Positions 1 through 64,000 of a DNA stretch of 64,000 nucleotides are shown here, piece after piece. How positions within the stretch are numbered: the first letter of the stretch is position 1; each line of letters starts with the position of its first letter. The notes below the pieces were generated by a model. The model did not search any database, was not told the origin of the DNA, and worked only from the letters and a program-made list of their open reading frames with translations. Both the position numbers and the translations under genes were made by a program. The stretch spans positions 1-64,000 of IMG/VR virus record IMGVR_UViG_3300027895_000001; one strand, 5' to 3'. Origin of the DNA: a virus.

Positions 1-153
1 CTGGCGGGATCGCTGGCTGACCAGATGGTCAAATTCCTCAGGGACGTAAAGTGCCGTGGGTGGCTCGTGATCGCGGACTCGCCGCATGCGAGGAAGTTGT
101 GTGAGGAGCGTGGGATGACGCGGGTCAAGTCTCCTGTGTATATTGCGCGATGA
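1..153 (+). CDS. 3' end of an upstream ORF (partial, hypothetical protein)
   Basis: Frame 1 is open from the window edge to TGA 151-153. The stop overlaps the next ATG (ATGA 150-153). No motif recognised. Confidence 0.4.
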   Translation: MAGSLADQMVKFLRDVKCRGWLVIADSPHARKLCEERGMTRVKSPVYIAR

Positions 154-737
154 GCGGCATCGGCACAGACATCGGCAACCTGCTCGGCGGATCGGCGGCC
201 AAGACCGACCGCAAGAACCAGCTCGCCGGATTCGGTGATCTCTCGAACCTGTTCAACTTTGGCATGACACAGGGGAAGAACTCGACCGCAGCGGCGTCGT
301 CGGAGCTGGGCCAGGCAGGCGCGTACTACTCCAAGCTGCTCAGTGGCGACCGGGCGGCTACGCTCAGCGCCGTGGCTCCAACGGTGAACGCAGCAACGCA
401 ACAGACCGACGCGGCCAAGCGCGGGATCGCGTCGAGCGGGACGGCGCGTGGTGGTGGCGTCAACTCCGCCACGCAGACGCTGGAGGATCAGAAGCGAGCG
501 CAGGTGGACTCTGCGGTCAACACGGCCAAGACAGGTGCCGCGCAGGGAGCGACGCAGGTGGGTGGCACCATGGCCTCCCAGGCGGCGAACCTGCTTGGCG
601 TGGCCAACTCGTCCGCGACCAGTCTCACGTCGCTGGCTGGAGACTCACGCAAGGAGTCGAACGCGCTGCATCAGCAATCGGCGGCGTCGGTGGGTAATCT
701 CGCCTCCGACGCGCTCGATGTCATGTTTGGGATGTGA
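150..737 (+). CDS. hypothetical virion-associated protein (Ala/Gly/Ser/Thr/Gln-rich)
   Basis: 195-aa track ORF, coupled to both neighbours. Low-complexity, Cys-free composition like phage internal-virion/ejection proteins. Function not recognisable. Confidence 0.6.
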   Translation: MSGIGTDIGNLLGGSAAKTDRKNQLAGFGDLSNLFNFGMTQGKNSTAAASSELGQAGAYYSKLLSGDRAATLSAVAPTVNAATQQTDAAKRGIASSGTARGGGVNSATQTLEDQKRAQVDSAVNTAKTGAAQGATQVGGTMASQAANLLGVANSSATSLTSLAGDSRKESNALHQQSAASVGNLASDALDVMFGM

Positions 738-741
738 CACT

Positions 742-2091
742 ATGGCTCAAGGCTCACAGACCGTTCCTCCTCCTCCGACAGGCGATCCCAACACGGACGT
801 GCAGGGCGCTGGTAATGGCGGCGGCATGGACCGATTCCGTAGCATCATCTCCCGGCTCAGCGGCGGCGGGACGCCAGCCATCGACAAGGCACTGAAGGCG
901 CATCACGATCAGGTGGTGGCGGATGCACAGCGTCACGCGGACACGGCCAAGCGGTATTACGCGATGGTAGCCAAGGCCAAGCAGGACGGCAAGGATCCGA
1001 CGACTGGGCAGCCGGTGACGCCGGAGCAGTTGCAGCAGTGGCAGCAGATGGCGGATGGTGCGTGGGCGGACTACTCTAAGATCGCCGGGAAGTCGAAGCA
1101 GGCCAAGCCGATCATCCAGCAGATGGGCGGACTGCTCAAGCACATCGCTGGGGCTGGGGGCGGAGCGCAAGGGCAGCCAGGGCAGCAGGGGACGCAGACG
1201 GTACAGCCGCCGCCACAGGGAGCACCCTCGGCGACGACGCAGCCTACCGTCCCGCCCCCACCCGGTACGAATCCATTGCAGGAGTCGGCGGCGGGAGCGG
1301 TACAGGACGCGTCCGCACGTCACGTTGCAGAGCAGTCCGACTTGGACGCTGCGTCCAAGCGCCGCCTCGACGAGAAGAAGACCGAGACGGACATCGCAGC
1401 TAAGGACCGTCAGTCGGAGCGCGAAGCTGAGATCAAGGCCCAGAGCACCGCGCGGCAGGCCGAGGACGAGGCCAAGCACAAAGCCAAGATGGCCGAGATC
1501 GACGAGGCCGCGAAGGCCAAGGCGCTGCACGCCACCTCACACACGGCCAGCAGCGATGAGGATAAATTCCAGCGGGCGCTAGAAAAGTCGGATTATGTTG
1601 CCGCCAAAAAGGTAGTAACCAAGGCACAGGATGACTATGATTCCGCCATCGACCGCCAGACCACGATGGACAAGAACGCTGCAGACATCCTCAAGGCACA
1701 ACAAGAAGGCAAGGACAACCAGCAGGCGATGCTGTCACTCGTCGCCAACCATATTGGGATGACGCTCGGCGCGCAGAAGGGCGCGCGGATCACGCGTGCG
1801 GTATGGGACGAGGCGACAGGAAGCGCTCCTTGGCTAGCTCGCATCGACGCGCACTTCGATAGCGATGGTTATCTCAAGGGCGTAGTACTCACTAACGAAC
1901 AAGTGAACCAGATGGTAGGGCTAGCGCACGACAAAGTGGGTATTTTGAAGGATCACGTCAATCGGATGCAGGATCGCTATAAAAATGAGCTAAGTGTGAA
2001 GGGTCGAGGACGCACGGTTACTACACCACCAGACGGTAGCAGCAAGAAGATCAAAGTCTCCGCCGAGGACATGGCCAATGCCGGACGTTGA
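742..2091 (+). CDS. hypothetical coiled-coil protein, possible internal virion/ejection protein
   Basis: ATG 742 lies 5 nt after the previous stop; the 448 start in the track runs as a shadow frame over ORF 150-737. Pro/Gln-rich N-part, then a long Lys/Glu/Ala-rich helical segment. Confidence 0.6.
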   Translation: MAQGSQTVPPPPTGDPNTDVQGAGNGGGMDRFRSIISRLSGGGTPAIDKALKAHHDQVVADAQRHADTAKRYYAMVAKAKQDGKDPTTGQPVTPEQLQQWQQMADGAWADYSKIAGKSKQAKPIIQQMGGLLKHIAGAGGGAQGQPGQQGTQTVQPPPQGAPSATTQPTVPPPPGTNPLQESAAGAVQDASARHVAEQSDLDAASKRRLDEKKTETDIAAKDRQSEREAEIKAQSTARQAEDEAKHKAKMAEIDEAAKAKALHATSHTASSDEDKFQRALEKSDYVAAKKVVTKAQDDYDSAIDRQTTMDKNAADILKAQQEGKDNQQAMLSLVANHIGMTLGAQKGARITRAVWDEATGSAPWLARIDAHFDSDGYLKGVVLTNEQVNQMVGLAHDKVGILKDHVNRMQDRYKNELSVKGRGRTVTTPPDGSSKKIKVSAEDMANAGR

Positions 2092-3211
2092 GGTCGAGGG
2101 ACCAGACGGCAATACGTATCAGTTCCCCGATGGGACGGATAAGAACGCTGCCATCAAGTATTTCAAGGCCAAGGGGATCGGAGTCAATAAGAACGATAGC
2201 GCGCCTACACTACCGCCCACGAAACAAGGCGCGGTCGGGGCACTGCTTAGCGATCTCAAGGGAATGCTAAAGCCTCGTGGCTACTCTCCGTATCCCGGGA
2301 TGGATCAGGAAGCCAAGTCCGAGGCTGCAGGTCACGCATACGAAGCCGATCAATCACGCAAGCAGGCTGGGTATGGGAGAGTCTACCGCGCGGTAGTTCC
2401 GTTTGCCGAGAGCATTGGCACCAACGTTGAGGGAATGGAGGACGCCGCACGTAAGGGTGATCCGGGTGCGGTGATAGGTCACGCCGTTGCACCAATCGCA
2501 GCCTATGGAGTCGCCAGAACTGGAGCTAAGGTTGGTGGTGCGGTGCTGCGCGCCTCCGACATGATTGGCATTAAGTCACGTGCTGGAGCCGCGTTCGACG
2601 CCATAGAGGGTAAGATCGGAGACGCTCCTGTAGCACACGAGCCTGTACATGCAGCGTTGGATAAGGTTTTCGATCTAGGCGATAAGGGATTCAAGGTTCC
2701 AAAGGTTGCAAAGGCGTATAGCAAGTGGATAACCGAGAGACAACGTAGCGGACATACTGAGCCTGCACCTAGTGGAGGCCGGATAGATACTGGTCCGACG
2801 ACACCGCTGACGTTCAAGGATGCACGTGACTTCTATACAGCGTTCAACGAGTCTATAGATTGGGATAAGGTGCCGGGGGGCAAGGGTGGCAAGATGGGCC
2901 GGGCAATGATGAATGCTCGCCATGAGTTAGGCATGCAGTTGCTCAAGACGGCCAACGAGCAGGGAATGGCCAAAGAATACTCACAGGCTCTAAACGACTA
3001 TCACCGCGCGATGGGATGGCAGACCAAGGCTGGTCCAGTAGGATGGCTAGCAGGAAAGATGGTCGGATATGGTGCTGGTGGCGTAATGGGACATCCGTTC
3101 GTGGGCGGTGCGATTGGGGGCAAGGTAGGACCAGGCATCGCTGGTTCGATGGTACGATCCATTACTGAAGCGGGGCGACCGAAGACGGTTCCGTCGCCGC
3201 CGGACGAGTAG
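2078..3211 (+). CDS. hypothetical protein with C-terminal glycine-zipper-like segment (possible ejection/membrane-inserting virion protein)
   Basis: 377 aa; the start overlaps the previous stop by 14 nt. The C-terminus AGPVGWLAGKMVGYGAGGVMGHPFVGGAIGGKVGPGIAG resembles glycine-zipper membrane motifs. Confidence 0.6.
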   Translation: MPDVEVEGPDGNTYQFPDGTDKNAAIKYFKAKGIGVNKNDSAPTLPPTKQGAVGALLSDLKGMLKPRGYSPYPGMDQEAKSEAAGHAYEADQSRKQAGYGRVYRAVVPFAESIGTNVEGMEDAARKGDPGAVIGHAVAPIAAYGVARTGAKVGGAVLRASDMIGIKSRAGAAFDAIEGKIGDAPVAHEPVHAALDKVFDLGDKGFKVPKVAKAYSKWITERQRSGHTEPAPSGGRIDTGPTTPLTFKDARDFYTAFNESIDWDKVPGGKGGKMGRAMMNARHELGMQLLKTANEQGMAKEYSQALNDYHRAMGWQTKAGPVGWLAGKMVGYGAGGVMGHPFVGGAIGGKVGPGIAGSMVRSITEAGRPKTVPSPPDE

Positions 3212-3377
3212 CGAACGAGACGACTCCGCACCCACGGCACTTTACCACCAGCCGATGCTCCAGCCGCTCGCGGTCGTCAGCGTCGAGCCGCATGATCTTC
3301 CACTGGGCGTCGCAGCGGTAGCACGGAGCGTCAAGCGGGACAGGATTGAGCGCGTTGTGAGGTCGAATGGTCATCAC
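3162..3377 (-). CDS. possible small zinc-ribbon protein
   Basis: CYRC...CRGC pairs. However, its 5' end overlaps the start of the divergent nuclease gene and its 3' end overlaps ORF 2078-3211, so it may be an antisense artefact. Confidence 0.3.
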   Translation of the reverse strand: MMTIRPHNALNPVPLDAPCYRCDAQWKIMRLDADDRERLEHRLVVKCRGCGVVSFATRPAATEPSSVAPLQ

Positions 3378-4401
3378 GGCATCGGATCTTCGGAACTACC
3401 AGAGTTGTCGCCGCCGCTGGCTGCTGGAGCGGTCGTGGCGCGTGGCCCGGTGGAGGCCGCAGCATCTCTTTCGTGCGTGCTTGCGTGAGGGAGTTTTTCA
3501 GCTATCAACAGGTTGCGAGATCGCCATTGTTCGAACCAACCAACGAACTCGGTTTTTATCGGAAGCTGCACGTCCGGGTTTGGACTTTGTGTCAGGCGAT
3601 CCATGGACAGTAGCGCAGGACTGGGCTGGGATGATATCGACGGTATTGACCGCACTATCTCGTCTAGTGCTGCTAACTGTTTCTCGTCCAAGTACGCTAC
3701 CTCTGATAGATGGATTATCATGGCTCCCCTCCACATGGATCGACGACTCCGGCACTCTGCACCGCTGGATCACTGCCTCGATGTGGAACGACGACGCGCT
3801 GGCGCGGGAGGCGCATGGCTGGCCGGTGATCGCCGACATGGTGATGCTCGACGCGCCGCTCCAACTCCACGTGGTCGAGATCGGCCAGCAGCGTGACGGC
3901 CGACGGTACTCCCCCTGGGCGCGGTGTTACCGTCACCCGATCATCGCAGGGCAGTTCCGCTTCCAGCGGCCCGACGGCAAGGGCGGATGGCGCAAGCTCT
4001 CCGGCGAGCAGTGGCGACCGTTGTGGTACGCCGACCAGACCAAGCCCGATCCCGAGGCGTGGTGCGACCTGATGGACGCCGACCACGTCACGCCTTCCCT
4101 TCTGCATCACATATCCATGTCGCAACCTTCGCCGCAGGCGTCACGCCGAGTACGTGCAGAGATAGCGCAATTGGCGTCAGAGATGCAAGCTGCTGCGACG
4201 CGGGCGACTCGATCGGCGGATGGGATGGCAGAGCCGATGGCGCGGGGCGCGTGTGATCCTATGGGAGGTCCGTGCCAGTGGCAAAACTGTTGCTTCGCTC
4301 CCGATCCCGACAAACTAGACATTGGCTCCCTCGGGTTGTATCAAATTCGACAGCTTCCTGAGACGACGCCGCTCGGCCTCGTGCGCTCGCTTGTGCGCTA
4401 G
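3367..4401 (+). CDS. PD-(D/E)XK nuclease, Cas4/RecB-like with Fe-S type cysteines
   Basis: N-terminal ITASDLRNYQSCRRRW is the typical start of Cas4-like nucleases, including the first Cys. C-terminal cysteine cluster CDPMGGPCQWQNCC. Confidence 0.6.
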   Translation: MVITASDLRNYQSCRRRWLLERSWRVARWRPQHLFRACLREGVFQLSTGCEIAIVRTNQRTRFLSEAARPGLDFVSGDPWTVAQDWAGMISTVLTALSRLVLLTVSRPSTLPLIDGLSWLPSTWIDDSGTLHRWITASMWNDDALAREAHGWPVIADMVMLDAPLQLHVVEIGQQRDGRRYSPWARCYRHPIIAGQFRFQRPDGKGGWRKLSGEQWRPLWYADQTKPDPEAWCDLMDADHVTPSLLHHISMSQPSPQASRRVRAEIAQLASEMQAAATRATRSADGMAEPMARGACDPMGGPCQWQNCCFAPDPDKLDIGSLGLYQIRQLPETTPLGLVRSLVR

Positions 4402-4932
4402 AACTGCCGCGTACTTTATTGGATCGGCTTGGAGCTTGGCCCAGTTTTCCTGATTCAACTTGGGATTGAGTTCCCTTCTCTGTCTCTCGTGTTCTCGCTT
4501 GCAGGTAAGACAGAATCGAGTTCCACAACTGAGACATGTATTTTCGAGTGTATAGGCGTGTCCTTGTGGACAGAAGGATAGCCGACTGCGAATCATCCCC
4601 GGAGACTGTCCTCGATGAACGTTTACTATGTGTTCTACCGACTCCAGATGATCTAGTCGAACGCATGGACGATTCCTGCAAAGGTGATCCAGTTCCAATG
4701 GAAAGGGAGGAAGATCGTTGTGTGCTACGAACCATGCTACTTCGTGACCGCGTACCGGACGTTTTATTCCGCCACCTATTGAGAGGTAAGAATATCCCTC
4801 CGAGTCTGGCTTGCCATCCAACGTCCAGCAACCATCGGTGACTATCAACTTTGCCCAGAACCGCTCCACAATGTTCGGGCTTGCTCGTAGCATATCCAAC
4901 AACCGTTGGCGAGTTTCTAAGGTTCTTCGCAT
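4315..4932 (-). CDS. HNH homing endonuclease
   Basis: HNH core DHLCRNRPCVRLDHLE plus a C-terminal CPQGH...CLSCGTRFCLTC zinc ribbon. GGAGGAGT RBS. Visibly AT-richer than the flanks. Confidence 0.85.
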   Translation of the reverse strand: MRRTLETRQRLLDMLRASPNIVERFWAKLIVTDGCWTLDGKPDSEGYSYLSIGGGIKRPVRGHEVAWFVAHNDLPPFPLELDHLCRNRPCVRLDHLESVEHIVNVHRGQSPGMIRSRLSFCPQGHAYTLENTCLSCGTRFCLTCKREHERQRRELNPKLNQENWAKLQADPIKYAAVLAHKRAHEAERRRLRKLSNLIQPEGANV

Positions 4933-4973
4933 ACTCCTCCAATATTACACGCAGACGAGCGTTCGTCGAAGGT

Positions 4974-5114
4974 TCAGGATTGTGCCGTAGCCAGCGCCAC
5001 ATGAGACTCTCCTTTCACTGACACCTCGTGCATGTCGGACCAGTTGTCCCCAGCGCAGCATTCCGCGTCGATCCACAGTCCCTCTGGCGCTATCGTGGGA
5101 TGTCGCAGGCTCAT
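4974..5114 (-). pseudogene. stranded native 3' end of the DNA polymerase gene (46-codon ORF, possibly still translated)
   Basis: Reads MSLRHPTIAPEGLWIDAECCAGDNWSDMHEV..., parallel to the polymerase C-terminus VHPTIAPDGLWIDVELNAGKNWAEMKEV (ends at 6032). GC-rich, unlike the flanking AT-rich genes. Its ATG overlaps the Lar-like stop (ATGA 5111-5114). Below the ORF-track length cutoff. Confidence 0.65.
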
Positions 5115-5536
5115 ACACCTTTGCACTCATTACACAACTCATTAGGTAGGATTACGTCGGCTCCACAGGCATCACAACTACCGTGACCAACTCTACGATT
5201 CCACCGCTCTATAAGTTGTGGTCTCCCATCATCCTTTAATGAATACTGCAAATTGGTTGACGCTGCACACATCGGGTTAGTGCACTCGATAAAGTTAGCT
5301 CCATCGTCAGCATCCTGCAGTTCAGCGCTGGAACCACAAAACGGGCAAGGCTTAAGTTCATCCATAGTGTTCTTCTTCTTCGGCACAAAAGTATGAGCCT
5401 TGCTGAAAGGCAAATGTGATATTCCTGCGTGCTCGTCCGTTGCTTCAGGATACCCACACCTCTCACATACAATAGATTTTCCATCCTTGGATAACTGGCC
5501 CTCAGTACAATAAGGCCAAGACTTTTTCATGCTCAT
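5111..5536 (-). CDS. Lar-family restriction-alleviation-domain protein with extra zinc ribbons
   Basis: KPCPFCGSSAELQ...FIECTNPMCAAS...LIERWNRR matches the Lar family pattern (CPFCG...C..C...WNRR). Start chosen at MSMKK (GGAGG 5 nt upstream, ATGA overlap with the HNH stop). Confidence 0.6.
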   Translation of the reverse strand: MSMKKSWPYCTEGQLSKDGKSIVCERCGYPEATDEHAGISHLPFSKAHTFVPKKKNTMDELKPCPFCGSSAELQDADDGANFIECTNPMCAASTNLQYSLKDDGRPQLIERWNRRVGHGSCDACGADVILPNELCNECKGV

Positions 5537-6063
5537 ACATGCCTCCACGTCTTGCGTCGTACGATACAACTAACGTTCATTCGATGGACCCCGAATATCT
5601 CAGCTAACTGAGTGTAAGTAAAGTCCCCAGTAGCGGCCATGCTACGCATCTTCAAAACTTTTCTCTCGTTTAACTTGGCATTGCCGTGCTTTGATCCCTT
5701 GTTATCGGACTTAGGTATACGCCCACGTCCTTTAGTCCAACAATCCCGCATGTTATCGCCATGTGTCCCAAGGAATAGATGGGCAGGATTGACGCAGGGA
5801 GGATTGTCACAAGAGTGCAATACCTCCATACCATCAGGTATATCTCCCTTAGTAAGCATCCAAGCTACTCTGTGAGCCAACTGAGCGGAATCCTCGTACC
5901 GGAAGCAGCCATAGAACTTATCAGGAGTCTGCGCTGATGTTTTATTGCCACGCCGCGCCGCCATCCACAACCAGCAGTCCCCCTTAGGCCCAAGTCCAGG
6001 GCTATTGTCTACCTTATCCCAGAACAGCACTTCAGGCGTTCGTGACTGCGACCATTGGGACAT
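5533..6063 (-). CDS. HNH homing endonuclease with C-terminal HTH-like tail
   Basis: HSCDNPPCVNPAHLFLGTHGDNMRD core. The tail YTQLAEIFGVHRMNVSCIVRRKTW looks like an HTH. AT-rich. The start overlaps the polymerase stop by 32 nt. Confidence 0.85.
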   Translation of the reverse strand: MSQWSQSRTPEVLFWDKVDNSPGLGPKGDCWLWMAARRGNKTSAQTPDKFYGCFRYEDSAQLAHRVAWMLTKGDIPDGMEVLHSCDNPPCVNPAHLFLGTHGDNMRDCWTKGRGRIPKSDNKGSKHGNAKLNERKVLKMRSMAATGDFTYTQLAEIFGVHRMNVSCIVRRKTWRHV

Positions 6064-8839
6064 TGATCTTAACCTCTTTCATCTCCGCCCAGTTCTTACC
6101 TGCGTTCAGTTCGACATCTATCCACAGGCCATCGGGAGCTATAGTCGGATGTACCAACACCTTACTAGGCTCAACAAGGACTGGGTAAACTTCCGCGACG
6201 TGTTGCTCCAACTCGTCCTCGCGAACAATAAATAACAAATTATCGTGAATATTATTACACAAGTTATATTTCGAGTCAAGTCCTTTATTGTGGAGCAATT
6301 TCATATGCTCTCGTATGTAGCCAAACGCAATGTTAGAGAGGTGATAGGAGATCGCTTCCTCCGCCTGATCCCCATGCGAGTAAGCAGCTTTCTTATAATC
6401 CCACCGGAAGACTTCATAGAACCTCCGCATGTGGCCGTATTCGGTGCGCTGATACTGCTGGTCATGCGCTAGTTGCTGCGCTCGCTTCTGCCACGTGAAT
6501 ATCTTGGGAAACACTTCCTCGTAATCGTCGAGGATGCTTTGCGCCTCCTTGATCGACTTAAAGAACTCCATGTAGCGTTCGAATAGGCCCTTGGCCTTGA
6601 GCCCGTTGCCGATCCCGAGCCCAGCATGTTTGATCTTGGAGTCGCGGATGTGTTTGTATTCCTCGTTCGACTTGAGCCATCGACAGCGCGCCTTGATCTC
6701 GTCGTCGGATTCGCGGACCAGATCCTGCGCCCGCCATAGCTTGAGAAAGTGGCCAGTCATGATGGAGTGCATGTCGATGCGCGCAAATCGGATATACGTC
6801 TCGTCCTCCGCGAGGAATCCGAGCGTTAGTACGTGGCACGACTTATAATCCCACTCCGCGAATAGGTAGCCGTTAGGCGCCTTAATCATACGGCGCGTGG
6901 CTCGGGCCAGCCGACCGTGCTTGGGGAAATTCTGTATGTTGGGATTGCGCGACGACAGTTGGCCGATGCCGGTGTCGAAGGTGAACGTAGTGTGGACGCA
7001 ACCGTCAGCGTGCGGGACGAACCCGTTGATATACGTCCCTCGCATCTTCCCCAGCTCGCGGTACTCGATCACGCGGAGGTAGAAGTCGTCGTCGGTGCGA
7101 TGCGCCAGTCTCACGAGTTCTTTCTTGGCCGTCGTGTCCTTGTCGTTGCCTTCGTCGTCTTGCTCGCGGGATTTGGGACGCTTGTGACCCTTAGCATCCA
7201 TGTATCGCTTGAGTTGGTCCGGCGAATTCGGATTGAAAGGCACGACACGACACCAGCGTGTAAGTCGCTCAGTGCATGGCTCGCCTGTCTCCCCGGAAAT
7301 GGCAGCAACTGAGAAAGATCGCTGCACCAATCCTGTAGTGTCTTTCGGCTTACGTATGTAACCGTAGTCATAGTTCCCTTTCTTCCCGCGCCGTGGCTCC
7401 AGTCCCAGCACTTCCTCCGGCACCCGGCGCTGCAACTCCGCGTCCAGCTCCTGTTGCGCCAAGTCGAACTCCCCGTCCAGCTTCAGCCGCTCGGCGTCGT
7501 CGACTGGGAGCCCGCGCCGCTCCATCGCCGCGAGGATCGGCCGCACCTGCTGCACCTGGCCCACGTACCCACCCACGCAGTCACCGCTGGCGTCGTAGGG
7601 GGAGTCGTAGATCCCGTCGCGCCGCAGCGCGTCGAGCAGGAACGTATACAGGCGCAGGGTCGCGTCCACGTCCACGCAGCCATAGAATTCGAGGTTGGTC
7701 GCCGCGAGGTGCTTCCACGGGAACGGGAACTGGACGAACTGCGCCGCGAACTGGAGGTGCGCGGGCAGGTCCGGCTGCCAGTGGTGGAACATCTGCAGGG
7801 TGTCGTGGACTACGCCGCGTGGTCGGAGGTCTAGTCCTTCTCGCTGGCCGCAGGCTTCTAGGACTTTGTTGTCGAAGAGCCACACATGATGTCCAACCTT
7901 CACATTGTTGCTGTGTAAGATTGACTCAGCGACCTCTCGATATCCTCCTTCCCAAGGGAAAGCGATACCTTCGCCTGTTCTAAGAGAGAACTGGATAAGC
8001 CGGATCCGAGTGTCGGTAAATCCGTCTCTAGCATCTTCATCGAGACTTGCAGATTCGTAAGTCTCGATATCGTAGCTGAAAGGGAGTCCGCTGTTGCCTT
8101 TAACTCGTAGCGAAAAAGATCGAGCCTCGTCAAGGCTAGGATGTAGCGAATATCTGAGCTGTCCATACATCTCACTCCTTTCAGGATCAATATTCCATAT
8201 CCACTCCCGGTCCCGTCCAGCAGCGACGTTGACCGCGCGCTGGAGGGTGCGGGCGAATACTCCCTGCAGGTGGGCCGCGCCACGGCGGATGAACGCGGGA
8301 TGGAATGTCGATACAGTCGGTATCTGATCCGGTCCCGGCAACACATACCCGCAGAGATGGCTCACTCCCCTAGCCTCTCCCGCCTCCCCCGTCAGCTCCC
8401 GCGTGGCCGTATCGCCAAGCGCCAGGATCGCCCGTGGCCGACGGTCGCGGATCGCGGCATCGAGGTTGGGCCGGCAGTGGGTGAGCGCCGACCACTCCCA
8501 CGGCGCGCCTGCGAGCCAGTTCTTGGCCGGGCGGCAGCGCAGGGTGTTCGTGATCGAGAATTGCTGGCGCGAGTAGCCCATCCGTTTGAAGGTGCGTTCG
8601 AGGACGGAGCCGCTGGGAGCGTAGGGGCGCAGGGGGAGTTGGTCGCGGGCCTCAAGCTCGCCGGATGCCTCTGCGACGATCATCACGCCCAGCGAGCCCG
8701 TGCCCTCGACGGCGGAGAAGTCGGTGCCCATAGAGTGACAGGGGCAGCCCTCGCAACTATTTGGTTTCTGGCGCACTGTCGTCCTCGATGAAGATCTCTG
8801 GGAAATCTCTACGAATGTGTGCCTCACCAAACGTGTCAA
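6032..8839 (-). CDS. family A DNA polymerase with N-terminal family-4 UDG-like domain and 3'-5' exonuclease region
   Basis: - UDG-like: CEGCPC, VMIVAEASGELE, FHPAFIRRG.
- Exo I-like: FSYDIETYES.
- Pol motifs: EWDYKSCHVLTLG (A-like), RDSKIKHAGLGIGNG (B-like), NNIHDNLLF (C-like).
- The start could lie downstream of 8839, since it overlaps ORF 8757-8963. Confidence 0.9.
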   Translation of the reverse strand: MTRLVRHTFVEISQRSSSRTTVRQKPNSCEGCPCHSMGTDFSAVEGTGSLGVMIVAEASGELEARDQLPLRPYAPSGSVLERTFKRMGYSRQQFSITNTLRCRPAKNWLAGAPWEWSALTHCRPNLDAAIRDRRPRAILALGDTATRELTGEAGEARGVSHLCGYVLPGPDQIPTVSTFHPAFIRRGAAHLQGVFARTLQRAVNVAAGRDREWIWNIDPERSEMYGQLRYSLHPSLDEARSFSLRVKGNSGLPFSYDIETYESASLDEDARDGFTDTRIRLIQFSLRTGEGIAFPWEGGYREVAESILHSNNVKVGHHVWLFDNKVLEACGQREGLDLRPRGVVHDTLQMFHHWQPDLPAHLQFAAQFVQFPFPWKHLAATNLEFYGCVDVDATLRLYTFLLDALRRDGIYDSPYDASGDCVGGYVGQVQQVRPILAAMERRGLPVDDAERLKLDGEFDLAQQELDAELQRRVPEEVLGLEPRRGKKGNYDYGYIRKPKDTTGLVQRSFSVAAISGETGEPCTERLTRWCRVVPFNPNSPDQLKRYMDAKGHKRPKSREQDDEGNDKDTTAKKELVRLAHRTDDDFYLRVIEYRELGKMRGTYINGFVPHADGCVHTTFTFDTGIGQLSSRNPNIQNFPKHGRLARATRRMIKAPNGYLFAEWDYKSCHVLTLGFLAEDETYIRFARIDMHSIMTGHFLKLWRAQDLVRESDDEIKARCRWLKSNEEYKHIRDSKIKHAGLGIGNGLKAKGLFERYMEFFKSIKEAQSILDDYEEVFPKIFTWQKRAQQLAHDQQYQRTEYGHMRRFYEVFRWDYKKAAYSHGDQAEEAISYHLSNIAFGYIREHMKLLHNKGLDSKYNLCNNIHDNLLFIVREDELEQHVAEVYPVLVEPSKVLVHPTIAPDGLWIDVELNAGKNWAEMKEVKINVPMVAVTNA

Positions 8840-8963
8840 TGAGGCGCTTCTTGACCGCAGGGTCGCGTCTGGCGTTCAGCACCGCCTGCCGCCGCGCCCA
8901 CGGCGTGGTCGTGCCGTAGGGGCCGATGATCTCAGGTTCCTTGGTGTCGTTGTCGTCACTCAT
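8757..8963 (-). CDS. hypothetical small acidic protein
   Basis: ATG 8963 overlaps the helicase stop (ATGA 8960-8963). 68 aa. Confidence 0.5.
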   Translation of the reverse strand: MSDDNDTKEPEIIGPYGTTTPWARRQAVLNARRDPAVKKRLIDTFGEAHIRRDFPEIFIEDDSAPETK

Positions 8964-10273
8964 AGCCACGGGGATACCCTCCTGTCCGTCGCGCATTGTG
9001 TCACGTAGCGTTCTCGCTGTCCCACGACTCTGAGTCCGCCGAGCGTCCGGCATCGGCTCATGGCGACGTAGAGCATCGCAGGCTGGCCGAAGAAGTGATC
9101 GCGGATGTCAATCTGCGCCCGGTCGAGCGAGATACCCTGCGACCGGTGCACCGTGGACGCATAGGCCAAGCGGACGGGCCAGTACTCTAGCTGGCCTTCT
9201 ACGAAGCGTCGTCTGTTAGGCATCCAGTGTGGCGACGGCAGCCATTCCCCGTGGCCGTTGGCGCGGTAGGCGGGCCATCCATCCGGCTTGCGCTTCTGTC
9301 CCACGTCGCGGATCACGCGCTCGACGCCTACCAGCTGGCCGTTGCGCACCAGCCGGACTTGCAGCGACGATCCGTACCACTCTTCGACGTGGCCTGTGTC
9401 TCCATTGGCGTACAACATGTCGCCCTCTTCGTCGTAAGAGTTCGACAGTAACATTACCAGTGCGCCCCGCTTGAGCGTCACCCGATCCGGCACCTGCTTC
9501 CATTCCCCCCGCTGCTTGCCCCAGCGGCGATTGCCGAGGGAGAACGTCGCGCCGGAAAGCCGATCCAGCGCCATCCCGTTATACCGATCCACCTGATCGT
9601 TCTTGGAGACGATGGTCGTGCCGTCGAACTGGATGTCGAGGGCAGAGTGCCACTCAAGGCCCTCCCGCGACAGCAACTCGGCGGCACCACCGCCATCTCC
9701 CACCCGTGTCAGGTTCAGCGCTTCGAGGAAGGGGCCTGCGTCCTGCCGCCACACCTTGGTGAGCCGCGTCGTGTGGGCGTCGAAGCGGTGCCACTCGTCG
9801 GACTCGAATGCCCATCGGGCCTTCACTGGCGGCAGTTGCGCGAAGTCTCCGACCAGCGTAAGGCCCAGTGGTGGCGCGGGGGACAGGAACGAATTGCACT
9901 CCAGCGCGGCGCGGACGAGGATCGACAGTTGATCGCCGTCCATCATCGACACCTCGTCGATCACGATCCGGCGGTAGTCGTCGCGCAGCTCCTTGAGCCG
10001 CCGGACGAGCGAGCCCTGGAGGTAGGCGTCGCGCAGGGAGTCGGTGTCGAAAAAACGCAAAAGCGCGTTCAGGGTAGTTGTGCCCAAATTAATTGCCGCA
10101 ATTCCTGTAGTTGCTGCAAGTATGCCAGACGTAGGGTCAGCAGCGATTCGCTCTCGCCACATCCACGTTTTCCCCGTTCCAGCAGCGCCCGAGGTAAATT
10201 CACAAGGCACTGTAGCTTCCTGAACGTTCACATCGTTTATGGTCTCGCTAGTTATATAAATATCGTCAGTCAT
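8960..10273 (-). CDS. PIF1/RecD-like superfamily 1 DNA helicase
   Basis: Walker A SGAAGTGKT, Walker B RRIVIDEVSM, and C-terminal YASTVHRSQGISLD (UvrD_C_2-like). The first ~70 codons (10060-10273) are visibly AT-richer than the rest. Confidence 0.85.
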   Translation of the reverse strand: MTDDIYITSETINDVNVQEATVPCEFTSGAAGTGKTWMWRERIAADPTSGILAATTGIAAINLGTTTLNALLRFFDTDSLRDAYLQGSLVRRLKELRDDYRRIVIDEVSMMDGDQLSILVRAALECNSFLSPAPPLGLTLVGDFAQLPPVKARWAFESDEWHRFDAHTTRLTKVWRQDAGPFLEALNLTRVGDGGGAAELLSREGLEWHSALDIQFDGTTIVSKNDQVDRYNGMALDRLSGATFSLGNRRWGKQRGEWKQVPDRVTLKRGALVMLLSNSYDEEGDMLYANGDTGHVEEWYGSSLQVRLVRNGQLVGVERVIRDVGQKRKPDGWPAYRANGHGEWLPSPHWMPNRRRFVEGQLEYWPVRLAYASTVHRSQGISLDRAQIDIRDHFFGQPAMLYVAMSRCRTLGGLRVVGQRERYVTQCATDRRVSPWL

Positions 10274-10857
10274 TGCGCTTTCCTTCGAGCGATGCCTGCT
10301 CTACGCCCTTCACTTATCATCATGCCCAATGCCGCTCCATTAGCACGAGCGGGGAATATCTTCATATAACGTAGAACGTCCTGACTTTCAGTCTTCTTGA
10401 CAATCAGATAGGGCATCAGTCGCAGCAATACCTTCTCAATTTCTGATCGCTTACTTATGTACAGAGAATTACAATCATCAGGACGAGCCGTGTATACGGC
10501 AGACTTTATCCCATTGGAAGCAAAGAAGGCTTGTATCCTTCGTAGTACAGCCAGACCTCGTGCATGGGACTGAGCGATACTAAAGTGAAATCCATATCCA
10601 CCACTAGTATTACCTCGCTTGATGATTATGGTTCCTTCACCATCGAAGAATCCCGCAACGTAGGCCCACGAGCCAGCGACGCCACAGGTAAACTCGCAGG
10701 GCACCTCAGGTTCCGATACCGCTGCTTCCACTTCGCCTTCCACGTCCAGTGATCGTAGGTCGCAGGAGTCGTCAGGCCTGCCCGCTTGCGCCGCGCCCAC
10801 TCCCGCGTTTCCTTCGCATGACATATCCGGCATATCCAGACGCGGCGTGTCTTCCAT
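10270..10857 (-). CDS. LAGLIDADG homing endonuclease fused in frame to a remnant of the helicase N-terminus
   Basis: LAGLIDADG motif YVAGFFDGEGT, preceded by EVPCEFTCGVAGS, which duplicates helicase residues VPCEFTSGAAGT. The stop overlaps the helicase ATG (ATGA 10270-10273). AAGGAG lies 9 nt before ATG 10857. Confidence 0.8.
   Translation of the reverse strand: MEDTPRLDMPDMSCEGNAGVGAAQAGRPDDSCDLRSLDVEGEVEAAVSEPEVPCEFTCGVAGSWAYVAGFFDGEGTIIIKRGNTSGGYGFHFSIAQSHARGLAVLRRIQAFFASNGIKSAVYTARPDDCNSLYISKRSEIEKVLLRLMPYLIVKKTESQDVLRYMKIFPARANGAALGMMISEGRRAGIARRKAQ
10669..10746 (-). pseudogene. stranded native 5' fragment of the helicase gene (up to the interrupted Walker A)
   Basis: DVEGEVEAAVSEPEVPCEFTCGVAGS aligns with helicase DVNVQEATVPCEFTSGAAGT. 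It is GC-rich, whereas the functional copy is AT-rich. Confidence 0.6.
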
Positions 10858-10906
10858 ACTAAGTTAGCTCCTTTGAGTAAGTGGCCCTGAGGACAACGGT
10901 CGGGCG

Positions 10907-11110
10907 CTAGAACCTCTCGTCGCGCCATGTGGCTCCACAGGACTGACATTCTATCCGGTCGCCCTTGACGACCAATACGTGTCCGGTAAGGCGACTGCAT
11001 CGGCCTTCTTTACCTGCTTGGGACAGGTCGGCAGTTCTCCCGCGATCCCAAGTCAGAGATGGCAGCTTTCTATACCTACCAGACAGTGATGGAACAGTAA
11101 CGGTGCTCAT
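10907..11110 (-). CDS. possible small zinc-ribbon protein
   Basis: Start at MSTVTV, with GGAGG 5 nt upstream. RCSRLTGHVLVVKGDRIECQSCG resembles the zinc ribbon found at the C-termini of the HNH proteins here. Confidence 0.45.
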   Translation of the reverse strand: MSTVTVPSLSGRYRKLPSLTWDRGRTADLSQAGKEGRCSRLTGHVLVVKGDRIECQSCGATWRDERF

Positions 11111-11280
11111 ATCATCCTCCATAATTACGACGAGGGACTCGGCAGGGTCGCTTTTCCCGGGTCGAAATCGCGTCGCCCCTCATCGCAGTGGCACCACACT
11201 TGGGGCAGCGGGTATGGGATTAGCCACGGTCCCGCTGCCGGTCGCGGACGGCTCGCCAGAGTGCCCACGACAACTCTAGC

Positions 11281-12036
11281 CTACTTGGCGTGCGCCGCCC
11301 CCGTCCCTCGCGTCGCCTGCGTCTCCTTGAGCGAGTAGGGAGCCACGATCCGAGCCTGCGCGCGCACCTGGCTCTTGCATGTCGGACACTGCACAATCGG
11401 GTCGTGCACGCCCGGCGTCTTGGTCGTGGGGAACCGGTGCATGCCTGCGAGAAAGGGTCGTGGAGACTTCTCGCCGTGCTTCTTGGCCGCCTCCTGACAC
11501 TGCTGGCACTCCGCCGACCACGCAGTCTCTAGGATCAGTTCCGGCTCCGACGCCAACACTGCAAGCAGCGCGTCCATGTATACCTTCTGCGAGCCCGACG
11601 CCGGCACCTTGCCGCCCAGCTTGCCGATCATCGTGGCCGCCTGTGACGTTCCCTTGCGCGCGTCCACGAGGGCCTTCACCCAGTAGTCGGTGAGCTTTAC
11701 GCCGTCGAACTCGCCACTGTGGTCGATGATCGAGTATTCGATGTTGGTAGCGAAGAACGGCGCGCCGTTGGCCATCTTGGCACGGCTGAATACGGCGTAG
11801 CGTTGCAGTTGGCCCTTGTCGTCCTTGATATCCACCTGCTTGGCCTTGGCGCGCCATTTCCCGTCCGGCAGCGGAGGCAGGACCGCATACGCGTCGGCTT
11901 CAGGGTTGATGGTGAGGATCTCCGACGTGAGGCGGGGGTCGTTGGGATCTACCAAGGTTGATGGATCGCCGCTCGTGGCTGCGGCTTGTTCCGCAGGCGC
12001 GTCAGCATACGTAACATCGCCGAAGCTACTAGACAT
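11281..12036 (-). CDS. DUF669-like protein, candidate phage ssDNA-binding protein
   Basis: LPPLPDGKWRAKAKQVDIK...beta-rich core resembles DUF669 proteins, which accompany Sak4-type ATPases. C-terminal CQQC...CPTC. The call is tentative. Confidence 0.45.
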   Translation of the reverse strand: MSSSFGDVTYADAPAEQAAATSGDPSTLVDPNDPRLTSEILTINPEADAYAVLPPLPDGKWRAKAKQVDIKDDKGQLQRYAVFSRAKMANGAPFFATNIEYSIIDHSGEFDGVKLTDYWVKALVDARKGTSQAATMIGKLGGKVPASGSQKVYMDALLAVLASEPELILETAWSAECQQCQEAAKKHGEKSPRPFLAGMHRFPTTKTPGVHDPIVQCPTCKSQVRAQARIVAPYSLKETQATRGTGAAHAK

Positions 12037-12055
12037 GATTGTTCTCCTTTTAGTG

Positions 12056-12262
12056 TTATAGATAGCGGTCCTTGATGTCCCGCAGATAGAACAGTTGCTT
12101 GGTGGTACAGTAGTTACAGTCTGTCATAGACTCGATAAAGTCCCTCTCTCGCTGCGACATTTGGTCGTTGAATTCTTCAAGCAGACGACAGATATGATGA
12201 GCCTCGCTAATACGAGACTGTTCATCACCACCAGATTCTGATGTAAGTGTGTGATAACTCAC
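12056..12262 (-). CDS. hypothetical small protein
   Basis: GTG 12262 overlaps the ATPase stop (GTGA). AT-rich; 68 aa. Confidence 0.5.
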   Translation of the reverse strand: MSYHTLTSESGGDEQSRISEAHHICRLLEEFNDQMSQRERDFIESMTDCNYCTTKQLFYLRDIKDRYL

Positions 12263-13281
12263 TTTACTACCTCTACAAGTGCGGGCTTCCCGCGACCGAG
12301 TTTCGCATCCGCGCGCTCCCGCCATCCTTTCAGTGAATCCGACTTGGCCGCCGCCAGCTCATCCAACGCGCGTAGGTACAGGTCGAATCCGTGCTCCGGC
12401 GTAGGCTCGAAGAATCCGCCGGGGAACTTCCTATCCAGTTCCCGCACCGCGCTATGGCTAACGCGTGGCTTCGCAGGGAAACACAGTCCGGTTACCGGGT
12501 CAGGATGCTTGCGGAAGTAGTAGCGGCAGTGCCGCTCGAACGTCTTGATATCTTCCTTCTCGCTCGGCTTCCCTCCCGGCCGATCAACGGTGGTCACCCG
12601 CTCCACCTGATAGTCCTGCGCGTGAATACAGTCGCCCACCCACGTGGGGATCAGCGGCGAGATCGCCTTGCCCGGCACCGCCACTCCCATGACGACCGTT
12701 CGGTCGCCCTCCTCCGTCTTTTTCTCGTGCCCAGTGAACAGGACGTAGGATACCGGCCACGATATAAAGTTCATAGTGAGGCCATAGAGCTGATTCTGCA
12801 CGAAGTTGTAGTGGCCACGGGAGTTGCCGGCGAACACTTCCTGGCGCACCTGGCCCTCGACGCGGATCGGCATCGAGAACGGAGTCGTACCCTCCTCGCC
12901 CGTCTTCAGGTTCTTATCGGCGACGTGACGCATCAGCATCGTGCCGATGGAGGTGAATCCCTCGACCGCGATCGCGCCCACGTCGGACCAGTCCACGGGA
13001 CAGAAGTCCACGCGGCTTATATCCGTCTCCTCAGGGTTGCGTGGCCAATACCCTTGCGACACCTTGCGCAGGATCGGGAGCGGGATCGTGGCCGTGTCGC
13101 AGCGGTAGGGCCGGATCATACCCGCGTCAATCTCCTCCTGCACCGGCTTCCAGCCGCCACCGTCAGCCGAGAACAGGAGCGTGGCCTTGCCTGTCTTCTC
13201 GGCGATGTAGCGCGCGAGGTGGGCGATGGCGGTCGTCTTAAAGGTGTCCGTCTCGCCGTAGATGACGCCTGAGTCAGCCAT
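12259..13281 (-). CDS. P-loop ATPase, Sak4/AAA_24-like recombination-associated protein (non-canonical Walker A)
   Basis: VIYGETDTFKTT (Walker A-like, with the second Gly replaced), GAIAVEGFTS (Walker B-like). Start chosen at MADSG (13281), overlapping the upstream stop by 8 nt. Confidence 0.6.
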   Translation of the reverse strand: MADSGVIYGETDTFKTTAIAHLARYIAEKTGKATLLFSADGGGWKPVQEEIDAGMIRPYRCDTATIPLPILRKVSQGYWPRNPEETDISRVDFCPVDWSDVGAIAVEGFTSIGTMLMRHVADKNLKTGEEGTTPFSMPIRVEGQVRQEVFAGNSRGHYNFVQNQLYGLTMNFISWPVSYVLFTGHEKKTEEGDRTVVMGVAVPGKAISPLIPTWVGDCIHAQDYQVERVTTVDRPGGKPSEKEDIKTFERHCRYYFRKHPDPVTGLCFPAKPRVSHSAVRELDRKFPGGFFEPTPEHGFDLYLRALDELAAAKSDSLKGWRERADAKLGRGKPALVEVVK

Positions 13282-13543
13282 TCGACGCCGCCGATCCGGG
13301 GAACTCGGTCGCCTTCGATGACGCACCACCTGATGAGACAACCACATGCCCTGTCGTCGTCGACCCCTTGGCGTTCGTCTGCGGCTTGCGTGTCTTCGTG
13401 GCGTCCTTGGCGCGGAGCTTCGGCGCGGCCCGCTCCAGCAGCAGGTAGTCGGAGCCCTGACCCACGACGCGGGCGTCCTGCAGGTGAGTCTTGACTTCCT
13501 CGAACAGCGCTACTTTTACATACCTCGTCCGATGCTGTGCCAT
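13274..13543 (-). CDS. hypothetical protein
   Basis: 89-aa track ORF; AAAGGA lies 9 nt before the ATG; coupled to the downstream ATPase gene. Confidence 0.55.
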   Translation of the reverse strand: MAQHRTRYVKVALFEEVKTHLQDARVVGQGSDYLLLERAAPKLRAKDATKTRKPQTNAKGSTTTGHVVVSSGGASSKATEFPGSAASNG

Positions 13544-13546
13544 AAA

Positions 13547-13720
13547 TCATTGTCCTTTCTCTACCGTTCGCAGACCGCGCTCGATCAGCCACGCCGCTTG
13601 CGCCGACAACGACCGCTTGTCCCAGTGCGCCAGCGCGCGGATGCGCCGCAGGACTTCCAAGGGGAGGGCCACGTGAACCGTCTGTGTCTTGCCTTGTCCG
13701 TTGTTGTCTGCTTTTGTCAC
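13547..13720 (-). CDS. ribbon-helix-helix (CopG/Arc-like) transcriptional regulator, GTG start, probably leaderless
   Basis: Not in the ORF track (57 aa). VTKADNNGQGKTQTVHVALPLEVLRRIRALAHWDKRSLSAQAAWLIERGLRTVEKGQ fits the beta-strand, helix, helix pattern of RHH proteins. The promoter -10 ends 7 nt before the GTG. Confidence 0.6.
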   Translation of the reverse strand: MTKADNNGQGKTQTVHVALPLEVLRRIRALAHWDKRSLSAQAAWLIERGLRTVEKGQ

Positions 13721-13727
13721 GAGAGAA

Positions 13728-13757
13728 AACTTACTCCCACTGCTACACCTGTGTCAA
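13728..13757 (-). promoter_or_regulatory. sigma70-like promoter TTGACA-18-TAAGTT
   Basis: Minus strand reads ATTTCCCTTGACA CAGGTGTAGCAGTGGGAG TAAGTT TTCTCTC GTG. It shares ATTTCCCTTGACA with the promoter at 18822-18850. Confidence 0.5.
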
Positions 13758-13780
13758 GGGAAATCTACTTGGAGATAACT

Positions 13781-14152
13781 TTATTTTGTGTAGCCTCGAC
13801 CTGGGCTGGTCTCGGTACATCCGCTCGTACTCCCACATGAGGGACAGACGTATTCCTTAGGCTGCGGACTTGGCTGCATCGTGGCTCCGCAGAGCGTGCA
13901 ACTCGGACCTTTATAGGTTACGTTGGAAACATAGTTTGTCTGTTTGGCGTTCTCTGCTACGGAGCGAGACTCTACGTGTTGTTCGAGCCATTCTTCGTGA
14001 GCAATTACAACTTGAAGCGCGGCCACTAACTTGCGCCAGTAATCGTAGCTCCTTTCAGCAGTGTCAAGATCAGCTTCAGCCTTTTGGTATCTCTCCCTAG
14101 ACTGGTCCAGTCGCTCCTTAAGCCCAGCAGTAAATTCTTCCTGATTGAACAT
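13781..14152 (-). CDS. hypothetical coiled-coil protein with C-terminal zinc ribbon
   Basis: ATG 14152 is preceded by GAGGAG; the track start at 14179 is a GTG overlapping the upstream gene. CTLC...CPSC. Confidence 0.5.
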   Translation of the reverse strand: MFNQEEFTAGLKERLDQSRERYQKAEADLDTAERSYDYWRKLVAALQVVIAHEEWLEQHVESRSVAENAKQTNYVSNVTYKGPSCTLCGATMQPSPQPKEYVCPSCGSTSGCTETSPGRGYTK

Positions 14153-14162
14153 AGGCTCCTCT

Positions 14163-14420
14163 TCACCCACAGTAGACACACTGCACCTTGCCGGGACGCA
14201 CGACCTCCATACTCATTCGTCTGCATTCAGGGCACTTTCGTGACCACACTGATCCGAATCCGTCCTCAATTGTTTCGGCAGTCTCTGGCGGCGTGGCTGT
14301 GTCCTGTAGCGGAGCCGCAGCCCCAGCCAATCGGCCTGCTATTTCTTTTGCAAAAGCGACCGCTACAAGGCGGTTCAATTCATCAAGCACATCCTCTAGT
14401 GGTCGGTTAGTCATTGCCAT
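14163..14420 (-). CDS. hypothetical protein with C-terminal zinc ribbon
   Basis: Start at MAMTNRP (ATG 14420 or 14414, GGAG upstream), overlapping the upstream stop. CPEC...CVYC. Confidence 0.5.
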   Translation of the reverse strand: MAMTNRPLEDVLDELNRLVAVAFAKEIAGRLAGAAAPLQDTATPPETAETIEDGFGSVWSRKCPECRRMSMEVVRPGKVQCVYCG

Positions 14421-14865
14421 TCTCCGGTTGTGCCTGACACTCAACTCCATCGAATTCTGCCGATTCCCAACAGTGCTGGCACAGTCTGTGGGCGACATTT
14501 TCCCGAGCGCCGCAATTACTGCAAGCCTGACACTCAACTGGTTTAGCAGCCCTAGCCTCGACTAATGTCATCTCCGAGATTTGTACTTCTGGTGAGTGGG
14601 ACAGATGCGCCTCTACGTATTCCTCGGCCTCGTCTCGACTGGATGCAAGATACTGAGGAAATCCGCTGTTAAATACGATGAAAGCCTTGATCGCTAGTTG
14701 TGGCGACTGTTGGGTGGGTTGCTCCTGACACTGCGCGAGGATTTTTGCTTCGCACTGCTCAGAACTTACTGTTTGGCCGGCAGCAGTTCCCTTAAGAAAA
14801 TAGCAAGCGAGTTCAATAGCTGCCGCCCGGATTCCCTGCTTAGTAATCAAAAGCTGGTCACTCAT
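14407..14865 (-). CDS. hypothetical protein (Cys-rich C-terminus)
   Basis: ATG 14865 overlaps the upstream stop (ATGA 14862-14865). CQACSNC...CQHC. Confidence 0.55.
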   Translation of the reverse strand: MSDQLLITKQGIRAAAIELACYFLKGTAAGQTVSSEQCEAKILAQCQEQPTQQSPQLAIKAFIVFNSGFPQYLASSRDEAEEYVEAHLSHSPEVQISEMTLVEARAAKPVECQACSNCGARENVAHRLCQHCWESAEFDGVECQAQPENGND

Positions 14866-15152
14866 AATGGCATCCATTCTTGAGCCCTCGATTTTGCCCG
14901 CCGAAAGCCATTCTCTACACGGCTGAAGTTTCCGCCGCTCCAGTAAACAGAAAGCGCCCATAGATTGGTCGGCCTAATCGCCCCAAAGATGAAAGCCTGC
15001 GCCGTCGCAGTGACGCATTCGTAGCAGCGCGGGGCAATTCTTGTCCATTTGTGCTTAGTAGGCGTGAGTTGGTCACTTTTCATTGGCGATCTCCAACATA
15101 TTGAGCAGTGCCTGTGCCTGATTAGCCATCTTTGGATCATCCTTCTGTTCAC
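14862..15152 (-). CDS. hypothetical zinc-ribbon protein
   Basis: ATG 15152 overlaps the upstream stop (ATGA 15149-15152). CSIC...CYEC. Confidence 0.5.
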   Translation of the reverse strand: MNRRMIQRWLIRHRHCSICWRSPMKSDQLTPTKHKWTRIAPRCYECVTATAQAFIFGAIRPTNLWALSVYWSGGNFSRVENGFRRAKSRAQEWMPL

Positions 15153-15385
15153 CCATGCGGCGGGTTTCTTGGAGCTTGTGAATTAGCTTCTCTCGCTCCT
15201 CCCCAGCAAGGCTTTACCGTGAGTCCTTCCGGCACAATGAATCCCTTGCCAGTCCAGATGCAGGTTGCCTTGGATTCCAGATCGCCATACATCCACGGCT
15301 GCACAATGGCATCCGGTTTCCGCCAGTAGGAACTAAGCACGCCTACGGGGTGGATGCCGCCATAACAATCTGGACAGATCGACAT
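15149..15385 (-). CDS. hypothetical protein
   Basis: 78-aa track ORF, CPDC near the N-terminus, coupled to the downstream gene. Confidence 0.5.
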   Translation of the reverse strand: MSICPDCYGGIHPVGVLSSYWRKPDAIVQPWMYGDLESKATCIWTGKGFIVPEGLTVKPCWGGAREANSQAPRNPPHG

Positions 15386-15402
15386 AGGTCACCACTTTTT
15401 AC

Positions 15403-15666
15403 TTAATTGAGAACGAGGTTTAGTTTCACAATCGTATAATCATCCCGCTGCCAATGCAGATTAACCCTAGCTTTTTCAGCATAACGAAGGCTGTTTGTGA
15501 TGGCTCTTTCCGCTAAACTACGGGATACGAAGACGGATGGCTTAGGCGAGGACCAAAGAATACCCTTCGCATTACGTCGCATTGGTGCACCGGAGCCGTC
15601 GCAAACTATACAGAATTCCGCGAGCAAAATGCCGTTACTATCTAAATATTTAGACTCAGTTTTCAT
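15403..15666 (-). CDS. hypothetical protein
   Basis: 87-aa track ORF in the AT-rich block; no motif recognised. Confidence 0.5.
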   Translation of the reverse strand: MKTESKYLDSNGILLAEFCIVCDGSGAPMRRNAKGILWSSPKPSVFVSRSLAERAITNSLRYAEKARVNLHWQRDDYTIVKLNLVLN

Positions 15667-15698
15667 TGCTCACCATTCTCCTCACAAGACTCGGGATT

Positions 15699-15962
15699 TC
15701 AGCCCGGAATGTTGGGGTCGTCGATCGGATACGATCTCCCGTCACTGCCGATAACTAAATCCCCTACAAAACCGAGGCAGTTGCAAGCGCGTCCGGTGTC
15801 TGGCGGTTTGCCGGGAGCCTCGCAGTCATAACCTAAGCAGCGAAATTCCGCTGTTGGATCGGTTGGGGCGACATTCTTCGCATCATCCAACCTGTGCCAA
15901 TCGGACGAATGCCCGCAATGCTTGCATATATCAACTCGTGGTAGTAGATCTCCCATATTCAC
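15699..15962 (-). CDS. hypothetical Cys/His-rich protein
   Basis: CKHCGHSSDWH...CLGYDC...CNC. 87 aa. Confidence 0.55.
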   Translation of the reverse strand: MNMGDLLPRVDICKHCGHSSDWHRLDDAKNVAPTDPTAEFRCLGYDCEAPGKPPDTGRACNCLGFVGDLVIGSDGRSYPIDDPNIPG

Positions 15963-16318
15963 TATTCTCCTCTCAAGATCAAACCTTTATTGTCTACGTG
16001 TCCCCTCTCTGAAGCCGCCCGCGATACCGCGTCCTTCTCCGGCGTGTGATGCGACTCTACAAGCTCGACCTCAATCATAGGGATATATAGCTGATATTCC
16101 ATCAACCCAAATGTGATTCCCCAATAGGGATCGAAATGCAGGTCTATTATGGTGACTATCTCTCCTCGCAGGCTAGGCTTCGAGGAGCCATAAGGCTGAG
16201 CGTTATAGTCGCTGATGATTCGTACCTTACGACCCTTAACGATTGCTTTCGCTTGATCGTAGGCGGTCGTAGCCTCAGTGAACAAAAGACGTACCATGTC
16301 GAATGGTTCACGATTCAT
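15962..16318 (-). CDS. hypothetical protein
   Basis: 118-aa track ORF. Its start overlaps the upstream stop (ATGA 16315-16318), and its own stop overlaps the next gene's ATG by 1 nt. Confidence 0.55.
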   Translation of the reverse strand: MNREPFDMVRLLFTEATTAYDQAKAIVKGRKVRIISDYNAQPYGSSKPSLRGEIVTIIDLHFDPYWGITFGLMEYQLYIPMIEVELVESHHTPEKDAVSRAASERGHVDNKGLILRGE

Positions 16319-16845
16319 AGTCGTACCTTTCCACCCCAGCGCGTCTTTATAACTCGCTTCTCCCGCCTTAGCCTATCCCACATACGCAGCGCCGACTCTC
16401 GCCGGATCTCAAATCCCTCTCCTATAATCCTTCGCCCCTGTTGTGCTGGAATAGTCACAGCATCTTCTACCGTCCATCCCCTTTTCAAGCGAGAAGCTAG
16501 AGTGCAGTTATCAATACCACAGCGCTGCGCCCATTCTGCTTGAGTCAAAGTCTCGCCATTGTGAGTAATCCATACATTGTCTCTACGATTGCGATGCTGC
16601 TGAATGTCAGTAGCCCAACGGCAATTACTAGGTTCGTAGTTGCCGTCATTGTTTGGATAGCGATCAATCGTCGTACCTGCTGGTCGCTTGCCCATATCAG
16701 CCAAGAACTGAAAAAAAGTATGCCATCGCTGCGCGACCGTGATTCCACGTCCTCCATAGTTGTGATAGTTCGGATGCTTGGGGTTGTAGCAACGCTGCAT
16801 CATCTGTGCCCAACTCTTATACTCTCTTGTCGCTGACCATCTCAC
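16315..16845 (-). CDS. phage homing-endonuclease-associated DNA-binding protein (family commonly annotated HNH endonuclease)
   Basis: YKSWAQMMQRCYNPKHPNYHNYGGRGITVAQRW...IDRYPNNDGNYEPSNCRWAT...AEWAQRCGI...RLKRGWTVEDA pattern. GTG 16845 with AGGAG 10 nt upstream is preferred over the track start at 16953, which would overlap the nuclease gene by 137 nt. Confidence 0.55.
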   Translation of the reverse strand: MRWSATREYKSWAQMMQRCYNPKHPNYHNYGGRGITVAQRWHTFFQFLADMGKRPAGTTIDRYPNNDGNYEPSNCRWATDIQQHRNRRDNVWITHNGETLTQAEWAQRCGIDNCTLASRLKRGWTVEDAVTIPAQQGRRIIGEGFEIRRESALRMWDRLRREKRVIKTRWGGKVRL

Positions 16846-18439
16846 TTGCTTCTTTCTCCTGAATGTGATTTGGCACACGAATTTTATACTTGCTTGATTC
16901 GAGTGGCGACTTTTGAATATCCGATCCCCCATAACATATTGGGACAAAAGCACATTCAGATGGATAAGAACATGCTCTCCGACTCATTGGAAAATGGATA
17001 TTCAGTAAATGTCGTTTCTCTCCTTCATCTTGTGCCTGTTCACATGCTACCACACTCTCAGCAACTTTTGTCTCGATACTTTCAACTTGTTCCACAAAAT
17101 CACGTAATTGGTCGTCCTGGCGGTAGACGGTCAAGGGCGCCGGGAACACCGCGTCGAGCGGGTGCGTCGTGGTGTAGCCGAGGGACTGGGCGCGGGACTT
17201 CCATCCCAGCTCGCGAGGTTCCGCGCCGGTCGTCGAGTCGTAGGCTGACATCGCCATCTGAGAGTCGTCGAGCGCGTCGATCCACCGCCGGATCGCGTCG
17301 GGGCCGTCCTCCCACACCGGACGGGCGCGCCAGTTCTGCCACGCCAGCTTCGAAGTGGATGATCCGTCGTCCTTCAGGTAATCATTAGACCAGCATTCGT
17401 CGCCTACGGTATAGGAGGATTGGCCGCGCGAGGGAGTAGAGGTTGCGACGTACTTGCGGATCAGGTGCGAGCGTTGCGACCAGACGCGGATGCCGAACCG
17501 CGCCGAGAGATCCTTGTCCTCCCAGCGGCCTCCCTTCAGCAGGTACTCGTAGCGAATGCCGAGGATGCGGGGCGAGGCGGGGAGGGCCGCGAGATACTTC
17601 TGCGTCGCAATCGGAATCTCAGCCAGATCCGGATTGTGCTTGTCTGTCCCATGTAACACCGTCCACCATTGGCCGAGTCGCCGCTCGACCTCCACTCCCT
17701 CGCTGAGTCCCTGCATGTCGTGCTCGGCGTCGCGGGCCTTGCGGATGTCCCACGTGGCGGCAGTCTTGTAGGAGAGGAGGTAGAGGGAGTTGTCGCTCCT
17801 GCTGCGCAGGAGGGCGTCAGGGCGGGACATGAACCGTAGTTGCCACGGTTGCATGATCTCTTCCTGATCGTCGTGCAACCACGATGCCAGCTCCCAGTCC
17901 CCTTCCCGCTCGACCTCCAGCACCTCGAACTCCTCCAGCAGCGGACGCAACCGACGACGGGCGTAGGCGCGCACCATCGCCTCGACCAGCGCCGACTGCT
18001 CAGCGTAGAGCCATTCGTCGTACTCCGCAGCGGCGTTGCGCTGGCGTCCCAGCAGTTCCGTCATGGCAGGGTCGTTGGCGTCCATGCCGAGGTCGCGCGC
18101 CGTCGCCAGCACCTGCGCGTCGAAGCCTGCGTCTCTGGGGTCGATCACGGCGGACATCGCAGCCTGCTCGGTCGTGTCGAGCGCGAGGGCGGAGCGGTGA
18201 GTGGAGAAGTCGGCGAGAGCCGCAGCGACGGCCACACTCTCGTCTATGATCCCAATGCCGTCCATGGTCTGCCGCAACAGAGATTCCAGTCCCTTGTGGA
18301 CCGCCCCACCGACGCATAGCGGGAGTGGCTTCTTCGGCGGTTCAAGGCCCATCCCAGCCTCGTGGTAGCGGAGCCAGCGCTCGCGGGGGCAGTGCTGGTA
18401 GGTCTCGGTGCGGGATCGGTCGGTCCATATAGTTTTCAT
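16817..18439 (-). CDS. PD-(D/E)XK nuclease, Cas4/RecB-like with Fe-S type cysteines
   Basis: N-terminal TETYQHCPRERWL, RPDALL...LYLLSYKT (D...xK core), and C-terminal CSYPSECAFVPIC. ATG 18439 overlaps the upstream stop (ATGA). Confidence 0.8.
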   Translation of the reverse strand: MKTIWTDRSRTETYQHCPRERWLRYHEAGMGLEPPKKPLPLCVGGAVHKGLESLLRQTMDGIGIIDESVAVAAALADFSTHRSALALDTTEQAAMSAVIDPRDAGFDAQVLATARDLGMDANDPAMTELLGRQRNAAAEYDEWLYAEQSALVEAMVRAYARRRLRPLLEEFEVLEVEREGDWELASWLHDDQEEIMQPWQLRFMSRPDALLRSRSDNSLYLLSYKTAATWDIRKARDAEHDMQGLSEGVEVERRLGQWWTVLHGTDKHNPDLAEIPIATQKYLAALPASPRILGIRYEYLLKGGRWEDKDLSARFGIRVWSQRSHLIRKYVATSTPSRGQSSYTVGDECWSNDYLKDDGSSTSKLAWQNWRARPVWEDGPDAIRRWIDALDDSQMAMSAYDSTTGAEPRELGWKSRAQSLGYTTTHPLDAVFPAPLTVYRQDDQLRDFVEQVESIETKVAESVVACEQAQDEGEKRHLLNIHFPMSRRACSYPSECAFVPICYGGSDIQKSPLESSKYKIRVPNHIQEKEASEMVSDKRV

Positions 18440-18774
18440 GCCGGCATGCCTTCTTCCGGCTCTGTTGGAAGTGGCGAGCCATCGTCCCACGCACTTGGTC
18501 CTTGGACCCGATCAACCATCTCCCCGACTGTTTCCTGCGTCGGAGCGTGTTCTAGCAGTTTAATAGGCTGAACATCGTCGAAATTATTTTTAGTCCTGCA
18601 AAGGGAGTTCAGGATGCCGAAAAACTTGGGCCGATCCAATTTGGCGAACAACGCTTTGTTGGACTCAGTATAGAACATCCGGCCCTCCTGAGGAGGGTAG
18701 CTATGGAACTTCAACTCGTAGCAGAACAGGCTCTCGTAGTCCGTGTCTGCCTCTACCAAGTAGAATGTTTTCAT
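18436..18774 (-). CDS. hypothetical protein, first gene of the leftward replication operon
   Basis: 112-aa track ORF; GAGG lies 7 nt before the ATG; about 40-nt leader downstream of promoter 18822-18850. Confidence 0.6.
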   Translation of the reverse strand: MKTFYLVEADTDYESLFCYELKFHSYPPQEGRMFYTESNKALFAKLDRPKFFGILNSLCRTKNNFDDVQPIKLLEHAPTQETVGEMVDRVQGPSAWDDGSPLPTEPEEGMPA

Positions 18775-18821
18775 GGGATTACCTCGATTGTGGAAATGTA
18801 GAATGCCGAGCTACGAGATGA

Positions 18822-18850
18822 GTTATACTCGCAGCCGAGAAAGTTGTCAA
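18822..18850 (-). promoter_or_regulatory. sigma70-like promoter TTGACA-17-TATAAC
   Basis: Minus strand reads GAAATTTCCC TTGACA ACTTTCTCGGCTGCGAG TATAAC. Confidence 0.6.
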
Positions 18851-18971
18851 GGGAAATTTCGCGTATCCCTACAGCGTCGTCCGCGTCTGACATGGGAGAG
18901 TAACGCGGGGGTGGGTGACGTGAGCGTAAGTGGACAGGGACCGTAAAATAATTTACACACCATCAACGATT

Positions 18972-18999
18972 TTGCTTGCATTTGATGCTACTCTATGGT
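18972..18999 (+). promoter_or_regulatory. possible rightward promoter TTGCTT-16-TATGGT
   Basis: Weak match only. It is positioned to drive the 19094 gene. Confidence 0.3.
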
Positions 19000-19042
19000 C
19001 AACATTCAGTCTGCCGTAGGGCAAATCTGAAAAAGAGGCCGA

Positions 19043-19074
19043 GAGGGCTACGGTGCCGTCACACCGTAGTCCTC
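19043..19074 (+). promoter_or_regulatory. inverted repeat / 5'-UTR hairpin (candidate operator or translational control element)
   Basis: GAGGGCTACGGTG CCGTCA CACCGTAGTCCTC: an 8-bp perfect core, extendable to 13 bp with one G-T pair. It ends 10 nt before the GGAGGG RBS of the TTG-start gene. Confidence 0.5.
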
Positions 19075-19093
19075 GACCCTTGACGGAGGGCAC

Positions 19094-20251
19094 TTGTCTA
19101 CTCTTCCGCTCGCTCTCACATCTGAAATCCTAACCATTGATCCCACTGCAGACGCATACTCCCAAGAGAAGATCCTGCACGGTTTGTGCCGCGACACCAA
19201 CGGCAAGCTCACACTGAAGCCAGAGATTGAGCGCAGGCTCCAGCCGCGGCGCCGTGGGCACGTCACCGAACTCCTGTGGTCGAACCGCGAATCCGAAGCC
19301 AACTCCCTCGCCGCATGCCGTCTCATCAACAAAGTCCTCGAAGAGTGTCCCGATGGCCACGAGGCGGTCAAGGTGCCGATATGGTGCGGCAAGCCGTTCC
19401 TTTGCGGCGACTGTGCTACACCAGGCTCACGTGTGCACAAGTTTCACTACGAGCATCCCTACCTCTACGAGTTAATGATGAACTCCGCGATCACCATCTT
19501 AAAGTTCATGATCGATCCCAGCCCCGACGGACGCGGGATCAGCTGCAGCCAGGCGCGGATCAACTTGGAGAAAGCACAGGAGAAGTTCGAACTCTTCATA
19601 CGTAACTTTGACGACAAGGATCATGGCTGGTACTTCGCCGCTGGATTCAGCTACGACGAGGACAGCCCCACGTTCTCTCGTACCAAGTTCTACGCCATCC
19701 ACATCGGACCCAAACTCCCCGGATATCCTGAGCTAGCTAAGTTGTGGCGTGCAGCAGCCGGCCCACAGGCTCGCGTTACAGCCAAGCTATTCGACGGCAA
19801 AGACGGCGACGGTCAATATGACGGCCTGAAGCTAGCCTTCAGTGGATTCGTGGACTACCACGAGGGATTGCGCGACATGGATGGCTGGCCTGCAATCGAC
19901 TACTCCGAAGCCTTCGCCAAGTACAACACGTGCAAGCCGTATGGGTACTTCTACGGGTATGGAGCGCGTGAGGAGCGAAGGCGCAAGGCCCAGCAGCCAG
20001 AGCCGCCACCAATCGTAGACTTATGCGTCGAAGGCCACGAACACGAGCACAAGACTAAGTGCGGCAAGTGTGGCAAGGATATGGTACCCAATAATCGCCT
20101 GCCGCTTATGACCGACGAGGAGTTGGATCAGAGATACGAGCGCGTCATACTCGGCCATAGTAGTAAGGCCATCTATGGCCGAGTTGGGACGACAACCTAC
20201 GGTGAACTCGGTAGCTCATCGACTCCGGCTACTGTTTCTCCTCCAAGCTGA
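19094..20251 (+). CDS. hypothetical Cys-rich protein (possible replication-initiation type protein), TTG start
   Basis: GGAGGG lies 4 nt before the TTG. VPIWCGKPFLCGDC and CVEGHEHEHKTKCGKCG metal-binding-like motifs. Function not recognised with confidence. Confidence 0.65.
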   Translation: MSTLPLALTSEILTIDPTADAYSQEKILHGLCRDTNGKLTLKPEIERRLQPRRRGHVTELLWSNRESEANSLAACRLINKVLEECPDGHEAVKVPIWCGKPFLCGDCATPGSRVHKFHYEHPYLYELMMNSAITILKFMIDPSPDGRGISCSQARINLEKAQEKFELFIRNFDDKDHGWYFAAGFSYDEDSPTFSRTKFYAIHIGPKLPGYPELAKLWRAAAGPQARVTAKLFDGKDGDGQYDGLKLAFSGFVDYHEGLRDMDGWPAIDYSEAFAKYNTCKPYGYFYGYGAREERRRKAQQPEPPPIVDLCVEGHEHEHKTKCGKCGKDMVPNNRLPLMTDEELDQRYERVILGHSSKAIYGRVGTTTYGELGSSSTPATVSPPS

Positions 20252-20312
20252 GTATTTCTCACACCTCCCACAAGAATTCCACAGCCCGTCAGGCACGCAG
20301 GTCGCGGGAGTG

Positions 20313-20762
20313 TCACTTCTCCAAGGCTACCCACGCCCTCGCTCCCTGTAGATGCTTCACGCCATCTACCACTGGCCCCACGAGGAACGCCCACGCCAGC
20401 GGCTTCCGGCGCCACGCCCACGACAACAGGCCCGGCGTCGCGGCGAGTCCCATCTGAAGGACATTGCGCGCCTCCAACGCACGGTAGGAGGGATGCGTCC
20501 CGATCAACCAGGGATTGCCTTCGACGTATCCGCTACCGTCGTGCAGGCCGTGCGTCGTTTCATGCGCGTCGTACAAGCCAGCAACGGTATCGAATGCTAC
20601 GACTCCGGCGAGTGCCCACAGAGGCTTATGGGATCGTGGCTCAGGCTGGCGCATGGATGGAGTAGCGTAGTCGCTGAATCTCACGCCAGCAGGAACGGGA
20701 GCGTCTGGGAGTTGAGCCAGTGCCGTGCCACAGAGAAGGGCGAGAGTGAGGAAGCGGGTCAT
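20313..20762 (-). CDS. secreted/membrane protein with signal peptide (DUF5658-like EGNP motif)
   Basis: MTRFLTLALLCGTALAQ signal-like N-terminus; YVEGNPWLIG motif. ATG overlaps the upstream stop (ATGA 20759-20762). Confidence 0.6.
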   Translation of the reverse strand: MTRFLTLALLCGTALAQLPDAPVPAGVRFSDYATPSMRQPEPRSHKPLWALAGVVAFDTVAGLYDAHETTHGLHDGSGYVEGNPWLIGTHPSYRALEARNVLQMGLAATPGLLSWAWRRKPLAWAFLVGPVVDGVKHLQGARAWVALEK

Positions 20763-21439
20763 ACGTGGTAATCCACGTTGACCAGCAAAGTATCGGTCGG
20801 CAAGGGTTTAATGAAGCGACGAATAAACTGTTCGCCCCAGATTTCCTCGGGCTCGTTCCAGCATATAATTCTCGCTCCAGTTCGTTCGTCCTTGTGAAGG
20901 CATTTTCCGAACCATTTGTCAGGATCAGCGGTTGGCTTGTCCAAATCTTTGCGTTCACATTCGGTGTAGGCTGGCGCTCCGAACCACCCCATGCGCTCGG
21001 CTTCGTGCCAGTGGCGGTTCGAGAGAAACGCATAGGCGAACTTGAACTTCCCCAATTCCAGCACGCGAGTGACTTCTAGAATATCGCCTCGGTGTTTCTT
21101 TAGTTGAGAGGCTACGCGCTGGCCTTTTCCTTCACACCCGTTGCAACCATTGCAGCTTTTTACCCAATCCGCTCCGAATCGCTCTAGTCCGTCCGGGCGA
21201 ACGCCAGTTCCCGCACACAGATTGCAGACCTCCATATTGATCGGGTCGGTGTATGGATCGTAACCGTCCAAACTGCCCGTAAAGCGTCCGCCGATCTGAT
21301 ACCAGTCCCAGCGGCTACCGTCACGGAACCATTCATTGCCTTCATCGAAGGGAGCCATCTCCCATGCTAGGGCCGATTCTAAGCCATTGGCCTTTATCTT
21401 GGCTTTGTCAATTGCGACGATTACGCTTGCATGACTCAT
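20759..21439 (-). CDS. hypothetical protein with DnaJ-type CxxCxGxG zinc-finger repeats
   Basis: CNLCAGTG and CNGCNGCEGKG. Start at MSHAS (GGAGG 5 nt upstream, ATGA overlap with the upstream mini-ORF). Confidence 0.65.
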   Translation of the reverse strand: MSHASVIVAIDKAKIKANGLESALAWEMAPFDEGNEWFRDGSRWDWYQIGGRFTGSLDGYDPYTDPINMEVCNLCAGTGVRPDGLERFGADWVKSCNGCNGCEGKGQRVASQLKKHRGDILEVTRVLELGKFKFAYAFLSNRHWHEAERMGWFGAPAYTECERKDLDKPTADPDKWFGKCLHKDERTGARIICWNEPEEIWGEQFIRRFIKPLPTDTLLVNVDYHV

Positions 21440-21573
21440 TTGATCCTCCAAGACTGAACAATCTCAATCACCATCCACACCGCCCACCATCCGGCAGCGG
21501 CGACCATGACCACGGCGACGAGTCCGATTACCTTGTCGAAGGTGTCGTAGGGGAGTGCGCGTCGGCGGGTCAT
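21436..21573 (-). CDS. small single-pass membrane protein (45 aa)
   Basis: Not in the track. MTRRRALPYDTFDKVIGLVAVVMVAAAGWWAVWMVIEIVQSWRIK. ATGA overlaps at both ends. Confidence 0.45.
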   Translation of the reverse strand: MTRRRALPYDTFDKVIGLVAVVMVAAAGWWAVWMVIEIVQSWRIK

Positions 21574-21722
21574 CGGCGGTCCCGCTCCATTTCGGGCTCG
21601 GACCTGTCCCAGCACGGAGTTCCTTCAATCTCAAATCCCTTCCAGTTTTGTAGCTGCTCGGCATGGGAGTGGAACAGATTGTCGATTTGCTTACGACTGT
21701 ATTCTGCGTCTGTGATCGTCAT
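21570..21722 (-). CDS. hypothetical small protein
   Basis: Start at MTITD with GAGG 7 nt upstream. 50 aa. Confidence 0.45.
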   Translation of the reverse strand: MTITDAEYSRKQIDNLFHSHAEQLQNWKGFEIEGTPCWDRSEPEMERDRR

Positions 21723-21793
21723 GGTTTCGCCTCGGTCGATTCGTATTGAACCACTCACGCCAGCACGCCATTTAGGTATGCCAGCGTCGGCGG

Positions 21794-22123
21794 TTAAATG
21801 TGCGAGGTCTGTTCTACCGCCAAAGCCTGTTGTGGTAGCTGCGTGGTATTTGCGGGAGCTTTGCCTATGATCTCTCGGAGTAAGGCCAAAGTCTCGTCCA
21901 TGCGGTTGGATTGTGTAATCGGAGCATACACTTCAAAACCATCGTCATTGGGATAGATTTGCACAGCAATGACTGGGACGCGACCAGCTCCAACCCAGAA
22001 TTCAACACTGCCTTGTTTATTCGCAGACGTTATCAAGCGCCCAGAGCGGTAATTTGCAGCGGTTAGAGCGTCTACAACTTGTTGGATATTCTCATCGTTG
22101 CGTGCTTTCTTCTCGTTTTTCAT
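21794..22123 (-). CDS. hypothetical protein
   Basis: Start at MKNEKK with GAGG upstream. 109 aa. Confidence 0.55.
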   Translation of the reverse strand: MKNEKKARNDENIQQVVDALTAANYRSGRLITSANKQGSVEFWVGAGRVPVIAVQIYPNDDGFEVYAPITQSNRMDETLALLREIIGKAPANTTQLPQQALAVEQTSHI

Positions 22124-22195
22124 TGTGACCTCGTGTGTGAGATTTAAGACTTTCAACAGGAGCACTCGCCTCGGAGCGAATGCCCGATGACGGCC

Positions 22196-22471
22196 TTAAA
22201 TCCGCCCACATGCCCAAGCTGATAGCAGCTGAGGGTTACGAGCGCTCATATCGGCGAACGTGTTACGAATTTCTTCCTTCTCTACCATACGCAGATGCGG
22301 GAAGCGAGTTAGCGTGCCATCCGGTTCGATGCGAACGTTCCCAACCTTGCCACGTTCGAAGAAATATTGATCTTTGCCAATGGTGAGAATGTTCGGATTG
22401 CCATCGGTCGCAAACATCCGACCGATTACGCCTAACATATTGGCAGCATCTTTTGTGCAACTGTAACCCAT
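22196..22471 (-). CDS. hypothetical protein
   Basis: 91-aa track ORF; GGAGGAG lies shortly before the ATG. Confidence 0.55.
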   Translation of the reverse strand: MGYSCTKDAANMLGVIGRMFATDGNPNILTIGKDQYFFERGKVGNVRIEPDGTLTRFPHLRMVEKEEIRNTFADMSARNPQLLSAWACGRI

Positions 22472-22480
22472 AACTCCTCC

Positions 22481-22753
22481 TTAATCGCACTCGAATGGCT
22501 CAACTACCCTGCGAATCACGCGGTAGCCGTCCACGTACTGAATGCTGGTTACGGCTGTAACTTGGTAATCGAGGATGGATTGGAAATCTCCCGCCCGCTG
22601 TGTGATCTGTTCTGGCGTAGGCAGATAGGAGAACGTGTAACTGGTTGATCCTTCAGTTCCTTGCCACAAGATACCGACCACATCAACACGATAGCCTGTA
22701 GACTCTGACAGCTTGCGATCCCGCGCGGCCTTGCTACGTCCCTTGAGTGTCAT
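22481..22753 (-). CDS. hypothetical protein, first gene of a leftward early operon
   Basis: 90-aa track ORF; GGAGGAAACGCTC precedes the ATG. Confidence 0.55.
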   Translation of the reverse strand: MTLKGRSKAARDRKLSESTGYRVDVVGILWQGTEGSTSYTFSYLPTPEQITQRAGDFQSILDYQVTAVTSIQYVDGYRVIRRVVEPFECD

Positions 22754-23044
22754 GAGCGTTTCCTCCGTGGCGGCCTTACCTCGCCGCGCATGTTCACTCT
22801 CTCATAACCTTACGCTCATGTCAAGCAATTTGTGAGCGTATGCGGCGCGAAAGATGGCATCAAACGTGCAAGGGAAACCGACTGACCGGTCGGTTGGGTG
22901 AAATGACGCACCCTCTATCCCTAGTAGCGTCTACGGACAGACACAACTACTAGTGGTAGTGATGATAGGGATGGTGGTAGAGTGTGGAGGAGTTGCGTCC
23001 AATCTCACGAGCGATCTCACATCCACGACCGCCGCTACTCTCTC

Positions 23045-23113
23045 GTCCCTCCCTAGGCGTAATCCCTTGTCCTGTCCCGCGTCCCAGTCCCGTGGCCCTA
23101 GGTCCCACGTCCC
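23045..23113. repeat. cluster of GTCCC pentamer repeats (C-rich on the + strand)
   Basis: GTCCC at 23045, 23074, 23081, 23087, 23102 and 23109, plus variants GTCCT at 23069 and GGCCC at 23094. Lies in a non-coding region. Confidence 0.5.
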
Positions 23114-23160
23114 ACGCCTCGGTCGCCGTGAGCACGCCGCCTACCACGCCACCCCTCGCC

Positions 23161-23189
23161 AACGTTACGCCAGGTTACCGGAACGTTAC
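23161..23189. repeat. direct repeat AACGTTAC x2, 21 bp apart
   Basis: AACGTTAC at 23161-23168 and 23182-23189, with GGTTACCGG between them. Confidence 0.5.
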
Positions 23190-23382
23190 TCCTGCGACCC
23201 ACGCCTGGGTGCCGATGCCGGCGGCCGTGTCCGAGTTGTCCGGCGAGACAGGCCCCCGACGACGGAGACGTATATCCTGTTGCCCACCTACCACTTACAC
23301 AATTTTTATAATTTTTGGGGTCGCGCCATCGCCACTCCGGCAACGCTGAGTGGGCCGTCGTCGCTGGCCATGACGATTCCAC

Positions 23383-23411
23383 TTGACGGAGACGCGGGTC
23401 TGAGGTATAAG
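23383..23411 (+). promoter_or_regulatory. sigma70-like promoter TTGACG-17-TATAAG
   Basis: The -10 ends 6 nt before ATG 23418, implying a leaderless or near-leaderless mRNA. Confidence 0.5.
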
Positions 23412-23417
23412 TGTACC

Positions 23418-23726
23418 ATGAGTACCGACCGTAGCTATCCCCGCGACGCCCTCGGCAACGAACTCTGCAAGGGCGACCTCGTGCGCGTGACCCTCCAGAC
23501 GCCCGCGCTCAACTTCCGCCTCATGCAGGTGGAACCCGCTGGGACGATCGCCATGCCAGGCGCTCCGGGTGGTGCCATGCCTCTGCGCGGCACGATGATC
23601 CTCGTGGCTACGATGCCGGTCGACTACGACGCCGGGAGCCAGATGGCGGGGATGTTCAAGCTGGTCGACCCGGACCCGGAGGCGGCGAGGGACGCGGCGG
23701 ATCGGATGAAGCTGGTGACGCAGTGA
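23418..23726 (+). CDS. hypothetical protein (first rightward late-side gene)
   Basis: ATG 23418 lies within track ORF 22953-23726. The upstream part of that ORF is repeat-rich and looks non-coding. Confidence 0.55.
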   Translation: MSTDRSYPRDALGNELCKGDLVRVTLQTPALNFRLMQVEPAGTIAMPGAPGGAMPLRGTMILVATMPVDYDAGSQMAGMFKLVDPDPEAARDAADRMKLVTQ

Positions 23727-23879
23727 CGGAATCGATCGAGTTCCAGTCTGGAAGACAGATAACGAAATGCATAATCGTCGCGGTTGTGCTTGTTGCAGCG
23801 TTCATATCTCGGCTCTTCCATTATCGGAGGAAATGGAACAATAAGTCTATAAATAAAACATAAAAAAGCAACAAACCGC

Positions 23880-23908
23880 TTGACATTTGCCGTTATACTG
23901 CCTAATAT
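23880..23908 (+). promoter_or_regulatory. near-consensus sigma70 promoter TTGACA-17-TAATAT
   Basis: TTGACA 23880-23885, a 17-nt spacer, TAATAT 23903-23908. Lies in an AT-rich island. Confidence 0.6.
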
Positions 23909-23913
23909 TAGGC
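23900..23913. promoter_or_regulatory. perfect 14-bp palindrome GCCTAATATTAGGC overlapping the -10 (candidate operator)
   Basis: Read directly from the sequence; it is centred on the -10 hexamer. Confidence 0.5.
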
Positions 23914-24146
23914 AAGGTTGAACGGCACACATACCCCAAGATAGGGAGCCGGACCGATGCGTTGAACGATCTTAAGTTCGCGTTTTGACATAAGTACAGT
24001 CTAGCGCCGAATGCCTGTGCAAATGAAACGGCACCAGTACCAATCGTCGCCATTATCATCAACAACGTGCTTACTATTCGCGACATCAGGAAGATTTTGG
24101 ATGAATGTATAGAGGACGTGAGGTCAGGAAGGTCGGAGTGGAAGAG

Positions 24147-24413
24147 ATGATCGTCGATCACGAAGAACTCATGAAGTGGGCGAAGGACGAAGCTCCAATG
24201 CTGCGACTGCCGATAAGCGAATCGAGAGGCGAGATTGGTAGGAGACCTGTGCGACTGGAGCTCACAACGGAATACGAATTCGCTGGGGACCACGTTATCG
24301 CCCGTGTCTACCTGAGAGAGCCGCGCTGCCTGCAATTAACTCACGATCCAGAGAGAACTGTCGCGCACACCAATTGTGAATGCGGCCCTCTGGCCGAACG
24401 GTGGCTGGCATGA
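24147..24413 (+). CDS. hypothetical protein
   Basis: Start at MIVDHEEL with GGAG 8 nt upstream. 88 aa. Confidence 0.5.
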   Translation: MIVDHEELMKWAKDEAPMLRLPISESRGEIGRRPVRLELTTEYEFAGDHVIARVYLREPRCLQLTHDPERTVAHTNCECGPLAERWLA

Positions 24414-24820
24414 GCAACCGCGGCATCAAGCTCGACAATTCCAAGGAGGAATCACGCATGACCACCAAGTATCTGATCGGCTGCATAGTCTGTATCATGC
24501 TCGTCGTTGGCGGAGGTATCGCCCTCGCGTCCCGCCACGCTAAGTCATCCAGCGCGTGCGTCGCCAAGGCCGACGAGCAGTGCCCCCCGGACGACGACTA
24601 CACCGCCCTCTCCGAGTTCCAGGCGCGGTGGAAGGCTCCGCAGGACCAGCTCGACCTGATGAACGGCAAGGTGACGCGGCTCATGCAGACAACGCCGCAG
24701 GGGTATCACTTCGACCTCTCTCGGGTGAAGTATGTGAAGAATGCACCGCCACCGACGCCATCCGCGCCACCTTCGACTCCGACTCCCATACCGCTGCCCA
24801 CGGAGCCGACGCGTAGGTAA
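24410..24820 (+). CDS. membrane-anchored hypothetical protein (Pro-rich C-terminus)
   Basis: ATG 24410 overlaps the upstream stop (ATGA). An alternative ATG at 24458 has a strong AAGGAGG. TM segment YLIGCIVCIMLVVGGGIALA. Confidence 0.55.
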   Translation: MSNRGIKLDNSKEESRMTTKYLIGCIVCIMLVVGGGIALASRHAKSSSACVAKADEQCPPDDDYTALSEFQARWKAPQDQLDLMNGKVTRLMQTTPQGYHFDLSRVKYVKNAPPPTPSAPPSTPTPIPLPTEPTRR

Positions 24821-25494
24821 TGACCTCCGACTTCCAATCTCCGACGCTGCCGCCCGCGCCTCCGTTCGCGCCCGCGCCGATCAACGACGAGGAGCCCTCC
24901 CCCTCCCCTGACACCTGCGAGGCTCCCGAAGCCCCCGACGCCTTCGACCGCTTCTGCGAGGCCCTCGACGACGCGCTCGACCCGGACGAGATGTCCACCT
25001 CGCTCCCGTCCCTGACCGTGTCGCAGACCTACCCGCAGTGGTGTCGGCGCTGTGGCTATGGCCGCCTCTACGGTACGTGGCTGGCGCGCACCGAGCACCC
25101 GCGCGGCTGTCCCAACTGCCACACGTCCTACTGGGACATCCCCGCCAAGACTGCTCGCGGTAAGATCCCCGACTTCCTCACCACGCAGGAGGCCGAGCGG
25201 CGCCGCCGGGAGCGCAACGACGAGCGCCGACGCTACCGCCACCTCGCGATGGTCCGGGCGCTGGCGGAGGAACTCGGCGTGTCGATCGTCGATCCGCGGA
25301 CGGAGAAGCCACCGCGACCGAGGAAGCCACGCCGCCCACCAGACAAGCCGAAGACACGGATCACGCCGCGAGTGGACACCATCGCTGCGCCGCCATCACC
25401 CGCCGTCGCAGGGCCGCCGATGCCGCCGCTGGCCTTTCGCCGCACGGTGCCGCCGCCGCCGGGGATCGAAGAGTTGGAATCGGAGAAGCCATGA
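24820..25494 (+). CDS. hypothetical Pro-rich protein with zinc ribbon
   Basis: CRRCG...CPNC. TAATG junction with the upstream gene. Confidence 0.6.
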   Translation: MTSDFQSPTLPPAPPFAPAPINDEEPSPSPDTCEAPEAPDAFDRFCEALDDALDPDEMSTSLPSLTVSQTYPQWCRRCGYGRLYGTWLARTEHPRGCPNCHTSYWDIPAKTARGKIPDFLTTQEAERRRRERNDERRRYRHLAMVRALAEELGVSIVDPRTEKPPRPRKPRRPPDKPKTRITPRVDTIAAPPSPAVAGPPMPPLAFRRTVPPPPGIEELESEKP

Positions 25495-25802
25495 TATCTC
25501 CCACCACTCCCTCTGCCGCCATCACCTCGACCCCCCGCTTCCGGGAGATCGCCGCTCGCCGCTGGGACGACTGGTCGGCGGCGACGCTCATCTGGCTGGG
25601 ACAGCACTCCCTCTCCTATAACCTCGATGCCTGCCGCTGCCTGCATCGCGAGTGGCTGGCCTCCCTCCTCGCGCGTGGCATCCCCCTGCGTGTGATCCGC
25701 CGCCTCTCACTCGACGACCCTCGGGAGTCCCGCTTGGAGTTGGAGCGCCGGGCGCAGGAGTACACTGATCGCAGACTACGACGCAGCACAAAGGAGCACT
25801 GA
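25491..25802 (+). CDS. hypothetical protein
   Basis: ATGA overlap with the upstream stop. 103 aa. Confidence 0.55.
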   Translation: MISPTTPSAAITSTPRFREIAARRWDDWSAATLIWLGQHSLSYNLDACRCLHREWLASLLARGIPLRVIRRLSLDDPRESRLELERRAQEYTDRRLRRSTKEH

Positions 25803-25804
25803 CA

Positions 25805-26329
25805 ATGTCACCCACATCACGTGAACTCGTATCGAACAAGCCACTCGCCGGAACCGAACTCGCCCAGATCATCCTCGCCGACGCCGCCCGCATCCTCGGC
25901 GACCACGGCCTGCTCGCGGGCCAGTCCGCCTACTCGCGTATCGCCTACGACCTCCGCCTGACCCTGCACCTCGACCTGCCGTCGATGCCGACCAGCGTCG
26001 ACCACGTGACCTCCCGGCCTCGCGCCACGGATGAGATCGCGTCCAACCCTTCCTTGGCGGCCATCGAGGCCGCGCCGCCACTCGCCTCGCCGCGATCCCC
26101 GGACGCGATCCTGCACGCGGTCGAAGTCTCGCGCGATATCCAATCTCCCAACCTCGCCCGCGTCGAGCACTCCCTGCCGATCGAGGTCAGCGTCACCGGG
26201 CAGGACGGCCACGCGACGGAGCGCCTCGTCACGTATCACTCGTCCGACGTGGGCATGCGGCCCGAGGAGTTCGTCGAGCCGGGGCTGCGCGACGTGACGG
26301 ACGAGGTGAGGAAGGAGCTGGGACTGTGA
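25805..26329 (+). CDS. hypothetical protein
   Basis: 174-aa track ORF, starting 2 nt after the upstream stop. Confidence 0.6.
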   Translation: MSPTSRELVSNKPLAGTELAQIILADAARILGDHGLLAGQSAYSRIAYDLRLTLHLDLPSMPTSVDHVTSRPRATDEIASNPSLAAIEAAPPLASPRSPDAILHAVEVSRDIQSPNLARVEHSLPIEVSVTGQDGHATERLVTYHSSDVGMRPEEFVEPGLRDVTDEVRKELGL

Positions 26330-26517
26330 TCCGAGTGTTGCCGAGGGCGCTCGTCCTGCTGCGCCGCATCGCCGACGCGCTCGACCGCGCCCACCCGGCC
26401 CCGCCGCGTCGTGTGCGCCGCCCGCTGGAGATGTCCGTGTCCACCAACGAGGACTTCGAGCGTGGCTACTCTGCGTCTCGCTCGCCCTTTGACGATTCCG
26501 AGGAGCCCGCGCCGTGA
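26326..26517 (+). CDS. hypothetical small protein (GTG start)
   Basis: GTGA overlaps at both ends. Confidence 0.45.
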   Translation: MIRVLPRALVLLRRIADALDRAHPAPPRRVRRPLEMSVSTNEDFERGYSASRSPFDDSEEPAP

Positions 26518-27227
26518 CCACTCCCCGCGCCCACAAGGCTCGCACCCTCGCCGCCGGCTACGCGCGCCTCGGCGTCCAGCCGAACTCCGTCCTCCTCGCG
26601 CCGAAGGTGACGCACCTCCTCTCGTCCATGCGCGGCGGCATCCCCAAAGCCATCGAATACCTGCGCGCCTCCGCCGAACCCGCCGCGCGCGCCTTCATCC
26701 TCATGTACGACGACCCCTCCCTGTCGCTGAAGATCCGCGACGCGCTCCCACTGGAAGCGTTCTGCCTCGCCGCCAAGCTCGACCCGACCGACCTGCTCGC
26801 GCCGATCACCCGCGTCGCCCACCTGCACGGTGCGATGCTGGGCGCGGTCAAGGCCGCCGAGCGCCATCCGGAGATCGTCGACGCCTCCCTCGCAGCGGCG
26901 GTCACGCCCGACGGAGTCGAGGACCGTATGGCCAACCTCAAGCACATGGGCTACCTGCCATCTCCGCGTGGCTCCTCGGTCAACGTTCAGGTGAACGCGT
27001 CCGCTACGGCCGCCGCCGCTGCGAAGTCCGACGCCGCGTCCCTGTCGACGCCGGAGGAGACGATCCGCCGGATCATCGAGCGGCGCCAGCAGGTAGCGTC
27101 ACTCACGCCAGCCGCCACGCAGCCCGCGCTCCCCGCCCCCGTGCCGGAGTCGGTGCCAGCGTTCATGCCGCGTGAGGCGCGGGAGCCGGTGACGGTGGAC
27201 GCGGACTACGAGGAGGCCGACGAATGA
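26514..27227 (+). CDS. candidate terminase small subunit (by position only)
   Basis: 237 aa, immediately upstream of the HNH + TerL pair; acidic C-terminus. No motif recognised. Confidence 0.4.
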   Translation: MTTPRAHKARTLAAGYARLGVQPNSVLLAPKVTHLLSSMRGGIPKAIEYLRASAEPAARAFILMYDDPSLSLKIRDALPLEAFCLAAKLDPTDLLAPITRVAHLHGAMLGAVKAAERHPEIVDASLAAAVTPDGVEDRMANLKHMGYLPSPRGSSVNVQVNASATAAAAAKSDAASLSTPEETIRRIIERRQQVASLTPAATQPALPAPVPESVPAFMPREAREPVTVDADYEEADE

Positions 27228-27652
27228 CGCTGGAGGAACGTTTGTGGTCGAAGGTATCTCCCGAACCAATGTCAGGCTGTTGGTTGTGGACCGGAGCTTT
27301 ATCAAGTGGATATGCAAGTCTAGGGTCGGGAGCTTACGCACATCGGGTATATTACGAACTCACGCGAGGAAAGATACCAGACGGTTTGGAATTGGATCAT
27401 AAATGTCGAGTACCTTGTTGTGTTAATCCCGATCACCTTGAACCAGTAACTCACCGTGAAAATATGCGGCGAGGTAATTTTGAGAAAGTTCGTCAACGAT
27501 TCGTCAAGTTTCGTGCCATTGGCAAATGCAAGCGTGGTCATGTTTTTGCAGAAGTAGGCAGGATGAACGCCAAGGGCAGGCTGGGGATGTGTCGAGTTTG
27601 TTACCTAATAAGTCGAGAGAAAAGCCGTGTATCACGCAGACAAAATCGCTAG
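27224..27652 (+). CDS. HNH homing endonuclease (terminase-associated position)
   Basis: LELDHKCRVPCCVNPDHLEPVTHRENMRR core plus a KCKRGH...CRVC zinc ribbon. ATGA overlap with the upstream stop. AT-rich. Confidence 0.85.
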   Translation: MTLEERLWSKVSPEPMSGCWLWTGALSSGYASLGSGAYAHRVYYELTRGKIPDGLELDHKCRVPCCVNPDHLEPVTHRENMRRGNFEKVRQRFVKFRAIGKCKRGHVFAEVGRMNAKGRLGMCRVCYLISREKSRVSRRQNR

Positions 27653-29870
27653 TCGGATAAAGAATGAGATCGAGAATGTGTTCGGCTTTACTCCAACTCG
27701 ACACACCATAGAAGAAGTGTCCGCATTTGATGAATGGCTCAAGGCTGAGGGCAAATATATTTACGACGCTAACGGCCAAGCACAATCCTGCCAAAACCTA
27801 GAGCCTTGGGAACGCCAGTGGATGCTGAACGAACGTTGCATGGTTATGGCAGATGCGATGTATGGCATCACACGCTACGGTTGGCTAATTGACGAAGAGG
27901 GAGTTATCAAGCGCTTTTGGCCTCGCGTGGCACAGTCAATCCTCTTCGGAATCATTGGCGATCTAGAGTCGCAGGATGTAGCGATAGAGATACAGGCGTT
28001 GAAGGCTCGTCAATTAGGGATCACAAGTATTATCGAGCTTCTCATCATGCTACGCATTGTCTTCAGTTATGGCGTGAACGCTGTAATTGCGAGCGCAGAC
28101 CAACAGAAGTCTCTGATGATGGCCAAGAAGCTATTCATGGCTTACGATATGCTTCCTTGCTGGCTCCGTCCACACTCTACTGCACGTGTCGAGAGTGATC
28201 GAGGCAAACTAGAGTTTGGCTACCTCAATTCGGGCGTATCTATTCAACACGGAAATCAAATGTCAGGTATTGCTCGTGGCTCTACGCCTACTATTTATCA
28301 TCTTTCGGAGGCCGCTAGTTTTTCTAACGCTAGTGAGCAGATTGAGGCGGCTTTGTTCAAAGCAGTACATCCATCACCATCAATATTTGGAATCTTAGAG
28401 TCCACTGGTGAGGGCGATACAGGCTGGTGGGCGGATACTTGGAGATTCTCCAAGGCTAACTATGCGTCGCGGCAGTCACGGTTGTTCCCGCTATTCCTTC
28501 CTTGGTTCGTTGGTCTCGACATTTACCCCAAACCTGCGTGGCTGCGTGCTCATCCAGTACCGCCATCGTTTTATGAAAACCGTCTACCTGATACCAGAGA
28601 GCATGTTACCAAGGCTGAGTTGTATGTGCGTACACACGACATGATTCGTAGGCATCTTTGTGTAGAACATAAAGAGTTGAGCAAGGAGGGCAAGAGTAAC
28701 TGGTGGTTAGATGGCACCATGCCGATCGAACAGCAGTGGTGGTGGGAGGTGGGACACGAAGAGGCGAAAGCTAAATCCCTAGAAGGTACGTGGTACCAAG
28801 AAACCGCAGGCGACGACGTAGAGGCCCTCCAACGCTCGTCCGAGTCCGTGTTCGGCTACGACGTGATGTCCCGCGTCGACCGCGACCGCACCCGCGACTA
28901 CTCCGTCTACGGCCTTAGCGGCCAGTCCATCGAGGACGACTACGAGCCCGACCCCGACGACATCGACTACCAGAAGCCGCGCATCCCTGTCCTCTACCGC
29001 AATCCTCGCGGCCCGGTCTACAACTGGGAGCTGATCCCTCTCCACTGGGACCACGCTCGCGTCGAGTCGTGGAAGAAGACGAACCCGGACGCGTTCTGGG
29101 ACTACGGCCAAGGCCGCCTGTTCGTGTGGCACCCACCCCGGCCCGGCGTCCTCTACTCCATCGGCATCGACTCCGGCGAGGGCCACGGGCAGGACTCGAC
29201 CGTCATCAACGTCTGCGAACTCGCGCCCCGCGCCGGGATGCCAGACATCCAGGCCGCCGAGTTCCGCTCCTGCTACGTGTCTCACGTCCAAGTCTACGCG
29301 TTCGTGATGGCTATCGCGGCGTGGTATGCGTCCGCCATGACCGTCGAGAACCTGCGCTGGAACCAGCCTCTCGTCGCGCCGGAGGTGGTCGCGTCCGTCG
29401 GCGACATCTGCCTCGTCCAGATGCGCCAGATGGGCTACCACAACTTCTTCCGCTTCCAGCGCTACGACAACGCCAAGTCCACCAAGTCGAACAAACTCGG
29501 CTGGTACACATTCTCATGGTCGCGCCCCATCCTGATCGGCTCGTTCATCGACACCATCGAGCAAGGCTGGTATCAACTCAACTCCCCGTGGACGCTGCAC
29601 GAGTGCGAGCACTTCGAATCCCACTCGACCGCATCCGGCAAGGTTAAGCAGGAGCACGAGGACGGCGAGCACGACGACGGGATCTTCGCCTCCGCCATAT
29701 CCATCGAGATCGTGCGCGGGCGGCAGTCGAAGACGGAGCGTTCGAAGAAGCGGTTCATGGGCGACGCGGAAGCCTCCCGCCTGCCCGCGCTCGATCTCAG
29801 CCCATGCGCCACGACCTTTCCGTCACGTGGGATCGACAACCTCATCGTGAATAACTTGGACGATCTCTAA
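27627..29870 (+). CDS. terL: terminase large subunit
   Basis: KARQLGITS resembles the lambda gpA-type deviant Walker A (KSARVGYS), and IYHLSEAA is Walker B-like. 747 aa, located between the HNH and the portal. GTG start inside the HNH 3' end. The N-terminal ~390 codons are AT-rich and the rest is GC-rich. Confidence 0.85.
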   Translation: MYHADKIASRIKNEIENVFGFTPTRHTIEEVSAFDEWLKAEGKYIYDANGQAQSCQNLEPWERQWMLNERCMVMADAMYGITRYGWLIDEEGVIKRFWPRVAQSILFGIIGDLESQDVAIEIQALKARQLGITSIIELLIMLRIVFSYGVNAVIASADQQKSLMMAKKLFMAYDMLPCWLRPHSTARVESDRGKLEFGYLNSGVSIQHGNQMSGIARGSTPTIYHLSEAASFSNASEQIEAALFKAVHPSPSIFGILESTGEGDTGWWADTWRFSKANYASRQSRLFPLFLPWFVGLDIYPKPAWLRAHPVPPSFYENRLPDTREHVTKAELYVRTHDMIRRHLCVEHKELSKEGKSNWWLDGTMPIEQQWWWEVGHEEAKAKSLEGTWYQETAGDDVEALQRSSESVFGYDVMSRVDRDRTRDYSVYGLSGQSIEDDYEPDPDDIDYQKPRIPVLYRNPRGPVYNWELIPLHWDHARVESWKKTNPDAFWDYGQGRLFVWHPPRPGVLYSIGIDSGEGHGQDSTVINVCELAPRAGMPDIQAAEFRSCYVSHVQVYAFVMAIAAWYASAMTVENLRWNQPLVAPEVVASVGDICLVQMRQMGYHNFFRFQRYDNAKSTKSNKLGWYTFSWSRPILIGSFIDTIEQGWYQLNSPWTLHECEHFESHSTASGKVKQEHEDGEHDDGIFASAISIEIVRGRQSKTERSKKRFMGDAEASRLPALDLSPCATTFPSRGIDNLIVNNLDDL

Positions 29871-29908
29871 CACTCGTGCTATCGTGTGCGACAGGGGGAC
29901 GACTGCCG

Positions 29909-30325
29909 ATGGCGATTCACCTCAAATACTTCGAGCGCTCCAATGGCGACATCCTCCTCCCACCTTCCGACGACACTCCCTGCCCCTCCGACTGCATCGC
30001 CCGCGAGGCCAACACTCTGACCGAGGTCGACGCGCTCCAGCGCCGCCTCCAGCAGGCCACCTACGCCCGCTGCCAGCGCGAACTCCAGCGCGACGAGGAA
30101 GCCTTCGCCGCAGCGCGGGAGGACGTACGATCCCGCCTCACGTCGCGCATCGCATCCTCCGCGACTTCCGAGTACGAGCGCGAATTCCTGCGCAGCTACA
30201 TCCAACTCCGCGAGGAGAAGCGCGACAAATACCGCGCGCGATTCACCTGTGACACTGCGTATCTAGAATTAAGAGAAAATGATAAACCCAGAAATGTTGA
30301 GGAACTTCTCAAGGAGTCTCTGTGA
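29909..30325 (+). CDS. hypothetical protein
   Basis: Start at MAIHLKY (GGGGGA upstream) within track ORF 29876-30325. Confidence 0.55.
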   Translation: MAIHLKYFERSNGDILLPPSDDTPCPSDCIAREANTLTEVDALQRRLQQATYARCQRELQRDEEAFAAAREDVRSRLTSRIASSATSEYEREFLRSYIQLREEKRDKYRARFTCDTAYLELRENDKPRNVEELLKESL

Positions 30326-30504
30326 ACGGAGATGTAGCGATGGGGATGTTCTTCGCGATGGAAGAAGCTATTCGTGCTCATCCACACGATGGGCTCGTTT
30401 ACGAGGATTGCTATGTGCGTGTGGTGCGTGAAAACGGAACGATAGTTATGATCGGACAGCCCTTGCGATCACCCTTCATGTATACGACAGCGGAGTCATG
30501 CTGA
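30322..30504 (+). CDS. hypothetical small protein (GTG start)
   Basis: GTGA overlap with the upstream stop; AT-rich; 60 aa. Confidence 0.4.
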   Translation: MNGDVAMGMFFAMEEAIRAHPHDGLVYEDCYVRVVRENGTIVMIGQPLRSPFMYTTAESC

Positions 30505-32534
30505 TGGGCTACGACGACCAGCGCCGCGACGGCAAGCTCTGGGAGTGGCAGTGTCCTCCCGCCGCCACCCCTGTCGAGCGCCGCCTCGGCTGGATCAACG
30601 ACAACACGGAGCAAGGAATCTCGTGGCTCAAGTCTCAGCGCGGCCACACCGACTGGCGCAAGGCCCTCGACGTGATCTCCGGCACCGTCGGCCCGCAGCC
30701 TGTCCGCTATCGCTCCACGCTCAACACGAACCACCTGAAGCGCAACATCCGTGAGGTCACCGGCGCGCTGGCCAAGCTCCGCCCTCTGTGGGGCTACTCC
30801 TCCGACAACCCCGCCTTCGCGCCCAACGCCCAACTCTTCAACCTCTACGTGCGCGCCTGGTATCTCGAAACCTTCGCCGACGTGAAAATTAAAGAGGCCC
30901 TCCAGTACGCCGCTGCGACCTGCACCGGCTGGATACGCCCGGTCTACTCGCGGGACTTCGGCGGCCAGGGCTCCGGCGCCGTCCGCCTCCTGTCCTACGG
31001 CGCGCCTTGCATCCTGCCAACGCAGCTCCCTCCCTCGGGGGACTTCCAGCAGGCCTACGCGATGACCATCCTCGACGAGATGCCGGTGTACATGGCGCAC
31101 GGGATGTTCCACGACTTTCAGGACCAACTCCGCCCGACGACCTCCCTCTACTGGTACTCGAACGAGATCCGCAAGGCCGCGCAGGGCAACCTGTGGCAGC
31201 GTATGTTCTCGTTCGGCAAGTCCACTGGCGGGACGCCCGGCGTCGGCGAGTTCATGGTGCCAATTCGCTACACCTACATCATCGATCTCACGCACAACAC
31301 GACCCAGCGGGACATCCCGATGGGCGAGTCCGGCACGTCGTGGGCGTATACGGTCAAGCCGGGCGAACTCCTCTACCCTTACCGCCGACTCCTCATCTCC
31401 TCCGAGGCCTGCGTCATGTACGACGGTCCCTCTTTCGACTGGCACGGGCGCTTCCCCGCGATCCCGTTCTCGCTCGACAAGTGGCCGTGGGAGCCTCTGG
31501 GCCTGTCGATGGTGCGCGACGGGTATGACATCCAGCAGTCGATGACCGAGATCGAGCGTGGGACGATGGACAAAGAACGCGCCAAGCTCGACCCGGCACT
31601 TGGCTACGACATCAACTCCGTTACCAAGAAGGAAGCGGCACAGTTCGACCCCATGCAGCCACGCGCGCGTGTGGGCTACGACGGCGCACAGGCGACGAAG
31701 CCGTTCGAGCCTCCCGTCGACCCTCGCATCTACGAGACCACCGACACCACGCTCAAGTTCTACGACCTCCTGAAGAACGCGATGGACGAGCAGCAAGGGA
31801 TCAAAGACGTGATGGCGCTCGCGAAAGCGCGCATGGCGGGCGACGACCTCGAAAAGCTACTCGAAGCTAACGGCCCGATCATTGAGGACATGTCCCGTGC
31901 GATGGAGCCGCCGATGCGCGAGATGGCGGACCAGATTAAGTTCGTCGTCCTGCAGTACGTCCCTCCAGCACGCATCATGCAGATCGTAGGCGAGGACGCG
32001 ATGACGCTCGAAGCGTTCGATTACAAGCCGGAGACGATGGTCCCTTCTCACCTGCCCGGCGAGGATCCCGGCACCGACGAGAGTAATCCGAAGCCGTCGA
32101 AGCATCCGCAGGGAGAGCGCGCGCGCATCTTCGCCTCCAACCTGCGCTTCATCATCACGCCACGCTCTCTGCACGAACTCACGCAGATGTCGATGCGCCT
32201 CGGCCTGATCCAACTCAAGAAGGCGGGAGTGCAGATCGACTCGCAGACCATCGCCGATGCGTGGTCGGTGCCCAACTACGGCACCATCGAAGGCTCAACG
32301 GTGCAAGAGAAGTTCCAGACGGAGCAGCGCAACAATCTCATCTTCGCGGCGCAGATGAAGGAGCTGGGAATGTCGCTCACCGAGGGCGGCCAAATGAACG
32401 CCGCTGGCGCACAGGCGGGCGGCAAGCAGCAGGAGGGACGGCCACCATCCGGCCAGCAGGCGCCGCAACTTGTGCAGAAGCCCGACGGCCGCTCTACGAT
32501 CACCGAGAGCGAGGGAGGGGGAAGAGTCGTATGA
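30498..32534 (+). CDS. portal protein (by size and position)
   Basis: 678 aa, directly downstream of terL and upstream of the scaffold/capsid genes. No specific motif claimed. Confidence 0.7.
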   Translation: MLMGYDDQRRDGKLWEWQCPPAATPVERRLGWINDNTEQGISWLKSQRGHTDWRKALDVISGTVGPQPVRYRSTLNTNHLKRNIREVTGALAKLRPLWGYSSDNPAFAPNAQLFNLYVRAWYLETFADVKIKEALQYAAATCTGWIRPVYSRDFGGQGSGAVRLLSYGAPCILPTQLPPSGDFQQAYAMTILDEMPVYMAHGMFHDFQDQLRPTTSLYWYSNEIRKAAQGNLWQRMFSFGKSTGGTPGVGEFMVPIRYTYIIDLTHNTTQRDIPMGESGTSWAYTVKPGELLYPYRRLLISSEACVMYDGPSFDWHGRFPAIPFSLDKWPWEPLGLSMVRDGYDIQQSMTEIERGTMDKERAKLDPALGYDINSVTKKEAAQFDPMQPRARVGYDGAQATKPFEPPVDPRIYETTDTTLKFYDLLKNAMDEQQGIKDVMALAKARMAGDDLEKLLEANGPIIEDMSRAMEPPMREMADQIKFVVLQYVPPARIMQIVGEDAMTLEAFDYKPETMVPSHLPGEDPGTDESNPKPSKHPQGERARIFASNLRFIITPRSLHELTQMSMRLGLIQLKKAGVQIDSQTIADAWSVPNYGTIEGSTVQEKFQTEQRNNLIFAAQMKELGMSLTEGGQMNAAGAQAGGKQQEGRPPSGQQAPQLVQKPDGRSTITESEGGGRVV

Positions 32535-32764
32535 GTACAGCATCTTCACAACCGCAATACATCCCGCTACGCGTCGACAATACACACAAACTTGTACGTA
32601 CACGGATGTTCTTCCGCGACCGCCGTGACCTCTGTCAATTCCTCGCCGATATCGTGTGCCTGATTGAAGTCGAGCACACCACCGGACGCCTCTATCTCGA
32701 CTTCTCCGAGGGCCATTTCAACTCCGCACAGCTTGACGAATCCGCCGTCATCGAACCCTCGTAA
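32531..32764 (+). CDS. hypothetical protein
   Basis: ATG 32531 overlaps the portal stop (ATGA). 77 aa. Confidence 0.5.
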   Translation: MSTASSQPQYIPLRVDNTHKLVRTRMFFRDRRDLCQFLADIVCLIEVEHTTGRLYLDFSEGHFNSAQLDESAVIEPS

Positions 32765-32775
32765 CGAAATAGTCC

Positions 32776-32805
32776 TTGACATTGTTCTCTCTTCGTGCGT
32801 TTAAT
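32776..32805 (+). promoter_or_regulatory. sigma70-like promoter TTGACA-18-TTTAAT
   Basis: TTGACA 32776-32781 and TTTAAT 32800-32805, in an AT-rich intergenic stretch. Confidence 0.5.
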
Positions 32806-32866
32806 GTGGCTGGGATTCTTTGCTGGGCCTTGGCGAGTCACGGTACTCTCTGAGGCCACCAGAAAG

Positions 32867-32904
32867 GCTCGAAGCGCAAATCACGCTTCGGGCTTTTGTC
32901 GTTT
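32867..32904 (+). terminator. intrinsic terminator-like hairpin plus T-tract
   Basis: GCTCGAAGCG CAAATCA CGCTTCGGGC (10-bp stem with one U-G pair), followed by TTTTGTCGTTT. Confidence 0.6.
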
Positions 32905-32941
32905 ATGGCGGAATTCGAATCGCACAGAAGGGAGGTCACAC

Positions 32942-33004
32942 ATGTTGAGCTTTGGTCCTGTCGCCAATCGGCGTAAGAAAGGCAAGAAAGGCCACAAGAA
33001 ATAA
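32942..33004 (+). CDS. possible 20-aa highly basic peptide
   Basis: AAGGGAGG lies 6 nt before the ATG. Reads MLSFGPVANRRKKGKKGHKK. Very short, so uncertain. Confidence 0.3.
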   Translation: MLSFGPVANRRKKGKKGHKK

Positions 33005-33132
33005 CCGCCTCCTCACCCGGTGACGATACGCTTCGAGCGTGTCTCCGCATGAGGATCAACCGAGGTCAGGGGCGGGCGACCGTACCCACCCCTTCTACTA
33101 TCCCACTACCACACGACGAGCGAGGTCCGACG

Positions 33133-33300
33133 ATGGCATACGGCAAGAAACACGGTGGCGGAGCAGGCCGCGCCAAGCTGATGGGCACCAAGATCGGCAA
33201 CCACAAAGGCGGCGGAGGCTTCAAGCTCCACTCCGACATGAAAGAATCACACGCCAAGGGCCACTCTAAGGCTCCGAAGATGGCGCGGAAGGCGGTCTAG
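33133..33300 (+). CDS. small Gly/Lys/His-rich basic protein (55 aa)
   Basis: GAGG lies 7 nt before the ATG. Reads MAYGKKHGGGAGRAKLMGTKIGNHKGGGGFKLHSDMKESHAKGHSKAPKMARKAV. Confidence 0.5.
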   Translation: MAYGKKHGGGAGRAKLMGTKIGNHKGGGGFKLHSDMKESHAKGHSKAPKMARKAV

Positions 33301-33305
33301 CCTTA

Positions 33306-33599
33306 ATGGCGACCGCACCGATGGCGACTGTGCCGCCTCCTCCAGGAGGCCAGATGCCCGATCCGCCCAAGAATGGCGCGGACGCATCTCCGGCACCGCC
33401 ACAGCCCTCGCCGCAACTGGAATCCGGGTCACGATTGGTGATCCAGACGGTACAGGCGCTACGCAAGCTGGGACAGGACTTCCCGGCGGCGCAGCCCGCG
33501 ATCACGAAGATCAACGATCTGTTGCGCGAAGTCCAGATGAAGGTCATGGCCGGATCGAAGCCGACCGAGCCAGCAGCACCGCCGGCACCGTCGGCGTAG
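33306..33599 (+). CDS. hypothetical protein (Pro-rich ends, helical centre)
   Basis: 97-aa track ORF. Confidence 0.55.
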   Translation: MATAPMATVPPPPGGQMPDPPKNGADASPAPPQPSPQLESGSRLVIQTVQALRKLGQDFPAAQPAITKINDLLREVQMKVMAGSKPTEPAAPPAPSA

Positions 33600-33608
33600 G
33601 AGGCAACA

Positions 33609-33716
33609 ATGTCACACAAGCGCGGCAAGCATTCCATGGTTCACGAGAAACAGGGACCGTTCCGCAAAAAGGTGGAATCGTCCTCGAAGAAGAACCGCAA
33701 GGGATCGAAGAAGTAA
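33609..33716 (+). CDS. possible 35-aa highly basic peptide
   Basis: AGGAGG lies 6 nt before the ATG. Reads MSHKRGKHSMVHEKQGPFRKKVESSSKKNRKGSKK. Not in the track. Confidence 0.4.
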   Translation: MSHKRGKHSMVHEKQGPFRKKVESSSKKNRKGSKK

Positions 33717-33731
33717 CGGAGGGATATCCCG

Positions 33732-34187
33732 ATGGCACCGACACTGCAATCTTACATTAACGCTACCGCTGGCCCGAACGCGGCTGACCTCTCGCCGCTC
33801 GTCACCAACGACACCTACCGCAAGGCTGTGGACCAGGAGCTGGCCGTGCGCGAAGCTGCTACCACAGCCGCGACCGCTGCCGCCGCACGCGAGGCCGACC
33901 TGTTCTCCGGCGTCCAGCCGTTCGCGTCCGCGATGGGAGCGATCCGCACGATCGCCAAACGCTTCCCCGAGACCTCGAAGCACATGGACGACGCGGCCAA
34001 GGCGGTTCAGGCTGCGATGGGCGTGGTCGCCTACAACCCGCAACCTCTGCCACAGCCGACGCCAGCAACGCCGCTGCCGTCCGCTGATTCCCGCGTCCAT
34101 GTGGCCGAGAGGCCGATTCCCGCTCCCGGCGAGCCGATCGTCGACGCCACCGGAGCGCAGCCTACCCTGAACGCACCGAAGCCGTAA
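33732..34187 (+). CDS. hypothetical head-module protein
   Basis: GGAGGG lies 8 nt before the ATG. 151 aa, Ala/Pro-rich. Confidence 0.55.
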   Translation: MAPTLQSYINATAGPNAADLSPLVTNDTYRKAVDQELAVREAATTAATAAAAREADLFSGVQPFASAMGAIRTIAKRFPETSKHMDDAAKAVQAAMGVVAYNPQPLPQPTPATPLPSADSRVHVAERPIPAPGEPIVDATGAQPTLNAPKP

Positions 34188-34199
34188 CGGAGGATCATC

Positions 34200-35033
34200 A
34201 TGGCCCAGTCATATGCCGAATTTCTAGCTGAGAATGGTGCGACACCAGACGAGATTAAGGTGCTGGATATGCCCGCCGCGCGCAAGGCGTTCGACAAGCA
34301 GCAGGCTCTCGTGGCCGCCGCGTCTGAGGAGCGCCAGAAGGCCGCCGACCTGATCCGCAAGAATCAGGAGTGGGCGACACAGGTCGAGACGCAGAACCAG
34401 ACTTACCTGAAGGAGCGCGACTCGGCGCTGGTCAAATCCGCTGCCGACGCGGCCCGCCTGACCAAGATGCAGGAACTCGGCCTGATCGAAGTCGCCGAGC
34501 GCATGGAGCCAGGCTCTACCACGCCGAAGCCCAACGAGACTCCCGCGTTCGACGCCTCCAAATACGTCGACCGTGACACCCTGATGCAGGTGGCCGAGCG
34601 TGAGGGCGACGCCATCGCTACCGCGCAGGACATCGCGTGGGAGCATGCCCAACTCTTCGGCAACGACCCCACCAAGCGCCTCAACTTCCGTGACCTCCGC
34701 AAGGAGGCCGTGGCGCGCAAGGTTCCCGTCGAGTCCCTGTGGATGGAACGCTATGGCGTCCAAGCCGCCCGCGACAAGCGCGCCGCCGACGACCGTGCGG
34801 CTCACGAGAAGAAGATCGCCGACGAGGCCATCACGCGCTACAAGTCCGAGCATCCCGAAACCAATCCCCTGATGGCGGTGCCGACGATCTCCCGCACGCC
34901 GTTCACGGGCAAGATTCCTTCCGCCACTGGCAGCGATATCCGCCAGCCGTGGCTGAAGTCCGACGCCGAGCGTGAGAACGCCCGCGTCAGTAAAGTTCTG
35001 CCGAAGTTAGAGAGTCTGGGCGCAGTCAACTAA
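34200..35033 (+). CDS. candidate scaffolding protein
   Basis: 277 aa, charged and helical (coiled-coil-like), with GGAGG RBS, upstream of the capsid gene. Confidence 0.55.
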   Translation: MAQSYAEFLAENGATPDEIKVLDMPAARKAFDKQQALVAAASEERQKAADLIRKNQEWATQVETQNQTYLKERDSALVKSAADAARLTKMQELGLIEVAERMEPGSTTPKPNETPAFDASKYVDRDTLMQVAEREGDAIATAQDIAWEHAQLFGNDPTKRLNFRDLRKEAVARKVPVESLWMERYGVQAARDKRAADDRAAHEKKIADEAITRYKSEHPETNPLMAVPTISRTPFTGKIPSATGSDIRQPWLKSDAERENARVSKVLPKLESLGAVN

Positions 35034-35581
35034 TGCGAAAGAACGAACAACGCGATTGGAAACTACCCGCTTTTGGAGAATTCTGTCCATCGCCTATTGA
35101 TTGGGCCAGAATGGCCGCTTATATCGACGGCGAAGGTAGCGTTCTTATCAACACACAGAAGCGTGGCAATGCTAGGGCTGTGGGGTTCTATCTCCGCGTT
35201 ACTGTAGCTAACACAGATGTTCGTTTGCCTGCTTGGTTGAAGGAAACCTTCGGCGGGACATATAACTTGGCTGATACTGAGGCTTATTACGCCAAGCGTA
35301 ACTGGAAGCCCGCCTATCATTGGGGAACCAGTGCACATAGGGCTGCATGGATACTTTATAACTGTTTGCCTTACTTCATTATGAAGCGAGAACAAGCAGA
35401 ACTAGGTATCACCCTTCAGGAGAATTTAAGTAGGTATCGTTTTCGAGGCAAGGGAGCAGGTCAAGTCCCTTCTCAAATCTGTGAAGAACGACGAGAGTTG
35501 AAGCGACGTTTGTTGGTGATGAAAGCGCGTGGCAGAATTCTAGAACCCGCACAAGAGAAACGAATTCAGGAGGTCTCCTAA
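35033..35581 (+). CDS. LAGLIDADG homing endonuclease (free-standing)
   Basis: MAAYIDGEGS motif. TAATG junction with the scaffold gene. AT-rich. Confidence 0.85.
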   Translation: MRKNEQRDWKLPAFGEFCPSPIDWARMAAYIDGEGSVLINTQKRGNARAVGFYLRVTVANTDVRLPAWLKETFGGTYNLADTEAYYAKRNWKPAYHWGTSAHRAAWILYNCLPYFIMKREQAELGITLQENLSRYRFRGKGAGQVPSQICEERRELKRRLLVMKARGRILEPAQEKRIQEVS

Positions 35582-35595
35582 GGGAGATTTAAGCT

Positions 35596-36852
35596 ATGAG
35601 ACTATTTTCTCGCATTGCCGACTTTGAAGGCTCAAGGTACGAACGCCCTGCGGTATCGGCTACCCTCTTGTATTCGGCGCAAGTTACTGTTTGTATTGCA
35701 CTTACCGTTGATCCGGCCTTCGACCAGCTGAGCGCAACAACTCTTGCAGACCTTAGAGAGGACGTAGTTTACGATAACTTTTTTGTGGACAGCACAACTC
35801 TCCGCAAACTGAGGTTGTCAGGCGCCCTCGATGAGTACGCCGGCGGCACCATTATGCAGACGCCGTTCCAGTTCGCCCGCGTCAACGGCGGCGCCATCGC
35901 CCCCGGCTCAGACATCACGGTGCTGCAGAAGCAGATCATCGCTGCGACCGGATTCGTGCCCAAAGAGTACGTCGAGCAGATCCCGGTCAACCTGTGGCAG
36001 GTAGGCGTTATCAACGCTGGCCCCGCCGCCAAGGTGAAGATCATCGACGCCTACATGACCAACGCGGTCCAGGCAGCCAACACCGACCTCGGCATCGACA
36101 TCTTCCGCCACGGCCAAGCCTCTGGCACCACGATCCTCCAGAACCGCACTATCTTCATCAACGGAATCTCCGAAGCGCTGAACGACGGCATCAACAACTC
36201 GTGGGACGGCAATGTCTTCACGACCTACGGCGGCCAGACGCGCAACGGCGTCGTCGGCAACACCATGAACTCGGTCCCGATCTGGGTCGGCACCTCAACC
36301 GGCGCGACTGGCCAGATCACCTACAAGCCGCTCGTCGAAGCCTACCTCAACTGCGTCCAAGAGCCGGACCTCGGTGTGTGCAACAAGGCCCTCTACGCCT
36401 ACCTCCTCGAACGCCTAGAGCCGAAGCAGCGCTACGCCGAGGAGCAGGACGTGAACATGGGCATGGTGGGCATCCGCGTGATGAACGCGCTCATCATGGT
36501 CGACAAGCTCTGTCCGTCGACGAAATACGGCACGCTGCTCCCCGCTGGGCTGTCCCAGACGACCGCAGTGAAGCCAACCACGTTCACCTCGGCCACTCTC
36601 TCGGCGACACAGAACGCGATCTCGAACCTCCCGTCCGCGGTAACCATCAACCCCGGCGAGCCATTCTTCTGGCTCCGCACCAAGGGCTGGAAGGTACGTC
36701 CCACTACGGACCCGGAGTACAACTTCAACTTCACGCCGTGGGTGCGCTCGCAGACGAACCCGGATAACGTCGTGGGCTTCTTCAAAGTGGGCATCAACAT
36801 TTATTGCGTGTCACCGCGCGACAACGCGCAGGTATACGGAGCGGGATACTAA
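35596..36852 (+). CDS. major capsid protein (by position, size, expression signals)
   Basis: 418 aa with AAGGGAG RBS, downstream of the scaffold candidate. The capsid operon ends with the terminator at 37956. The first ~80 codons are AT-richer. Confidence 0.65.
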   Translation: MRLFSRIADFEGSRYERPAVSATLLYSAQVTVCIALTVDPAFDQLSATTLADLREDVVYDNFFVDSTTLRKLRLSGALDEYAGGTIMQTPFQFARVNGGAIAPGSDITVLQKQIIAATGFVPKEYVEQIPVNLWQVGVINAGPAAKVKIIDAYMTNAVQAANTDLGIDIFRHGQASGTTILQNRTIFINGISEALNDGINNSWDGNVFTTYGGQTRNGVVGNTMNSVPIWVGTSTGATGQITYKPLVEAYLNCVQEPDLGVCNKALYAYLLERLEPKQRYAEEQDVNMGMVGIRVMNALIMVDKLCPSTKYGTLLPAGLSQTTAVKPTTFTSATLSATQNAISNLPSAVTINPGEPFFWLRTKGWKVRPTTDPEYNFNFTPWVRSQTNPDNVVGFFKVGINIYCVSPRDNAQVYGAGY

Positions 36853-36864
36853 GGAGACATCGTC

Positions 36865-37512
36865 ATGGCAGGTGGATGGTTCACAAAGCAGGCAGATTAC
36901 CTAAACGCCGCGTACCTCAACGACGTGAACGACACTCAAGTCGGCGGAGCGATCCTCTCCGTCCCTACCAGCGTCCCCTCGTCCCAAGGCCAGCAGACGC
37001 TGCCCGGCGACCGTATCATCCTCGACGATGCCACCGCGCTCGCCCTCTCCGACACGACCGTGGGCACGCTCTACGGCGGCATCTACATGTACTGCAACGT
37101 GACGTGGACCACGCAGGCGGCGGCGGTGGGCGGCATCGCCTTCTTCCGCGCGACCGACATCGGCTCCACCACGACCACGCCTTACGTGGCGTTCGGCGAC
37201 GCGCAGCCTCTGACCACCTTGCCGACGTACATCCTCGGCATCTTCATCAACGCCGTGACCAAGTCCAACTACGGTTGGGTACAGGTCGCAGGCATTGCGT
37301 CCGTCCTGTTCGACTCGACCACGACCTCGACTGTCCAAGGCAACATGGTGATCGCGAAGGCCTCGGCCGCAGTCGCGTCCACCGCCGACAACACCACCGT
37401 GACCAACCCGACCGCGCCAGTCCTGATGGCGCTGATCGGCGTCTCGGTCGGCACCTCCGCAACCTCTACCGTCAGCAAGGTAGCGATCACGAAGGCGATC
37501 TCACGGCTATAA
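36865..37512 (+). CDS. hypothetical beta-rich head protein (decoration/cement candidate)
   Basis: AAGGAG RBS; Thr/Ala/Val-rich; immediately after the capsid gene. Confidence 0.55.
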   Translation: MAGGWFTKQADYLNAAYLNDVNDTQVGGAILSVPTSVPSSQGQQTLPGDRIILDDATALALSDTTVGTLYGGIYMYCNVTWTTQAAAVGGIAFFRATDIGSTTTTPYVAFGDAQPLTTLPTYILGIFINAVTKSNYGWVQVAGIASVLFDSTTTSTVQGNMVIAKASAAVASTADNTTVTNPTAPVLMALIGVSVGTSATSTVSKVAITKAISRL

Positions 37513-37521
37513 GGAGCAACG

Positions 37522-37932
37522 ATGGCGCAGACTAACACACCGCTGTTCGGCTACCCGCAGCCGTGGGGCTCGAAGTACCAGATGATCTTCGACCATATCG
37601 GGCCGACTTCCTACGGCAACATCGGAACCTCGTCCGGTACAGGTGACATCATCAAGGCCTCCGATCTAGGCTTCGGAGGCATCGAGCAGGTGGGAGCGGC
37701 GTTTGGAGGCTTCTGTGAGTTCTACACCGCCTCTGGCAACTATCTCGTCAAGATGTTCACCGCGTCCTCCGCCACGACTCCCTCGGTCTCCCTGCCAGCG
37801 GGCAGCGCGGTCGCGCAGATCGTGCTCCAGTGGTTCACGACCGCTGCGCCCTTCGGGGCTATCTCGACGGAGGTGGCAAACGCTGCTAACCTATCCGCTG
37901 AGACATTGCGGATGATGGCCACGCTGGTCTGA
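37522..37932 (+). CDS. hypothetical structural protein
   Basis: AAGGAG RBS; 136 aa. Confidence 0.55.
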   Translation: MAQTNTPLFGYPQPWGSKYQMIFDHIGPTSYGNIGTSSGTGDIIKASDLGFGGIEQVGAAFGGFCEFYTASGNYLVKMFTASSATTPSVSLPAGSAVAQIVLQWFTTAAPFGAISTEVANAANLSAETLRMMATLV

Positions 37933-37955
37933 TTTCTACGAATGTTTCATGGGGC

Positions 37956-37987
37956 GGGGGCGGCGTCAAAACGCAGCCCCCATTTTT
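37956..37987 (+). terminator. intrinsic terminator
   Basis: GGGGGC-G-GCG TCAAAA CGC-A-GCCCCC, followed by ATTTTT. Confidence 0.65.
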
Positions 37988-38003
37988 ACAAGGGGCGGAG
38001 TGA

Positions 38004-39026
38004 ATGTCATACCTGTCAATGCGAACCGAACTCCGAGGGTCCATCCCCAAACTTCCCTTTGCCTATTCCGGCACCCTCATCAACCGCGCCTGGCGTGCCA
38101 TCCGCGAGCGTAACCTGTGGTCGTTCCTCCTGTTCAACGGCCAGTGGATTGCGCCGCCACAATACACTGGTTCCTCGGCGGCTGCGACGCAGGGCTCGGC
38201 GACGATCACTCTCAGCGCGGCCGACTCTGCCGCCATTGCGGTCCTGCTCCCGACGCAACCTTACTCCCTCATTACGCAGCGCCAGTTCCGCATCGCGTCC
38301 TCAGGCCTCTACGACATCTGGGGATATGCGCCGAATGGCGGTGGCGCTGGCATCGCGACCCTGACCCTCGATCGCTGGTGGGGCGAGGCCCCTACCACAG
38401 GCTCGGCGTTCCAGATCTACCAGTGCTACTACGTCCCTACGTTCCTGAACGCGCCACTCACCGACTTCAAGTCGTGGATATCGATCCGCGACATGGCCGA
38501 CTTCCGCGCGCTCTATACCGACCGCCTCACCCGCGCCGACCTTGACCAGCGCGACCCGCAGCGCACATGGTACGGCATCCCAACAGACGTAGTTCCCTAC
38601 GCGCCCGACGCCAATCCCGCCTCCACTACCTACAACGTGATGCGGTATGAGTTGTGGGGCGCGCCGACCTTCAACCTCAACTACCAGCTCTACGGCATCC
38701 GCCACGGCCTCGACCTCGTCAACCCCGGTGACACGATCCCGTTCGCCGTGCGCGAGGAGACAGTGCTGGCGCTCGCTCGCGTCTACGCCTACGAGTGGGC
38801 CGAGGCGAACAAGGGTGACGCGCCGCGCAACGTCGGCCCGGACTTCCGCTACCTGATGGGCGAGTCGCGCAAAGCCTACGAGGCCCTGCTGCGACAGGAC
38901 CGGATGACCGACCGCGAGCAGGTGGATAACTTCTTCACCTCCCACCGTGTCAGCGCCGACGGCGAGTTTGGCTACTTCTTCAATAGTCAGGGCGGCGTTG
39001 CGTCCCCCGGCGGAGGTGTGTGGTGA
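38004..39026 (+). CDS. hypothetical virion protein (adaptor/neck candidate)
   Basis: 340 aa, GGCGGAG RBS, first gene after the terminator. Confidence 0.6.
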   Translation: MSYLSMRTELRGSIPKLPFAYSGTLINRAWRAIRERNLWSFLLFNGQWIAPPQYTGSSAAATQGSATITLSAADSAAIAVLLPTQPYSLITQRQFRIASSGLYDIWGYAPNGGGAGIATLTLDRWWGEAPTTGSAFQIYQCYYVPTFLNAPLTDFKSWISIRDMADFRALYTDRLTRADLDQRDPQRTWYGIPTDVVPYAPDANPASTTYNVMRYELWGAPTFNLNYQLYGIRHGLDLVNPGDTIPFAVREETVLALARVYAYEWAEANKGDAPRNVGPDFRYLMGESRKAYEALLRQDRMTDREQVDNFFTSHRVSADGEFGYFFNSQGGVASPGGGVW

Positions 39027-42000
39027 TGCGCCGCCTATGGCTCCCCCTGCTCCCGCTCGCGTTCCTGCTGCTGCCTCCTCACGCCGCCGCGCAATCCGTG
39101 GGCTCGTTCCAGCAGTGGTGCGTCGCCGGCGGCCAGATGGTCGGCGTCTCCGGCATCCAGTCCGTGAACCCGTTTCAGGCGTCCTATCCGCGCTGCCAGG
39201 TCAACGTGTACCTCACAGGTACGACCACCACCGCAACGATCTACTCGACCTCCACTCTCACGCCGCTTCAGAATCCCTTCTGCGCCAACCTCGACGGCTC
39301 GTTCCTGTTCTACGCCTCGCAGTCCGGGCAGTATGACGTGGTGATGTCGAACTCCAACGCGTGCAATCCGCCGCCGACCTACGCACAACTCCCTGCGTCG
39401 TTTACGTTCTTCGACGCGGCGGTATCTGGCACGGGCGGGGGCGGTGGTGGGAACGTTCCCGTGGGACCGCAATACACCTACCCGATATCCACCGGGATCG
39501 GCTTCACGTCACAAGTGCCAGTATTCGCGGACACCGCCAACTCCAGCATCGTCGCGGACGGCACCACCGACACCTGCACCACTTTCCAAGCGTGGATCAA
39601 CGCGCACCCCGGTCAGCGCCTGATGGTGCGGAAGGTGGCTGCGGCAACGCAGGGTGGCGGGACAGCCTCGACCATCGACTACTACTCATCCTGCACGCTT
39701 CATCTGACCTACAACGGCACGGTCCTCGAAGGCGTGCCGAACGACGACTGGCAGGGCGCTCCGGTCATCCTATTCGCAGCGGGCGTCACTGGCATCCAGA
39801 TCGACCCTTCCTGCTTCGGCTGCGCGATCAAGAATATGGAGATCGCTGGCGGCGGCAAGCCGTATGCGTCCGGCCTCGCCTGCTACAACTCCAATAACAC
39901 GCTTCTGTTCCCGTTCACGGGATCTGCGGATGGCATCCTCGTCTACGGTGGCGAGCCCACAATCGAGCACACCATCGCTGAGTGCTTCACCCGCGACGCC
40001 ATCCATATCGACGGCACCAACGTGTCGTTGAACGGCTATGTGGGTCAGCCAGACTATTGGAAGGTGCTCTACGGACAGGGCAATTCCAGCCAACATAGCG
40101 GATTGTATATCCACGGCGGTGACACGAACGATGGCTCTGAGACGCTGTTCAACACGTATGGCAATGGCGGCACAGGCGTAGAGGATGACAGCACTTCTAG
40201 CACGTCTCATCGCAATACCGGGACTCAAGGCAACGGACGGGACGCAAACATCGCCGCGCAACCTGTCTCTAACCTGTCGAGCATCTCCTGCACTACCTTC
40301 ACTTGTAGCGTGGTGACGGCGGCCCCGGTAACAGGTATCCAGAGCAGTATCTGGGTCGTGATCGCCGGGACGACCAACTACAACGGCGTCCACTACGTCA
40401 CTGGCTATAACGACTCTCAACATTTCTCGTTCGCGTGGGTCGCGCCATCGGCGGCGGCTGAGACATCTGGCACGGTCGGCGTGGATGGCTCGACGCACAT
40501 GTTCGCCAACGCCGTCCGCACGGTGAGCGACGCGGCTTGCACAGGAAGTCAAACACTTCTCACCTCACAATCGGCGCAGTTCGGCAAGGATACTCAGGTC
40601 GGCGCGACGATCAACATAGCTGGCGCGGGGAGTGCGGGATCTCTCCTCTCTACCACCATCGCATCGGTAACTAACGAATACTCCGTTACGCTCGCGGTGA
40701 ACTGCGCGACTACGGTATCGTCCGCTCAAGCCAGTTTCGGTGGAGGAATCAGCCACACGCCGATCATGGCGAACGGGAACTCGACCTGGATTAGCCCGTA
40801 CTGGGAATCGAATCAGCCAACAGCCAACATGGCGGGCACCACGGTTATTATCGGCGGCAATCTTAGCACGAACGGTAGTTATGGAACGCCGTTGACGTTC
40901 CAGAGTATCTCTAGCGGCTACGGAGTTCTTACTACCCAGAATCTTGAAATCGTCGATCCGGTGAATTCTGCCGGCGGCGCGCAGGTGCAGTGCGGCCTAA
41001 ATGCCAATCAGGACTGCGGCTTCACGATCTTCAACTACAACCAGAGCGCACAGTGGAAGATGTACGCAGTTGGATCAAGCAACGACCAAGAATTCTTTAT
41101 CAGGGACGGTAGTTCCGGCGGCGTCATTCCCTTCCAAACCACGCATGGCAGCACCACTGGCATCGTTGCCGCAACCAACATCTTCCTGACCGCAGGCGTG
41201 GGCTACCAGATTCAGACGGCGAACCAGATCGCCTCGACGCTCATTGGCTCTCCGCCGTTCGTCGTGGCCAGCAACATCGCCGTGGCCAACCTGAACGCCT
41301 CACTCCTGCTGGGTGGGACGTGGGCGTCGCCGGGCGCGGCGATCGGCACAGGGACGGCAGTCGCGGGAACATTCACCGCCCTGACGGATACAGCCCTAGC
41401 CGCTGGCGTAGGGAATTGCGTACAAGTCGGCACTGGAGGACTATTCACCTATACCGCCTCTCCATGCGGCTCCAGCGGCGGCTCCGTCACGACGACAGGC
41501 TCTCCGTCGAATGGCGAGCTAACCAAGTTCACCGGAGCCAGCTCCATCTCGAACGGCAACCTCTCCGGCGACGCCACGACCTCGAACACTCTCGTCGTGA
41601 CCGTCGTTGGCCTGAACGGCACCAACCTCGGTGGCCTCGCAACCGGTCTCCTGAAGAACACGACCTCAACCGGAGTCCCGACCATCGCCGTCGCAGGTAC
41701 AGACTACGTGATCCCGTCCGGCAGCATTACCGGCAACGCCGCGACCGCGACCGCCCTCTCCGCCTACACAGGCTACAGCATCTACGGCAGCGCAGCCACG
41801 ACTGGCTCGTGGATCACGCCCACCGCCAACGGCCAATGCCTGATGTCCGGTGCCAGCAGCTACGCATCTACGATCCCTAGCTTCCAGTCCTGCCCCGGCG
41901 GCGGTGGTGGTGGTATGACGTGGCCCACCAACGCCGGGATCGCTGTCTACGCCGGCAGCAGCGCGTGGGGTCCCTCGATCACGACCCTCGTCCCTGTCCC

Positions 42001-45000
42001 TCCCGGCTCATCGCAGAGCGCGATCCAAGCACTCCTGAGCGCCGCCAGTCCCGGCGAGGAACTCCTGTTCAGCGACACCTACACCGCCTGCGGCCTGACA
42101 CTGAGCGTATCCGACGTTACGCTCTACGGCCTCAACCAAGACGGCACGTCGATCCAGTGCGCCACGGCCAGCTCCCCCGTGCTGACCGTCAGCGGCAGCG
42201 GCGATCAGGTCGACGGGATGACCTTCAAGCACATCACCAACTCTCCAACGTGCCCCGGCGGCAACGGGACTTCAACCTGCGGGGACGGCTTGCAGATCGC
42301 GGGTGGTGCGAGCCGCGCCAAGATCATCAACGTCCATACGAACTTCAACTACAACGGTATCGCTCTAGGCTACACGACCTACAGCGAGTATTCGAACTCC
42401 GTCTCCGAGTACAACAACAATCACGGCGTCGTATTCGTGATGAGTTCCTCAACTCCGAACATGCAGTGGCAGGTGAGCCGAATCCTCTCCGAGCAGAACT
42501 TGGGCAACGGATTCGACATGACCTGTCCGGCTTCGTTCAGTTCCATCCACACGCCCGGACCCTACTTCACGGGATGGACGACGACCTACGGCAACGCGGG
42601 CTACGGCTACAACTTCTCCTGCTCCGCGGCGACGGCTTCTGGCATATCCGACGTGTGGATGAGCGCGGTATTCGCCTCCACGAATAACAACAGCGGATTC
42701 AACTTTGACTTCGGCTCGAATGGTGGCCGGAACAATATCGTATCCGGCGTCTACTCGGAGCAGAACGGTGCATACACGGGTCCTGCCGGATTCGCTCAGA
42801 CCACGCAGTCGGCGAGCAACGTGGGCAGCGGAATCAATATCACCTCCGCCTGTGACAACACCACGCCTCCGTCGATCACCGGCGGCGTGACGTGGCAAAA
42901 CTCCTACTCCGGTATCACGACCGCGTGCCCCGGCACGTCGATCAGCAACATCAGCGCATTCGACAATGGCTTCGCCTCGGCCAGTCCGCAAACCGAAGCG
43001 GGCGTGACGATCAACGCCACCAACGTCCAAGTAAACGGAGGGTATCTCAAGAAGGGCACGACGGAAATCTACGGCGTCTATGTACAAAGCGGCGATACAC
43101 CAAGCATATTCACCACCTGCGACTCTTCGATCAGCGTAGGCAATTGCGTCTACTCCGGATCGCAGCCAACCAACGGCTACCAGCAGCGCTTCGGGCAGGC
43201 GCGGTACATCACCGGGACGGGCGTACCGGGCATGACGTGCACGAACGGCGACAAGTACGAGCGCACCGACGCTGGCAACTTCGCCACCGACTACAGTTGC
43301 TCGAACAACGCTTGGACAACGGGTAGTGGTGGCGGATTCACGAACCCGATGACCACGCTCGGCGACATGATTTACGAGAACGGGACGCCGACCGCGGCGC
43401 GCCTCGCTGGCAGCACATCCGCGACGATGGCGGCCTTGACGCAGACGGGTACAGGGTCGATCAGCGCGGTGCCAGCGTGGATACTCTACGTGGGTGGTGG
43501 AACGAACCCAGTAGCGGCGACTGTATCCGGCGCGGCTCAGGGGCAGATTCTGGTCTATAACTCCTCGGGTGTGCTGATAAACGCCTACTCTGGCGTCAAC
43601 GTGGATTCACAGACGGGGAACTACGCGCTATCGTGCCCACTCGACCGCTTGGGAGAGATTGAGTTCAATATCTCCGCGCCAGCGACGCTCACGCTGCCGC
43701 AAGTGGGTTCGACCGCCTGCTTGGGATCGAACATCGCGTTCGCCGTTCGCAACACAGCCTCCTCGACTGCGACGCTGACGATCACGGCCACGACCTCCAC
43801 CTTCCAGCCGGAGAACGTCGCGTCACACACAATTCTCCCCGGCGCTGGCTTGCTCGTCTACTCTGACGCCAGCAGCGGCACTGGCAACTACCACGCGCTG
43901 GAAGCTCCGGCATCGTTCGGTGGAGTCAACACTCAGACCGGCACCTATACGCTGAACGCTGGCGACCGCAACAAGATGATCCTAATGAACTGCTCCTCCA
44001 GTTGCTCGGTCATCCTGCCAGCGACTCCGCCGAACTCGTCATGGACGGCGTGGATCAGTTCCATCGGCTCGACGACGCCAACGGTATCGCTGAACGGACT
44101 GAACTACAACGGTGGTGCGTCGGCTCCGATCCTGCTCAAGTACGTACCGATTGCGGTGCGGACGGACGGATCGAACTACTTCGGCGACGCGCCACTGGTC
44201 GCCGGGACTGGTATCTCGTTCGGGAATGCCGGCAATGGCCTGACGATCAACGTGGGATCATTCCCGCTGTCCAGCCTGACAGCGATTGCAAACAATACCC
44301 TCGTTGCCAACTTCACTTCCGGGTCGGCGTCTCCGGTGGCCTACGCGATGGCCAGTTGCAGCGGCAGCAACGACGCGGAAATATACACGACCAACACTGG
44401 CCTAGGATGCGGCACCAACTTCGCCCAACTCAACGTCGTGGAGACGTTCTCAGCGTTGCAGACGTTCGGCGCGTTCGCCTCCATCGGCGCGACGGCCCAC
44501 GGCGTCCTCTTGAGCGAGAACACGGGCGCGGTAGTGGCAACCGCAGCGGGTACCTCTGGCTACCCGCTGCTGAGCGGCGGCTCAATTGCGGATGGCGCAT
44601 ACGCGCAACTCGCGATTGGCGGCATTGCGACCTCCTCGATTAACGGCACAGACACGAAGCTCCAAAGTGGCACGGGTAGCTACACCACGAGCAACATGGC
44701 CTGTGGGGACGCGAATGGTGGCGTGACTCCCTGTACCACGACTCCCACCGACATGGTGCTGGGCAATGGCGTTACCGCGACTACGCAGACGGCGGGGGAC
44801 GCCAGCACGCTTGTGGCGACTGACGCCTTCGTGGCCACTGGGATCTCGAACGCTATCGCTGCGGTCAATCCTGCCGTGGCCGTCCTTGCCGCCTCGACCG
44901 CCTCCCTGATCGGCACCTATGCCAACGGTGCCAGTGGAGTCGGGGCCACCTTCACGGTGACTGCAACCGGAGCGTTCACTCTCGATGGCGTATCCATCGG

Positions 45001-46012
45001 CACGATCGGCCAGCGCGTCCTGCTGAAGAATCAATCCTCGGCGTTTCAGAATGGTATCTACATTGCTACCGTGGTCGGCACGACTGGCATCTCGCCTGTG
45101 TTCACCCGCGCCCTCGACTACGATCAGCCATCCGATATGAACAACACGGGCTCGATCCCGGTGCAGTCGGGCACGGTGAACGCAGCGACCTCATGGCTTC
45201 AGACTTCCACAGTGAATACGGTCGGTACGGACGCGGTGACCTTTACGCAGTTCAGCGTTAGCCCGTCCAACTTGGTCACCGCAGCGTCTCCGGGTGTTGG
45301 AATTGCCCACTTCGCAGGTTCGACGCAGGCTGTAACCTCCAGCCTGATCGTGGCTGCCGACATTACCGCCAACACGATCACCTCTTCCCAAGTTAATTCA
45401 ACCGTGGTCACCGATGTAGGCAACACGACCACTACTGCCAACAAGATGGCGACAAGCACGACCACAGCGGGCCTGATTAACTTCGTTGATTTTCCTGATG
45501 TGAAAATAGTTCCGGCTGTGAACTGCGTGAATGCGGTCGCCGGGTCCGCTTGGAACACCACCCTGACTCCAGCCTGCATCGGAGGCGCTAACAATCTTGG
45601 AGGCTATCTACCGTTCGTGGATGCTTCAGTGGCTCAGTTCGAATACGAACTGCCCTTGGATTGGGATACGGCTACTCAGCCCTATATCTCCGTCCACTTT
45701 CTCTCAAATACAAACACTAGTGGCACGGTGATCTTCCAAGCTGCTGTTGCCTGCTATAAATCGGATGGGTCAACTACATCCGATCCAACGTTTAATACCG
45801 CCGATGTGATGACAACTAAGACGATGGCTACCGCTACGCGCGGCTGGTCTACCAGTGTGCAGTCAACACAGGTAACAAGTGGAAACAGTTGTGTTCCCGG
45901 CGGCACGATGCTCATCAAAATCACCCGCAATACCGATACGGCTGCGGCGGCTGTCTGGGTGACGAAGGCCGTGATTACAACTCCGAGACTGACAACGGTG
46001 CAGGCAAATTGA
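39026..46012 (+). CDS. giant tail-fibre/tailspike-like protein with two beta-helix regions and a signal-peptide-like N-terminus
   Basis: - ATG 39026: TGATG junction, GGAGG 9 nt upstream.
- N-terminus MRRLWLPLLPLAFLLLPPHAAAQ.
- Fibre-type motifs ITGNAATATAL and NPMTTLGDMIYENGTPTAARLAGS.
- Beta-helix-like stretches near aa 180-400 and 980-1350. Confidence 0.8.
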   Translation: MRRLWLPLLPLAFLLLPPHAAAQSVGSFQQWCVAGGQMVGVSGIQSVNPFQASYPRCQVNVYLTGTTTTATIYSTSTLTPLQNPFCANLDGSFLFYASQSGQYDVVMSNSNACNPPPTYAQLPASFTFFDAAVSGTGGGGGGNVPVGPQYTYPISTGIGFTSQVPVFADTANSSIVADGTTDTCTTFQAWINAHPGQRLMVRKVAAATQGGGTASTIDYYSSCTLHLTYNGTVLEGVPNDDWQGAPVILFAAGVTGIQIDPSCFGCAIKNMEIAGGGKPYASGLACYNSNNTLLFPFTGSADGILVYGGEPTIEHTIAECFTRDAIHIDGTNVSLNGYVGQPDYWKVLYGQGNSSQHSGLYIHGGDTNDGSETLFNTYGNGGTGVEDDSTSSTSHRNTGTQGNGRDANIAAQPVSNLSSISCTTFTCSVVTAAPVTGIQSSIWVVIAGTTNYNGVHYVTGYNDSQHFSFAWVAPSAAAETSGTVGVDGSTHMFANAVRTVSDAACTGSQTLLTSQSAQFGKDTQVGATINIAGAGSAGSLLSTTIASVTNEYSVTLAVNCATTVSSAQASFGGGISHTPIMANGNSTWISPYWESNQPTANMAGTTVIIGGNLSTNGSYGTPLTFQSISSGYGVLTTQNLEIVDPVNSAGGAQVQCGLNANQDCGFTIFNYNQSAQWKMYAVGSSNDQEFFIRDGSSGGVIPFQTTHGSTTGIVAATNIFLTAGVGYQIQTANQIASTLIGSPPFVVASNIAVANLNASLLLGGTWASPGAAIGTGTAVAGTFTALTDTALAAGVGNCVQVGTGGLFTYTASPCGSSGGSVTTTGSPSNGELTKFTGASSISNGNLSGDATTSNTLVVTVVGLNGTNLGGLATGLLKNTTSTGVPTIAVAGTDYVIPSGSITGNAATATALSAYTGYSIYGSAATTGSWITPTANGQCLMSGASSYASTIPSFQSCPGGGGGGMTWPTNAGIAVYAGSSAWGPSITTLVPVPPGSSQSAIQALLSAASPGEELLFSDTYTACGLTLSVSDVTLYGLNQDGTSIQCATASSPVLTVSGSGDQVDGMTFKHITNSPTCPGGNGTSTCGDGLQIAGGASRAKIINVHTNFNYNGIALGYTTYSEYSNSVSEYNNNHGVVFVMSSSTPNMQWQVSRILSEQNLGNGFDMTCPASFSSIHTPGPYFTGWTTTYGNAGYGYNFSCSAATASGISDVWMSAVFASTNNNSGFNFDFGSNGGRNNIVSGVYSEQNGAYTGPAGFAQTTQSASNVGSGINITSACDNTTPPSITGGVTWQNSYSGITTACPGTSISNISAFDNGFASASPQTEAGVTINATNVQVNGGYLKKGTTEIYGVYVQSGDTPSIFTTCDSSISVGNCVYSGSQPTNGYQQRFGQARYITGTGVPGMTCTNGDKYERTDAGNFATDYSCSNNAWTTGSGGGFTNPMTTLGDMIYENGTPTAARLAGSTSATMAALTQTGTGSISAVPAWILYVGGGTNPVAATVSGAAQGQILVYNSSGVLINAYSGVNVDSQTGNYALSCPLDRLGEIEFNISAPATLTLPQVGSTACLGSNIAFAVRNTASSTATLTITATTSTFQPENVASHTILPGAGLLVYSDASSGTGNYHALEAPASFGGVNTQTGTYTLNAGDRNKMILMNCSSSCSVILPATPPNSSWTAWISSIGSTTPTVSLNGLNYNGGASAPILLKYVPIAVRTDGSNYFGDAPLVAGTGISFGNAGNGLTINVGSFPLSSLTAIANNTLVANFTSGSASPVAYAMASCSGSNDAEIYTTNTGLGCGTNFAQLNVVETFSALQTFGAFASIGATAHGVLLSENTGAVVATAAGTSGYPLLSGGSIADGAYAQLAIGGIATSSINGTDTKLQSGTGSYTTSNMACGDANGGVTPCTTTPTDMVLGNGVTATTQTAGDASTLVATDAFVATGISNAIAAVNPAVAVLAASTASLIGTYANGASGVGATFTVTATGAFTLDGVSIGTIGQRVLLKNQSSAFQNGIYIATVVGTTGISPVFTRALDYDQPSDMNNTGSIPVQSGTVNAATSWLQTSTVNTVGTDAVTFTQFSVSPSNLVTAASPGVGIAHFAGSTQAVTSSLIVAADITANTITSSQVNSTVVTDVGNTTTTANKMATSTTTAGLINFVDFPDVKIVPAVNCVNAVAGSAWNTTLTPACIGGANNLGGYLPFVDASVAQFEYELPLDWDTATQPYISVHFLSNTNTSGTVIFQAAVACYKSDGSTTSDPTFNTADVMTTKTMATATRGWSTSVQSTQVTSGNSCVPGGTMLIKITRNTDTAAAAVWVTKAVITTPRLTTVQAN

Positions 46013-47790
46013 TGCGACGACTATTACTCATATTAGTATTGCTGTGCTCGCTGCCGTCTTGGGCAACGTGGACTAAAACTAATCAGGGGGTGTCCACTTA
46101 TACGGGCACAGGTACGACTGCTAAGTCCGCAGCGGCATTCAGTTCTGCTCTGAACAATCCCAGTCTTATTGTCGTTAGATGCTTGGCACTGGTTCCGTTT
46201 TCTACCTCAGGATCAACAACTGTATTCGCCGTTCCGACCGACACGGCTGGGAATACTTACGTGGACATTCAAGTAGGTCTAACTGGATTCGATACTACGC
46301 AGCAAACGATAGAGACGTTTTACGCTCTGAACACACATACGACGGCCAGCAATGTTGTGACGTGTCACAGCAATGCCGGTAGTCTGACATTCTTTTCTAC
46401 CATAGCCACGGAATTTACCGGTGGGGCTACCTCCGGTCCAATAGACACCAAGTTCTACAACAACGAGCAAACGTCTGGCGCGTCCGGCTCAAACTCGTTG
46501 GTACTTGGCGCTCAGTCTCAGTGGCCCCCCACTGTTAACGGGGACTTGATCGTCGCGGTATTCGGCAACGGCAACGATGGCGGCTTGAGCGCAGGCACTT
46601 CGCCGAACGCCTTTACGCAGATTTCTAATTCTGCGGGCGAGTTTGAATATTTCGTGCAGACGACCGCCGCCGCGATTCAGCCGACTGCCGGCGATACAAA
46701 CTCCAGCGATCTGTGGGGCGGCATGTGGGTGGCCTTTACTCCGAGTGGAACGTCCGCCAAACCGACCAACCAATTCAGAAATGACGTATGCACACAGGCG
46801 GACGGAACGTCGCTTTCGAATAACTGGATACTGAAGCACTGTCAACAGGTGACCAGTGATGGTCTAAACACGCTTAGTTCGCAAATGACATTGCTAACTA
46901 ATCCCACTGTTGGCGACCTCCTAGTGTGGTATAACGAAACCTTCCCACAAAACGGCAAGGTAACGACGGCGGATAGTCTCGGCAATGTGGCTACAGGCAA
47001 GGTGACCCAAACCGCTCCACACACGATTACATTTTCAAGCGGCATACCATTTTCGATGGCTGGATGCAGTTCATCCTCGGGAAGTTCTTGTGACTGGAAC
47101 GGAAAGACTATTGTAGTCAATGGATCGTCTCTGACGATCAATGCGGTCAGTTCCTTTACCAGTTTGACAGTGACCAACACGATCTCAACGAATGCTACCC
47201 CGGTGGCATATACCGGCCCCGGCCCCTCGTGCACCGATGTAGAACCTCTCCAAGCTATCAGCCTGTCTGCATGTATGGCCTTCGTACAGAATACGGGAAC
47301 GGATGTGGTAACGGTAACCACTACCGGAGTCAGCAATTTTGATGTGGGCACTGTATCAATAGAACTAGCTTATAACGGCGGGGTAGTAACCGGACTGGAT
47401 ACAGGGGCCTGCACGAATGCGAATTGTCTAGCTTCCACTACGACCAGCAACGGGACCACTGGAGTATTCTCGCAAACCATGACCTTGAGTGGGGTAGGGG
47501 AGTTGGTGATGACGGCAGGAGATGGAGTCAATGGTCCAATCGGACCCGGCAGCGGATTCTCTGGGTTGGTTATAGGATCGACCAGTGGAACTCTGTCCAA
47601 TCCCTACTGCACGGGTTCGTCTCCTTTCTGTCTGAATGGAGTAAATAGTGCCGCTAAGTCCTCGGCGTCTTCAGGGAGTTTTACCGCCAGCTTAATTGAC
47701 GCTAGTTTGGGAGATGACGTGGTGATCGAGTCTCTTGCCTTTACGGGAGCTTCAACCACTTCTCCCTACATGCCTCCGGTGGTGTATTAA
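46012..47790 (+). CDS. fibre-associated protein with signal-peptide-like N-terminus
   Basis: ATG 46012 (TGATG junction). N-terminus MRRLLLILVLLCSLPSWATW. Ser/Thr/Gly-rich and beta-type. Confidence 0.65.
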   Translation: MRRLLLILVLLCSLPSWATWTKTNQGVSTYTGTGTTAKSAAAFSSALNNPSLIVVRCLALVPFSTSGSTTVFAVPTDTAGNTYVDIQVGLTGFDTTQQTIETFYALNTHTTASNVVTCHSNAGSLTFFSTIATEFTGGATSGPIDTKFYNNEQTSGASGSNSLVLGAQSQWPPTVNGDLIVAVFGNGNDGGLSAGTSPNAFTQISNSAGEFEYFVQTTAAAIQPTAGDTNSSDLWGGMWVAFTPSGTSAKPTNQFRNDVCTQADGTSLSNNWILKHCQQVTSDGLNTLSSQMTLLTNPTVGDLLVWYNETFPQNGKVTTADSLGNVATGKVTQTAPHTITFSSGIPFSMAGCSSSSGSSCDWNGKTIVVNGSSLTINAVSSFTSLTVTNTISTNATPVAYTGPGPSCTDVEPLQAISLSACMAFVQNTGTDVVTVTTTGVSNFDVGTVSIELAYNGGVVTGLDTGACTNANCLASTTTSNGTTGVFSQTMTLSGVGELVMTAGDGVNGPIGPGSGFSGLVIGSTSGTLSNPYCTGSSPFCLNGVNSAAKSSASSGSFTASLIDASLGDDVVIESLAFTGASTTSPYMPPVVY

Positions 47791-50700
47791 ATGCGTCATC
47801 TACTCATCATCGTCGCTTTGATGGGTTCGGCGTTCGGAACCTGCCATACGGTTAGCCCGGCGGGTACTGGAACGAAATCTGGAGCAGACTGGAACAATAC
47901 AATGCAGTGGTCCGCGATTACATTTACACGCGGAGATTCTTATTATTTGCAAGTCGGAAGCTATGGGAGTCGGACGTTCTCAGTGGCAGATAGCGGCACC
48001 AGCATAATCACGATCAAGGCCGTGACATCCAGCGACAATTGCACTTCGACCGGATTCAATGCAGGTACGATGGTCGGCCAAGCGGTGTTCACGGCTCCGC
48101 TGTCGTTTGCCACGGATTATTGGGTTCTTACTGGAGTCTATCGCAGTACTGCCACAGGCAACCCAATGATCGACTGGGTGCTTGAATCCGGTTACGGATT
48201 CAAAATCAATAATCAAGTTGCGCAATCCGGCACGAGTATAAACGGCGGCAGTGGTTACAGCGGAGCCACCTGCGGAAGTCTGTCAGCATGCAGCGCGGCA
48301 GGAATGTTCGTTCACGACATCACGCTATCCTATTTGGACATCAATGGAGCACATACCAAGACGGACGCAGGGGACATCGACAACGGCATTGACTTCGAGG
48401 GTGGATCATACAACATCGACTACTCGCATATCTATCTTCACGACGCCGCTGTGCCATTCTTCTTGCGAGGCAATCACGCGGATCAAGCTGGAGGGGGCTA
48501 TTGGTTTGGAACAGGAGATAGTAACACGGTTGAATATACCTATGTCCAAAACAATTACAGTTCTCCCACTTATCACAGCGAGGCGTGTTCCTGCTCGGAA
48601 GGGCTGACCAACTTTACCTGGCGTTATAACGTGACCGACCAGATTGGCGGAGTCGGAAGCAATGGAGCCACGGCTCACCTCGGCACCGCATCCGGCGCGG
48701 ATTACAACAGTGGCAACGGCATCAATGGTCCCTGGTTCATATACGGGAACATCTTTACCTGCTCATCGACGAACGCTAATCAGAACTGCGCTGTCGGAGA
48801 CGGGGCACTGGCGATCTGGGACGCATCCTTCACGGACGGAACAGTCTATTTTCTCAACAATACCATTTATGACATTGGCCCTCATAGTCTTGAAGGCGCG
48901 TTCGGCATCGGGCTGGCATACACGACGCCTTTCACCACAATGGTGGTTGAAAACAATCTGTTCTACGACAACGATCCCATGTCGGTGATCGCCAACGGTA
49001 CGACCAGCTACAACGGAGCGACATTCAGTCCGGGAGTCACTTGGGGATACAACGCTTACTTTGATACTCCGAGTGCGGGATCGTCCGACGCGGACAGCCA
49101 TAAACAGGTGTCGGCTACAAATCCGTTCAATAATAGCGGGGCGTGTTGTTCTTTGACCTCCGATACCATGGCGGGGATCAATACAGGTAGCGTGCTTGCC
49201 GCAAATAATACGGACATGCTTGGCGTGACGCGCGGCGCGAATGGAACTATTGACCGGGGAGCATTGCAGATCTCAGGTGCCTCCCCTATCTACTCCGCGC
49301 GCACGGATCTCAACGTGGCCAAACTCGGCCCCATTGTCCCCAACGTCGGTAATCTCGTAGGCGCCGGCACGGCGGTCACGGACGACATGGGTAACAACCT
49401 TCGCACCCTGCGCCTGTCGGACGCGAACTTCGATTCCGCGTCGAATCCGAACGACAGTTACACGACGGCTGCGTCCGGCTCCGGTGACATGAACATCTTC
49501 TCGAAGCCGTTCACCTACCAGGGCCATACTCACGCGCTGATGTGCATTCAGGAGTCGGGCACACTCTCCTACTTCGTGGACGTGGACGAACTGACGCTGG
49601 CGATCACGCGACCGTATACGTCCGGCTCGGCTCACGGAGGGCTGACCGGACCAGCCGCTACCTGCTCATGGGGCCACACGAATTACAAGGCGTATTTCAT
49701 TCACGGAAATACGCTGTGCGCGTTCGACTTCACGAACTGGGTAAGTGGATCGCGGCTAACCGCGCCAAGCTGCACCGTCCTGTTCGATTTCACGGAGCAG
49801 ACGAACGGCCTACCCAACTACAATCCCGGCGTCTACAACTGTCTGCCGTCTTCCGCCTATGGCTCACCAACGTGGGTGGACGACACGTCGTCGACGAACG
49901 ACGACCAACTATTCGCGAGCGCGTGGTCCGTGTCGGGGTCGCAGGGCACGGGATTCATCTTCGCCGTCTATAAAGTCGGCTCAGGGTGTTGGGCGATCAA
50001 CACGGAGACGGGCGTCGTTACGGGAGATTGGGGCACGACAGGCACGGCCACGCTCCCGGTCGCTGGGGGGTGGTTTATTCACTCCCAGAAGCTATCCCAC
50101 AACGATACCTACGGCATCATCGACTGCACCGGCAATGGCAACGGTTGCACGGGATTGCCGTTTATAGTCCAGATTGGGACACTGAACGTCTTTGCCGCGA
50201 CGCAGACGCCGAACTCCGGTGGGCATACAGTCACCGGTAATCTGACATTTATCAATAACTACAACTCACCCATCGGCCAGCAGGCCAAAAGATCGCTCAC
50301 AAGCGTGAGCAGTCCATCGAATCTCTACGCTTCGAATCAAATCCCCAGTGGGATTGGTGTCACCTTTGATCTCCATCAGGGCTGGAATAACGTCGATGCT
50401 TTGGATTCTCTACCGTTCTTTCAAACGACGTGGCGGCCGAGTCAGGACACGGTTTGTGGTGTGGTGAGCACTTCAGGACAGAATGTAACGTTGCTTGCTG
50501 GGCATGTATTCACGACTTCGTGGACCGGATCGGTGGACATCGGTGGCCAGGCGTATACGATCTCGACGGTGCCGACCACGGGCACGATGACCACGACGAC
50601 CGCGCCACCAACGACCGCCAACACGACTTACTGCTACCCTGCCATATCCTTCGGTTGGATCATGGAGGTGCAGGCGGTGGTGCCGGGGACGGGAGTAACA

Positions 50701-50988
50701 TACCGCTTCGGCCATTGCAACAATACCGGCTCCGACGCGCGGTTCTTCACCACGCAGGAGTGCATCGGGGAGATTTCGCAGGACGGCAACCTCTATGCGT
50801 TCACCTCCGACTGGCTTGGTACGCTAGGGTCCAGTTCTGGTGGGACGACTTGCACCACAACTTCTAATTGCCGCTCGGACGTGTTCGTGACACAATTGCA
50901 GCCATTCGTCGTCGCTCCGGTAACTGGGGTGGGAGCGACAATAGCCGACAACGAATCGAAACAGATTTCACATGGAGGGACGCAATGA
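47791..50988 (+). CDS. right-handed beta-helix (pectate-lyase-fold-like) protein with signal-peptide-like N-terminus, depolymerase candidate
   Basis: N-terminus MRHLLIIVALMGSAFGTC. CHTVSPAGTGTKSGADWNN start typical of beta-helix proteins. NNTIYD / ENNLFYDN repeat-like elements. Confidence 0.7.
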   Translation: MRHLLIIVALMGSAFGTCHTVSPAGTGTKSGADWNNTMQWSAITFTRGDSYYLQVGSYGSRTFSVADSGTSIITIKAVTSSDNCTSTGFNAGTMVGQAVFTAPLSFATDYWVLTGVYRSTATGNPMIDWVLESGYGFKINNQVAQSGTSINGGSGYSGATCGSLSACSAAGMFVHDITLSYLDINGAHTKTDAGDIDNGIDFEGGSYNIDYSHIYLHDAAVPFFLRGNHADQAGGGYWFGTGDSNTVEYTYVQNNYSSPTYHSEACSCSEGLTNFTWRYNVTDQIGGVGSNGATAHLGTASGADYNSGNGINGPWFIYGNIFTCSSTNANQNCAVGDGALAIWDASFTDGTVYFLNNTIYDIGPHSLEGAFGIGLAYTTPFTTMVVENNLFYDNDPMSVIANGTTSYNGATFSPGVTWGYNAYFDTPSAGSSDADSHKQVSATNPFNNSGACCSLTSDTMAGINTGSVLAANNTDMLGVTRGANGTIDRGALQISGASPIYSARTDLNVAKLGPIVPNVGNLVGAGTAVTDDMGNNLRTLRLSDANFDSASNPNDSYTTAASGSGDMNIFSKPFTYQGHTHALMCIQESGTLSYFVDVDELTLAITRPYTSGSAHGGLTGPAATCSWGHTNYKAYFIHGNTLCAFDFTNWVSGSRLTAPSCTVLFDFTEQTNGLPNYNPGVYNCLPSSAYGSPTWVDDTSSTNDDQLFASAWSVSGSQGTGFIFAVYKVGSGCWAINTETGVVTGDWGTTGTATLPVAGGWFIHSQKLSHNDTYGIIDCTGNGNGCTGLPFIVQIGTLNVFAATQTPNSGGHTVTGNLTFINNYNSPIGQQAKRSLTSVSSPSNLYASNQIPSGIGVTFDLHQGWNNVDALDSLPFFQTTWRPSQDTVCGVVSTSGQNVTLLAGHVFTTSWTGSVDIGGQAYTISTVPTTGTMTTTTAPPTTANTTYCYPAISFGWIMEVQAVVPGTGVTYRFGHCNNTGSDARFFTTQECIGEISQDGNLYAFTSDWLGTLGSSSGGTTCTTTSNCRSDVFVTQLQPFVVAPVTGVGATIADNESKQISHGGTQ

Positions 50989-51395
50989 GACTACTTCGCG
51001 CCGTACCGCTAGTGTTTGCGTTGATGTATTCGTGCCACGCACAGAACGGGCCTTCACAGCCGTCTGTAGTGCTCACATGGACACAATCCACCACAGCAGG
51101 CGTGACCAAGAACTGTGTGTACCGAGGCACGGCTTCAGGGACGTATGTGCTGCCGGGTACGTGCATTCCTGTGGCCACAACTTATACGGACACGACTCCT
51201 ACGGCCGGGACGACTTATTACTATGCCGTCACCGCGCAAGTCTCTGGCGTTGAGAGTGCGTATTCGACTCCAGTGCAGGTAGCGGTCCCGGCGAATCCAG
51301 CCGCGCCAACGGGACTGGCTGCGCCAACGGTTGCGAAGAATGAAGAGGGCAACGGGATCGTAGTGCAGGCGAAGGTCGAATGGAAGAAACCATAA
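50985..51395 (+). CDS. fibronectin type III domain protein with signal-peptide-like N-terminus
   Basis: ATGA overlap, GGAGGG RBS. N-terminus MRLLRAVPLVFALMYSCHAQ. FN3 pattern LTWTQS...YRGTASGTY...TTYYYAVTAQVSGVESAYS. Confidence 0.65.
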   Translation: MRLLRAVPLVFALMYSCHAQNGPSQPSVVLTWTQSTTAGVTKNCVYRGTASGTYVLPGTCIPVATTYTDTTPTAGTTYYYAVTAQVSGVESAYSTPVQVAVPANPAAPTGLAAPTVAKNEEGNGIVVQAKVEWKKP

Positions 51396-51407
51396 AGGGG
51401 GATCGCG

Positions 51408-51890
51408 ATGAACTGGCACGAGATATGGTTGTGGTTATGGTTCATGCTCGGAATGTTCACCTATTGGCTGAAGCGGGCCTACTATGGCATCAATCCGCCG
51501 AATCCGGTCGCTACTGGATATCTCAACTATGTTCAGCGGTCATGGGTGCCGCTGCTCGTGCGTGCCTTCCTTGAGAGCCTTATATTCTGGATCATGTTCA
51601 CGCCCGGACTCGCCGACCAAGTGCTGGGGTATTTCGGCTGGACGAGTTACGCGTCTGTGGTGCAACTAACAACGCGAAATGCGCCCGTCGCCGCAGTGTT
51701 CGGCCATACACTCGATTCGATTACAGATTTCGCAGTGAGCAAGATCCCGTTCATCAATGGTATGTTGCCGCAGATGCCGGGGCCGCTGCCACAACAAGCC
51801 ATCGTCCAAGCGGAGATTGTGAAACAGACTACGCAGGTAACGCAACTCCAAACCACAACCACAACCGTCCCACCGGAGGCTACAAAATGA
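51408..51890 (+). CDS. multi-pass membrane protein (holin candidate)
   Basis: AAGGGGG RBS. Hydrophobic segments IWLWLWFMLGMFTYWL and WVPLLVRAFLESLIFWIMF. Confidence 0.5.
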   Translation: MNWHEIWLWLWFMLGMFTYWLKRAYYGINPPNPVATGYLNYVQRSWVPLLVRAFLESLIFWIMFTPGLADQVLGYFGWTSYASVVQLTTRNAPVAAVFGHTLDSITDFAVSKIPFINGMLPQMPGPLPQQAIVQAEIVKQTTQVTQLQTTTTTVPPEATK

Positions 51891-52042
51891 TCTCTATCAT
51901 ATTGCTCGTGTTCGCATTCGTGCTCGCATGCGTGGCGTCAAGATGGAACCCGCCAAACTGGGCGCTGGGGTGGCTGGCGTTCGCCTGCTACATCCTGAGC
52001 CTGTTGCTGGGCGGTAACGGACTGGGATCGCATTTTCACTGA
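51887..52042 (+). CDS. small two-TM membrane protein (51 aa)
   Basis: Not in the track. ATGA overlap. Reads MISIILLVFAFVLACVASRWNPPNWALGWLAFACYILSLLLGGNGLGSHFH. Confidence 0.4.
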   Translation: MISIILLVFAFVLACVASRWNPPNWALGWLAFACYILSLLLGGNGLGSHFH

Positions 52043-52046
52043 TCTA

Positions 52047-52433
52047 ATGGCGGAAACCGTCAATCAATCGAACGAAGGTTCAGTAGCTCGCATCTCAGTA
52101 CTGGAGGAGCGGGTCTCTGGCGTCAAAGAGGTTATGGATGAGAGGGATCGTCGCTATGAATCCCGCTTCACGGCGATGGACGAGAAAACCTCTTTGGCTC
52201 TTAACTCCAGCGAAAAGGCGGTTACTAAAGCTGAAGTCGCGCAGGAGAAACGCTTCGACAATACGAACGAATGGCGTGCTGCAATGCAGGACCGGGACCG
52301 GAACCAAATGCCAAGAGTCGAAATCGAACAACGATTCTCGGCCATGAAAACGCAACAGAACTGGACCATCGGGATATGTATTACTTTATTTCTCGGTATA
52401 GCAGGACTGTTAATGACCCTACTGAGGCACTAG
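52047..52433 (+). CDS. coiled-coil protein with C-terminal TM anchor
   Basis: 128 aa; C-terminus WTIGICITLFLGIAGLLMTLL. Confidence 0.55.
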   Translation: MAETVNQSNEGSVARISVLEERVSGVKEVMDERDRRYESRFTAMDEKTSLALNSSEKAVTKAEVAQEKRFDNTNEWRAAMQDRDRNQMPRVEIEQRFSAMKTQQNWTIGICITLFLGIAGLLMTLLRH

Positions 52434-52442
52434 CGCGATGAT

Positions 52443-52610
52443 ATGCCCGACACCCCAGAGCGCCGTAGCCGAGAGCGGTTGGAACTCGAACTGCGCGAAC
52501 TGGAGCACTGGCTCGTCGTGTGCAAGGGTATGGCGGAACTGAGTCAATACGTGCCGATCATCACAGGCAGGATTAACGTCTTGAAGAATACTTTGGAGAA
52601 ACTAAAATGA
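52443..52610 (+). CDS. hypothetical small helical protein
   Basis: Not in the track. Reads MPDTPERRSRERLELELRELEHW.... The stop overlaps the next ATG (ATGA 52607-52610). Confidence 0.4.
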   Translation: MPDTPERRSRERLELELRELEHWLVVCKGMAELSQYVPIITGRINVLKNTLEKLK

Positions 52611-53314
52611 GCGCACCCGCAGGAATGACCGACATTCGAGAATACATGCAGCCCGACGATTCGTGGTCGTCGGAATTTCACTTGGCCGTCGCTGGGGCTG
52701 GAGGCCAGCCGGAGTACACGATTGTCCAGAATGGCATGATCTGGGACATGAAAGGCGCGAAGGGATTTCCGTGGGATGGCAATTCCTTCGACGAGGCGTA
52801 CATCTACCAGTCGATCACGGAGGTCGATCCTACGTCGTGGACCGATCCGACTGCGTTCAAGATATTCGCCTCGAAGTCATGGCCGGGGAAAAACGGTGCA
52901 ATCGCCTGGGCTCCGCGCTATTTCCTCGAAGGCGGATTCAATCCGCCGATCATCACACCGGACTCGACATTCCGCATCTATCCTGGCAATGGAGCCGCGT
53001 TCACGACTGCCACTTTGGGCGGCCCGATTATGACTAAGGTGGAGGGTCCGTACTTGATCAACTTCGGCGGCGACCTCGGCGTCCGGAACGCGATCATACA
53101 GAGTTACTTCTGGGGGGCGGGATTTGCCAACATGGAGAAGAACTACTTCATTATGACCGCGCCGGGGCAGCCCAGCGGGCACTGCCAGTGGGAACTGTGG
53201 AAGCTAACGAACGGAGTCTATGTGTTGAGCCAAACGAGCGCGTTCAATACGATCGTGGCAGGCGGAGCTCCGGCGCTGGACTTCCCCTCCGCGATGCCGT
53301 CAATACTGCCGTAG
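52607..53314 (+). CDS. hypothetical protein
   Basis: 235-aa track ORF; no motif recognised. Confidence 0.6.
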   Translation: MSAPAGMTDIREYMQPDDSWSSEFHLAVAGAGGQPEYTIVQNGMIWDMKGAKGFPWDGNSFDEAYIYQSITEVDPTSWTDPTAFKIFASKSWPGKNGAIAWAPRYFLEGGFNPPIITPDSTFRIYPGNGAAFTTATLGGPIMTKVEGPYLINFGGDLGVRNAIIQSYFWGAGFANMEKNYFIMTAPGQPSGHCQWELWKLTNGVYVLSQTSAFNTIVAGGAPALDFPSAMPSILP

Positions 53315-53391
53315 GAGGCTTGTCCCGATTTCGTAACAAGAACAGAAGTGCCTACTTCGAGGCTCGGGAAGGGATAGAAAGGAAGGCGTGG

Positions 53392-53895
53392 ATGGTGGCC
53401 AGAGCAATCCCGGCGGTGGTAACGGGGGATGGATTATTGGGCTGGTGCTTCTGCTTGTGTATGGTGTGCTTGGTATTGTGGAGGATGTACGGAAGGAAGC
53501 TCGCCAGTTTTATAGCGAAGTTCGGAAAGCGCTTAACATTCCGCCGAAGGAGTAGCGACGGCGAAATAGTGACGGCAGGCATCTTCGTTGTCCTCGTGCT
53601 AGTCACCCTCGGGATCCGCGCCGCGCAGATGTCGAACGCTCATGTATACGAGTATTACCACGTCAAAGTGTTGCGCCAGGTCGCGCCCAACAAATGGTGG
53701 ATGTCGAAGGACGACGGCGAGTTCCTCTACACCGGATGCCCGGACTTCCCTAACGCCACGGTGATCTGGGCCGGGTACGAGGCGCGCAAGGCTCGCTGGA
53801 TGGATTTCGGATCGTGCAAGAGTATCGAACGTGCGGATTTAGGATTTTGGTGGGACCGCGACGACGAGAATAAAAACGCAAGGAGGATACAATAA
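53392..53895 (+). CDS. two-TM membrane protein
   Basis: Start at MVARAI (GGAAGG upstream) within track ORF 53188-53895. TM segments LLGWCFCLCMVCLVLW and AGIFVVLVLVTLGI. Confidence 0.5.
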   Translation: MVARAIPAVVTGDGLLGWCFCLCMVCLVLWRMYGRKLASFIAKFGKRLTFRRRSSDGEIVTAGIFVVLVLVTLGIRAAQMSNAHVYEYYHVKVLRQVAPNKWWMSKDDGEFLYTGCPDFPNATVIWAGYEARKARWMDFGSCKSIERADLGFWWDRDDENKNARRIQ

Positions 53896-54086
53896 TGCCA
53901 AACGGATCAGGACCGCCGGATAAGTTTCCACAATTCATCGACCTCTCTCAATATCCAACCCCTGCCGAACGAGCGACCGCGTTGGGCAACGCCTACGCGG
54001 AGTTCTACGCAACGTATCACTGGTGGCCGACTGTCGCTGTCGCGGTCGGGGAAGTAGTGTACCTCGGCGCGTATAAACAGCAATGA
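53895..54086 (+). CDS. small protein with C-terminal hydrophobic segment
   Basis: AGGAGG RBS; 63 aa; WWPTVAVAVGEVVYLGA. Confidence 0.5.
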   Translation: MPNGSGPPDKFPQFIDLSQYPTPAERATALGNAYAEFYATYHWWPTVAVAVGEVVYLGAYKQQ

Positions 54087-54478
54087 AGCTCGTCATCCAG
54101 CGCGACACGTTCACCGATAACTCCACCACGGGAGAGTTATCCGTCGATGGCGCGTTCCTCTGCTATACGCTGGAGCCCCGCTCGGATCAGTCGGAGGGGA
54201 AGCCGTATGCGATCCCGCAGGGTACGTATCCGGTAACGCTGGAGATGTCGGCGCACTTCAAGGAGGTAACGCCGCATCTCCAGAACGTGCCGGGATTCAC
54301 CGAGATCGAGATTCACCCCGGCAACTGGCCGTCAGATACAGAGGGGTGTACGATTGTTGGCGCGAGTCGTGGCGTCGATATGGTAGGATCATCGCGGCTG
54401 GCGTTCGGTCAGTTGATGGAGAAGTTACAGGGCCAAACAGAGATCACCGCAACTTACATTGGAGGAGCGTTACCATGA
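54083..54478 (+). CDS. DUF5675-like protein (possible cell-wall-active enzyme)
   Basis: MKLVIQRDTF...TTGELSVDG.FLCYTLE...AIPQGTYPV...VPGFTEIEIHPGN...DTEGCTIVG matches my memory of the DUF5675 pattern. ATGA overlap. Confidence 0.55.
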   Translation: MKLVIQRDTFTDNSTTGELSVDGAFLCYTLEPRSDQSEGKPYAIPQGTYPVTLEMSAHFKEVTPHLQNVPGFTEIEIHPGNWPSDTEGCTIVGASRGVDMVGSSRLAFGQLMEKLQGQTEITATYIGGALP

Positions 54479-55056
54479 AATTCAATCGCAACCTGTTCTG
54501 GAAGCTCATCGGCATCTTCGCCGTCATGGACCTGTGCATCATCATGGCTGGCTGCGGGGACTGGGAGTCTCAAGCGTCAACCATCATCTCGCTCCTTGGC
54601 CCCGCGATTCAGGCTCTGGTAGCGATTCTGGCTGCGTTCGGCGAGGGCGTATCGCCTGCCGTGATGACCCAGTTCAACAACTGGGCACAGCAGGCGCAGA
54701 CAGCGCTGGTCAATATCAAGGCGCTGATCGCGTCGTATAAGGCTGCCGCGGCGACCGCGCAACCGGGTGTCCTGAACGAGATTCAGGCCAGCTTGACAGC
54801 GCTGACGAGCGAACTAGGGCCGATCCTTACTCAGCTACACATCACCGATCCGAACTCACAGGACAAGTTCACCGCCGCAGTCGGAGCGGTGACGGCGTTC
54901 GTGGCGTCGCTGATCGCGCTCGTGCCAGCGGTATCCGCGGCCAAGAACATGGAGGCCGAGCGGAAGCTGGCGGACAAGGCCACCGAGAGCGCCAAGCAAT
55001 TCAAGTCGGACTTCAACTCGGCAGTGTCGTTCTTCGGGCCTGAGTATGAACTCTGA
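54475..55056 (+). CDS. lipoprotein with C-proximal TM segment (spanin-like candidate)
   Basis: ATGA overlap. Signal plus lipobox MKFNRNLFWKLIGIFAVMDLCIIMAGC. Helical body. Hydrophobic AAVGAVTAFVASLIALVPAVSAA. Confidence 0.6.
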   Translation: MKFNRNLFWKLIGIFAVMDLCIIMAGCGDWESQASTIISLLGPAIQALVAILAAFGEGVSPAVMTQFNNWAQQAQTALVNIKALIASYKAAAATAQPGVLNEIQASLTALTSELGPILTQLHITDPNSQDKFTAAVGAVTAFVASLIALVPAVSAAKNMEAERKLADKATESAKQFKSDFNSAVSFFGPEYEL

Positions 55057-55822
55057 ACCGTTCGTCCATCCCACGCGGGGGCCGTTGCATCTCGGACGGC
55101 CCCACGTCTCACCCCGCAACAAGCGGACGATGGCCAAGTTCGCCGTGCTACATGATTTCCTTGCGGCTCTGCCGACTGCACCAGACGCACTCGACAACTC
55201 TGCCGGGATCACGTCGTGGGGCGAGATGCTCAACGACAATCTCGGGGACTGCACCTGCGCGACCTGTGGCCACATGATTCAGGCGTGGACCGCCGACACC
55301 GGCGCGGAGGTCACCGTCCCCGACTCCGCAATCCTGACCGAGTACGAGCAGGCCTGTGGGTATAATCCCGCCGATCCCGCGACCGATCAGGGTGGAGTCA
55401 TTACCGCCGTGCTCGACTACTTCCGCGATACCGGAGTAGGAGGACACAGGATCAGCGCCCACGCCGAGGTCAACCTGACGCAACTCCGAGTGCAGCAAGC
55501 CGTATACGTGTTCGGAGCCGTTGATCTCGGCATCCAGCTCCCGGTGACCGCGCAGAATCAGGTCGGCGGCTTATGGGACATCATCGACAACGACGTGACT
55601 GGAGACGCTGCGCCGGGATCGTGGGGAGGCCACTCGGTCCCTATCGTCAAGTACGACGCCACAGGGATATGGGTCGTCACGTGGGGCGCGTTGCAACAAG
55701 CGTCATGGCCGTGGCTCATGTATTACGCCGACGAGGCCCACGCCGCTATCTCACTAGACTATACGAAGTCTCCGGTAGCGACGGACCAGCTCGTGGCGGA
55801 CCTGCAAGCGGTAGGCTCATAG
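55046..55822 (+). CDS. papain-like cysteine peptidase
   Basis: NLGDCTCATCGH (catalytic Cys context), GGHSVPIVKYD (His context) and VVTWGALQQASW resemble C1-family signatures. Confidence 0.55.
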   Translation: MNSEPFVHPTRGPLHLGRPHVSPRNKRTMAKFAVLHDFLAALPTAPDALDNSAGITSWGEMLNDNLGDCTCATCGHMIQAWTADTGAEVTVPDSAILTEYEQACGYNPADPATDQGGVITAVLDYFRDTGVGGHRISAHAEVNLTQLRVQQAVYVFGAVDLGIQLPVTAQNQVGGLWDIIDNDVTGDAAPGSWGGHSVPIVKYDATGIWVVTWGALQQASWPWLMYYADEAHAAISLDYTKSPVATDQLVADLQAVGS

Positions 55823-55833
55823 AGGAGAGGTGA

Positions 55834-57159
55834 ATGGCCTGTCCCATCACGCTCGCGATTGCAGACGCCGCGCTATCCGCGCGCCTCTACCTCCCTGCGG
55901 ACCCGAACCAGCAATTCTGGTCGCAGGCGGAGCGTCTACTCTACCTCCAAGAGGCGATCCGTGAGTGGAACGCGCTGGCGGCGTACTGGCGCGGTGACTT
56001 CCAGTTCCCTTCTCAGGCTAACGTTGCGTGGTACGACCTCACAACGGTCGTGGGGACGCTACGCCCTGTGACGCTCACTCCATCTCTCCTCTATACCATC
56101 ATTCTCTACCACCTGCTGGAACCGCCGACCGGGAGCGTGTCGGCGCAGTTCTCCGCCACCGACCTGTCCAACGCCGTCAATCAGCGGCTCAACGAACTCC
56201 TTGGCACCACGGGATGCTTCATCACGCACTCGACGATCCCCGCCGCGCCCGGCCGAACGGCGCTGGCCGCCAACACTCTGGACCTGCGCCGTCTGGCATT
56301 CATCCCCGCTATGGGATTCGGCTCTCCGTCGACGCTGTGGGAGGACGACTCCTGGGCGTGGCAGGCCTTCGAGCCCAATTACACGACCATGCCACCCGGC
56401 ATCCCCTCGACCTACGCGAGGTCGACACAGCCGGTACAGACGTTCGACGTGGACACCAACCTGAACGTCCCTGGCACCTACGAGTTGTTGACCATCGAGA
56501 ATTCGCTGGCGTCGCCTACCTCGACGATCATCCCTGACGATTGGGCGTGGGTGCTCAAGTGGGGCGCGCTGGCGGAACTCCTCGGTCGAGAGTCGAACGC
56601 CAAGGATCCGTTGCGGCAACAGTATTGCGAGCGACGGTACGCGGAGGGGATGTCGCTGCTGGCGCTGGCCCCGGCGCTGCTAGGGATGCGCGTCAACAAC
56701 GTCCCCATCGAGGTCGACGCGGTAGTGTCGTCGGACCAGTACAACACAGGATGGGAGTCGACGACTCCGACGGCTCCGACAGCGGCGCTCGTAGCGGGAT
56801 TGAACCTCGTCGCGCTGTCGCCCACGCCGGACTCCTCTCTCTACACTGTAAGCGCCACCGTCGTCGAGAACGCGCCTGTGCCATCCCTCTCAGCGGATTG
56901 CATCAACGTGACGGAAGACGTATATGAGGCGATCCTCGACGAGGCACAGCATCTCGCCATGTTCAAGTGCGGCGGAGCAGAGTTCGAGGCCACGCTCGCG
57001 ATGCACCAGCGGTTCCTGTCGCTGGCGGCGCTGTATTCCAGCCGGATCGCGGAGATGGGCGAGTTCGCCCAAACGCTGTACAAGCAGTCGCAGCGAGAGG
57101 CAGAGCGCCATCCACGATACACGGCCGACTCTCCGGCGGAGGTTACCAGTGGCGGATAG
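55834..57159 (+). CDS. hypothetical virion protein (connector/adaptor-like N-terminus)
   Basis: GGAGAGG RBS; 441 aa. Confidence 0.65.
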   Translation: MACPITLAIADAALSARLYLPADPNQQFWSQAERLLYLQEAIREWNALAAYWRGDFQFPSQANVAWYDLTTVVGTLRPVTLTPSLLYTIILYHLLEPPTGSVSAQFSATDLSNAVNQRLNELLGTTGCFITHSTIPAAPGRTALAANTLDLRRLAFIPAMGFGSPSTLWEDDSWAWQAFEPNYTTMPPGIPSTYARSTQPVQTFDVDTNLNVPGTYELLTIENSLASPTSTIIPDDWAWVLKWGALAELLGRESNAKDPLRQQYCERRYAEGMSLLALAPALLGMRVNNVPIEVDAVVSSDQYNTGWESTTPTAPTAALVAGLNLVALSPTPDSSLYTVSATVVENAPVPSLSADCINVTEDVYEAILDEAQHLAMFKCGGAEFEATLAMHQRFLSLAALYSSRIAEMGEFAQTLYKQSQREAERHPRYTADSPAEVTSGG

Positions 57160-60100
57160 CGGCCGGAACTACACGCGTCCGAACGAGGGATTCCGCTTCC
57201 GCTACGGCGGCATGAAGCTGAACGCGCCGCCAGACGCGCTCACGCCTGGCAACAAATACGTGTACGGGCGCAATATCCGGGTGGTCAATGACAGCGCTAT
57301 CGAGACTCGACCGGGGTTGGCGTCGTTCTATCCCACCAACTCCCACTCTGTTACCGACCTGCGAGCCTTCGCTGCCCTCAATACAGACAACGATCCTGTC
57401 ATCGTAGCGGTCAGCAACGACAACAACGTGTGGACGCAGGCTGGCGTCGTCGGTGCGCTGTCCGGCAGCGCAGGATTCCCCGGCGCGGCTATGATCCCGT
57501 TCCGGCCAGCGCAGTCGCCGAACCCGTGGATGTATATCGCCAATGGGAACGACTACCAGAAGTTCAGCGCGCCCGTCGCGGGAGTGGTGACGCAGCAGAA
57601 GGTGGGAATCGCGGAGCCGCAGACAGCGCCGAACGCGGCATCGACGACCACGCTCTACAATATATTCTCGCCGAATCCTTCCTACACACACGCTGGAGTG
57701 GCTGGAGCGGTGTCGAATACCGCCCGCGTCACCGATACCGTGCAATCAGTGTTCGCTGATCCCGGCGTGCCCACGACCGGGTTCGCCACCCTCGGCGTCT
57801 CCACAAGCCAAGTGTATACGAGGCAGATGGCGCTCTCCATCAGCGACACTGGCGTGTTGGTGCAGGACGTATACCCGGCGCAGCCTGTGGCTATTGGCAT
57901 CCTGGCGGTCTACTACTTCACGGGGACGACCGGACGCTGCATCGTCGTTCCGGCTAACTTGGGCGCGGGGCCGGGGAACGAGGGCCAATCCCTCTACGAG
58001 CAGAACCTCCTCGGATCGCTGCGCCGTGGAGCGCTCATCAAGTTCAGCGGTGGCTCTGAGACCTGCATCGTGTGGAGCGTCACCGAGGGGCCGGATGGGA
58101 CGGTATGCCTCGAAACGTCGACGACGGGCACGCATACTTCCGCCGAGACGTTCACTGCGCCACAGGCAATCCAAGTGAACCTCCCGGCGTCGTCGTTCAC
58201 CGTGGGCCAGTCGATCACGTCGCCGACGGTCACCTTTGCGCTGAGCGGCGCGGGGATCGGCACCGAGACCTCTACCGCAGGCCTCGGCAACCCGTTCGTA
58301 TACAGCACGGACTCGTTCCAAGAGGCCGACTACCTCCACTTCTCGATCAACGTGAGCGTGCTGACGGCGTTGAACGAGGCCAAGCTCCTGTTCGACGTGG
58401 GCGACGGGTCGTTCACCCAGAACCTCTACTACTACACGGTGCGCGTCTCCGACATCGAGGCGGGCGTGCAGAACACGCTGACCCAGCTTGGAGCGGCTCA
58501 GTTGGTCGACCAGCGCGCCACGATCGACGAGGAGACGGCGGCAGCGTCCGGCAATCAGTTGTCTACGTCGTCCAGCGCTCAGACGACGCCGGGCGACCTC
58601 CAATGGGCCGAGATCATCTTCCCGATCTCGGCGCTGACCCGCGTCGGCAACGACCAGACGAAGACGTTGCAGAATGTGAACGCGGTACAGTTCCTCGTCA
58701 ACGCCGCGTCGCTGGCCGGGACCGCGTTCTCCTACCCGATCAACATTCAGCTCGGCCCGGTCACTATCTGGGGTGGATACTCGCCGGACGTGGGACAGAG
58801 TGGCGCGCCGTATCTCTACCGCGTGCGCCCGCGGTCGTCGCTGACCGGGGCCAAGGGGAATCCGTCGCCGGAGACGCGGTACGGCGTCAACCCGCGACGC
58901 GAGCAGGTCACGCTGGCGTTGCCGTCGGCTGCGTATGACGGGCAGATTGATACGTGGGACGTGTTCCGCTACGGCGGGAGCGTCACGTCGTGGCGATGGA
59001 TCGGCCAATCGCCCACGACCTCGACCACGTTCATCGACAACTATTCCGACGAGGCGGCGCTGGCGGGCGAGGAATTGGAGTTCGACAACTACGAGCCGTG
59101 GCCGTCGATCGACGTGCCGCTAATGAACGGTCTTGCCGCACCGGTCACGGGATTCGTCGCCAGTATATGGGTGCCGACGCCCAACAACGTCCTGCGCTGG
59201 CTCCCTGGCACCGAGGTACGCATCGGCGGCACCAACGTCTACACGCTACGCTCCCGGCCCACCCTGCTCGCCACCGGGCGTGGTATTAACTACTACCAGT
59301 TCGAGTTCGTCGAGAACGCCGGGTATATCCTCACCACGAACGCTGCCGTCTACGAGCCCAACTTGGCGCGCCAGCTCCTGCCGTATATGTGGGGGCCGGA
59401 CGCCGAGGGGACCGTGTTCGCGGTCGGCGATCCGCTGCGGCCAGGGACGATCTCGTTCGCCAAGAATTACGCGCCAGACTCCGCACCCGACTCCTACGAC
59501 ATCGAGATCACGCCGCCGACCGAACCTCTGCTGGGCGGAGAGTTGCTCGACGGCCTCAGCTTCGTGGCGTCTACGGAGCGTTGGTGGGCGCTCTACCCGC
59601 AACCGTCGAATCCCACTCAACGCTACTCCTACATCCAGCAGCCGCTACCGCGAGGGCTCGCCGCACCGTGGGGCCACTGCACCGACGGCAAGACGATATG
59701 GTGGTGGGCCAAGGACGCGATTTGGGACTCGCAGAAGGGATCGCTGACCGACGCGGACCTCTACAACCTGTTCCCACATGACGGCGTGGCTGGCGTGAAC
59801 GTCACCTACAACGGGTATGAGGTGTTGGCGCCAGACTACGCCTACGCGGCCAACTTCCGTCTCGCCCATTGCAACGGCTACCTCTACGCGACCTATGTCG
59901 ACTCAACGGGGAATTGGCGCTGCCTCGTCTGTGACACCCGCACTGCCGCGTGGTCGGTGGATATCTATAACAACGGATCACCGCCGTCTGCGTTCTATCA
60001 CGTCGAGCAGCAGGGAGGTACGTTGCTGACACCGGGCCTTTCGACGTATCCGGTGCTGGTCGCTGGCGGCTCCACTGGCGGGGTGTTCATACAGAGTCCG

Positions 60101-61351
60101 TATACGAACGACGCCATCGGGCCAATCGCGGCGGCGATCATCACCGGGGAGTGGGACGGCGGGGATGTGCGCGCAGGGGAGGTGTGGGGCGACGCGTGGC
60201 TCGATTCTAATCCCTCAGCGGCGACAGGCGTGAGCGTGACTCCAATGAGCGGAGGCGTGCCGCTGGCCGCAACGACGGTAATTGCGCCGTCGGCGTCGCG
60301 AACGCAGACGCAGATATCGCTGGGCGGTGGCGTCCTCAGCGACTTCCTCGGCCTCCAGATCGCATGGACGGACAACTTCACCGCGCAAGGCGCAGCGACT
60401 CGGATCAATATATGGCAGCCCTCATTTATTCAGAAGCCAGAGACGATCACGGATCGCTACACGGACTGGTACGACGGCGGAACGGAATCGGCGAAGTATA
60501 TCCAGGGATTCCTACTCCACGCGGATACGTTCAACGCGCTACGAGGATTGCAGGTACGAGACAGCGACACTCTCACGCTGCATCCGTTCACGCCTGTCGT
60601 GCAGCACAACGGCGAGAGCATCATCGCGTATTCGTTCGTGACGCCGTTCATCGCGCACACCGTGCGGCTGGAGCCGTCGCTGGTCGGCGGGCCAATATCG
60701 ACGGAGATCCTGAGCGTAGTCAACAATCCCATATTCAACACGCAGGTTGTGGCGACGGTCGCCAACAGCGACGGATTCGCATTAGGTGCGGAGGCCACGA
60801 TCACTGAAGTAGCGCCATATGATGGCACGTTCCCGATTACCAGCGTGGGGCCGGGGTATATCGGGTGGACCGATCCCAGCCTTACCGAGTCCTACCCTAC
60901 CGAGGAAGACGGCCTCATATCCGCCATCTCGATGGGTGTACAGGTGCCGTGGCGGTTCTTTGGCGTCGAGTGGGTGTTCGAGTCGACGCCGGAGGCTGCG
61001 GAGACGTGGCAGACGCAGGGCACAGCGTTCGGCCTGCTCGGGTATATGCACGTGAAGCAGGTGAGCGCGTGCTACGCCGCGACGGAGCCGGTGACGTTGA
61101 CGGTGACCTGCTACGGTGGCCAGCAGCCCATGCCGATCACACTCCCGTCGACGGGCGGCGTCATGGCGAAGCTCACGTTCATACTGACAGCGAACAAGGG
61201 CGTTATATATTTCTTTTCTGCTACGTCTACAGCACCATTCCAACTGTTCCTAGAAAATTGGGAAATTTGGGTTGGTGGCTGGAGTCGTACAGATAATTAT
61301 CTCAGATACAGATCCCTTGGCGGGGCTACGGGAGATCAAGCGCGCATATGA
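57149..61351 (+). CDS. large virion/tail protein (1400 aa)
   Basis: GTG 57149 with GGAGG 6 nt upstream. The track start at 56924 would overlap the previous gene by 236 nt. The last ~50 codons are AT-richer. Confidence 0.7.
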   Translation: MADSGRNYTRPNEGFRFRYGGMKLNAPPDALTPGNKYVYGRNIRVVNDSAIETRPGLASFYPTNSHSVTDLRAFAALNTDNDPVIVAVSNDNNVWTQAGVVGALSGSAGFPGAAMIPFRPAQSPNPWMYIANGNDYQKFSAPVAGVVTQQKVGIAEPQTAPNAASTTTLYNIFSPNPSYTHAGVAGAVSNTARVTDTVQSVFADPGVPTTGFATLGVSTSQVYTRQMALSISDTGVLVQDVYPAQPVAIGILAVYYFTGTTGRCIVVPANLGAGPGNEGQSLYEQNLLGSLRRGALIKFSGGSETCIVWSVTEGPDGTVCLETSTTGTHTSAETFTAPQAIQVNLPASSFTVGQSITSPTVTFALSGAGIGTETSTAGLGNPFVYSTDSFQEADYLHFSINVSVLTALNEAKLLFDVGDGSFTQNLYYYTVRVSDIEAGVQNTLTQLGAAQLVDQRATIDEETAAASGNQLSTSSSAQTTPGDLQWAEIIFPISALTRVGNDQTKTLQNVNAVQFLVNAASLAGTAFSYPINIQLGPVTIWGGYSPDVGQSGAPYLYRVRPRSSLTGAKGNPSPETRYGVNPRREQVTLALPSAAYDGQIDTWDVFRYGGSVTSWRWIGQSPTTSTTFIDNYSDEAALAGEELEFDNYEPWPSIDVPLMNGLAAPVTGFVASIWVPTPNNVLRWLPGTEVRIGGTNVYTLRSRPTLLATGRGINYYQFEFVENAGYILTTNAAVYEPNLARQLLPYMWGPDAEGTVFAVGDPLRPGTISFAKNYAPDSAPDSYDIEITPPTEPLLGGELLDGLSFVASTERWWALYPQPSNPTQRYSYIQQPLPRGLAAPWGHCTDGKTIWWWAKDAIWDSQKGSLTDADLYNLFPHDGVAGVNVTYNGYEVLAPDYAYAANFRLAHCNGYLYATYVDSTGNWRCLVCDTRTAAWSVDIYNNGSPPSAFYHVEQQGGTLLTPGLSTYPVLVAGGSTGGVFIQSPYTNDAIGPIAAAIITGEWDGGDVRAGEVWGDAWLDSNPSAATGVSVTPMSGGVPLAATTVIAPSASRTQTQISLGGGVLSDFLGLQIAWTDNFTAQGAATRINIWQPSFIQKPETITDRYTDWYDGGTESAKYIQGFLLHADTFNALRGLQVRDSDTLTLHPFTPVVQHNGESIIAYSFVTPFIAHTVRLEPSLVGGPISTEILSVVNNPIFNTQVVATVANSDGFALGAEATITEVAPYDGTFPITSVGPGYIGWTDPSLTESYPTEEDGLISAISMGVQVPWRFFGVEWVFESTPEAAETWQTQGTAFGLLGYMHVKQVSACYAATEPVTLTVTCYGGQQPMPITLPSTGGVMAKLTFILTANKGVIYFFSATSTAPFQLFLENWEIWVGGWSRTDNYLRYRSLGGATGDQARI

Positions 61352-61812
61352 ATATCACAGAGAAGAAGCGTAAATACAATCTAGCCTATCTTGAGAGTCA
61401 CCGTGATGCTATAAGAGTAAGTAAGCGAGAGTGGAGGAAAGAACGCTACGCCGCTGACCCTGATTATCTCATGCGTTATTACTGGCGCAATCGAGACAGA
61501 GTGTTAGCCAAATCGAAATTGAAACTTGCACTCATAAAACGGGAGACCATAGAGGCATATGGCGGACATTGCGCGTGTTGTGGAGAAGAAAATGTTGAAT
61601 TCTTGTCTCTTGATCATATTAACAATGACGGCAACGAGCATCGTAAGACAGTGTGTTCTGGCTCTGGGTTCTACATAAAACTCAAGAACGCTGGCTTCCC
61701 CAAAGGGCAATTACAAGTGTTGTGCTTCAATTGCAATATGGCTAAGGGGATATACGGACAATGCCCACATGTGTTAGTGATACAAGAACGATTGAATCTC
61801 GTTAGCATCTGA
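61348..61812 (+). CDS. HNH homing endonuclease
   Basis: CACCG...LSLDHINNDGNEHRK...LCFNCNMAKG. ATGA overlap with the upstream stop. AT-rich. Confidence 0.85.
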   Translation: MNITEKKRKYNLAYLESHRDAIRVSKREWRKERYAADPDYLMRYYWRNRDRVLAKSKLKLALIKRETIEAYGGHCACCGEENVEFLSLDHINNDGNEHRKTVCSGSGFYIKLKNAGFPKGQLQVLCFNCNMAKGIYGQCPHVLVIQERLNLVSI

Positions 61813-61938
61813 GCCATTACGAGCGCCAAGCGGCGTTCGTGTTATGGTACACGCAGATGTTTGAGCGGGCGCAACTACAGGGAGTGCTGCTGGAGTCGCT
61901 GACGGATTTCGAGCGGGAGTGGATCGGGAGGATGTGAC

Positions 61939-63375
61939 ATGGCGACGACGACGATAGACATCACACGAGCGCTAGCCACGCCGGACCTGCGCTGGCCCTT
62001 CGAGGACGAACTACGCTGGCTGGCCGAACGTGCGGCGACCCATAAGCGGATCGTCGAAGTCGGGAGCTATCTGGGCCGCAGCACCTGTGCGTTGGCGGCC
62101 AACACCCCCGGCGAGGTGTTCGCGCTGGACGACTGGTACGGTCCACGGGACGACGCCGCTGTGCGCGATGAGGACCGCCCACACTTCTACGCGCGATTCC
62201 TCGACAACGTGAAGGGATTGCCCGTAACGCCGATTCGCTGCGATCACGCCGAGACGACGGAGCTGCGCGCCGAGTGGTTACGCGGCCCAGACGACCAGAA
62301 GCCGGATATGGTGTTCATCGACGGCTCACACGAATACGACGACGTGCGCCGGGACATCCTGGTATGGCGAGCGCGGCTGCGGCACGGCGGCCTGCTATGC
62401 GGACATGACCGCACCGAACCCGGAGTGCGGCGCGCGTTGGATGAGTTGCTGCCGGGATGGCGTTCGGGGCTAGGACACTCGTGTATATGGTGGTGGGAGG
62501 AAGGCGAGATGGCGACGGGACTGCGTAGAATGTCGGTCGAGGACCTGCGGCTGGACGGCACTCCGAACTATTACCCGAACGTGGCTGCCGCGACTCCACC
62601 TGCGCCAAGGCTGGCCACGACGTTGCCTACAGAGTGGAAGCAGGTCGGCGGCACGATGGAGGTGAAGAAGATCGGCCTCGGCGTCCTGCTGCCGACGATC
62701 ACACGGAACGGCGACGGCACCCTCCGCTATACGCCGCCGGAGTGGGGCATCGGGTTGGCGCTGCTGGCCCCTCTCGCCAACTGCTCCCATATGCTGCTCA
62801 ACATCAAGGATATGGATCGTGGCCCGGCGCGCACGGCGCTCGTGAGACAGGCGATGAGCTACGGCGCGAAGTTCGGCATGTTCATCGACGACGACGTAGT
62901 GCCGCCGCCGGATACGTTGCAGAAGTTGCAATACGTGCTGGAGAACGCGGACGACGACGTGGCCGTGTGCGCCGGGATATACACGACCAAGAGTGATCCG
63001 GCGGTGCCGCTCGTGTTTCAGGATTACGGGATCGGGCCGCACTGGCGCTGGCGTCGCGGGGAGGTATTCGAGTGTCAGGCGATCGCGACCGGATGCATGA
63101 TGATCGACCTCAGGAAGATCGCGTCGCTGCCGGAGCCGTGGTTCGTCGACGTGCACGGGGTAGAGCACGCCAAGTCACTGGGGCTGTATCGTAATGGCGC
63201 GGCGCTTCCACTAGCGGCGGAATGGACAGACGATATGTACTTCTGCTATCGGCTGAGGGAGGCCGGGTTGCGGATGATGGCGCACGGCGGCGTGCTGTGC
63301 GATCACTGGGGGCAGGACGGTAAATGTTATACCCTCGCCGCCGACTCCTACCCGATGCGAGGTAGCAATGACTAA
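61939..63375 (+). CDS. class I SAM-dependent methyltransferase :: GT-A glycosyltransferase fusion
   Basis: N-part: RIVEVGSYLGRST...DMVFIDGSHEYDDV (Methyltransf_24-like). C-part: FGMFIDDDVVPP (DxD), TDDMYFCYRLREAG (GT2-like). Confidence 0.75.
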   Translation: MATTTIDITRALATPDLRWPFEDELRWLAERAATHKRIVEVGSYLGRSTCALAANTPGEVFALDDWYGPRDDAAVRDEDRPHFYARFLDNVKGLPVTPIRCDHAETTELRAEWLRGPDDQKPDMVFIDGSHEYDDVRRDILVWRARLRHGGLLCGHDRTEPGVRRALDELLPGWRSGLGHSCIWWWEEGEMATGLRRMSVEDLRLDGTPNYYPNVAAATPPAPRLATTLPTEWKQVGGTMEVKKIGLGVLLPTITRNGDGTLRYTPPEWGIGLALLAPLANCSHMLLNIKDMDRGPARTALVRQAMSYGAKFGMFIDDDVVPPPDTLQKLQYVLENADDDVAVCAGIYTTKSDPAVPLVFQDYGIGPHWRWRRGEVFECQAIATGCMMIDLRKIASLPEPWFVDVHGVEHAKSLGLYRNGAALPLAAEWTDDMYFCYRLREAGLRMMAHGGVLCDHWGQDGKCYTLAADSYPMRGSND

Positions 63376-63673
63376 GGCGACCGCTAATCCCACGACAGGG
63401 AACCGCCACTATCCGACGCGCCAGCTCACTGGGCCGCTGCACGACGACTTCCGCATTCTCTACAATCACGTGTATGCGTTGACCGATGCGCTGGCCGCGG
63501 CGCACTCCCGGATGGCGGAGATGGAGAAGTCGCATCAGGCGTTGCAGCAGCAGGTCGCGAACGGGCCGTCGAACACGAAGATCGCGGGACTCAATGTCCG
63601 TGCGACGCCGCCGCTGAACGGCCAGAGTCTCAAGTACAACGCGGCTACGGGACAAATTGAATGGACGACGTAG
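63368..63673 (+). CDS. hypothetical protein (short coiled coil, fibre-associated?)
   Basis: GAGG RBS; overlaps the upstream stop by 8 nt; 101 aa. Confidence 0.55.
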   Translation: MTKATANPTTGNRHYPTRQLTGPLHDDFRILYNHVYALTDALAAAHSRMAEMEKSHQALQQQVANGPSNTKIAGLNVRATPPLNGQSLKYNAATGQIEWTT

Positions 63674-63707
63674 CGGGTGAGGTGTATGCTGCGGAGGAGG
63701 ATAGCTT

Positions 63708-64000
63708 ATGGCGAACTCAGTACTACAGGACAGGCAGGGACCGGATTGGCCGCTGGGCCTGATCGCATGCGCGACGCCAGGGACTCCGGTAGGTATTATG
63801 TCGCTGGTCGATCCTAGCTCCTACAACGCGCCAGAGACTGCATCGTCGTCGTCCGCATCGGGTCAGGCCCAGGGAGCTGAGTACACTGTCACCGCTTACC
63901 AGATTATATTCCAGCCCTGCCGCGCAGGCGCGTCCCACGGCCTCGCGACTCCTACAGGCAACGTATACATTTGTCGCAAGGGCGCAGCGGGGTCGGGGAA
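63708..64000 (+). CDS. 5' part of a further late ORF (partial)
   Basis: GGAGGAGG lies 7 nt before ATG 63708. The frame is open to the window end. Not in the track because it has no stop. Confidence 0.5.
   Translation, partial: MANSVLQDRQGPDWPLGLIACATPGTPVGIMSLVDPSSYNAPETASSSSASGQAQGAEYTVTAYQIIFQPCRAGASHGLATPTGNVYICRKGAAGSG

Follow-up and report, generated by a model that had tools for sequence, protein, structure and literature searches.

Virion parts of tailed phages are all believed to be folded and assembled in the reducing cytoplasm. Virion proteins with Sec signal peptides are found in filamentous phages, whose coat protein pVIII and receptor-binding (adsorption) protein pIII are assembled at the envelope, the domains of pIII being disulfide-bonded. 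Inoviruses, however, are extruded through the envelope and have no cytoplasmic capsid, whereas the phage described here has an HK97-type head and terminase-packaged DNA. The host Sec pathway is also used by tailed phages for their Sec-exported and SAR endolysins, such as Lys44 of fOg44, which accumulate outside the cytoplasm before lysis (PMC6116005). In contrast to the huge tailspike/depolymerase proteins encoded here, these endolysins are small lysis enzymes and never virion components. A cellular protein with the tailspike fold, the trimeric β-helix EPS-degrading enzyme WceF of Pantoea stewartii, is exported across the inner membrane (PMC7949094). Like the relatives of g3 and of the g1 β-helix module described below, which are chromosomal in Acidobacteriota, WceF is a cellular secreted tailspike-like protein. 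In contrast, it carries a Tat signal and its gene belongs to the host, within an EPS cluster, while the signals reported here are Sec-type and belong to a phage structural operon.

Tunturi_1 and Tunturi_2 (PP887698, PP885685), cultured podoviruses of Acidobacteriota with the host Tunturiibacter psychrotolerans X5P2, were described without mention of signal peptides (PMC11924767). Similarly, signal peptides are not mentioned in the text of the paper on the Legionella podophage LME-1, whose portal-tail complex (9EFK) displays six fibre trimers on a T7-like tail (PMC12407071). Within the body of literature that was searched, no earlier report of tailed-phage tailspikes with secretion signal peptides was found.

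A coupled block of four signal-bearing genes

The window (the whole stretch of 64,000 nucleotides that was analysed) derives from the nearly complete genome of a short-tailed, Tunturi_1-like soil podophage of Acidobacteriota. Its genome architecture is shared with Tunturi_1 and Tunturi_2, with TerL, portal, MCP, gp10, gp11, gp30 and gp31 25–40% identical (the head protein is 30% identical to that of Tunturi_1). Also shared is a block of large signal-bearing proteins after gp11, followed by lysis genes. In relation to Tunturi_1, g1 is homologous to gp12 only in the first ~90 mature residues, whereas the distal parts and g2–g4 are unrelated.

All features described here lie on the plus strand. 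The gp11-like core tail protein (38004–39026, 340 aa), 33% identical to Tunturi_1 gp11 ('tail protein'), precedes g1 (39026–46012), a putative tailspike/fibre protein of 2328 aa with a predicted signal peptide, an anchor, β-helix-type modules and fibre-like distal segments. It is followed by the signal-bearing g2 (46012–47790, 592 aa), without assignable fold, g3 (47791–50988, 1065 aa), also signal-bearing, whose N-terminal half is modelled as a right-handed β-helix, and g4 (50985–51395), a small signal-bearing protein of 136 aa that is possibly Ig/FN3-like. The stop codon of the gp11-like gene overlaps the g1 start (TGATG), and the series continues as g1-TGATG-g2-TAAATG-g3-ATGA-g4, with GGAGG ribosome-binding sites upstream of g1 and g4. 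The start codons of g1–g4 are fixed because of this translational coupling. The gp11-like gene has 37 relatives in IMG/VR; its product, which gave no match in PDB or Pfam, is a candidate docking partner of the spike.

Directly 3' of the signal-bearing block, and in the same gene order as in Tunturi_1, three membrane proteins (51408–52433) probably constitute a lysis cassette: a 160-aa multi-TM protein, a 51-aa two-TM holin-like protein and a 128-aa coiled-coil protein with a C-terminal TM. A DUF5675 protein (54083–54478; E=1.7e-33) and a lipoprotein (~54475–55056; lipobox IIMAGC) probably have lysis or envelope functions. The DUF5675 protein, a candidate lysis enzyme, has no signal peptide, so that, should it be the endolysin, lysis would depend on lesions made by the holin. 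The core virion proteins gp30-like (55834–57159) and gp31-like (~57170–61351), 29% and 40% identical, respectively, to Tunturi_1 gp30 and gp31 (both 'structural protein'), are without signal peptides and Cys-poor, and gave no match in PDB.

Signal peptides and their conservation

A home-made heuristic assigned signal peptides to all of g1–g4 at exactly the coupled starts, and the four N-termini and protein lengths quoted in the earlier note, which had called these N-termini signal-peptide-like, were recovered as given. The N-termini read MRRLWLPLLPLAFLLLPPHAAA↓Q in g1, MRRLLLILVLLCSLPSWA↓T in g2, MRHLLIIVALMGSAFG↓T in g3 and MRLLRAVPLVFALMYSCHA↓Q in g4. The signal peptide of g1 (39026–39091, 22 aa) is composed of the n-region MRR, the hydrophobic core LWLPLLPLAFLLL and the c-region PPHAAA, with predicted cleavage at AAA↓Q, while the predicted sites are SWA↓T in g2 (18 aa), AFG↓T in g3 (~16 aa) and CHA↓Q in g4 (19 aa). 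The n-regions are positively charged (MRR-, MRR-, MRH- and MRLLR- in g1 to g4), the hydrophobic cores measure 13, 11, 8 and 9 residues, respectively, within the range of about 7–15 residues expected of a Sec signal, and a Pro or Gly is placed at the h/c boundary. An uncleaved membrane anchor is unlikely because cores of 8–13 aa are too short. A run of four among the ~6 signal-bearing genes in ~70 has a p of ~1e-3. The heuristic does not fire indiscriminately, since it found no signals on the tail proteins of Tunturi_3, a podophage of the same host strain as Tunturi_1.

A Tat signal, for which the motif S/T-R-R-x-F-L-K, a leader of ≥30 aa and a weakly hydrophobic core would be expected, was considered and rejected: RR is present in g1 and g2, but the leaders are 18–22 aa long with Leu-rich cores and, because no more than 23 of the 118 relatives have RR, the family leaders are not Tat. 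The lipobox [LVI][ASTVI][GAS]C, sought at the cleavage site, is absent from g1, g2 and g4; the g3 leader ends in ...SAFGT-C18, a non-canonical lipobox, and several g3 homologues display ...AAG↓C or ALG↓C.

The N-domain family of g1 comprises 2,290 protein clusters, each counted by its representative. Among the top 150 representatives, 139 combine a signal with the conserved N-domain and its Cys pair. Leader statistics, taken from 118 representatives less than 50% identical to each other, give a median length of 19 aa, a net charge of +2 (93/118), Ala at −1 (92/118), Gln at +1 (63/118) and a cleavage site 7–10 residues ahead of the first Cys (102/118). Given that small residues at −3 and −1 are already required by the heuristic, the independent evidence for the cleavage site is limited to the preference for Ala and to the Gln at +1. 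Signals are also found on many IMG/VR relatives; by the heuristic, all detectable g1 and g2 homologues and most g3 homologues are signal-bearing, and several further g3 homologues have long leaders that it missed. In Tunturi_1, gp12, 13, 14, 16 and 17 carry signals within the syntenic block gp12–gp17 (clustering p ~1e-4). The family-wide n/h/c conservation, together with the cysteines described below, supports the view that the four N-termini behave as genuine Sec signal peptidase I export signals.

Cysteine content follows the signal

Mature g1–g4 contain 44, 12, 24 and 2 Cys, respectively, all even numbers and mostly in close pairs. Their Cys density is 2.03% versus 1.08% in 18 non-signal proteins of the phage (p=4e-5), and in Tunturi_1 it is 2.07% in signal-bearing proteins versus 0.51% in the others (p=5e-12). 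The C1...C2 pair is kept in 20/20 signal-bearing N-domains, whereas at least C1 is lost in 7/7 signal-less copies, which come from three or more lineages, one copy retaining the c-region remnant 'GFAQ'. Full-length orthologues, which as homologues are not phylogenetically independent, display a median of 0.46% Cys when signal-less versus 2.06% when signal-bearing (p=4e-5), and Cys counts are even in 13 of the 16 complete signal-bearing orthologues. The association between signal and Cys pair repeats in the genome loci, and the single clear signal-less copy among the top 150 representatives has lost C2. An exception is the signal-less spike L020b, which still has 12 Cys. That signal and Cys pair are so strictly linked, and that Cys counts are even, argues for a functional fold that depends on oxidative folding. 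Maturation of the signal-bearing tailspikes and sugar-degrading proteins outside the cytoplasm is thereby implied.

The g1 protein as a probable virion-type spike

The N-domain of g1 (39092–39424) is a predicted β-sandwich with the conserved Cys pair C32/C57 and a putative tail-binding (anchor) module. Its HMM profile matches the tail spike of 9VYG/9VYH and the 'tailspike head-binding domain' of 7EEQ with modest E values (0.0045–0.03). In the AF2 model, pLDDT exceeds 90 over residues ~50–130, and the top PDB matches in Foldseek are the Pan3 and Pam1 tail complexes, with a probability of 1.00 at modest E values of 2e-3 to 2e-2 and TM of 0.3–0.5. In BFVD, 15 phage tailspike N-termini match the domain at E≤1e-3. 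Two methods thus agree on a remote match, suggesting kinship with the Pam1/Pan3 tail-binding domain. In the cyanopodophage tailspikes of Pan3 (9VYG/9VYH) and Pam1 (7EEQ), an N-terminal β-sandwich attaches the trimeric spike to the tail machine, as it would in g1, and in both cases the anchor is followed by a distal part that is enzymatic or fibrous. The motif ...V.VY.TGT...A.IYsd....L.NPf.An..G.f is common to them. The Pan3/Pam1 domain begins at about residue 1–20 (profile position 30 corresponds to chain residue 20), so these chains have no room for a leader. In contrast, the domain described here is 20–30% identical, follows a 19–22-aa signal peptide and contains the conserved Cys pair.

Divergence of the N-domain tracks that of the gp11-like gene (rho 0.66), compared with 0.04–0.13 for the distal parts of g1, and in most loci the spike slot lies after the gp11-like gene. 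This is the pattern of a conserved anchor with an exchangeable distal part, encoded among the tail genes. Residues ~170–760 (39536–41305, boundaries approximate), which contain the motif 'ADGTTDTC..FQAWI' and are 50–65% identical to signal-bearing chromosomal Acidobacteriota proteins, appear from sequence to be of the β-helix depolymerase type. The fibre motifs reported earlier are indeed present, GNAATATAL at residue 903 and TTLGDMIY...RLAGS at 1443/1459. Residues 1937–2134 (44834–45427) are homologous to residues 250–444 of the LME-1 tail fibre (orf22) in 9EFK (phmmer E=2.5e-29), the homology being limited to this one distal segment. Apart from g1–g3, no variable large receptor-binding candidate was found in the nearly complete genome.

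The putative tail-binding anchor sits directly after the signal, which argues for g1 as a virion spike. A virion-type spike is the best explanation for g1, given the anchor homology, the co-evolution with the core tail gene and the segment related to a virion fibre; these observations speak against the suggestion of the earlier note, as far as g1 is concerned, that the products are exported factors rather than virion parts.

The g2, g3 and g4 proteins

A module covering residues ~20–244 of g2 is also present in other proteins with signals. The g3 protein has no anchor domain and gave no match in Pfam. Its AF2 model (pLDDT 60–90 over residues ~40–495) displays a β-helix spanning residues ~16–500, with Foldseek matches to 6QPS, 7C7D, 5OLQ, 7W1C and 6FI2 (E=2e-4 to 2e-2). 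This span looks like the polysaccharide lyase/hydrolase class (PL6, GH87, phage depolymerases), in a model whose RMSD of ~10 Å leaves the catalytic residues unplaceable. Both g3 and the central β-helix of g1 are most closely related to secreted proteins encoded on Acidobacteriota chromosomes, in agreement with the proposed link to host exoproteins, and the g3 homologue P0021 lies in a cellular gene neighbourhood. A non-virion role fits at least g3, because its closest relatives are cellular exo-enzymes.

For g4, matches are limited to weak PHROG hits on Ig-like parts of tail proteins (E=4e-5 to 4e-4), with no Pfam match even at E≤5, and its former designation as FN3 is retained only to that extent. 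Similarly, the description of the four as fibre/β-helix genes holds for g1, by motifs and homologies, and for the N-terminal half of g3, by fold, but not for g2, which has no assignable fold.

A proposed assembly route and its alternatives

From the signal features, their conservation, the cysteine signature, the domain homologies and the synteny, we infer a route of export, cleavage, disulfide formation and attachment in time and place. Its core, which we give an even chance of being correct, is that g1–g4 are Sec-exported and disulfide-bonded in the periplasm and that g1 joins the particles once the inner membrane is breached. Late in infection, translation of a single coupled operon would yield the four proteins, which would pass through SecYEG in an unfolded state; leaders would be cleaved at AxA↓Q, and in the oxidising periplasm the chains would acquire their fold and many disulfide bonds. 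Because the exported g1 would nonetheless be a virion spike, it could reach and dock onto the particles, filled with DNA but still without spikes, no earlier than the breach of the inner membrane by the holin, or else after lysis. Podovirus tailspikes such as that of P22 can be added in vitro to spike-less particles, which makes late docking physically plausible; to our knowledge, spike attachment after membrane breach has no precedent in tailed phages. The g3 protein, and probably g2 and g4, would be carried on g1 or else work as free enzymes in the periplasm or outside the cell, with the thick exopolysaccharide of the host as target of the free forms. Export would not be mechanistically required for assembly, since, as the signal-less orthologues demonstrate, this anchor is also functional in spikes made in the cytoplasm. 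More tentatively, and with chances somewhat short of even, two-compartment assembly, in which heads and tail cores are cytoplasmic and Sec-exported spikes are added at holin opening, may be the route of a very large, so far Acidobacteriota-restricted soil-phage family, of which sister lineages reverted to cytoplasmic spikes by signal deletion and Cys loss.

An unlikely but serious rival is that g1–g4 are exported soluble enzymes only and never virion parts, the N-domain binding the envelope instead of the tail. Such enzymes would cut or remodel the host exopolysaccharide or LPS, resulting in easier release, in no re-adsorption of progeny or in the exclusion of other phages. The export signature would be equally genuine, the N-terminal half of g3 and the g1 β-helix module are common to chromosomal secreted proteins in cellular neighbourhoods, and the signal-bearing block adjoins lysis-type genes both here and in Tunturi_1. 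The GC3 of g2 (0.54) also deviates from that of core genes (0.80–0.86), as do those of g3 and g4. Tunturi_4, an unrelated siphovirus, has signals on neither its core tail proteins nor its annotated tail fibre, but on two extra large proteins beside these. In contrast, purely soluble enzymes fit poorly with an N-domain that is similar to tail-binding modules known from podovirus tail-machine structures, that has evolved in step with the core tail gene next to it and whose translation is coupled to that of this gene. Sister phages have signal-less, Cys-poor orthologues in the same slot, g1 contains segments homologous to a virion-resolved fibre, and the genome without g1–g3 would be left with no variable receptor-binding candidate.

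It is distinctly improbable that the proteins have two destinations, a cytoplasmic form that builds virions and an exported form that acts as free depolymerase, as a result of inefficient export, late Sec saturation or internal initiation. Both free and virion-bound depolymerase pools occur in other phages, the tandem spikes of phage L020 comprise one signal-bearing and one signal-less copy, and two destinations would account for the presence of both an anchor of virion type and an export signal. However, no internal start codon with an upstream Shine-Dalgarno was found 3' of the signal in g1–g4, and the link of signal to Cys pair and the even Cys counts imply an oxidative folding that a cytoplasmic fraction would lack.

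That the hydrophobic N-termini are unused for export, being either vestigial, after the capture of host genes, or elements for the assembly or tethering (a signal-anchor left uncleaved at the inner membrane, or a hydrophobic plug in the tail) of spikes assembled in the cytoplasm, accords with tailed-phage dogma, with the modules evidently exchanged with host secreted proteins and with the functioning of signal-less orthologues, but is very improbable, since the n/h/c architecture and AxA↓Q are kept over hundreds of clusters <50% identical where vestiges would decay, the Cys pair is gone where the signal is gone, a stable anchor would need longer cores than these of 8–13 aa with Pro/Gly at the h/c boundary, and high, even and paired Cys are atypical of cytoplasm-folded tailspikes, the native P22 tailspike having no disulfides. 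The assembly role that the earlier note had offered for these N-termini is likewise unlikely, because of the short cores, the conserved AxA↓Q and the natural signal-less orthologues at the same genomic position.

Implications

The proposed route of periplasmic maturation and late spike attachment could be tested directly with Tunturi_1/2, which are in culture on Tunturiibacter psychrotolerans X5P2. In practice, receptor-binding proteins and depolymerases of Acidobacteriota phages may call for expression in periplasmic or oxidising systems. If the route is true, soil-virome annotation would change for the many giant 'hypothetical' proteins that bear signals. A tailspike family built for export and oxidative folding would represent a new pathway step, the attachment of spikes at or after membrane breach, and would explain both the very stable, disulfide-rich spikes of soil phages and the modules borrowed from host secreted glycanases.

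Leaders of the four consecutive genes

The four consecutive genes g1–g4 (window 39026–51395, plus strand; products of 2328, 592, 1065 and 136 aa) carry Sec/SPase-I-type leaders that are conserved over a very large family. The N-termini and protein lengths are exactly as the earlier note gave them, and the fibre motifs that it quoted are present at g1 residues 903 and 1443/1459. Its labelling of the block as fibre/beta-helix genes ending in an FN3 protein holds only in part, as g2 has no assignable fold and the FN3 label of g4 comes only from weak PHROG matches. The gene just upstream, which encodes a relative of the Tunturi_1 'tail protein' gp11 (gp11-like), and g1, g2, g3 and g4 are chained by stop and start codons that overlap or directly adjoin each other (TGATG, TGATG, TAAATG and ATGA), and GGAGG sites lie upstream of g1 and g4; thus the start codons of g1–g4 are not in doubt. 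Each leader displays a basic n-region, a hydrophobic core of 8–13 residues with Pro or Gly at its end, and small residues at positions −3/−1 of the cleavage site (AAA↓Q, SWA↓T, AFG↓T and CHA↓Q). The length of the h-region leads us to reject a role as membrane anchor, and no PEP-CTERM or similar C-terminal sorting signal is visible at the C-termini of g1–g4. Signal peptides were called by our own heuristic, which misses several long leaders among g3 homologues. About six signal-bearing genes were called among ~70, and the run of four is unlikely by chance (p about 1e-3). A fifth signal-bearing protein of 149 aa (20313–20762, minus strand; MTRFLTLALLCGTALA↓QLPDAP) is located in the early/replication region, has no Cys in its mature part and could be a superinfection-exclusion or envelope-acting factor.

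The phage, its relatives and its host

The window comprises nearly the entire genome of a very divergent tailed phage of ~60% G+C, and a copy identical to g1 is on record in a contig 64,580 bases long. The large terminase (27627–29870), a probable portal (30498–32534) and the major head protein (35596–36852) are accompanied by a family-A-type DNA polymerase on the opposite strand. Two HNH/endonuclease VII-type genes lie inside the structural module on the plus strand, one just before the major head protein (35033–35581) and one after the gp31-like gene (61348–61812); an HNH gene is likewise present in Tunturi_1, between the portal and head genes. Next to no window gene matched Pfam, neither Pfam nor PHROGs provided a match for g1–g3 or most neighbouring genes, and PDB sequence searches with g2, g3 and the gp11-like, gp30-like and gp31-like proteins were empty or returned noise, thus yielding no structural candidate for the docking partner. 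The sole cultured relatives in the phage collection are Tunturi_1 and Tunturi_2 (head protein 30% identical), podoviruses of Acidobacteriota from Arctic soil (PMC11924767). Tunturi_1 is syntenic with the window at 25–40% identity through TerL, gp2, portal, MCP, gp10, gp11, gp30 and gp31. The ORF called for the gp31-like protein (56924–61351, plus strand) is over-extended by an Arg-rich stretch overlapping the gp30-like gene, and homology to Tunturi_1 gp31 begins at ~57170, immediately past the gp30-like stop at 57159.

In bacterial genome contigs, a search with the g1 N-domain alone (the beta-sandwich directly after the signal peptide) gave no match and no patterns could be derived from the highly divergent alignment A1, but a tighter alignment recovered eight matches, all of them in Acidobacteriota or unclassified. 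These include the Tunturiibacter gelidiferens M8UP28 chromosome and metagenome-assembled genomes of Sulfotelmatobacter, Bryobacterales, Acidobacteriaceae and Terracidiphilus, and the names of cluster members agree with Acidobacteriota (Terriglobales, Sulfotelmatobacter). Several matches are ordered MCP, gp11-like, spike and thus represent prophages of this spike-bearing phage family. The M8UP28 locus (NZ_CP132939.1, 6160327–6180602) encodes, in a cultured strain, a 419-aa protein with signal, N-domain and 6 Cys. Its gene has an integrase and a repressor-like gene as neighbours, and the next three ORFs include one that encodes a signal peptide; capsid genes are absent within 10 kb, and the element could represent one end of a prophage, a remnant or a satellite.

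Conservation of the leaders across the family

The same leader type occurs in Tunturi_1 on gp12, gp13, gp14 (from an internal Met), gp16 and gp17, all encoded after gp11 (for example MKKFIQLALLFILPAAASA↓Q), and these signal-bearing genes are again clustered (p about 1e-4). In most of 37 related viral contigs fetched through the gp11-like protein, the gene following gp11-like, or following an inserted sugar-modification cassette, encodes a signal peptide and a conserved domain with the pattern G-W-C-E-x-G ... P-x-C-x-V-x-V-Y. Searched against 1.84 billion cluster representatives, the mature N-domain found 2,290 matches at E<=1e-3, 653 of them at E<=1e-10. Among the best 150 of the 2,290, the N-domain starts at residue 19–30 in nearly all; 139 have both signal and Cys pair, 9 have visibly truncated leaders owing to mis-called starts, 1 is ambiguous and 1 has no signal. 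Across 118 representatives less than 50% identical to each other, the leaders have a median of 19 residues, with a net charge of +2 in 93, Ala at −1 in 92, Gln at +1 in 63 and the cleavage site 7–10 residues ahead of the first Cys in 102. An RR motif occurs in only 23 of the 118, so the signal is of Sec type and a Tat signal is rejected. All detectable g1 and g2 homologues possess signal peptides, as do most g3 homologues (13/23 by the heuristic, and several more with long leaders that it misses).

Two phages of the same host genus served as controls. Tunturi_3, a podovirus of the same host strain as Tunturi_1, has no tail or fibre protein with a signal; thus the heuristic is not generally positive, and we reject the notion that this host makes all its phages carry signals on their fibres. 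In Tunturi_4 (PP885687), an unrelated siphovirus of Tunturiibacter, the core tail proteins and the annotated fibre are without signal. Two large Tunturi_4 proteins encoded after the tail fibre and assembly genes (83651–87324), gp113 'tail protein' and gp114 'virion structural protein', do carry signals.

Cysteines and export

The leaders are coupled to a disulfide-type cysteine signature, which is gone wherever the leader has been lost. Mature g1, g2, g3 and g4 contain 44, 12, 24 and 2 Cys, all even numbers and mostly in closely spaced pairs, at a density of 2.03%, compared with 1.08% in 18 signal-less proteins of this phage (Fisher p=4e-5). Similarly, Cys density in Tunturi_1 is 2.07% in signal-bearing proteins vs 0.51% (p=5e-12), with even counts in 4/5 of the former. 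Both Cys of the N-domain pair (C32 and C57 in g1) are kept in 20/20 copies with a signal, while at least the first is lost in 7/7 copies without one, which derive from three independent lineages; in one of these a remnant c-region is still visible (MQAYTGFAQ↓QGD). Among full-length orthologues, the median Cys content is 0.46% in signal-less vs 2.06% in signal-bearing proteins (Mann–Whitney p=4e-5, these homologue statistics being uncorrected for phylogeny), and counts are even in 13/16 complete signal-bearing orthologues. The bacterial-genome loci present the same picture, with signal-less 'MQKLQGFAQAGD' copies without the first Cys and complete signal-bearing spikes with 20, 6, 10, 22 and 20 Cys. 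The sole exception to the density rule among signal-less orthologues belongs to a locus with two tandem spikes sharing the same anchor domain (L020, 10984–15273). The first spike carries a signal together with the Cys pair; in the second, both the signal and the pair of the anchor are missing, yet 12 Cys are found elsewhere, and this phage could be using both assembly routes. The repeated coupled loss of signal and cysteines is hard to explain unless the signal leads to an oxidising compartment; by contrast, disulfides are absent from the native tailspike of P22, a protein that folds in the cytoplasm. Judged from these sequence patterns, export of the proteins is very probably genuine.

Anchor and modules of g1

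Sequence profiles and structure prediction identify g1 as a protein with a tailspike anchor and fibre segments. Its homology to Tunturi_1 gp12 is confined to the first ~90 mature residues, the remainder being different. The N-domain profile matches the N-termini of 9VYG/9VYH ('Tail spike protein') and 7EEQ ('Tailspike head-binding domain') at E=0.0045–0.03, which are tail complexes of the cyanopodophages Pan3 and Pam1, and the AlphaFold model (pLDDT above 90 over residues ~50–130) independently retrieves the same chains with a Foldseek probability of 1.00. The model also matches many phage tailspike/depolymerase N-termini in a viral structure library. Over 22 loci, divergence of the N-domain follows that of the gp11-like protein (Spearman 0.66), whereas the distal parts of g1-type proteins, with a mean identity of about 0.16, are uncorrelated with it (0.04–0.13). 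At the sequence level, this is what is classically seen where a conserved anchor is combined with receptor-binding modules that can be exchanged. Residues 1937–2134 are homologous to the tail fibre of the Legionella podophage LME-1 (E=2.5e-29), which has been resolved on the virion (PMC12407071). Residues ~170–760 share 50–65% identity with signal-bearing proteins encoded on chromosomes of Acidobacteriota, for example of Ca. Sulfotelmatobacter, and one such relative is encoded in an island where the Pfam-annotated neighbours within 10 kb include neither a capsid nor a terminase gene. An island in a 423-kb metagenome-assembled contig (L044/L045, 10001–20935), with gyrA/PASTA/RsmB genes on one side and an IS110 transposase on the other, contains the gene for a signal-bearing, fibre-like protein of 1390 aa with the g1 central module, beside that for a 1559–2060-aa protein; phage structural genes are absent nearby, and the fibre-like protein could be a cellular surface fibre or belong to a decayed prophage. 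The homologies and models together make g1 a probable virion component.

Fold and origin of g2, g3 and g4

No anchor domain is present in g3, whose signal is immediately followed by a domain (residues ~16–500) that also occurs in many bacterial secreted proteins, combined with Big_2, Big_7, Laminin_G_3 or Beta_helix; some relatives are on contigs of up to 1.1 Mb, and one relative is in a plainly cellular neighbourhood. The domain is modelled as a right-handed beta-helix, with PL6 alginate lyases, a GH87 glucanase, a rhamnogalacturonan lyase, a Klebsiella capsule lyase and the periplasmic depolymerase VexL as best matches, while the model of the C-terminal half is unreliable (pLDDT <35). g3 is thus predicted to be a secreted-type polysaccharide-active beta-helix. 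In g2, the initial ~225 residues constitute a module that is also found in other signal-bearing proteins. GC3 is 0.54 in g2, 0.60 in the N-terminal half of g3 and 0.60 in g4 vs 0.80–0.86 in core structural genes and 0.82 in the g1 anchor, suggesting a later, recent horizontal acquisition of these modules.

Genes adjoining the block

The plus-strand genes at 51408–55056 resemble a lysis-type cassette, with functions assigned from sequence features. Directly after g4 is a 160-aa multi-TM protein, and the cassette further includes a 51-aa two-TM holin-like protein, a tail-anchored coiled-coil protein with a C-terminal TM and a weak XhlA match, a DUF5675 protein without any export signal (54083–54478, E=1.7e-33) and a lipoprotein with the lipobox IIMAGC (~54475–55056). 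No classical lysozyme or amidase was found in the cassette. The conserved virion proteins gp30-like and gp31-like, recognised by homology to Tunturi_1, follow the lipoprotein on the same strand, and Tunturi_1 has the same gene order around its signal-bearing block. A Methyltransf_24 and glycosyltransferase-2 fusion is encoded at 61939–63375 (plus strand). In seven relatives (L014, L017, L018, L024, L029, L030 and L032) sugar-modification-like genes, with NAD-dependent epimerase-like and glycosyltransferase-like N-termini as judged by eye, are inserted between the gp11-like gene and the signal-bearing spike; such genes might serve spike glycosylation or modification of host surface glycans.

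A possible route of spike assembly

We infer that g1–g4 would be exported to the periplasm, where they would lose their leaders and fold oxidatively. As g1 appears to be a virion-type spike, its encounter with the cytoplasmic particles would then have to wait until the inner membrane is opened by the holin, or until the cell has lysed. g3 may either be carried by g1 or work as a free enzyme against host exopolysaccharide, and the same could hold for g2 and g4. Late attachment of a spike is physically plausible, given that P22 particles lacking spikes become infectious in vitro when tailspikes are supplied and that the lesions made by canonical holins are very large. Attachment after membrane breach is our preferred reading, held tentatively.

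The earlier note had raised the possibility of exported enzymes rather than, or besides, virion parts. That all four proteins are purely soluble exo-enzymes is rather unlikely: such a role fits g3 and the position of the block next to the lysis genes, but for g1 it is contradicted by the homology of the anchor to tailspikes, by its co-evolution with and the translational coupling to the gp11-like gene, and by the lack of any other receptor-binding candidate in the genome. Dual isoforms, one exported and one cytoplasmic, are improbable, as g1–g4 contain no Shine-Dalgarno-preceded internal start past the signal and a cytoplasmic fraction would be without disulfides. Vestigial leaders, or leaders with an assembly role, are the least probable of all, given that cleavage sites have been conserved over the long term, that the hydrophobic cores are short and that signal and cysteines were lost together.

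Literature searches for tail fibres or tailspikes of tailed phages with signal peptides found only mentions that concerned endolysins, cellular proteins (WceF, Bdellovibrio) or methods. In the literature searched, Sec or SAR signals of tailed phages are mentioned only for endolysins (PMC6116005), and the exported tailspike-like proteins described, WceF (PMC7949094) among them, are all encoded by cellular genes. The paper on the Tunturi phages is silent on the leaders and includes no virion proteomics; it reports clear plaques and mentions no halos, which is uninformative on a diffusible depolymerase (PMC11924767). No report of a tailspike/depolymerase module with an export route was found, making it new relative to the literature searched. 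If confirmed, attachment of the spike outside the cytoplasm would constitute a new step in tailed-phage assembly.
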